From Crocosphaera subtropica ATCC 51142 (GTDB lineage: Bacteria; Cyanobacteriota; Cyanobacteriia; Cyanobacteriales; Microcystaceae): a stretch of 32,000 nt of DNA. The position numbers and the translations under genes are program-made. The notes beneath the pieces are model-generated. The model saw nothing but the letters and a program-made list of their open reading frames with translations, was not told where the DNA came from and searched no databases. Location of the stretch: positions 300,001 to 332,000 of the forward strand of contig NC_010546.1 in NCBI RefSeq assembly GCF_000017845.1, read 5' to 3'. Positions within the stretch are counted from its first letter, which is position 1. Every line of letters starts with the position of its first letter. Shown here in pieces: positions 1 to 32,000 of the stretch.

Positions 1-550
1 TCCGCATTAATTGTTCTTGTAAATTGCCTCTAGTTAAAGCATCTAATGCCCCGAAAGGTTCATCAAGTAACAATAATTTAGGGCGAATAGAGAGGGCGCG
101 AGCGATGGCTACCCGTTGCTTCATCCCTCCTGATAATTGTTTAGGTAATTTATCAACAGCATGGCGTAATCCCACTAAATCTATATGTTTTTCAATGATT
201 TCTTTTCGTTCTTTGGCTGGATAACCGGCCATAACTTCATCAACAGCCAAAGCAATATTTTGATAGACAGTTAACCAAGGTAAGAGGGAATAGTTTTGGA
301 AAATAACCATTTTGTCTGGCCCTGGTTTTTTCACTTTTTGCCCTTCTAAGGTAACAATTCCTTCCGTGGGTAAATCCAAACCTGCGATCATATTTAATAG
401 GGTAGATTTACCACAACCAGAGTGACCAATTAATGAGATAAATTCCCCTTTTTTAATCTCTAAATTGATTCCCTTTAAGGCAATATATTCGCCACCATCG
501 TTTAAAGGAAATACCTTATCAATATCATCAACTGCAACAAAAACACCCAT
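1..550 (-). CDS. cmpC: ABC transporter ATP-binding subunit, N-terminal part (CmpC/NrtC-like); truncated by the window edge
   Basis: Not in the supplied ORF track because it runs off the edge. My reverse-strand translation from the ATG at 550-548 reads MGVFVAVDDIDKVFPLNDGGEYIALKGINLEIKKGEFISLIGHSGCGKSTLLNMIAGL... It has Walker A (GHSGCGKST), the ABC signature (LSGGMKQRVAIARAL) and Walker B (LLLLDEPF). It lies directly downstream of the permease gene, as in cmpABCD/nrtABCD operons. Confidence 0.85.
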   Translation of the reverse strand, partial: MGVFVAVDDIDKVFPLNDGGEYIALKGINLEIKKGEFISLIGHSGCGKSTLLNMIAGLDLPTEGIVTLEGQKVKKPGPDKMVIFQNYSLLPWLTVYQNIALAVDEVMAGYPAKERKEIIEKHIDLVGLRHAVDKLPKQLSGGMKQRVAIARALSIRPKLLLLDEPFGALDALTRGNLQEQLMR

Positions 551-632
551 AATTTTTACCTCTTTTTTTAAAAAATTGGATTCAATATTATTCCTGTTGG
601 GTTGAGGTAACGAAACTCAACCTACTTATTAC

Positions 633-1475
633 TTATTCACCAGGAGCAATAACTTTTTGTAAGTAAGCAATTCCCCGATCAAGTAATAGTCCAACTGCCC
701 CGATATACACCACTGCCAAAATAATTTCACTGATGTAATTTTGTTGGTACGCATCCCAAATAAAGAAGCCAATACCTACAATTCCAGACATAACAATCTC
801 TGCTGCAATAATAGCTAACCAAGCTAACCCGATCGCAATTCTTAATCCTGTGAAAATGTAAGGTAAAGCAGAAGGAAGCAAAATCTTGAAAAAGAATTTT
901 TTGTTGGATAATTGTAAGACTTGCTGCACATTGATGTAATCTTGGGGAATTTGTTTTACTCCTTCAGTGGTATTAATTAAAATTGGCCACACTGCAGTAA
1001 TAAAGATAACAAAGATAGCGGCCGGTTGATTTTGTTGTAAGGCGACTAAAGCAATCGGAACCCAGGCTAAAGGTGCAACCATTCTTAAGAATTGAAATAA
1101 AGGATCTAAGGCTTTATTAATTAAGGGTTGTGTTCCCACTAAAATCCCCACACTAATTCCTATTAAAGCAGCTAAAGAATAACCTTGAGCAACCCTACCT
1201 AAACTCGCTAAAGTTTGCCAAAATAACCCTTTATCTAAACCACCCCGATCATAAAAAGGATACATTAATAAAATACGGGTTCGTTCATCAGTCCATAAGC
1301 TACTAGGAGGGGGTAATTTAATTAAACCAGTCATCGAAATCAATTGCCAAACTGCCAAAAAACCTAATACTCCAACGATAGGAGGCAATATTTCCCCTTT
1401 ATTTTTATCCCAAAAAGTTAGTAATGGGTTTTGATTTTTTACTCTGTTGGGACGCATTCTAGTAGTAGCTGTCAT
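633..1475 (-). CDS. cmpB: ABC transporter permease, NrtB/CmpB family
   Basis: 280-aa polytopic membrane protein located between the binding-protein gene and the ATPase gene on the same strand. The symbol depends on the CmpA call for the upstream gene. Confidence 0.8.
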   Translation of the reverse strand: MTATTRMRPNRVKNQNPLLTFWDKNKGEILPPIVGVLGFLAVWQLISMTGLIKLPPPSSLWTDERTRILLMYPFYDRGGLDKGLFWQTLASLGRVAQGYSLAALIGISVGILVGTQPLINKALDPLFQFLRMVAPLAWVPIALVALQQNQPAAIFVIFITAVWPILINTTEGVKQIPQDYINVQQVLQLSNKKFFFKILLPSALPYIFTGLRIAIGLAWLAIIAAEIVMSGIVGIGFFIWDAYQQNYISEIILAVVYIGAVGLLLDRGIAYLQKVIAPGE

Positions 1476-1514
1476 TTTTTTCTCCTTTGTTTAAACTAAT
1501 AATTTTTAACTGTT

Positions 1515-2876
1515 TTAAACTCGTTTGATAGTGAGACTATTTAAGTAAGCTTGTGGATTTTCGGGATCAAATGTAACTCCATCAAAGAAGGTTTCAACTC
1601 CCCTGGAGGTACTGGCAGGAATATCTGCTGTAAACCCTGCTTCTGTAGCAGCTTCTCTCCAAATATCCTCACGGTTAACTTTATCGATAATCTTTTGTGC
1701 AGTATCAAGATCGGATATTTGATCTTTATGGAAACCCCATCGTAATGTTTCAGTTAGGAACCAAAGATCGTGACTCTTATAAGGATAAGAAACGTTACCT
1801 TTGCCATCTTTCCAATACAACGGCCCCATATTTATGTCTTTAACTTCTGCTTTGCCATCACCCATTTTATAATTACCTTTATAGGGAGCATCTAAAATAT
1901 CAACGGGGACATTAAAGTAGTTTCTTCCTGCTAAAATTTTAACAGTGGCAGCCCGATTATTGTTCTGATCAATCCATTGTTGTGCCTCCATTAATCCCTT
2001 TAATAAGGCTTTTGTGGCTTTGGGATTTTTATCTACCCAGTCAGCACGAATAGCTAGGTATTCTTCAGGATGAAATTGCCAAATTTGTGAGGTTAAACCG
2101 GCCATATAACCAATATCTTCAGCAATGATACGATAAGGCCAAGGATCACCCGTACTAAATGCGTCCATTGTGCCGTTACGCATCCCTTGTACCGTCTCCG
2201 CAGGAGGAACAGCGAGTAAATCGATGTCAACGTCAGGATCGACCCCTCCGGCTGCGAACCAATACCGAATCCAGAAATCTTGGTTAACATTAGGGAAAGT
2301 ATGGGCGGCTTTGAACTTTCTTCCGTTGGTAGAAGCGAAATTTTTAATATAGTCCGCTGCTTGTGATATATCTAAAGAAACTCCTTTCCCTTCGTGCATC
2401 GGTGCAACAGCGATCCCATTGCCTTGGGTGTTCAACTGTGCTAGAACATACATAGGAACTTTGCGCCCGTTGGTAATGATTCCCTCGGTAATTAAGTGAG
2501 GCATGGGCATTTGCCACTGTCCCCCATCAATACCCCCACCTTGAGAACCAATGGTGACGTTATCCCTCGCAGAAGCCCAGTTTGCTTGCTTTGACAGTTC
2601 TACGTCTGTCATGCCATATTTAGCGAAAAATCCCTGTTCTTTGGCTACTACCAAGGCCGCAGCCTCTACAATGGGAATATACCCTAGTTTAATGGCAGTG
2701 GTTTCCGGTTGCATCTCCGGGCTGATATCCGCTACCCCTTGGGTGGTTGATGCATTAGTACCACCCGGTTCAGGAGGATTTCCTGCACATCCTTTGAGTA
2801 ATATTGCCCCAGCAGCAGATAAAGCGGAAGTACGTAGGAACTTACGACGGGTTACGGGAGAAAAATTAGACATCAA
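1515..2876 (-). CDS. cmpA: Periplasmic substrate-binding lipoprotein of the NrtA/CmpA family, probably bicarbonate-binding CmpA
   Basis: 453 aa. The N-terminus [21 protein letters not shown] is Tat/lipoprotein-like. The block [21 protein letters not shown] and the overall length match what I recall of CmpA rather than NrtA (GGIDGAH...). The CmpA-versus-NrtA choice is from memory, not a search. Confidence 0.8.
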
Positions 2877-3237
2877 AACCTCCTGCTGCCTATAGTTTCG
2901 ACAGAAAAAATAGTGATAAATAAAATTAATAAGAAAAACAAAAAGCTCTCATAAGCAAACGTTACAGCACTTTTATAATTTGTTTTTATCGCTGTTATTA
3001 CTTGAGCTTTTGAGTTAACTAATCGAGTCGCTTTGTTAACTTGATAAATCAGTTTAGCATCTTTGTTTTTAAAAAACTTATGTTTAAGCAAGTGAATGAT
3101 AAAAAATTTTTAATTTAGATGATAAGCATAGATTATTTATAATTTTAAAATACCATCTAATAGGTATTTATCTATATGCTTAGTATCGTTATCCCATCAT
3201 CATCAATATTCTGACCCCTGACTCGGAGACTCCCCAA

Positions 3238-3480
3238 CTAATTTTGGATTCTCTGTTGCTTCTCTACATACTCTTTAAACAGCCTAGGGTACATTATTAA
3301 GAAATAAACCCACCAAATCATCACCAAACTTGAAACAATAACTGTTATCCAAATAAGATTAAAAATAAACCAACTAGCAACACTGAACACTATTCCAGTT
3401 AATAAAATAGACCAAGGTTGACACCACCGAGGTTTGTAGTCCCAAATATTAGATGATTCTAAATTAGAAAAATCTGTCAT
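3238..3480 (-). CDS. Small integral membrane protein (two predicted TM helices), conserved hypothetical
   Basis: 80-aa ORF with two long hydrophobic stretches (ILLTGIVFSVASWFIFNLIWITVIVSSLVMIWWVYFLIM) and an ATG start. No catalytic motif. Confidence 0.55.
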   Translation of the reverse strand: MTDFSNLESSNIWDYKPRWCQPWSILLTGIVFSVASWFIFNLIWITVIVSSLVMIWWVYFLIMYPRLFKEYVEKQQRIQN

Positions 3481-3503
3481 GATAGGTTCCTCAATTATTA
3501 ATA

Positions 3504-3911
3504 TTAATTGCTAATTATTTTGGCTTCATTAATCCAAGTTTGTACTAGGTCAGGAGAAGGACATAAATCGTTCCGTTGTAATGTCGCAACTTGTAACTTA
3601 AGAATCTGTCGATGTAATGAACTAACGGAGGTTTCAGCTAACTGCTTCACTGATATAATTCCTGAGTGCAAAATCAACCCACAATAGTCACAGCCAACAC
3701 TAGGAACCCTAGCTAAATCAGCTAAAGCGACCCATTTACTAATTAATTGTAGTTGACATTTTAATCGATTGGCTAAATTTTGCTGATTGGTTTTAGTTTT
3801 AGTGATCTTGAGTAAATCTTGACTATTATTAATCCCTAACGACTTTAATTGTTCCTGGTGAGTTTGACTTAACCCTGGTAACTGTTCAATCTGCCAATAA
3901 GAAGATTTCAT
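3504..3911 (-). CDS. DUF4332-like protein
   Basis: Contains WQIEQLPGLSQTHQEQLKSLGI...KWVALADLARVPSVGCDYCGLILHSGI...LCPSPDLVQTWINEAK, typical of the cyanobacterial DUF4332 family as I recall it. I prefer the internal ATG at 3911 (MKSSYWQ) over the ORF-track start at 4001. Confidence 0.6.
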   Translation of the reverse strand: MKSSYWQIEQLPGLSQTHQEQLKSLGINNSQDLLKITKTKTNQQNLANRLKCQLQLISKWVALADLARVPSVGCDYCGLILHSGIISVKQLAETSVSSLHRQILKLQVATLQRNDLCPSPDLVQTWINEAKIISN

Positions 3912-4044
3912 ATAAATTTGATTTAAAATATAGCTATACCCACTTATCTTAATTAAAATTTCCAAATTGAAACCAGCGATCGCCTCTAAATTAGCTCCCA
4001 AACAAGGTAAGGTAAAAAGAGTGGGGTGATAAAACTAAACCATT

Positions 4045-6009
4045 ATGAACGCAACAAACGACATTATCATTATTGGCGGTGGAATTATTGGAATGGCGAT
4101 CGCAGTTGACTTAAAACTGCGGGGCGTATCGGTCACCGTTTGTAATCGTAGCTTCCCCCAAACCGCATCTATGGCTGCGGCCGGAATGTTAGCCCCCCAC
4201 GCTGAGGCATTACCCCCAGGTCCGTTACTGGACTTATGTTTAAAGTCTCGTTGGTTATATCCAGAATGGATACGAAAATTACAAGATATCACAGGATTAA
4301 ACCTTGGCTATAATCCTTGTGGTATTCTTGCCCCAGTCTATGATCTACCCACTGCTGATGTTCGCCACAATAACAAAGATCAGTGGTTGGATAAAACCGC
4401 TATTCGCCTTTACCAGCCAGGGTTAGGGGATGATGTGGTGGGAGGGTGGTGGTATCCTGAAGATGGCCAAGTGGATAACCGCCAAGTAATGCAAGCTTTA
4501 CGTCAAGCAGCCCAACAATTAGGGGTTACCGTTAGAGACGGTGTAACGGTTAAAACCCTACAGCAAAAACAGGGGAAAGTTACCAGTATTTTAACCAATC
4601 AAGGGGAATTAGAAGGCAACACCTACATTATTGCTAATGGTTCCTGGGCGAGTCAAATCCTACCCCTGCCCGTACGCCCGATGAAAGGGCAAATGTTAGC
4701 GGTGAAGATGCCTCATCCCCCCGATGAACCCTATCCCTTACAACGGGTTCTCTATGGACCCCAAACCTATTTAGTCCCCCGACAGAATGGACGTTTAATC
4801 ATCGGGGCTACTTCTGAGGATGTGGGTTGGACTCCCCATAACACCCCCCAAGGCATCGAAATGTTAATCAAACGGGCAACAAGATTGTATCCCGACGTGG
4901 CTAACTGGGAAATAGAGGAATTTTGGTGGGGCTATCGTCCAGGAACTCCAGATGAATTACCCCTATTGGGTCATTATGGTTGCAATAATTTAATTTTAGC
5001 CACTGGTCATTATCGTAACGGTATTTTACTAGCCCCAGTTACTGCATTTCTCATTGCAGACTTAGTCATTAATCAAAAAAGTGATCCCATATTAGACCAT
5101 TTTCAAGGCGATCGCTTCCACACTCAACCTTCTCCTCCTTCTGCCTCTATGACCCCATTTAACCATTATCCAGTTCCAAAAACCACGAACGGTCACAATG
5201 GAACCTCTAGCTTATCTCCAACCGATGAATTAGTGATCGCTGGCCGCAAGTTTCACTCACGGTTAATGACAGGAACCGGGAAATACCCCAGCATCCCTAT
5301 CATGCAGCAAAGTGTGGCCGCCAGTGAGTGTCAAATTGTCACCGTAGCGGTGAGACGAGTACAAACGAACGCCCCTGGCCACGAAGGGTTAGCTGAAGCT
5401 TTAGATTGGGGTAAGATTTGGATGTTACCCAACACCGCCGGCTGTAAAACTGCAGAAGAAGCTATCAGGGTGGCTAGGTTAGGGCGAGAAATGGCCAAAT
5501 TATTGGGACAAGAAGACAATAACTTTGTTAAGTTAGAAGTGATCCCCGATACAAAATACCTATTACCCGATCCCATCGGAACCCTAACAGCAGCCGAAAC
5601 ATTAGTTAAAGAAGGGTTTGCTGTTTTACCCTATATCAACGCTGATCCCATGTTAGCCAAACGGTTAGAAGAGGTAGGATGTGCAACAGTGATGCCGTTA
5701 GGATCGCCCATTGGTTCTGGCCAAGGGATTCGCACTCAAGCTAATATTGAGATTATTATCGAAGAAGCGCATATTCCTGTGGTGGTTGATGCTGGGATCG
5801 GAACCCCTAGTGAAGCCTCCCAAGCTATGGAAATGGGGGCCGATGCGGTGTTAATTAATAGTGCGATCGCTTTGGCTAAAAATCCTGTCTTGATGGCGAA
5901 AGCCATGGGAATGGCTACCGTTGCCGGAAGATTAGCCTATTTAAGTGGACGAATACCCATTAAAGATTATGCGATCGCTAGTTCTCCCCTAACGGGAACC
6001 GTTGTTTAA
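4045..6009 (+). CDS. thiG: Bifunctional glycine oxidase ThiO / thiazole synthase ThiG fusion
   Basis: 654 aa. N-terminal FAD Rossmann motif [14 protein letters not shown] with a DAO-type oxidase body. A low-complexity linker ([11 protein letters not shown]...) follows. The C-terminal ThiG-like TIM barrel has [40 protein letters not shown] and [11 protein letters not shown]. Confidence 0.88.
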
Positions 6010-6082
6010 TTTTCCTTAAAGCTAAAGGTAAATAACACAATACGCAGTCCAATCAACCAATCATTGGACTGCCGCTTGCGAC

Positions 6083-6313
6083 TTAATCACGCCATTCTTC
6101 TTTACTCAATAAATCAATAATCGAATCTCTGAGAAGAAAATCATGTCTTTCTAGTTCGCATTCTACATTAGGCCATTCGCGGGCTGGAATATATTTGCAC
6201 AGAGTATAAATCGGTTGTCGTCGATGAAGTCTTCTTTCACGAACTAACCTAGCGGCCTCCCCTTTAATAACATCAATCGTGTATTGAGTAGGAGACTGAA
6301 TGACTTTAAGCAT
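6083..6313 (-). CDS. Small conserved cyanobacterial protein (DUF4327-like)
   Basis: 76 aa from the ATG at 6313 (MLKVIQSP...). The motif PIYTLCKYIPAREWPNVECELERHDFLLRD resembles the DUF4327 family as I remember it. The longer ORF-track start at 6349 is less likely. Confidence 0.5.
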   Translation of the reverse strand: MLKVIQSPTQYTIDVIKGEAARLVRERRLHRRQPIYTLCKYIPAREWPNVECELERHDFLLRDSIIDLLSKEEWRD

Positions 6314-6440
6314 AACGAACTTCCTCGCGGAGTTTGGTGGACATGACACAAATAATGACCCACTTCCTATTATCCGTTATAGAAGATACAGTCTCAACAA
6401 AAGAAAACAATTTTTAATGATAAAGGAAGAGATGCTATAA

Positions 6441-7076
6441 TTAGCTATTTTGCTTAACCATAGTTACAAAATTTGAAAGAATTTGTAATCCATTATCTGA
6501 TGATTTTTCAGGGTGAAATTGTACCGCCATCAGATTATCACGGGCGATCGCTGCTGTTACGGTTTGGCTACCATGAGTTACCACTGCAGCGTTCACGTTA
6601 GGATCAACCGGATCGACATAATAAGAATGGACAAAATAAACGTAAGGATCAGGGGTTAACCCTTGCCATAAGGATAGATTCGATTGAGTGAATTGTAACT
6701 GATTCCAACCCATGTGAGGGATGGTTAAATTAGGTTCAGACTGAAAACGACGCACCTTTCCTTTTATAATGCCTAAACCGGGTTCTTTGCCTTCTTCTGA
6801 CCCCTCGAAGAGAATTTGCAGGCCCAAACAAATACCTAAAAATGGCTTACCTGCTGCGATCGCTTGTTTAATCGGTTCCTCTAAATGACGCGATCGCAAA
6901 TGTTGCACCGCCGGATCGAACGATCCTACCCCCGGCAAAACGATCGCCTCTGCTTCTGCAATATCTTGGGGAGAATCCGTAATTTTTGGCTGAATTCCTG
7001 CTTTTTCTAACCCTTTACACGCAGAGTGCAGATTGCCCATGTCATAGTCAATAACAGCCAGGAAACCCATAAACAT
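6441..7076 (-). CDS. hisH: Imidazole glycerol phosphate synthase, glutamine amidotransferase subunit HisH
   Basis: 211 aa class-I amidotransferase with VIDYDMGNLHS, LPGVGSF, GICLGLQIL (catalytic Cys) and AVQFHPEKS (His/Glu). Confidence 0.92.
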   Translation of the reverse strand: MFMGFLAVIDYDMGNLHSACKGLEKAGIQPKITDSPQDIAEAEAIVLPGVGSFDPAVQHLRSRHLEEPIKQAIAAGKPFLGICLGLQILFEGSEEGKEPGLGIIKGKVRRFQSEPNLTIPHMGWNQLQFTQSNLSLWQGLTPDPYVYFVHSYYVDPVDPNVNAAVVTHGSQTVTAAIARDNLMAVQFHPEKSSDNGLQILSNFVTMVKQNS

Positions 7077-7133
7077 TCCTTGTGGTTAATATTTTCTATT
7101 TATTATAATAATTGATTTTTTGTTAACTACAAA

Positions 7134-8321
7134 TTAATTTATTCCAAAAGAATTTTCTAAGGCTTCTAAAACCACATCCGTGACTATTTTAGTCCGATAA
7201 CGACAAGCTTGGGTTTCGGTTGAATTAAAACTATCATTTTCCCAATATTTATTACTTCCTGCCCCTCCTCCACAGACTCCAAAATAATCACAACTTTGAC
7301 GACAACTATTAACTCCTTCTAACATATCCTTATAAATTTGTTTGAATTTTTTACTATCACAAACCGATTCTAAACTATCGGTTAAAACATTTCCTAAAAT
7401 AAAGTTACCGTAAGGTTTAATATCAACTGATAATAATTCAGGATCAAAGGTGGAAAAATTACCTAAATAATCAATATTTAAAATAGCAAAAGGATGATTC
7501 ATATCTGTTTTTGATAATCTTTGGTTATCACAAATTAAACCACAAATTGCCTCAAATTCTCGTACTTTAAACTGATCGTTAGTTTGGCTAGTTAATTCCC
7601 AGAATTGCTTAATAAACTGATAATATTTTTTTTCTGTTCCAACTTTATCTAAAGAAGATGTTTCATTAATTCCTTCTATTTCTTCCATATTAAAAGCGAC
7701 ATCAGTAATGCCATTTTCCCAGAAGAAGTTAAACATTTCATCGGCATAATCTAGAGATTCTTGGGTAATAACAGCAATAATATTAAAATAAATGTCATTT
7801 TCTTGTAAATAACGAATTCCTCTCATTACACTTTCATGGGTTCCTAAACCTGTGGGTGTTTTACGATGAGTATTATGTAAAAAATCAGGGCCATCAATAC
7901 TGACTCCTACACAAATATTATTTTCTTTAAAAAAATCACACCAAGCTTGATTAATTAAAATCCCATTCGTTTGAATTGAATGATAAATAGGAACTTGTTT
8001 AATATTGTATTTTTGATTAGCGATGTCAATTCTTTTAAAGACTTCTTGATAATAAGAAATTGGCACAGCTAACGGTTCTCCTGCGTGCCAACAAATATCA
8101 ATAAATTCTCCTACAAAGGGACTGGTAAAAATAGCTTTAAAAATGGGTTCAATTAAATCAAGAGATAATTTTTCTTTTAAATTGCGATTCGGTAAATAAC
8201 AATAATCACAATCAAGATTACAAAACGGAGTCGGTTGAATAACCACTAAATTAATCGGACCAAACGATGAAACATCAATAGACCCGTTTTCATTGCTATT
8301 GATAGATAAATGTGTTGTCAT
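7134..8321 (-). CDS. grrM: Radical SAM/SPASM peptide maturase, GRRM-system / cyclophane-forming GrrM(OscB)-like
   Basis: 395 aa. CxxxCxxC motif CNLDCDYC at residues about 34-41. C-terminal Cys-rich SPASM region CRQSCDYFGVCGGGAGSNKY...TQACRY. Lies immediately downstream of two Gly-rich-repeat precursor ORFs on the same strand. Confidence 0.85.
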   Translation of the reverse strand: MTTHLSINSNENGSIDVSSFGPINLVVIQPTPFCNLDCDYCYLPNRNLKEKLSLDLIEPIFKAIFTSPFVGEFIDICWHAGEPLAVPISYYQEVFKRIDIANQKYNIKQVPIYHSIQTNGILINQAWCDFFKENNICVGVSIDGPDFLHNTHRKTPTGLGTHESVMRGIRYLQENDIYFNIIAVITQESLDYADEMFNFFWENGITDVAFNMEEIEGINETSSLDKVGTEKKYYQFIKQFWELTSQTNDQFKVREFEAICGLICDNQRLSKTDMNHPFAILNIDYLGNFSTFDPELLSVDIKPYGNFILGNVLTDSLESVCDSKKFKQIYKDMLEGVNSCRQSCDYFGVCGGGAGSNKYWENDSFNSTETQACRYRTKIVTDVVLEALENSFGIN

Positions 8322-8429
8322 TTTTCACCTTATATTTAATTCTAAAAAGTTACTAAAGACTGAATTAATATGTTTTTTCCTCTGCTTATCTCAACTCATA
8401 ATCTCTATGATTAATAAAAAACATTGATA

Positions 8430-8828
8430 TTACCACCGATTAATAAACCCACCATTTCGCCAAGGACTACGGTTATAAAACCCCCCCCTATCACCCCAAG
8501 GACGACCATTAACAAAACCCCCACCATTCCGCCAAGGGTTACGGTTAACAAACCCTCCACCGCCATGACGATTGGCAAAGCCACCTCGATATCCATTACC
8601 CCAACTGCCTCCTCGGCCATTACCCCAACCTAATCCGATTAAATCATTATTTGTCTCAGGTGCGATATCAATCCCTCTTTGTTGTATGGCTTCTGTTAAG
8701 CGAGATAGACGACTTTCTATAGTTAAGTTATTATCGGATAAAAGAGCCTGACTTTTTGCTATAGAAGCAGTCAAAGTAGACACCGCTAATAGAAATCCGA
8801 CACAAGTAATTTTTGTTGTAATCTGCAA
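8430..8828 (-). CDS. grrA: Gly-rich repeat RiPP precursor (GrrA/OscA-like), paralog 1
   Basis: 132 aa. Signal-peptide-like N-terminus, leader helix IESRLSRLTEAIQQRG, then the core GWGNGRGGSWGNGYRGGFANRHGGGGFVNRNPWRNGGGFVNGRPWGDRGGFYNRSPWRNGGFINRW. TTG start at 8828 preceded by AGGAG with an 8-nt spacer. The N-terminus is homologous to paralog 2. Confidence 0.8.
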   Translation of the reverse strand: MQITTKITCVGFLLAVSTLTASIAKSQALLSDNNLTIESRLSRLTEAIQQRGIDIAPETNNDLIGLGWGNGRGGSWGNGYRGGFANRHGGGGFVNRNPWRNGGGFVNGRPWGDRGGFYNRSPWRNGGFINRW

Positions 8829-8895
8829 AATAAATTCTCCTAAAACTCAATCATAAATTTTCAAATAACATCATAACAAATAACGCTTTCATCAA

Positions 8896-9252
8896 TTAAT
8901 AACGATTGTAAAAACTTCCACCATTTGGCCAAGGACTTCGGTTAACAAAACCACCACCTCCACCCCGATTAACAAAACCACCACCTCCACCACCGCGATT
9001 GGCGAAACCACCGCCTCCACTACGATTGGCAAATCCTCTGGTTAATAAGTTTTCCGCTTCTGTGGGTAAACTATTCGTTGTTTCAATGTCTCCCTTTTCT
9101 ATTGCTTTAGTAATGCGAGATAAGCGATATTCAATATTATTAGAAACCTTAGCATTGATTGGTTTTTGGGAATTAGCTGTTGCTACGGAAACACTCAAAG
9201 TTGAGACAGCTAACAAGAAACCCATAAAAGTGATTTTATTAGTAATTATCAC
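8896..9252 (-). CDS. grrA: Gly-rich repeat RiPP precursor (GrrA/OscA-like), paralog 2
   Basis: 118 aa. Signal-peptide-like N-terminus MIITNKITFMGFLLAVSTLSVSVATANS, leader IEYRLSRITKAIEKGD, core GFANRSGGGGFANRGGGGGGFVNRGGGGGFVNRSPWPNGGSFYNRY. GTG start at 9252; an internal ATG at codon 10 is the alternative. Confidence 0.78.
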   Translation of the reverse strand: MIITNKITFMGFLLAVSTLSVSVATANSQKPINAKVSNNIEYRLSRITKAIEKGDIETTNSLPTEAENLLTRGFANRSGGGGFANRGGGGGGFVNRGGGGGFVNRSPWPNGGSFYNRY

Positions 9253-9403
9253 AATATTTACCCCTATTCTACAATTCTGTTGAGAACTCTAGCAAAAAAT
9301 AGACTTTAATGGCTATTATTGTTAAATTTATTTACCTTTTCTTTACAAATTGACTAAAATAAGTAACAATTCTACTGTTTCTTTCTGTATAAAAGGAAAA
9401 ATT

Positions 9404-10297
9404 ATGTATAAAAAAATGCCTTTAGTTGCTTTAAGTTTAATGGCTATGTTAACTTTACCTAATAAAAGTTTAGCAGAAACAGTTATAGAAAGGGTTGCAA
9501 GAACAGGAGTCTTAAATGTTAGCACAAGAGTAGATTTAGTACCCTATGCTTACGTTAACGACGAAGATGAATTAGTGGGTTATTCCGTAGAACTGATCGA
9601 ATTAATTCGAGAAACCCTTGCTCAAGAAATCGGAAAAGATGTTCAAATTAAAGTCATTGTTGATGATAGTTTAGACGAAAGAATTAGCAGTTTGCTTAAT
9701 CGAGAAGTTGATATTGCTTGTGATACAACTTTTACCTGGCAAAGAGATAGATTTGTAGATTTTTCCTTAGCTTATGGGGTTTCTGGTATTAAAGTTTTTG
9801 TCAAAGAAGATAGTAATTTATCCTCTCCCGACTCTTTTAAAAATAAACGCATTGCTATTATAGAAAGTGTGCTGAGTCCTGAATCAATTAAAGTCATTGA
9901 ATCTCAAGTTACTGTTGTTGATGTTGATAGTATAGAAGCAGGAATTAAAGCAGTGGAAGATGGAGAAGTGGATGGATTTGCCTTTGACGGCACCATTTTA
10001 GAAGGAACACGACAAACTTTAACTAATCCGAATGCTTATAAAGTAGTTCCCGATGAATCTTATTTTAAACATGGCATTGCTTGTATGGTTCCCGAACAAG
10101 ATTCCACGTTTTTAAACTTAGTTAATTTGACCATTGGTAAACTGATGGACGGTTATATTCGGGGTGATTCTCGTTATGTAGAAATGGTTAATCGTTACTT
10201 TGGAGAAGAGGGTATTGTTCCCTTTGAACCAGCAAGAATTAAAGACTTTTTTGAGATAATAATTATTACTCGTGAACAAATTCCCCCTGAACAATAA
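9404..10297 (+). CDS. Periplasmic solute-binding protein (family 3, amino-acid-type SBP), orphan
   Basis: Start at ATG 9404 (MYKKMPLVALSLMAMLTLPNKSLA, signal peptide). The mature part has the PBPb-like pattern GVLNVSTRVDLVPYAYVNDEDELVGYSVEL...DIACDTTFT...RFVDFSLAY. No permease or ATPase genes are adjacent. Confidence 0.7.
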   Translation: MYKKMPLVALSLMAMLTLPNKSLAETVIERVARTGVLNVSTRVDLVPYAYVNDEDELVGYSVELIELIRETLAQEIGKDVQIKVIVDDSLDERISSLLNREVDIACDTTFTWQRDRFVDFSLAYGVSGIKVFVKEDSNLSSPDSFKNKRIAIIESVLSPESIKVIESQVTVVDVDSIEAGIKAVEDGEVDGFAFDGTILEGTRQTLTNPNAYKVVPDESYFKHGIACMVPEQDSTFLNLVNLTIGKLMDGYIRGDSRYVEMVNRYFGEEGIVPFEPARIKDFFEIIIITREQIPPEQ

Positions 10298-10298
10298 T

Positions 10299-11078
10299 TT
10301 AATTCTCAGGAAACTTTTTGTCTCGAACATCTTGAGAAAAATCACTAACTGCTTTAGTAACAATGTCTCTTAAATTGAGATAAGTTTTAGCAAAAGGAGG
10401 CTGTTTTTCAGATAATCCTAATAAATCTGCCGTTACTAATACCTGTCCATCACAATCAGACCCTGCACCAATGCCAATAGTTGGAATCGGTAACTTTGCC
10501 GTGATTATTCTAGCAAGGTTAGCTGGAATATGTTCTAAAACCACAGCAAACGCCCCCGCCTCTGATAAAGCGATCGCTTCTGATAAAATACGTTCAGCCT
10601 CGCTTTCAGTGGTTCCTTGTTGACGATACCCCAAACGATGCACCGACTGAGGCGTTAACCCCACATGACCCATCACAGGAATACCAATATCACTTAAACG
10701 GGCAACGGTTTCGATGGCTGTAGGGTGTCCCCCTTCGAGTTTAACGGCTTGTACCCCTGTTTCTTTTAAAACCCGTCCTGCAGCATGAATCGCTTGACTG
10801 ATGCTTTCTTGATAACTAAGAAAGGGTAAATCACACACCACTAAAGCCCGTTTAACGCCTCGACGAACGGCGGCCGCATGGTGTGACATGGCATCGAGGG
10901 TAAGGGGTAAAGTGGTTTCGTACCCTAAAGCAACCATGGCCAACGAATCACCCACCAAAATAATATCAATACCGGCTGCGTCTAATAATTGAGCAAAAGC
11001 GAAATCCCAAGCTGTTAACGCCACAATAGGACGGCCTTGTTGTTTCCAGGTAATCAATTGTTGCGTTGTTAGTCCCAT
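10299..11078 (-). CDS. panB: 3-methyl-2-oxobutanoate hydroxymethyltransferase PanB
   Basis: [45 protein letters not shown] and GHVGLTPQS are PanB hallmarks. I prefer ATG 11078 (MGLTTQQL) over the TTG at 11099 used by the ORF track. Confidence 0.9.
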
Positions 11079-11103
11079 GATATTCCCAAAATCTGCCAAT
11101 AAG

Positions 11104-11130
11104 TAGGGGCTTAATACTATTAAGCCCCTA
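11104..11130. repeat. Perfect 27-nt palindromic hairpin TAGGGGCTTAATACTATTAAGCCCCTA, copy 1 of a dispersed element; likely terminator of chlM
   Basis: 13-bp arms around a central C. Sits in the 60-nt gap between the chlM stop and the panB start. A near-identical copy in opposite orientation is at 26246-26270. Confidence 0.75.
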
Positions 11131-11159
11131 CACCCAATGATGATACCGTTGTAGATGAC

Positions 11160-11849
11160 TTATTCTTTAACCGCTTCGAGAATGCGAGAATAATAAAAGC
11201 GAGTGCTTGTCATGTCTTTACGTTGAATAGTAAAGCCATTTTGTTCTAATATTTGTATGATATCTTTTTCTTTGTGTTGATAGGCCCGAGTGGTTTTACT
11301 TGGACCGGGAAAAAACTCACCGATCTTTTTAAGAAGGGTTAAACAAAGGGTTTTGGGAGCAAAACTGAGAATTAATCGGGATTCAGATAAAGAAGCTAAA
11401 TGTTTAATCATTTTTTCTGCGTCTTCGGCAGGATAATGAATTAATACGTCTAAACAAATAACTGTGTGATAGTTACCTGTTAAGCTTTCTAAATCTTGCA
11501 CAGCAAAGGTAACATTACTAGCATCTTTGAGGGCTTTTTGCGCTCTTTCTTGGGCTTCAGTGACCATTTTTTCAGAAATATCACTGGCGAAGATTTTAGC
11601 CCCTTCTTGAGCCAGGGGAATGCTTAAACTACCCACTCCACATCCAGCATCACAAATAGATAGATTAGCCAGATTTCCATCAGCTTTTAACCACGCTACC
11701 ACTGTATCGATGGTTTGTTGATGTCCGAGACGAATATCTTTTTGAACTTTATTGACTTCTCCATCACCATAAATTCTACGCCAACGGTCAAATCCTGTGG
11801 CGTTAAAATAATCTTTGACAATGGTTTTATCATCAGTGGTAGTATTCAT
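11160..11849 (-). CDS. chlM: Magnesium-protoporphyrin IX O-methyltransferase ChlM
   Basis: YFNATGFDRWRRIYG, SAM motif ICDAGCGVGSLSIPLA, VICLDVLIHYP. About 230 aa from ATG 11849 (MNTTTDDK). Confidence 0.9.
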   Translation of the reverse strand: MNTTTDDKTIVKDYFNATGFDRWRRIYGDGEVNKVQKDIRLGHQQTIDTVVAWLKADGNLANLSICDAGCGVGSLSIPLAQEGAKIFASDISEKMVTEAQERAQKALKDASNVTFAVQDLESLTGNYHTVICLDVLIHYPAEDAEKMIKHLASLSESRLILSFAPKTLCLTLLKKIGEFFPGPSKTTRAYQHKEKDIIQILEQNGFTIQRKDMTSTRFYYSRILEAVKE

Positions 11850-11912
11850 GGATTCAGGTAGATTTGTTTTCAAGCACAACTCTTTATTTTACCTGAGTAT
11901 ATGAATGATTCA

Positions 11913-12638
11913 TTATTCTTCGACCACCACCACCACCGTAATATTATCGGAACCGCCCCCATCTTTAGCTGCTTCGACTAAATTTTTAGCAATATCATCA
12001 CAGGATTCGCTGTGATCAAAAATTTCTTGAATCGCTGGATCAGCGACTTCTTCGGTCAAACCATCACTACAGAGTAAGAGGCGATCGCCAGGTTGAATTT
12101 CCAATGTGCCAATTTCTGGTTTTTGAGTATCTTTCCGCCCTAAACACTGGAACAAAACGTGCCGTCCGGGGTGGGTTTTCGCCTGTTCTGGGTCAATATC
12201 TCCCATTTTCAATGCCCGTGCTACCCAGGTATGATCTTCGGTGATCTGTTCTAATTTACCGTCACGGATACGATAAAGTCGAGAGTCTCCCACATGGGCC
12301 CGTAAAGGTTGTTCTCCTCGAAAGAGTACCACTACTGCTGTTGTTCCCATCTCTCCCCGTTCAGGATGGTTTTGTTGATCTTCTAATATCCCTTCATTCG
12401 CTTTTAAAATGGCTTCTTCTAAGATGTCATGGGAAGAGGCTTCAGATTCCCAATATTGTTCTAAATGTTCTTTAATGCGTTGGGTGGCAATTAAACTAGC
12501 TTCTTGTCCTCCTGCGTGGCCACCCATTCCATCTGCGACCACGAAAAAACGTCCCTCAGGATCGATGTAATAGTTATCTTGATTGACCGATCTCAACAGT
12601 CCTGGATCAGTTAGACCTGTGAAGCGACGATTCATCAT
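11913..12638 (-). CDS. PP2C-family Ser/Thr protein phosphatase
   Basis: 241 aa with RSVNQDNY, VVADGMGGHAGG, LLLCSDGL and GGSDNITVVVV (PPM motifs). Confidence 0.88.
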   Translation of the reverse strand: MMNRRFTGLTDPGLLRSVNQDNYYIDPEGRFFVVADGMGGHAGGQEASLIATQRIKEHLEQYWESEASSHDILEEAILKANEGILEDQQNHPERGEMGTTAVVVLFRGEQPLRAHVGDSRLYRIRDGKLEQITEDHTWVARALKMGDIDPEQAKTHPGRHVLFQCLGRKDTQKPEIGTLEIQPGDRLLLCSDGLTEEVADPAIQEIFDHSESCDDIAKNLVEAAKDGGGSDNITVVVVVEE

Positions 12639-12890
12639 TGGTGAATTAGTTAATTAGAATAAACAATGGGGGTTTAGCCTCTAACAGAGTGTTGGCAAAA
12701 CTTCCTACCTATAAAATAGTATCAAAAAATCCCCTCTTGGTCATCATTGAAAAATCTATTGGAGGCTAACGAAACTATTTCAAGTATGGCAGTACACAAC
12801 TCTATCGTTTTATTGTTGCGATCGCTCCTCCTTTACAAAAGGCGATCGCTTTAAAATACCATTGTCTAATTGAGACAGGCAGCTTAATCC

Positions 12891-14645
12891 CTAAAACATA
12901 TTATCTAAGCGATTAATGCGACGCAGAAGACGAATAAACGCCCATCCAGGTACTAAACCCAAGAGAATGACAACTACACCAATTTTAATGTAACCGTTGA
13001 TAAATAAAAGAGTTCCACAAATGACGAGCGCACTTAAAAACACACTATAGTTGGTGGCCATTTGCATCATCCCCAGACGACGTAAGAGACGATCTGACTC
13101 TACAGAACGCACTCTCAGACGAATATCACCCCGATCCAACTTTTCAATGGTGTCGTCAATGCGCCGTGGTAAACTCAAGGCTGTGTTACTGACTTTTGTG
13201 GCTTGACGAGTGATTTCGTCGATGATGCTATTACTGGTATTTCCATCCATATCAGCTACTAGGTCTAAAGCAAACGGCTGTGCTACTTCCATAAAATTAA
13301 AGTTGGGATCTAACCCCTTACCCACCCCTTCTAGGGTAGAAAACGCTCGCATCACGAAGGTAAAGGTTGCAGGGAAGCGAAAGGGCTGATCGTAGGCAAT
13401 TTCATATAAATCATCACTAATTTCAGCAATGGATTGTTCTTCAAAAGGCTTGTCCATAAAGTTATCTAACATGAACTGTACGGAACGGCGCACCGGTCCC
13501 ATGTCATCGGTGGGACTCAAAGCACCCAAGGCCACCAAAGAAGACACCACGCGATCGCCATCTTTTTGAGCAATACCAAAGAGGGTATCCATCAGTTTTT
13601 CCCTGACATTGGTATTAATACGCCCCATCATGCCAAAATCATAAAAAATTAACGATCCGTCTGTATCTACGGCAATATTGCCAGGGTGAGGATCGGCATG
13701 GAAAAAGCCATCATTGAGCAGTTGACATAAATAAGCTTTCGCCCCTAGCTTCGCCAATAACTTGCGATCTAACCCGGCAGCCTCTAATCCTTCATAGTGA
13801 CTAATTTTAATCCCTGGAAGGTACTCTAAGGTCAACACACGGGGGGACGTATACCGCCAGTACACCCTTGGCACTTTCACCCAGTTTTCCCCTCTAAAGT
13901 TACGCCGAAAGGTATCAGCGTTTTGCCCTTCATTGAGATAGTCGGTTTCTTGCCAAAGGATCTTACAACATTCTTCATAAATACCAATCCAGTCCCTTCC
14001 TTTTCCCCATCTTGGATGATTTTGGAAATAATAAGCGATTTTCTTCAGGATTGCTAAATCGATTGTAAAGAGTTGCTTAAGGCCCGGCCGTTGCACCTTA
14101 ACCACCACTTCTTCCCCAGAGTGAAGTTTTGCTTTATGAACTTGACCCAAACTAGCTGCAGCAATGGGAACGGGATCAAAATTGCGAAAAAGCTTAGATA
14201 ATGACTTTCCTAAGTCTTTTTCAATGATTTTGCTCACTTGTTCGTAAGTAAAAGCTGGAACTTCATCTTGTAGTTTAGAAAGTTCTTCAACATATTCAAC
14301 CGGGAATAAATCCGCACGAGTTGAGAACAATTGCCCTACTTTTATAAAAGTCGGACCCAAATTTAACAAATTTTCCCGTATCCAAACCGCTTGTATTTTA
14401 CGTCTTGCAGCTAATTTTTCCTCTGTAAAGCCCCCTTGATAGCTCCATTTTTTGCCATTGCGCCAAAAACGGAACAGCAAGGAGAGAACAAACCGCCAAA
14501 TATCAAAACGACGGCGAGTAATCGAATAATTTTCGCGATTCCAACGGTATTTTTCAGCCGTTTCTAGCTGGGTGATGCTTCTGGGGACAGAAGCACCCTT
14601 TTTTTTAACTAGGGATGATTGGGGGTTTGATGACAGGGCAGACAC
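12891..14645 (-). CDS. ABC1/UbiB (AarF) atypical kinase family protein with C-terminal TM helices
   Basis: 584 aa with GPTFIKVGQLFSTRADLFP, AAASLGQVHKA, VKVQRPGL, FHADPHPGNI and FYDFGMMG. GTG start at 14645; there is no in-frame ATG nearby. Confidence 0.88.
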   Translation of the reverse strand: MSALSSNPQSSLVKKKGASVPRSITQLETAEKYRWNRENYSITRRRFDIWRFVLSLLFRFWRNGKKWSYQGGFTEEKLAARRKIQAVWIRENLLNLGPTFIKVGQLFSTRADLFPVEYVEELSKLQDEVPAFTYEQVSKIIEKDLGKSLSKLFRNFDPVPIAAASLGQVHKAKLHSGEEVVVKVQRPGLKQLFTIDLAILKKIAYYFQNHPRWGKGRDWIGIYEECCKILWQETDYLNEGQNADTFRRNFRGENWVKVPRVYWRYTSPRVLTLEYLPGIKISHYEGLEAAGLDRKLLAKLGAKAYLCQLLNDGFFHADPHPGNIAVDTDGSLIFYDFGMMGRINTNVREKLMDTLFGIAQKDGDRVVSSLVALGALSPTDDMGPVRRSVQFMLDNFMDKPFEEQSIAEISDDLYEIAYDQPFRFPATFTFVMRAFSTLEGVGKGLDPNFNFMEVAQPFALDLVADMDGNTSNSIIDEITRQATKVSNTALSLPRRIDDTIEKLDRGDIRLRVRSVESDRLLRRLGMMQMATNYSVFLSALVICGTLLFINGYIKIGVVVILLGLVPGWAFIRLLRRINRLDNMF

Positions 14646-14708
14646 TCGGTTTCTTTGGGTTCTACTAATTTGGGCTTATATAATAAATTTTGAAAGTTTA
14701 AGAGAGAA

Positions 14709-15032
14709 TTATGCTTTTGTACTGCGATAATTCTTTAATTCTGCTTTGAGACGAGCAATTTCAGCCCGTAAGTCGTCTATAGTCTCTTGAAGATCCACAG
14801 AAGAACCATTATCCGTTGTTGTTGTGGTGGTGGTACTGGTATTGCCTTTAGTGGCTTCTCGTTCGGCACGGAGTTGAACTTCTTCGATAAACTCACGAAG
14901 GTTTTCCCTTTGCTCAGCATCAAATTTCCCTAACTCGCTCAAGGCGTTGGTTAAGGACTCTTCTGCTTTCTCTGTGAGAACTTCAGCAAAGGCTCTGCCT
15001 AAGAAGAAGGCGTGAAGAACAGGATTACTCAT
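14709..15032 (-). CDS. Conserved hypothetical coiled-coil protein with a poly-Thr tract
   Basis: 107-aa ORF with an ATG start, helical/charged sequence and a T7 run (codons at 14814-14834). No recognisable family. Confidence 0.5.
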
Positions 15033-15215
15033 CTGATAAACTTTGTTAACGCTTTTGTAACAAATTATATCTTGCTTCTTGAAAAAATGTGTCCCAGACT
15101 CCTTAATCTTCTATTTTTTTATGTATGTCCAACTTCGCTGCTCAGGTAAGTTATTCGTCCATTATCTTGTTTAGAGTTAAATTCGTGTTATAATGGCAAA
15201 TGCAATACGCTAAGC

Positions 15216-15297
15216 GCGGATGTGGTGGAATCGGTAGACACGCACGCTTGAGGGGCGTGTGGCTCACGCCATGCGAGTTCAAGTCTCGCCATCCGCA
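15216..15297 (+). tRNA. tRNA-Leu (anticodon GAG), class II with long variable arm
   Basis: Manual fold. Acceptor GCGGATG/CATCCGC plus discriminator A. D arm GTG..CAC. Anticodon stem CACGC/GCGTG with loop TTGAGGG (anticodon GAG). Long variable arm. T arm GCGAG TTCAAGT CTCGC. No intron and no encoded CCA. Confidence 0.9.
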
Positions 15298-15703
15298 TTA
15301 TTTAGGAACAGTCAATCAATACTAATTGTTTCCAAGTTGTCTGACTATCTTGCTCTCAACCCTGTGGTTTAATGAGAGTTCATTAATATAGCAATCAAAG
15401 CATAGCTTAGGACAGAATCAAAAGCTGAAACCTTTATCTATTCTACTTTTGCCTTTTGCTGACGGCTGCTAGCTGAATGCTTACGATTGAAGAGTGTTTC
15501 CCTTCATGGCCAATCTTAAAACATATTGCTAATCTCTTCTATTAAATGTATTTTGAAGTTTAAAAATAAAGAGAATTATTAGCAATAAGTATCTTAAGAA
15601 AGTCTTGAAGATATTTACAGGTATCTCTACATAGGTTATGAAATTATCTAAAAAATCGTAAATAAAGGTTAAGAGAGTTGTTCCTATTGATATTTTTTTA
15701 GAG

Positions 15704-15719
15704 TAGAATAATTATTCTA
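15704..15719. promoter_or_regulatory. Perfect 16-bp AT-rich palindrome TAGAATAATTATTCTA; candidate operator (Fur-box-like) upstream of the porin gene
   Basis: Self-complementary when read directly. Lies 92 nt upstream of the porin ATG. Resembles the inverted ATAAT/ATTAT core of Fur boxes. The functional assignment is inference only. Confidence 0.3.
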
Positions 15720-15810
15720 AACTTTATTGTTGTTTGTCCTTCAAACAAAGCAATCTAGAGAGTTAATTAAGAAAACTCTCTTTCATTTCCAGGTGTGAGG
15801 ATTGATTTTA

Positions 15811-17571
15811 ATGCTGAAACTTTTGTTAACCCAGACCGTATCTCCTGTCATTATCGGTCTATTTTTCGCCACACAACCAGCGATCGCTTCTACTGATAGA
15901 AACGAAAACTTGGATATCGTTGCTCCGACAGAAGCTTTAGAGATTATTCGTAACCGTCCCCAGTTACAAACCCCGTTGAATCGGGATACTTCCAAACAAT
16001 TTAAGGACGCAGGCAGTCAACCGTCTATGTCTCAAGTTACCAATGTTGGGGAGTTGCGGGATATTTCTCCTACAGACTGGGCTTATGAAGCCTTACGCAG
16101 CTTAGTAGAACGCTATGGTTGTATTGTCGGTTATCCCGATCGCACCTTTCGAGGAAATCGGGCTTTAAGTCGTTGGGAGTTTGCTGCTGGTTTAAATGCC
16201 TGTCTCAATACGATTGAACGACTGATCCAGGAAAATGTGGCTGTTTTACGGGAAGATATCGAGAAATTAAAACGGTTGGCACAGGAATTTGAACAAGAAT
16301 TAATCGCCTTGGGTGCCAGAGTCAGTAATCTTGAAGAAAGAGTTGCTTTTCTAGAAGATCATCAATTTTCTACCACTACCAAGTTAAACGGAGAAGTCAT
16401 TATTACCATCTCCGATGCTTGGGGAGAAAGGGCCTTAGATTTTCGGGAACAAGACTTATTCAATCAAGGGTTACTCGAAAGACGACGAATTGATGACAAT
16501 GGAGTGATCGGTCATCGAAGCCGTTATAACTTCGATACCAGCTTTACCGGGGAAGACTTACTGAAAACCCGTTTTGAAAGTGGTACTATCGTTAATTGGT
16601 CAGACCCCACCGGCACTGAAATGGCCCGTCTTGGTCATGATTCTGACAGTGGTAGTGATACCTTTATCGATGACGTTTACTATCGCTTTCCTATTGGCAA
16701 CTTAACCACTTGGGTAGGGGCTAACTCCTTAGATATTGACGACATTTTTGATGTGGGCAACCCTCTCTTATTTGCTGAAGAATCTGGAGCTTTATCCCGT
16801 TTCATTCGCTATAACCCCATTACCTTCCGTGGTCCCGAAGGAAAAGGCATTGGTATTAACTATGCTTTCAATGATGTCTTTATTCTCAGAGGACTCTATC
16901 TGAGTGATACTGCTAATGATCCGTCTCTGGGCAATGGTTTATTCAACGGGAATTACAGTACCGGGGCGCAATTAGGGGTTTATCCCACTGATGCCCTTAG
17001 TTTCACCTTTACCTATCTGCACTCGTACTTTGCAGCCGGCAACTCTGATGTTTCTTCAAGTACCGGTAGTTATGTCGAACCCGATAATCAAACCCCTCAA
17101 ACCGGCCAAGGTATTGCCAAAGATCCCTTCTTAGGGGCCCCAACCATTCGAGATAGTTATGGGATTACAGGAAACTGGCGGATTAATGAAACCTTTAACT
17201 TCTCCGCTTGGGGTGGTTATGCTTTAGCCCGCGCCCAAGGTTTAGATGCTGAGGGGAATAGTCGCAAAGGGTTTGGGTCCGATGTTTGGGCTTGGAGTGC
17301 CTCGTTATCTATGGTTGATATTGGTAAAGAAGGGGCTGTTTTAAGTATTGCTGGCGGTTCTATTACTAATAGTCGACGGATTGATGCCATTACAGGAGAT
17401 TTAACGGTTCCTGACCAAGATACCCCTTATATTATTGAAACTCAATATCGTTATCCCTTGAACGATAATATTTTGTTAACGCCTGGAGTGTTTGTTATTC
17501 TGCAACCAGATGGCAATAACGAAAACAACAGTATTTGGGTAGGTGCATTGCGAACCACATTTACTTTCTAA
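15811..17571 (+). CDS. Outer-membrane porin, SLH domain + OprB-family beta-barrel (cyanobacterial iron-uptake-porin type)
   Basis: Signal peptide MLKLLLTQTVSPVIIGLFFATQPAIA. SLH motif DISPTDWAYEALRSLVERYGCIVGYPDRTFRGNRALSRWEFAAGLNACL. A coiled-coil linker, then a long beta-rich domain ending in ...GALRTTFTF. ATG at 15811 preferred over TTG at 15802. Confidence 0.85.
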   Translation: MLKLLLTQTVSPVIIGLFFATQPAIASTDRNENLDIVAPTEALEIIRNRPQLQTPLNRDTSKQFKDAGSQPSMSQVTNVGELRDISPTDWAYEALRSLVERYGCIVGYPDRTFRGNRALSRWEFAAGLNACLNTIERLIQENVAVLREDIEKLKRLAQEFEQELIALGARVSNLEERVAFLEDHQFSTTTKLNGEVIITISDAWGERALDFREQDLFNQGLLERRRIDDNGVIGHRSRYNFDTSFTGEDLLKTRFESGTIVNWSDPTGTEMARLGHDSDSGSDTFIDDVYYRFPIGNLTTWVGANSLDIDDIFDVGNPLLFAEESGALSRFIRYNPITFRGPEGKGIGINYAFNDVFILRGLYLSDTANDPSLGNGLFNGNYSTGAQLGVYPTDALSFTFTYLHSYFAAGNSDVSSSTGSYVEPDNQTPQTGQGIAKDPFLGAPTIRDSYGITGNWRINETFNFSAWGGYALARAQGLDAEGNSRKGFGSDVWAWSASLSMVDIGKEGAVLSIAGGSITNSRRIDAITGDLTVPDQDTPYIIETQYRYPLNDNILLTPGVFVILQPDGNNENNSIWVGALRTTFTF

Positions 17572-17591
17572 ACTTTAGGATGAAACACAGA

Positions 17592-17616
17592 AGAGATAAT
17601 CAAGATGATTATCTCT
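17592..17616. terminator. Hairpin between the convergent porin and por genes (possible bidirectional terminator)
   Basis: AGAGATAATC-aagat-GATTATCTCT: a perfect 10-bp stem with a 5-nt loop, 21 nt after the porin stop and 26 nt after the por stop. Flanking T-runs are weak. Confidence 0.5.
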
Positions 17617-17641
17617 TCCCTAAAACTGAGAAACCTAGATT

Positions 17642-18631
<990 letters not shown>

Positions 18632-19142
18632 TTATTAACGAAGATCACAATTTCACACCACGTTGTAATTCAGTAATTATGTAATGTGCCAAACTTTAGG
18701 GGACATTGTAAAGACTTCGAGTCATAAGTCTTCTAACTCAAGGTCTTCCCGTTAGGCGTTAGAAGTAAGAATAGTAATCATAATACTCTATTTGCGTGAT
18801 CACAGGGAGACTATGATGAAGAACAAAATTTATAAATAGATTAAATCACATACTTGCATTTAAGATTACTGTTATAATACTCGAAAATCCAAAAACATTA
18901 GTTTGATTTAAGGCAATTAACAATGGTTAAGAACAGGTTAAAAGACATAGATAAAAATATCTAGATCAATAAACTAATTTTTTGATCCTTCGGTAGAACC
19001 TATGTATATAGCTAAAAATCAAGTCTTCCTACCTAAACCTAAAAAATCTTTTTTCTTGAAATTATCAAAGTATTTTCGGTTACTTTTTCCCAACAAGCCA
19101 ATGTATCATGAACACATAGAGAAAACAACAGGAGCCAAACAA

Positions 19143-19310
19143 ATGAACTTCAACAATACCTTCGCTGCTATCTTAACCATTGCTTTAACTGCTGGTCTTA
19201 ATATTTCTGCAATGGCTAATGTTCCTACTGAACAAGAAAACCAAAAAGAGAACAATAATCCTATTACTGAAACAACCCAACCTCAATGGTGTTTTCCTGG
19301 TCGTTGTTAA
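19143..19310 (+). CDS. Small secreted peptide (55 aa) with a C-terminal Cys-x4-Cys loop, hypothetical
   Basis: ATG 19143 is preceded by AGGAG about 9 nt upstream. Signal peptide MNFNNTFAAILTIALTAGLNISAMA, then the polar NVPTEQENQKENNNPITETTQPQWCFPGRC. Lies 157 nt upstream of tpsA on the same strand. The ORF-track extension to 19002 looks non-coding. Confidence 0.45.
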   Translation: MNFNNTFAAILTIALTAGLNISAMANVPTEQENQKENNNPITETTQPQWCFPGRC

Positions 19311-19466
19311 GTAAATATTGTAAAAGAACTTTGTATCAACCATTGTTTTATGGTAATAGCATTAGATTGAGAGTACGTTTATAATTTAAGAGTGAATTTA
19401 GTTACGGTGAGTAAACTTCCCCAAAAACTAAAATCATGAAATTATAAAGACGATCAATTTTAATGT

Positions 19467-22166
19467 GTGATGAGTAATAACAATGATCAATATTTGTGTA
19501 AAAAGCAGATAGTTTTGACTGGTCTTAACCTAATTATCCTAAAACACTTAAGCTTTTTTTCCGTAGCTTCTGCACAAGTTTTTGAAGATGGGACTGTCAA
19601 TACTCAAGTTACTTCAACGAATAATCAGCTAGTGATTAGTGGAGGAACTGAAAAAGGGAATAATTTATTTCATAGTTTTGAGCAGTTTTCTATTCCCAAT
19701 AACATCGAAGCTTATTTTAATAATTCTGATAATATCAATAACATTATTAGCCGTGTCACAGGAAACTCTATTTCCAACATTGAGGGAATAATTAGAGCAA
19801 ATGGTACGGCAAATTTACTTTTAATTAATCCTAATGGTATTACTTTCGGTCCCAATAGTCAAATTAATATTGGGGGTTCTTTTTTAGCGACAACTGCTGA
19901 GAATATAACTTTTGCTGATGGGGTGCAATTTGGTGCTATTAACGCACAACCAAACTCTCTATTAACCATGAGTGTTCCTGTTGGATTACAATTTGGGTCA
20001 AATCCAAGCCCAATTAGAAATCAAGGAAATATTTTGGGGATTAAGCCTGGTAATACCCTTGCCTTAGTTGGGGGAGATTTGATTTTTTCTGGTAGTAATT
20101 TATTAGTTTCAGATTTACAAGTAGAATTAGGAAGCGTTGGCAGTCATAGTAACGTTCAAATTAGAAATAATGAGGCAGGATTTCAAGTAGGTTATCAAAC
20201 AGTCAAGAATTTTCAAGATATTTCATTATCCCAAGAATCACAACTTGTTGCGTTCAATTCAACTTTTAATTTACAAGGACGACATATCACACTAGATCAA
20301 AGCATAATTGTTAGTGTTACTCAAGGCTCTCAAGTAGCAGGAGATATTAATGTTAACGCTTCAAAATCCGTTGAGCTTATTGGCCTGAAAAATTCTGAGT
20401 TTACAACTGGTTTTTTAGCTCAAGTCGAAGAAGGAGCAACAGGTAGAGGTGGTAATTTATTGATCAATACTCAAAAATTAATCATTCAAGATGGTGCTGG
20501 TTTATCAGCAGGATCTAGGGGAGAGGGACAAGCAGGAACTTTAATGATTAATGCTTCTGAATTAGTTGAATTGACTGGAACAGGTTTTTTTAGTCCAAGT
20601 CTTCTAACTACCTCTACTGATAGTTTAGGAGATGGGGGAGAAATTGAAATTAATACTAAGCAATTAATTATAAGAGATGGAGGGAGTATAGAAGCATTTA
20701 CCCTTGGTAATGGTCAAGGAGGTACTATCACCATTAATGCTTCTGAATTAGTCCAAATCAGTGGCAGTGGAATAATTGGGGCGACGCAAACCGAAACTTC
20801 TAGTCAAATTACTACCAGTTCTGGTTTACAAGATGTAGGTTTAGGAATCGCACCTGGAGGTAATCTAAGTATCAATACTGAGCAATTGAAGGTTACGAAT
20901 GGTGGTATTGTTAATGCAGGAAGTTTAGGCTCAGGCAACGCAGGAAACGTTAATATTAGGGCTAATTCAATCTTTTTGGATAATCAAGGAATTATTACGG
21001 CATCTTCTGAAGGAACGGGAAATGCTGGAAACTTAACCATTAATACGGATCAATTAACGGTCAATGAACGCTCAGAAGTAGCTGTGAGAAGCATCGGAAC
21101 CGGTGAAGGAGGTAATTTAACCCTCAATGCACAATCTATTTCTTTGGATGACAAAAGTAGACTCACTGCTACCAGTGAAGCATTAGATCCTGAAATTGCC
21201 CTAGAATTAGGACTTGATCCAGAAGTTTTAGAATTAGATAATGGTTTAGCCAATGCAGGGAGTTTAAACATTACCACCGATAATCTCAGGGTTAATGATG
21301 ATTCAGAAGTAACCGTTAGCAGTTTTGGGTTAGGCAATGCCGGGGATATTAATATAAGAGCAACGGATATTCTTTTAGATAATAGTAGTCGCTTATCCGC
21401 CGAAACAGCATCGGGAGAAGGAGGAAATATTAGCCTTGATGTGGCTCAATTTTTAACACTACGTCGTGGTAGTACCCTTTCTACTACCGCAGGAACCACA
21501 GGAGGACTAGGAAACGGAGGAAACATTGATATTAATGCCCTATTTATCATTGCTGTTCCCACGGAAAACAGTGATATTATTGCCAATGCTTTTTTAGGTC
21601 GTGGGGGTAATATTAATATCGATGCTGCGGGAGTTTTTGGGATCGAAGAACGGGAAAGATTAACCCCGTTGAGCGATATCACCGCCAGTTCTCAATTTGG
21701 TCAAGTAGGAAATATCGGTATTAACCGTCCTGATGTTGATCCCCAACGAAGCTTAGTTAAACTGCCTGACGAAGTAGTAGACACCAATAACGTAATAGTG
21801 GATGCTTGTCGTCCCGGTGGGGCTTTAACCAGAGGGGAATTTACCATTACAGGACGGGGTGGGTTACCATCTAATCCCAATGAAGGAGTAGACAACCCCA
21901 CAGGATTAACTGAATTAGGTTATCCTACTAATACTGATTCATCGAATTTTGTACCTTCGGAGCAAAATCGTTCTTCTCCTGCCCCTGAAGTCTATACCAA
22001 TCAAAACGAGACATACACACCCACCATTGTCGAAGCACAAGGATGGATTATTAATGCTGATGGTAATGTAGTGCTAACAGCACAAGCTTCCACTGTGACT
22101 CCTCACAGTCCTGGTTTAAGCCCTGCTACCTGTTATGATTTGTCAAACCGTAACTCGTCTCCCTAA
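19467..22166 (+). CDS. Two-partner secretion exoprotein (TpsA) with filamentous-haemagglutinin N-terminal (TPS) domain and beta-helix repeats
   Basis: Signal peptide ...FFSVASA|QV. TPS-domain motifs NLFHSFEQFSI, NIISRVTG, LLLINPNGITFGP and GGSFLATT. Many G(N/E)(A/G)GN(L/V/I)x(I/L)N beta-helix repeats. C-terminal GEFTITGRGGLPSNP ... EAQGWIINADGNVVLTAQ. GTG 19467 or ATG 19470 as the start. Confidence 0.85.
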   Translation: MMSNNNDQYLCKKQIVLTGLNLIILKHLSFFSVASAQVFEDGTVNTQVTSTNNQLVISGGTEKGNNLFHSFEQFSIPNNIEAYFNNSDNINNIISRVTGNSISNIEGIIRANGTANLLLINPNGITFGPNSQINIGGSFLATTAENITFADGVQFGAINAQPNSLLTMSVPVGLQFGSNPSPIRNQGNILGIKPGNTLALVGGDLIFSGSNLLVSDLQVELGSVGSHSNVQIRNNEAGFQVGYQTVKNFQDISLSQESQLVAFNSTFNLQGRHITLDQSIIVSVTQGSQVAGDINVNASKSVELIGLKNSEFTTGFLAQVEEGATGRGGNLLINTQKLIIQDGAGLSAGSRGEGQAGTLMINASELVELTGTGFFSPSLLTTSTDSLGDGGEIEINTKQLIIRDGGSIEAFTLGNGQGGTITINASELVQISGSGIIGATQTETSSQITTSSGLQDVGLGIAPGGNLSINTEQLKVTNGGIVNAGSLGSGNAGNVNIRANSIFLDNQGIITASSEGTGNAGNLTINTDQLTVNERSEVAVRSIGTGEGGNLTLNAQSISLDDKSRLTATSEALDPEIALELGLDPEVLELDNGLANAGSLNITTDNLRVNDDSEVTVSSFGLGNAGDINIRATDILLDNSSRLSAETASGEGGNISLDVAQFLTLRRGSTLSTTAGTTGGLGNGGNIDINALFIIAVPTENSDIIANAFLGRGGNINIDAAGVFGIEERERLTPLSDITASSQFGQVGNIGINRPDVDPQRSLVKLPDEVVDTNNVIVDACRPGGALTRGEFTITGRGGLPSNPNEGVDNPTGLTELGYPTNTDSSNFVPSEQNRSSPAPEVYTNQNETYTPTIVEAQGWIINADGNVVLTAQASTVTPHSPGLSPATCYDLSNRNSSP

Positions 22167-23865
22167 CCTATTGTGTTGTTCTTTTTGTTTTTTGTGCTTA
22201 AGTGGTGGGTTTACTGCTAAATTAACGGCGCAATCTTTTGATAATAGTCCCATTCCTCCTACTTCTGTCCCTGAGTTACCTCAACCTGTTCCTTTACCGG
22301 AAACTCCGTTAAAGCCTCCTACTGTTTCTCCTGTCCCTACAGAAGAAGTATCTCCCAATATTCCAGGAACGATTACCGTTAAGCAGTTTCGTTTTGAAGG
22401 AAACACCGCTTTTGACACAGAAGAATTAACCAAAGTTATTGAGGGGTTTATTGATCGCCCTTTGACCTTTGCGGAGTTATTACAAGCGAGATCGGCTATT
22501 ACTCAGTATTATATTGATCGGGGTTATGTCACCTCTGGGGCTTATATTCCTCCCCAAACCATCGAAAATGGCATTGTTGCCATTAAAATTGTTGAGGGGC
22601 AATTAGAAGATATTCAAGTTACCGTTGAAGGAAAACTCAATCCTAATTATGTACGCGATCGCTTAGGGTTAGGGGGACAAACTCCATTAAATATCCCTCG
22701 CTTAGTGGAGTCTTTACAACTGCTACAATTAAACCCTGTTATTGATAGTATTTCGGCCGAATTAACCCCCAGTCCCCGTCCGGGTAATAATATTTTAGTG
22801 GTTAATGTTGTCTCGGCCCGTTCTTTTTATCCGAGTTTGATTTTTGATAATGGTCGTAACCCCCAAGTAGGAGAAATTCGTCGGGGGTTTAATTTAGCTG
22901 AAAGGAATTTATTAGGTCTTGGTGATAAAGCAGAGTTTAGCTATTTTAATACGGATGCCAGTGACGATGTAGAAGTAACTTATCAAGTTCCTGTTAATGT
23001 TTATAATGGCACGATTGAAGTAGGCTATAGAAGTTTAACCGGAGAAATTATTGAGGAACCTTTAGATATTTTAGACATTAATTCTGATTATCAAAAATAT
23101 TCTCTTCGCTTTCGACAACCAATTATTCAAACCCCCTCACAAGAATTGACGTTAGGATTAGATATTGATCATCAAAAGAGTAAAACCCTTTATTTAGATG
23201 GCCTGGCTTTTCCTTCTAGGGGTTCTGATACTAATGGAAGAACCCATATTTCTACGATTCGATTTTCTCAAGAATGGGTAGGAAGATCAGCAACGCAAGT
23301 ATTATCAGCAAGGTCAGAATTTGATTGGGGAATTGAAGCCTTTGGAACAACTATACCCTTTGATTTACAGGTAAATCCTGATGCTCCTTATAGTAACTAT
23401 TTTTTATGGCGAGGACAAGCACAATGGGTTAAATTATTGGCGGACGATACTTTATTTGTCTTGAGAAGTGATATGCAGTTTGCAGATCGGCCTATCGTTT
23501 CTTTAGAACAATTTTCGTTAGGGGGAATCGGAAATGTTAAAGGATATCGCCAAAATTCGTTATTAACAGATAATGGTATTTTTGCAGGAATGGAGTTACG
23601 TTTTCCTGTTTATCGTCTTCCTAAAGATAGGTTTGTGGTACAGATTGTTCCTTTTTTAAACTATGGTCAAGGATGGAATAGTGGGGAAGAACCTGATCCC
23701 CCGATTAATGAATTAGCTTCTGTTGGTGTCGGTTTACAAGTTCAATATGGTGATTTTTTTAATGCTCGTCTTGACTGGGCCAACCGATTAGGAAAGGAAC
23801 TATTTCAAGGCGGTGATTCTTTACAGGATGATGGATTTTTTTTTACTATTACTATTAGTCCGTAA
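22135..23865 (+). CDS. ShlB/FhaC/HecB-family outer-membrane TpsB translocator (POTRA + beta-barrel)
   Basis: 576 aa with a signal peptide and a Pro-rich linker. POTRA-like ITVKQFRFEGNTAFDTEELTKVI... and IKIVEGQLEDIQV. Beta-barrel with GGIGNVKGYRQN. Overlaps the tpsA 3' end by 32 nt. Confidence 0.85.
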   Translation: MICQTVTRLPNLLCCSFCFLCLSGGFTAKLTAQSFDNSPIPPTSVPELPQPVPLPETPLKPPTVSPVPTEEVSPNIPGTITVKQFRFEGNTAFDTEELTKVIEGFIDRPLTFAELLQARSAITQYYIDRGYVTSGAYIPPQTIENGIVAIKIVEGQLEDIQVTVEGKLNPNYVRDRLGLGGQTPLNIPRLVESLQLLQLNPVIDSISAELTPSPRPGNNILVVNVVSARSFYPSLIFDNGRNPQVGEIRRGFNLAERNLLGLGDKAEFSYFNTDASDDVEVTYQVPVNVYNGTIEVGYRSLTGEIIEEPLDILDINSDYQKYSLRFRQPIIQTPSQELTLGLDIDHQKSKTLYLDGLAFPSRGSDTNGRTHISTIRFSQEWVGRSATQVLSARSEFDWGIEAFGTTIPFDLQVNPDAPYSNYFLWRGQAQWVKLLADDTLFVLRSDMQFADRPIVSLEQFSLGGIGNVKGYRQNSLLTDNGIFAGMELRFPVYRLPKDRFVVQIVPFLNYGQGWNSGEEPDPPINELASVGVGLQVQYGDFFNARLDWANRLGKELFQGGDSLQDDGFFFTITISP

Positions 23866-23900
23866 AAGGAAATAAAGAATTTGAAATTGACAATGCTCAA

Positions 23901-25058
23901 TTACTGTGGAATTTTTTGTAATTGAGTTTGTAAAGATTGTTCGCAATTAATGGTTAAACCGATTAAACGTTGAGTCAAGAAACTAGAAACTTTATTGCTT
24001 TCTTGAGGGAATAAAAGCCAACGACTGCCTGATGGTAAGTTATCAAAACTCGCAGGATTTTGGGTAATCCAAATTAAGGGAATTTTAGGTAAAATATGCT
24101 GTTGATTCTCTTCTTCTGCATTAACGGCCGCTAAGGTTTCTAATACGGTACGATTGCCATAAATCAGTCCTGTTTTAGCTGTCCATAATTTAACATTTAA
24201 TTGGGCGCGACTGGCATAGAAATATAAAGAAGCTGCTGCAATAACCGCCTGTTCAAAATTATCATTCCCCCATGAAGAACCACTATCCAAACAAATAATA
24301 ATATCTTCTCCTCCTGTAATCACTTCTAACTCTCTTACCTGGAACTCATCGTATTTAGCACTGGTACGCCAATGGATCATCCGCATGGGATCACCATAAC
24401 GGTAAGGGCGTAACGCCTTGGTAACCCCTTCATTGGCCCCTTGAAAACGGCGATCGCTTTGCTTTTGGTCGCTTTCTTCTTGTCCGATGGTGTCAATCAA
24501 AGGACAATGATTTAAGGGTAATATTTGAGGATAAACCACCGCTTTAGCAGGGACTTCTTGACTGCGACGACACCAAAACAGTCCTAGGGGTGAACCACTG
24601 CGTAATTCTATTTCATGCCAATGATAAACCCCTCTTTGTTGGGTTTTTAGGTAGTAGATCCAATGATATTCCCCTTTAGGTTCAATGGCTTCAATGGCTG
24701 TGTTTTTCGGCTGTTCCATGACCACAGGAACGATATCCCATAATTGCAGTAAGGTTTTAGGAGATTTTGACTTATTTTCGATGATTACTTCTATGGTTAG
24801 ATCATCCCCTGCACTAACAGGTTGAATGGCATGACGATGCACTTGTATTTGGGAGAGCGATCGCAGTGAAAGAATAGCGGATAATATCAATAACGCTAAA
24901 ATGGTACCGCTTAAGACATATAACCATCCGGCCATGGTATTGGTTGCTGCACCAAAAAAACATAAAGCTAATACAGCTAATAACCAACCACCAAAAGCGG
25001 GGGTTGTCCAATGGGTTTCTAACCAGTCTGTGAGAGGAAAAGTGCCTTGTCTCGCCAT
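23901..25058 (-). CDS. DUF58 domain-containing protein (MoxR-associated family)
   Basis: 385 aa. Two N-terminal TM helices, then the DUF58 core LRPYRYGDPMRMIHWRTSAKYDEFQVRELE and a VWA-like tail. No moxR is adjacent in this window. Confidence 0.75.
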   Translation of the reverse strand: MARQGTFPLTDWLETHWTTPAFGGWLLAVLALCFFGAATNTMAGWLYVLSGTILALLILSAILSLRSLSQIQVHRHAIQPVSAGDDLTIEVIIENKSKSPKTLLQLWDIVPVVMEQPKNTAIEAIEPKGEYHWIYYLKTQQRGVYHWHEIELRSGSPLGLFWCRRSQEVPAKAVVYPQILPLNHCPLIDTIGQEESDQKQSDRRFQGANEGVTKALRPYRYGDPMRMIHWRTSAKYDEFQVRELEVITGGEDIIICLDSGSSWGNDNFEQAVIAAASLYFYASRAQLNVKLWTAKTGLIYGNRTVLETLAAVNAEEENQQHILPKIPLIWITQNPASFDNLPSGSRWLLFPQESNKVSSFLTQRLIGLTINCEQSLQTQLQKIPQ

Positions 25059-25248
25059 AATATGAGGTCAGTAAAGTGTGGCGTTTGTTCTTCTTGTGAT
25101 CATAGCAAAACTTCGACTTACACAAAGTTAAATTTAATTCTATTAAGTTTAATTAACTCATTGTTAATGATGTGATCAGTCTCACTGTGATGTTTGAGGA
25201 AAATTACTATAATTTTTCTTATCAAATCAAAGTACAAAAAATTTAAAA

Positions 25249-25818
25249 ATGACAACAACTATTGATGCTCGTGTTAAAAGTGTTTATAAATTAGCTAAGA
25301 CCTATCCTGATAATCAACAATTACAAGAAGCGGTTGGAGTGGTTAAGACGTTACGACGTTCTCAAGGTCAATTAGCTTTTTGGAGTGAACAACATAAAAT
25401 AGATAAGAAACAATTAAAAGCAGAAATTATTACCTTGTCAAGAGAAAATCAAGCCTTAGAAGTCCAAATAAGATTAAAAGTTCAAGATATTGATCGTTTG
25501 AAGTCTGAGTTAACACAGATTAATGAACAGATGACACAATTAACTGAGGAAAAACAAAGAATGATAGCCCAACGGGATAGGGTAATTGCTCAATTAAAAC
25601 AAATTGAAACAGAGGTGGAACTTGCTACTATTCAAGTAAGACAAACAAATGATTTATTCAAGAAATTTAGTATTATTTGGACATTACTTCAATCTTTATT
25701 TTTTAGGGATACTCGTCAAGGTTATGGCAAAATAGATAATACACTACCTGACTTTAAGGATAAACCTCAAATGGGAACGAGTTCTGCTGATATTGGTAGA
25801 GATTTATTAGATAAATAA
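25249..25818 (+). CDS. Hypothetical coiled-coil protein
   Basis: 189-aa ORF with an ATG start. Long heptad-like region (QLKAEIITLSRENQALEVQIRLKVQDIDRLKSELTQINEQMTQLTEEKQRMIAQRDRVIAQLKQIETEVE), then a short hydrophobic stretch FSIIWTLLQSLFF. No family recognised. Confidence 0.5.
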   Translation: MTTTIDARVKSVYKLAKTYPDNQQLQEAVGVVKTLRRSQGQLAFWSEQHKIDKKQLKAEIITLSRENQALEVQIRLKVQDIDRLKSELTQINEQMTQLTEEKQRMIAQRDRVIAQLKQIETEVELATIQVRQTNDLFKKFSIIWTLLQSLFFRDTRQGYGKIDNTLPDFKDKPQMGTSSADIGRDLLDK

Positions 25819-25839
25819 TGAGTATTTAAGGTAAGAATT

Positions 25840-26220
25840 ATGTCACGATTTAGTGAATTAATTGAAGAGTTAGAGGATTTACAGCAACAAGATATTAAAA
25901 ATTCTGCTAAAGTCTTCTCCATTACAGCAAGCTTATCCACTCGCTTACATCAATTATTAGATGCTGTCGAAACTTCTAATAAAGCTCTTCCTAAAAGCAA
26001 AATAACAAAAGAAGAATTAATTAAGCGTTATGGAAGTTATAATAATGCTTATGCTGCTTATAAAAAAGCGTATGGAATAAAATGTAAAGGATGGGACCGT
26101 TTCTTACAAGCTATCGAAGGATTATCACCACCGACTTCTTTAGAAGAAAGAGTCGAAAAATTAGAAGAAACAGTTAAACTTTTAGTCAAAATCCTGATAG
26201 AAAATGAAACAAAAATATAA
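25840..26220 (+). CDS. Hypothetical protein (helical, 126 aa)
   Basis: Starts 21 nt after the previous stop, so likely co-transcribed. Central KEELIKRYGSYNNAYAAYKKAYGIKCKGWDRFLQAI is flanked by acidic helices. No family recognised. Confidence 0.5.
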   Translation: MSRFSELIEELEDLQQQDIKNSAKVFSITASLSTRLHQLLDAVETSNKALPKSKITKEELIKRYGSYNNAYAAYKKAYGIKCKGWDRFLQAIEGLSPPTSLEERVEKLEETVKLLVKILIENETKI

Positions 26221-26245
26221 GTCGATAATTTAACAATGAACTGTA

Positions 26246-26270
26246 TAGGGGCTTAATAGTATTAAGCTCC
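26246..26270. repeat. Copy 2 (inverted orientation, slightly degenerate) of the GGGGCTTAAT..ATTAAGCCCC hairpin element; likely terminator of the 25249-26220 cassette
   Basis: TAGGGGCTTAATAGTATTAAGCTCC equals the reverse complement of the 11104-11130 element with one mismatch in the 3' arm. Lies 26 nt after the stop at 26220. Confidence 0.7.
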
Positions 26271-26367
26271 ACTTAAAATTAAATTAATTATAAGTAAATA
26301 ATTGACAACAAAATAACAGGGAAATGTGTCACAATAAATAGTCCAGGTGTTAACTCCCTAGACAACG

Positions 26368-28827
26368 ATGGCTACAGGAAATCCCGACTGGATACGTTTA
26401 GATAAAGCCCTTTCTATTGAAGCAGACAAAGGATGTACCAATTTACAGGGTAATCAATATCAGTTTAATGAATTTTTGTGCCTAAATTTCGGTCAAAGCC
26501 CCCCAACTGGGACTCCTACAAGCGATCGCAGAAAGTGGCAAAATTTTGCTGCTCAATATGCTGATTATTCTAACTTAAGTGTAGCACAAAGAAAGACCTT
26601 AATTAGTCAAACTCGTCAATTTTTATACGAACTGAGAAAGACATTAGAAACCCCTAGGGAACTACCCCCTCCAAAGCTACCGAAAACCACAGCGATTACG
26701 GATAAAAAAGCTTCGTTACGTCCTGTTACTTTAGACCAATCTTTAAACAATTTAGCAGAGGTGGGTTATAAAAGAGGAGAATTATTAAAAAGATTGGGCC
26801 TCCATACCGTCAAAGACATCCTATTTTATTATCCTCGTGATCATATTGATTATGCCCGTCAGGTCGCTATTTCTAATTTAGTAGCAGGGGAAACGGTTAC
26901 CATAGTAGGAACCGTAAAACGTTGTAATTGTTTTACCAGTCCCAAGAATAAAAAATTGAGTATTTTTGAGTTGATTTTAAGAGATCATACGGGACATATT
27001 AAACTTAATCGTTTTTTTGCAGGGACTCGTTTTACGAGTAGAGGATGGCAAGAAAGGCAAAAACGGATTTATCCGTTAGGTTCCATCGTAGCAGCATCAG
27101 GATTAGTTAAACAAAATCGCTATGGAATTACATTAGATAATCCAGAAATTGAAGTTTTAGATAGTGTGGGTTCTAGTATCGAGTCTCTTAAAATTGGTCG
27201 AGTATTACCCGTGTATCCCTTAACTGAAGGGGTAGGGGCTGACTTAATTCGTAAAGCGATTATTGCCAGTTTAGAAGCCATTAAACAAATAAGAGATCCC
27301 TTACCTAGAGTGTTGAGAGAACAATACGGATTAATGGGTTTAAAAGATGCAATTGGTAATATTCATTTTCCTGAAACCCCTGAATTATTAGCCCATGCAA
27401 GACGGCGTTTAGTTTTCGATGAATTCTTTTATTTACAATTAGGATTTTTACAACGTCGTCAAGAACAAAAGCAAGTTCATAACAGTGCTGTTTTTACCCC
27501 TCAAGGTAAATTAATTAAGCAATTTGATGACATCTTGCCTTTTAAACTAACCAATGCTCAACAACGAGTGATTAACGAAATTTTAGAAGATTTAAACTCA
27601 GTGACTCCCATGAATCGCTTAGTCCAAGGAGATGTAGGTGCAGGGAAAACAATTGTTGCTGTTTTTGCCATTTTAGCAGCCTTACAATCGGGTTATCAAG
27701 CAGCATTAATGGCACCAACAGAAGTCTTGGCAGAACAACATTATCGTAAATTCATTCCTTGGTTTAATCAGCTATATTTACCCGTAGAACTGTTAACAGG
27801 TTCAACTAAAAAAGCGAAAAGAGAAGAAATACACCGTCAATTACAAACAGGAGAATTACCCCTTTTAGTAGGAACTCATGCCTTAATTCAAGACCCTGTC
27901 AACTTCCAAAAATTAGGCTTAGTGGTCATTGATGAGCAACACAGGTTTGGGGTACAACAACGGGCAAAACTATTAGCAAAAGGCAAATCTCCCCACGTTT
28001 TAACCATGACTGCAACCCCCATTCCTCGCACCTTAGCTTTAACGTTACACGGGGATTTAGATGTGAGTCAAATTGATGAATTACCACCAGGAAGACAAGC
28101 AATTCAGACCACAGTATTAACAGGAAAAGAACGCACCCAAGCATATGATTTGATTCGCCGAGAAGTTGCTCAAGGACGGCAAGTTTATATTATTTTTCCT
28201 ATGATTGAAGAATCAGAAAAATTAGATGTAAAAGCAGCAGTAGAAGAACACAAAAAACTCTCAGAAAAAGTATTTCCAGACTTTAAGATTGGACTGTTAC
28301 ACGGACGAATGAGTTCAACTGCAAAAGATGAGGTTTTAACCGCTTTCCGAGATAATGAATATCAGATTATTGTCTCAACAACCGTTATAGAAGTTGGGGT
28401 AGATGTTCCCAATGCAACCATCATGTTAATTGAAAATGCAGAACGGTTTGGACTGTCACAACTCCATCAATTAAGGGGTAGAGTGGGAAGGGGTTCTCAT
28501 AAGTCCTATTGTCTATTGATGAGTAGTAGTAAAACCCCCGATGTAAGGCAACGATTAACCGTATTAGAACAGTCCCAAGATGGTTTTTTTATCTCAGAAA
28601 TGGATTTAAGATTTAGAGGACCAGGAACCGTTTTAGGAACCCGTCAATCCGGTTTACCTGACTTTGCTTTAGCGAGTTTAGTCGAAGACCAAGAGGTGTT
28701 AGAATTAGCAAGATTGGCAGCAGAAAAAATTATTGTAGCTGACCAAACTTTAGGCAGTTTACCCTCTTTGAAGAAAGAATTAGAAACTCGCTACAAGAAG
28801 TTAATGGGGGGAGAAATATTAACTTAA
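26368..28827 (+). CDS. recG: ATP-dependent DNA helicase RecG
   Basis: 819 aa. Wedge/OB region, then SF2 helicase motifs RLVQGDVGAGKT, VVIDEQHRFG, LTMTATPIPRT, STTVIEVGVDVPNA and QLRGRVGRG, plus the RecG-typical DLRFRGPG. Confidence 0.92.
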   Translation: MATGNPDWIRLDKALSIEADKGCTNLQGNQYQFNEFLCLNFGQSPPTGTPTSDRRKWQNFAAQYADYSNLSVAQRKTLISQTRQFLYELRKTLETPRELPPPKLPKTTAITDKKASLRPVTLDQSLNNLAEVGYKRGELLKRLGLHTVKDILFYYPRDHIDYARQVAISNLVAGETVTIVGTVKRCNCFTSPKNKKLSIFELILRDHTGHIKLNRFFAGTRFTSRGWQERQKRIYPLGSIVAASGLVKQNRYGITLDNPEIEVLDSVGSSIESLKIGRVLPVYPLTEGVGADLIRKAIIASLEAIKQIRDPLPRVLREQYGLMGLKDAIGNIHFPETPELLAHARRRLVFDEFFYLQLGFLQRRQEQKQVHNSAVFTPQGKLIKQFDDILPFKLTNAQQRVINEILEDLNSVTPMNRLVQGDVGAGKTIVAVFAILAALQSGYQAALMAPTEVLAEQHYRKFIPWFNQLYLPVELLTGSTKKAKREEIHRQLQTGELPLLVGTHALIQDPVNFQKLGLVVIDEQHRFGVQQRAKLLAKGKSPHVLTMTATPIPRTLALTLHGDLDVSQIDELPPGRQAIQTTVLTGKERTQAYDLIRREVAQGRQVYIIFPMIEESEKLDVKAAVEEHKKLSEKVFPDFKIGLLHGRMSSTAKDEVLTAFRDNEYQIIVSTTVIEVGVDVPNATIMLIENAERFGLSQLHQLRGRVGRGSHKSYCLLMSSSKTPDVRQRLTVLEQSQDGFFISEMDLRFRGPGTVLGTRQSGLPDFALASLVEDQEVLELARLAAEKIIVADQTLGSLPSLKKELETRYKKLMGGEILT

Positions 28828-28983
28828 TTATTTTTAATATAAATTTTTTAGACAATTCAAGTATGATAAAAACTACCGTGTTGATTATTTTCATAATTTA
28901 TCGTTTAAACCTTGACCATTTCCTAATTTTTCAGACAATTTTAATTCAATATAAAAACGACTATACCGATTACCTAAACTAAA

Positions 28984-30762
28984 ATGCTGAAACTTTTAAA
29001 AATTCTAGATTATGGGCTAATTCGTCTAGTTTTTTACCTACTAATCGCTATTGGATTGGTCAAATTTAGTATTTGGTTGTTCAAACCATTAACACTACAA
29101 ATCCGTCCCTTTGATATCATTAAAGAGGAGACTGTTCAAAGGGGACAAGGGGAATGGGTTGCACGAAGATTATCAGAAAAGATCCGAAGAATTCAGGGAA
29201 AATTAACTGAGGAACTACCCAAACCGCAAGATGAGTCTAGTCTCCCTGTCATTGCTATTCCTAATCCAATTCTAGCTTCACCTATAGAAACACCTTTAGT
29301 ACCATCTGACGTGCAAAATTCTTTACCTAATCCTGAATTTTTTCGTCCATTTAACTTTGATATTATCGGATTTATCAATTTTTTTGCCACTTTACTACAA
29401 CGAGGCCCTATACTTGAGGGCAGTGTGTTTATTCACAACAATATCTATGAAATCGTAGCTGAAGCCTATCAGCAACAATGGCGAGTGAGTGCTGGAAGCC
29501 TCGAAGAATCCCTCACTAGCTTAGCCTATGCAATCGTGTTTAATCAACTTCAAAAATATCCACAAGAAAATGTCACGCGTTTTGATAATGCCGAAGATTT
29601 TCAATCTTTTATGAATGCACGTCTAGAATTTGAAACTTATTTAGACGATCAAGGATTAGCAAGACAAAGTAGACTGGATCATCGATTAGAAAAAGCAATC
29701 GAATACCTCAAACCATTGACTGAAAAAAACTCTCGCTCTATTTTGCCATTTTCTTATCTTGCCAGTATTTATACTTGCTTAAATGCACCTGAAAGGGCTG
29801 TAATAATGTTAAGAGAAGCCAAGACAATTGATCCACAGGATTCATGGGTAAATGCGACACTAGATAAGGTACAATCCCGACTCGCCTCCCAAGAGTCAAC
29901 TGGCCAGTTAGGTGCTTTAAACGAACTAAGCAATCAACAAGCTTTTGAGTTAATTCGTGTTCAAAAAGCCATTGCAGCAGCACAAAAAACGAATACAGAA
30001 CAACCTGTAAAAGTGGCAGTTCTTGCTGATGGTTTTTTTTCATCCCTCAAGGAACTTAATGATCGTATTTTAGCCAGTAAAAGCTTTGTTCCTGATGAAG
30101 AAATCACACAAGAAGCTTCTGGTCATGGAACCAGTATTGTAGCCTTGATTGCAGCCATTGCACCAACTGCTCAAATTATTCCTATCAAGGTACTCTCTTC
30201 AAAGGGGATCGGACAAGATTCTTGGATTCTTGAAGGTCTTGAATATGCTAGTCAGCAGAAGGCTCAAGTCTTACTGTTGCCTCTTGGTAATTCTTCTTCC
30301 GAATCAAGACCTGTTTATGATGCGATGATTGATAGGATTAAACGGAAGAATGTTTTACCCATTGCTTCTACAGGAGTAGACCGTTCTGAAGTTCCCCAGT
30401 TTCCAGCAACAATTCCAGGTATGTTTGTTGTGGGAACGATCAACAATCAACAGCAACTTGCTAGTTTTTCTAGCTATGGATCATGGGTTTCCTTGGTGGC
30501 ACCAGGTGTAGATATTAAAACCATTGGTAAAGATGATAAAGTTCAAGTGGTGCGCGGTGGCTCCTATTCTTCTGCTATTGTTGCAGGAGTAGCCGCACTG
30601 GTTTTCTCGCTTCAACCTGATCTTAGTGTGACTGATGTGGAAACAATTTTGCAACAAAGTGCGGTGACTATCACTACTCACTTACCAGAAAATAACCAAG
30701 AATTGAAAATGCGCCGAGTGGATGCTTTAAATGCAGTTATTAAAGCCATATCATCTAGATAG
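28984..30762 (+). CDS. Membrane-anchored protein with a TPR-like middle region and a C-terminal S8 (subtilisin-like) peptidase domain
   Basis: 592 aa. N-terminal TM helix LIRLVFYLLIAIGLVKFSIWLF. Candidate catalytic triad in D-H-S order: VKVAVLADGF, SGHGTSIVALI, GGSYSSAIVAGVAALV. Confidence 0.7.
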   Translation: MLKLLKILDYGLIRLVFYLLIAIGLVKFSIWLFKPLTLQIRPFDIIKEETVQRGQGEWVARRLSEKIRRIQGKLTEELPKPQDESSLPVIAIPNPILASPIETPLVPSDVQNSLPNPEFFRPFNFDIIGFINFFATLLQRGPILEGSVFIHNNIYEIVAEAYQQQWRVSAGSLEESLTSLAYAIVFNQLQKYPQENVTRFDNAEDFQSFMNARLEFETYLDDQGLARQSRLDHRLEKAIEYLKPLTEKNSRSILPFSYLASIYTCLNAPERAVIMLREAKTIDPQDSWVNATLDKVQSRLASQESTGQLGALNELSNQQAFELIRVQKAIAAAQKTNTEQPVKVAVLADGFFSSLKELNDRILASKSFVPDEEITQEASGHGTSIVALIAAIAPTAQIIPIKVLSSKGIGQDSWILEGLEYASQQKAQVLLLPLGNSSSESRPVYDAMIDRIKRKNVLPIASTGVDRSEVPQFPATIPGMFVVGTINNQQQLASFSSYGSWVSLVAPGVDIKTIGKDDKVQVVRGGSYSSAIVAGVAALVFSLQPDLSVTDVETILQQSAVTITTHLPENNQELKMRRVDALNAVIKAISSR

Positions 30763-30773
30763 CATAATTAAGC

Positions 30774-30797
30774 AGGGATAATTGATCAATTATCCCT
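30774..30797 (+). terminator. Perfect 24-nt palindrome AGGGATAATTGATCAATTATCCCT just after the S8 peptidase stop
   Basis: Self-complementary, 12 nt after the TAG at 30760-30762, followed by ACGGATTTTATC (short T run). Confidence 0.55.
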
Positions 30798-31046
30798 ACG
30801 GATTTTATCAAAATCAACCCTGTTGCCTGTTCAGAAAAGCATTCAGCAGTTCCTTAACGAAACCTGAGTTCGACGGAAGAGAATCTATGGAGAACTGACA
30901 ACCAACAAGAAGTCTCAAACCCTGATTCCTTCGTTAAAAAAATTCTAACTCCGTTGCGTAGCACGACGTAGTCGCACTCCGAACTCCTAACACCGAACTC
31001 ACGTTAACGAAGTTCAGACTAAGCCCGAACAGTATGTAAAAATAGT

Positions 31047-31919
31047 TTATTGTATAGACATCACCTTTCGATTTCTTACTAAGAGAGCAAATCCTGCGCT
31101 AGTCACAAACATCACTAAACTATAGATACCTGCAGGAATAGCCATAGTGGGTGAATTTAACAACACACTGGCAATAGTAATCGCTAAAGTGCCGTTTTGA
31201 ATACCTACTTCAACGGTGATAGTTTTGGTACTCTTTTCGTCAAGTTTAGCCATGATACCGATCGCATATCCAAGGAACATGGTCACTAAATTTAAGCTTA
31301 AAGTTACTCCTCCAACCTGTAAAAAAGAAGATAATAACGTAGCACGTTCTTTAAGTAATAAACCAAATATAATTAATCCCAAAAAAGATAAAGATAACCA
31401 TTTAACAATTTTTTCTAGTTTAGCTGCTAATTTGGGTTGATAGTAGTTGAGTAACATCCCTAAAGAAATAGGAAGTAGGATCATAAGAGCAATTTGAGTG
31501 ATGGTTTTTGAGAGAGGCAACTGTAACGCTGTGTCTGTTCCCATAAATGTCTGCATTCCTAAATTAATCACCAGAGGAATGGTCACAATAGTAACAAGAC
31601 TACCGATAGCAGTTAAACTAATAGATAAAGCGACATTACCTCTTACTAAATAACTGATGACATTAGATGTAGCTCCTCCTGGACAAGCAGCTAAAATAAT
31701 TACGCCAACTGCTAACTCTGGGGTTAGAGAGAACACTCCAGCTAACAAAAAACCGACAAGAGGTAAGATAATTAATTGAGCAATTAAGCCCCAAAATACG
31801 CCTTTCGGTTCGATTAAAATGCGCTGAAAATCAGTAATCTTTAAGCCTAAACCCATACCCATCATAATCATAAATAGAGCAAGGGGAAGAAAAACCGCTG
31901 AGAGAAAATTAGACTCCAT
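31047..31919 (-). CDS. Bile acid:sodium symporter (BASS/SBF) family transporter
   Basis: About 290 aa polytopic membrane protein with ACPGGATSNVISYL and EVGIQNGTLAI, typical of the BASS family. ATG 31919 (MESNFLS) preferred over the start at 31934. Confidence 0.8.
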   Translation of the reverse strand: MESNFLSAVFLPLALFMIMMGMGLGLKITDFQRILIEPKGVFWGLIAQLIILPLVGFLLAGVFSLTPELAVGVIILAACPGGATSNVISYLVRGNVALSISLTAIGSLVTIVTIPLVINLGMQTFMGTDTALQLPLSKTITQIALMILLPISLGMLLNYYQPKLAAKLEKIVKWLSLSFLGLIIFGLLLKERATLLSSFLQVGGVTLSLNLVTMFLGYAIGIMAKLDEKSTKTITVEVGIQNGTLAITIASVLLNSPTMAIPAGIYSLVMFVTSAGFALLVRNRKVMSIQ

Positions 31920-32000
31920 AGGAACTCCACACACAAAACTTTTAGCTATCTTACAATAGTTTGACGAATATGGTTATTTTTGTATTGCACCTAATACCAA

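Follow-up and report, generated by a model that had tools for sequence, protein, structure and literature searches.

A probable complete GRRM system in a Crocosphaera genome, with two Gly-rich precursors of predicted three-residue cyclophanes and a divergent grrP gene

From profile searches, a structure model and comparisons with related cyanobacterial loci, we conclude that the window analysed here, a 32,000-nucleotide stretch of DNA from Crocosphaera subtropica ATCC 51142, very probably holds an intact and complete GRRM system, i.e. a triceptide-type RiPP cluster composed of grrM, grrA1, grrA2 and a divergent grrP, the full export scenario described below included. In profile searches all four proteins score above the curated NCBIfam cutoffs. 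The gene grrM (7134-8321, minus strand; ATG start), encoding a predicted radical SAM/SPASM three-residue cyclophane-forming peptide maturase, matches TIGR04261 (GrrM/OscB) with 631.4 bits (E=4e-190; cutoff 310), residues 28-390 covering profile positions 1-363 of 363. The precursors encoded by grrA2 (8430-8828, minus strand; 132 aa, TTG start) and grrA1 (8896-9252, minus strand; 118 aa, GTG start) match TIGR04260 (GrrA/OscA1) with 132.2 and 114.3 bits, respectively (cutoff 31), GrrA1 along profile positions 1-118 of 118. Finally, grrP (9350-10297, plus strand) encodes an orphan extracellular substrate-binding-like protein that matches TIGR04262 with 243.1 bits (cutoff 190), residues 53-312 falling on profile positions 1-256 of 257. 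In addition, Omega1-X2-X3 motifs are located in the core of leader-bearing precursors that adjoin a radical SAM gene, the arrangement by which a triceptide RiPP is recognized. An earlier note on this DNA had assigned the maturase and both precursors to the GRRM system and suggested a search against the models of that system; this search has now been run, all three proteins lie far over the cutoffs, and the assignment is borne out. The span given in that note took in these three genes and left out the fourth gene of the system, grrP.

GRRM clusters of cyanobacteria are already catalogued and chemically characterised, and the locus is thus a known system. As a single instance it carries low weight because NCBIfam curates the family, the OscB chemistry is solved and orthologues of about 90% identity are already correctly named; GrrM shares 90-93% identity with Crocosphaera proteins, and those among them that are named (about 90%) carry the label GrrM/OscB. 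A literature search covering GrrP, GrrA and the TIGR accessions yielded nothing but unrelated homonyms. The wider interest lies in the three-family module of GrrA, GrrM and GrrP, which is retained in nearly all cyanobacterial lineages, and in the handles that it offers on the biological question, namely the near-universal predicted Sec signal of the precursors, the lack of a system protease or exporter, the co-duplication of grrP and grrA, and the amino-acid anchors in GrrP.

We propose that the system operates as follows. By analogy with OscB, GrrM, a cytoplasmic radical-SAM enzyme, would bind the leader helix of each GrrA, and 5'-deoxyadenosyl radicals would then take hydrogen from Cbeta of the Asn or Asp at motif position 3, allowing the Cbeta radical to bond to the aromatic ring, at C7 of Trp or, with Phe, as a paracyclophane. 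Each three-residue cyclophane should lower the mass by 2 Da, with up to six in GrrA1 (-12 Da) and ten in GrrA2 (-20 Da). The precursors carry predicted cleavable Sec signal peptides, which suggests that export follows modification and that signal peptidase I does the trimming, likely yielding proteins of about 90-105 residues (leader plus poly-cyclophane core) in the periplasm or the medium. GrrP, a secreted orphan homologue of family-3 binding proteins, may then act as receptor, chaperone or carrier for the exported product, as gene linkage suggests, and a dedicated protease or exporter would not be part of the system. The sole cleavage site predictable in the precursors, for signal peptidase I, precedes the core by about 40 residues; in characterised triceptides cleavage occurs just ahead of the first motif (PMC12912966). 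More tentatively, GRRM products might be Sec-exported poly-cyclophane proteins of about 90-105 residues, rich in Gly, Arg and aromatic residues and paired with GrrP as ligand and receptor or as cargo and chaperone, rather than small diffusible natural products. If true, GRRM would represent an ancient, phylum-wide envelope or signalling module, from Gloeobacterales to picocyanobacteria, and not a sporadic antibiotic cluster.

The gene arrangement is widely conserved. In 64 of the 69 loci with enough flanking sequence, grrM has precursor genes directly upstream in the same orientation, a layout that spans Gloeobacterales, Pseudanabaenaceae, picocyanobacteria, Nostocales, Oscillatoriales and Chroococcales; in the window the two precursor genes lie 108 and 575 bp upstream of grrM. 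A grrP gene is present in 59 of the 69 related loci with enough upstream sequence, most commonly in the co-directional order grrP-grrA-grrM, compared to which grrP is inverted here. Four picocyanobacterial loci carry two copies of a grrP-grrA module (P1 and P2 share 43% identity, A1 and A2 47%, orthologues 83-92%), and this co-duplication argues for a one-to-one relationship between GrrP and GrrA. None of the other gene families around the related loci is common to more than 11 of 81, and no protease, exporter or other transporter family, ABC permease/ATPase included, is conserved near these 81 loci. Two candidates in the window were considered and rejected, an S8 subtilase (28984-30762) as processing partner and a TpsA/TpsB pair (19467-23865) as export partner; both are 10-20 kb off, and neither a protease nor a transporter family is conserved. 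Between 6900 and 10400, promoter-like sites are not above chance (16, with 14.9 expected), and the only terminator-like site (2.2 expected) falls within grrM and on the wrong strand. When the four intergenic spacers were folded as RNA, z-scores ranged from -0.9 to +0.6, with no attenuator-like hairpin between precursor and enzyme genes, and a Rfam scan of the whole window detected tRNA-Leu only.

The grrP gene is flanked by panB and grrA1. Its reading frame opens at a TTG at 9350, with the ATG at 9404 as the likely start, followed by a predicted signal peptide, MYKKMPLVALSLMAMLTLPNKSLA (9404-9475, plus strand), ahead of ETV; across 65 GrrPs a conserved AETV.E..ARTG block opens the sequence after the signal peptide. 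GrrP scores 66.9 bits with Pfam SBP_bac_3, among PDB entries it is closest to the Glu/Asp-binding protein 2ia4/2vha (E=8e-16), and it has the SBP_bac_3 fold signature in common with the periplasmic family-3 amino-acid-binding proteins (DEBP/GltI 2VHA, GlnH and ArtJ) and with relatives of these that have no role in transport (the N-domain of MltF and the VFT domains of BvgS). Unlike these, it is an orphan without cognate permease or ATPase, and its genetic linkage is to a RiPP precursor; the window has a single permease (633-1475), which is beside a binding protein of the NMT1_2 family some 8 kb from grrP. GrrP is further set apart by a motif specific to its family, FTWxR, and by a C-terminal extension some 45 residues long. 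Like DEBP, it possesses Arg and Asp ligand anchors and a Cys pair. The Arg of FTWxR and the Asp of gD..L.g, at least 90% conserved in the 65 GrrPs, align to R97 and D182 of DEBP, and in family-3 binding proteins such as DEBP (2VHA) these residues hold the carboxylate and the ammonium group of a free amino acid. Since both anchors are kept, a small amino-acid-like ligand is a better fit to GrrP than a 100-residue peptide. This favours an alternative in which the GrrA product is no ligand of GrrP, which is instead a merely syntenic amino-acid-binding protein for transport or signalling, or a small-ligand sensor that regulates the system; the alternative is also favoured by two close relatives (L003 and L004), which are arranged grrA1-grrA2-grrM-hisH without an adjacent grrP. 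We consider this alternative unlikely, though worth keeping in view, as the phylum-wide linkage of grrP and the four duplicated modules speak against it, and as no ABC permease or ATPase is conserved near grrP. In addition, the residues that confer side-chain specificity in DEBP, e.g. H164 and the G-T-T loop of lobe 2, are not conserved in GrrPs, which also counts against the alternative.

The two paralogous 132- and 118-aa reading frames reported by the earlier note upstream of the maturase, on the same strand, are confirmed as grrA2 and grrA1, and their products are 48% identical across 127 aa (E=3e-30). We adopt the non-ATG starts of both genes because Shine-Dalgarno-like sequences (AGGAG/AGGGG) are located 8-9 nt upstream and the HMM alignment begins at profile position 1. 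Both N-termini resemble Sec signal peptides. In GrrA2 the predicted signal comprises residues 1-28, MQITTKITCVGFLLAVSTLTASIAKSQA ahead of LL (8745-8828, minus strand), with a hydrophobic 11-mer (KD 2.34) and, after it, an AxA-type site, and in GrrA1 residues 1-26/28, ending in SVSVATA ahead of NS (9169-9252, minus strand). Among 92 family precursors, 91 have Sec-type signal features and 86 an [AVS]x[AG] site, cleavage being predicted from simple rules (a hydrophobic stretch plus small residues). The earlier note described the products as secreted; signal-peptide features agree with this, and export itself is what we infer from them.

Alternatively, the hydrophobic N-terminus of GrrA could be an uncleaved membrane anchor or a leader recognized by GrrM, leaving the product cell-associated or cytoplasmic. 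Heterologous work on OscA was reportedly done in the E. coli cytoplasm, which we count in favour of this possibility. In agreement with a non-cleaved N-terminus, Sec signals are rare on RiPP precursors, and Sec export of such precursors has so far been experimentally shown for bufferins only (PMC12452194). However, the GrrA N-termini are organised in canonical n-h-c fashion, Lys/Arg lying close to the start and being followed by at least 11 hydrophobic residues and by small residues at -3/-1 (ATA before N, SQA before L), and this layout is conserved in 86-91 of the 92 GrrA members despite diverging sequence. The linked GrrP is also a predicted signal-peptide protein, arguing against a cytoplasmic GrrA product, and overall we judge an uncleaved N-terminus to be quite unlikely. 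The preferred reading, a cleaved Sec signal, has a parallel in the MNIO-modified bufferins and oxazolins, which like GrrA have precursors that are long by RiPP standards, with a Sec-type N-terminal signal in place of a dedicated exporter, and in which, as in the route proposed for GrrA, modification necessarily occurs before export and the product is periplasmic (PMC12452194). They differ from GRRM in their MNIO and its DUF2063 partner, Cys-derived heterocycles and copper binding, and in the lack of a binding-protein partner.

Downstream of the signal, each precursor has a conserved leader helix, IESRLSRLTEAIQQRG in GrrA2 (residues 37-52; 8673-8720, minus strand) and IEYRLSRITKAIEKG in GrrA1 (residues 40-54; 9091-9135, minus strand), with a motif (I-E-x-R-L-x-R-I) that is found in both and in 86 of 92 family precursors. 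By analogy, the helix of GrrA2 is presumably the maturase recognition element: cyclisation by 3-CyFEs (enzymes that form three-residue cyclophanes) is leader-dependent, according to the titles of references listed in PMC11851443, and a ChlB-leader co-crystal is known (PDB 9gm3).

The GrrA1 core (residues 74-118; 8899-9033, minus strand) contains six predicted cyclophane sites, at residues 74, 83, 93, 102, 108 and 114, and that of GrrA2 (residues 68-132; 8433-8627, minus strand) ten (F/W)-x-(N/D) motifs, at residues 68, 76, 84, 93, 99, 105, 111, 117, 123 and 128. At the DNA level the grrA1 core is a tandem repeat with a period of 27-30 bp, and the grrA2 core an imperfect 36-bp tandem repeat. 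Asn is present at +2 of F/W in 6 of 6 cases in the GrrA1 core (0.73 on average after shuffling; none of 20,000 shuffled sequences attains 6), and Asn or Asp in 10 of 11 in that of GrrA2 (1.74 on average after shuffling; none of 20,000 attains 10). The repeats that the earlier note had seen in the C-terminal halves are real, with a minor correction to its G-G-(F/W)-x-N-R formula; the unit is (F/W)-x-(N/D)-(R/G), with one W-G-D and several ending in N-G, and the Gly content is 34-38%, as opposed to almost entirely Gly. Across the 92 family precursors FxN occurs 430 times, WxN 216, WxD 79 and FxD 12 times.

FxN-, WxN- and WxD-type pairs are the residue pairs cross-linked by OscB (PMC11002830; PMC11499958), which links Trp C7 to Cbeta of Asn or Asp and Phe to Cbeta of Asn, forming three-residue cyclophanes (PMC11002830, citing Nguyen et al., Nat Chem 2020). 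The chemistry cited in the earlier note, from an aromatic ring carbon to Cbeta of residue i+2, is that shown experimentally for OscB (PMC11002830). OscB/OscA of Oscillatoriales (Nguyen et al. 2020; Purushothaman et al., ACS Chem Biol 2024) belong to the same NCBIfam enzyme and precursor families as the proteins described here, and both systems combine Gly-rich substrates bearing multiple FxN, WxN and WxD motifs with a precursor upstream of the maturase; the present locus differs in its Crocosphaera-like unicellular host and in having two precursor paralogues, one with 6 and the other with 10 sites. We extrapolate from OscB which cross-links to expect in GrrA1 and GrrA2, how many and at which ring positions. 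A different outcome, with GrrM acting on GrrA through another ring carbon, through C-N or C-O links or at some sites only, is suggested by the variable ring position and topology among 3-CyFEs, i.e. Trp C6 for XncB, Trp C7 for OscB and Trp C5 to Arg Cgamma for WprB (PMC11002830, PMC11851443), and by the fact that GrrM is likened to OscB via a family model rather than direct identity, with AmcB as the next best model. It is nevertheless improbable, as GrrM matches the model that NCBI names after OscB over its full length, the substrate motifs are identical, and OscB has a uniform topology on diverse Gly-rich precursors, to go by the title of Purushothaman et al. 2024 as listed in PMC11851443.

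Other 3-CyFEs, i.e. XncB/XyeB, MscB/FxsB, YhhB, AmcB and ChlB, resemble GrrM in combining a radical SAM domain with a C-terminal Cys-rich domain, in their Omega1-X2-X3 motifs and, as presumed for GrrM, in leader dependence; in contrast to GrrA, their precursors are short, not Gly-rich and not known to have Sec signals, and ChlB, unlike GrrM, is fused to an alphaKG-HExxH domain. The NCBIfam models of these enzymes score GrrM below cutoff (AmcB, NF041718, 293.6 bits vs 425; YhhB 145 vs 445; FxsB 102 vs 370; XyeB 67 vs 450), and the DynA model far below.

As the earlier note had stated, the maturase is a 395-aa radical SAM protein with CNLDCDYC near its N-terminus and a Cys-rich tail. The former, at residues 34-41 (8199-8222, minus strand), provides the CX3CX2C [4Fe-4S] motif (Cys34/Cys38/Cys41), which is invariant among 57 homologues, in agreement with a Pfam Radical_SAM score of 61.4 bits (cutoff 29.5); GrrM has no hydrophobic N-terminus. 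The tail, CRQSCDYFGVCGGGAG...ACRY, holds the putative auxiliary-cluster cysteines Cys340-x3-Cys344-x5-Cys350 and Cys373 (7203-7304, minus strand), likewise invariant in the 57 homologues. The AF2 model (pLDDT 86.3) fits the folds of anSME and ChlB along its entire length; the best structural matches are ChlB, a cyclophane synthase (TMq 0.77-0.78), followed by anSME (TMq 0.74). The closest solved sequence homologue, anSMEcpe (PDB 4K36-4K39), shares the barrel and, probably, the C-terminal cluster domain with GrrM and differs in reaction and substrate. That GrrM is an anaerobic sulfatase-maturating or other non-cyclophane SPASM enzyme with unrelated Gly-rich neighbours, as this best PDB match (E=1e-27), the structural closeness and the older database name 'arylsulfatase regulator' among its homologues might suggest, is scarcely credible and, for a sulfatase maturase, effectively refuted by the HMM cutoffs (TIGR03942 anSME 176.1 bits vs 349.45, compared to 631 for GrrM/OscB), with no sulfatase gene in the window and the conserved precursor-maturase adjacency against unrelated neighbours. 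Hence, the maturase neither falls below its family cutoff nor groups with sulfatase-type enzymes, two of the outcomes that the earlier note had named as counting against a GRRM system.

In GrrM, Cys340, Cys344 and Cys350 align with the Aux-II ligands C317, C320 and C326 of anSME, whereas Ala354 stands where the canonical CX2CX5CX3C motif has its fourth Cys (C330 in anSME), and Pfam SPASM scores 15.8 bits (cutoff 21.5). The anSME Aux-I ligands C255, C261, C276 and C330 have no aligned Cys in GrrM. Three further cysteines, Cys77, Cys128 and Cys260, are invariant in the 57 homologues and specific to the GrrM family.

The cyclophane-type cluster that the earlier note read from the DNA is real and was correctly interpreted. 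Three consecutive reverse-strand ORFs are reproduced exactly where it placed them, i.e. grrA1 (8896-9252, 118 aa, GTG start), grrA2 (8430-8828, 132 aa, TTG start) and grrM (7134-8321, 395 aa), and in the profile searches that it proposed all three proteins score above the cutoffs of the GRRM-system models of NCBIfam. GrrM reaches 631.4 bits on TIGR04261, 'cyclophane-forming radical SAM/SPASM peptide maturase GrrM/OscB' (cutoff 310), covering the whole profile, and GrrA2 and GrrA1 reach 132.2 and 114.3 bits, respectively, on TIGR04260, 'GrrA/OscA1 family cyclophane-containing rSAM-modified RiPP' (cutoff 31), bearing out the assignment. The next NCBIfam models all score GrrM below cutoff (AmcB 294/425, YhhB 145/445, DynA 142/450). 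Classification as an anaerobic sulfatase maturase was rejected, at 176 bits against a cutoff of 349. The finding is already known, since the family has curated, named models and a characterised chemistry, and orthologues at around 90% identity carry the annotation: the nearest database proteins of GrrM are 86-93% identical, and the named orthologues (~90% identity or lower), from Crocosphaera spp., are labelled GrrM/OscB. These matches mark the host as a unicellular cyanobacterium of the Crocosphaera/Cyanothece type. The useful additions made here are a fourth gene, conservation across the phylum, a near-universal predicted Sec signal, the co-duplication of grrP with grrA and the lack of any protease or exporter dedicated to the system, which jointly frame the question of module function.

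The two precursor genes are paralogous, as claimed, with 48% identity (E=3e-30) between their products. Their non-ATG starts are credible because an AGGAG- or AGGGG-type ribosome-binding sequence lies ahead of each, the N-termini are mutually homologous and the family HMM alignment begins at profile position 1. Forward-strand ORFs at 8424-8633, 8572-8751 and 8999-9283 (59-94 aa) were rejected as genes; they are Pro-rich, antisense to the Gly-rich cores, and are mechanical shadows of GGN codons. The GRRM genes (7000-10000) have a G+C content of 0.30-0.36, below the 0.41-0.47 of the flanking housekeeping genes.

GrrM is modelled with confidence by AlphaFold2 (mean pLDDT 86.3, pTM 0.87), and the model superposes full-length on the leader-bound form of ChlB, a cyclophane synthase (TMq 0.77-0.78), as well as on the anaerobic sulfatase-maturating enzyme anSME (TMq 0.74). 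The radical SAM core begins at residue 28, with no N-terminal RRE domain, and both cysteine features of the earlier note can be read in the sequence, i.e. CNLDCDYC at residues 34-41 and a tail with Cys340-x3-Cys344-x5-Cys350...Cys373. Cys340, Cys344 and Cys350 align with C317, C320 and C326 of anSME; the fourth cysteine of the canonical SPASM motif (CX2CX5CX3C; C330 in anSME) is replaced by Ala354, inside an invariant GGGAG, and no GrrM cysteine aligns with the anSME Aux-I ligands C255, C261 and C276. Among 57 GrrM homologues, Cys77, Cys128 and Cys260 never vary and conservation of Cys321 is at least 90%; these cysteines may build a second auxiliary cluster. Since the Pfam SPASM model scores only 15.8 bits, below its threshold of 21.5, the auxiliary-cluster architecture may be non-canonical.

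The layout of GrrA is constant across 92 family precursors: a signal-like N-terminus, a variable spacer, a helix, a short junction, often L-I-A-R-G, and the repeat core. A hydrophobic N-terminal 11-mer (KD >=1.6) is present in 91 of them, with a small-x-small site behind it in 86, and the helix, of the type I-E-x-R-L-x-R-I-x-x-x-L, is likewise conserved in 86. A Sec signal is hence predicted as a family-wide trait; such signals on RiPP precursors are described as 'highly unusual', with experimental proof for bufferins only (PMC12452194). Predicted signal peptidase I sites are ATA|NS or ANS|Q in GrrA1 and SQA|LL in GrrA2. The cores, encoded by imperfect tandem repeats of 27-36 bp, contain 34-38% Gly, so that their description as almost entirely Gly was an overstatement. 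Asn or Asp follows Phe or Trp at +2 in 6/6 cases in the GrrA1 core and 10/11 in that of GrrA2; shuffled cores average 0.73 and 1.74 motifs, respectively, and reached the observed counts in 0 of 20,000. The family census (FxN 430, WxN 216, WxD 79, FxD 12) comprises the same residue pairs as reported for the characterised GrrM homologue OscB, which joins C7 of Trp to the Asn/Asp Cbeta and forms a paracyclophane between Phe and the Cbeta of Asn (PMC11002830; PMC11499958). Two loci encode divergent precursors with acidic W-x-D or F-x-D repeats (e.g. WGDWGDWVDW..., FGDFADS...) and scant Gly and Arg (L050, 5512-5844; L062, 7178-7507, downstream of the maturase).

We propose the following sequence of events. 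Homology to the characterised enzyme supports the formation by GrrM of one three-residue cyclophane per motif, each at -2 Da, which would give up to 6 on GrrA1 and up to 10 on GrrA2. GrrM probably recognises its precursors through the conserved leader helix; ChlB likewise binds its leader directly (PDB 9gm3). Modification would take place in the cytoplasm, ahead of translocation, because GrrM has no signal peptide and requires reduced Fe-S clusters and SAM. Sec export and signal peptidase I cleavage would then follow. Related loci share no gene family for a dedicated protease or exporter, and the exported species may therefore retain a leader of ~40 residues, unlike characterised triceptides, which are cut immediately ahead of the first motif (PMC12912966).

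The span originally assigned to the cluster, 7134-9252, holds for three genes and leaves out a fourth, the divergent grrP (9350-10297, forward strand). Its product scores 243.1 bits (cutoff 190) on TIGR04262, 'extracellular substrate binding-like orphan protein GrrP', the third curated GRRM-system family, and contains a Pfam SBP_bac_3 domain. The true start is likely the ATG at 9404 (+), giving a predicted signal peptide, MYKKMPLVALSLMAMLTLPNKSLA, followed by an AETV.E..ARTG block conserved across 65 GrrPs. Upon clustering the ORFs of 80 related loci (counts over 81 loci), grrP homologues are the sole further family travelling with grrA-grrM (54/81), no other family occurring in more than 11. 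A more sensitive search, restricted to loci with >2.5 kb upstream of the maturase, detected GrrP in 59 and GrrA in 64 of 69. The GRRM locus is conserved phylum-wide, including a Gloeobacterales genome (L015). In 48 loci, the commonest case, all genes point the same way, as grrP-grrA(n)-grrM; grrP is inverted, as in this window, in eight, mostly of the Crocosphaera clade. Two closely related Crocosphaera MAG loci (L003, L004) retain grrA1-grrA2-grrM-hisH with no grrP within 5 kb upstream (upstream of position 5175); the gene is either elsewhere in these genomes or lost.

Four Synechococcus/Cyanobium-type loci (L063, L067, L069, L070; ~2500-6000 in each) have the order grrP-grrA-grrP-grrA-grrM. 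Within them, GrrP copies are 43% and GrrA copies 47% identical, compared to 83-92% for orthologues between genomes. The P-A unit was thus duplicated anciently as one module, which suggests that each GrrP pairs with its own GrrA. L067 (CALRJP020000004.1) is titled 'Rhizobium sp. Q54' MAG, but shares 83-92% identity with Synechococcus sp. BO 8801 (L070) over the GRRM locus; the contig is probably cyanobacterial and was mis-binned or mislabelled.

That GrrP handles the exported GrrA product, as argued from gene linkage and module co-duplication, is the weakest link of the proposal. Alternatively, GrrP may be a small-ligand sensor or an unrelated binding protein. GrrP keeps an Arg (in FTWxR) and an Asp (in gD..L.g) at the aligned positions of R97 and D182 in 2VHA, a Glu/Asp-binding protein; these are the amino-acid anchors of family-3 binding proteins. 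They would fit a ligand that carries a free alpha-amino-acid group, for which reason we retain this alternative; however, the linkage to grrA and grrM and the co-duplicated module make it rather unlikely. The Cys pair of 2VHA is also kept in GrrP, whereas specificity residues such as H164 are lost.

The locus is flanked by housekeeping genes (hisH, panB, chlM, a PP2C phosphatase, an ABC1 kinase and a ThiO fusion), and the two closest genomes share the gene order chlM-panB-grrP-grrA1-grrA2-grrM-hisH. In these, GrrM is 92-93% identical, GrrP 92-95%, GrrA2 62-91% and GrrA1 only 72-74%, so that the precursors are the fastest-evolving parts. Co-transcription of hisH (6441-7076, reverse strand) with the cluster is possible, since it follows the grrM stop on the same strand after a gap of 57 bp (7077-7133), no terminator-like hairpin was found in between and the adjacency is conserved in the related loci L001-L004. 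Scans for expression signals, RNA folds and Rfam families added nothing on the locus. Two small conserved proteins are encoded nearby, DUF4327 (6083-6349, reverse, 101 bits) and DUF4332 (3504-4001, reverse, 111 bits), both absent from the families shared across related loci. The 654-aa protein at 4045-6009 (+) matches glycine oxidase ThiO over residues 7-344 (380 bits), carries a C-terminal extension of ~260 residues and is probably a ThiO-ThiG fusion. Further along, a tRNA-Leu(GAG) (15216-15297, +) precedes an OprB-family porin with an N-terminal SLH domain (15802-17571, +), and a two-partner secretion pair consists of an 899-aa TPS-domain protein (19467-22166, +) and a ShlB/FhaC-type POTRA transporter (22135-23865, +), whose ORFs overlap by 32 nt.
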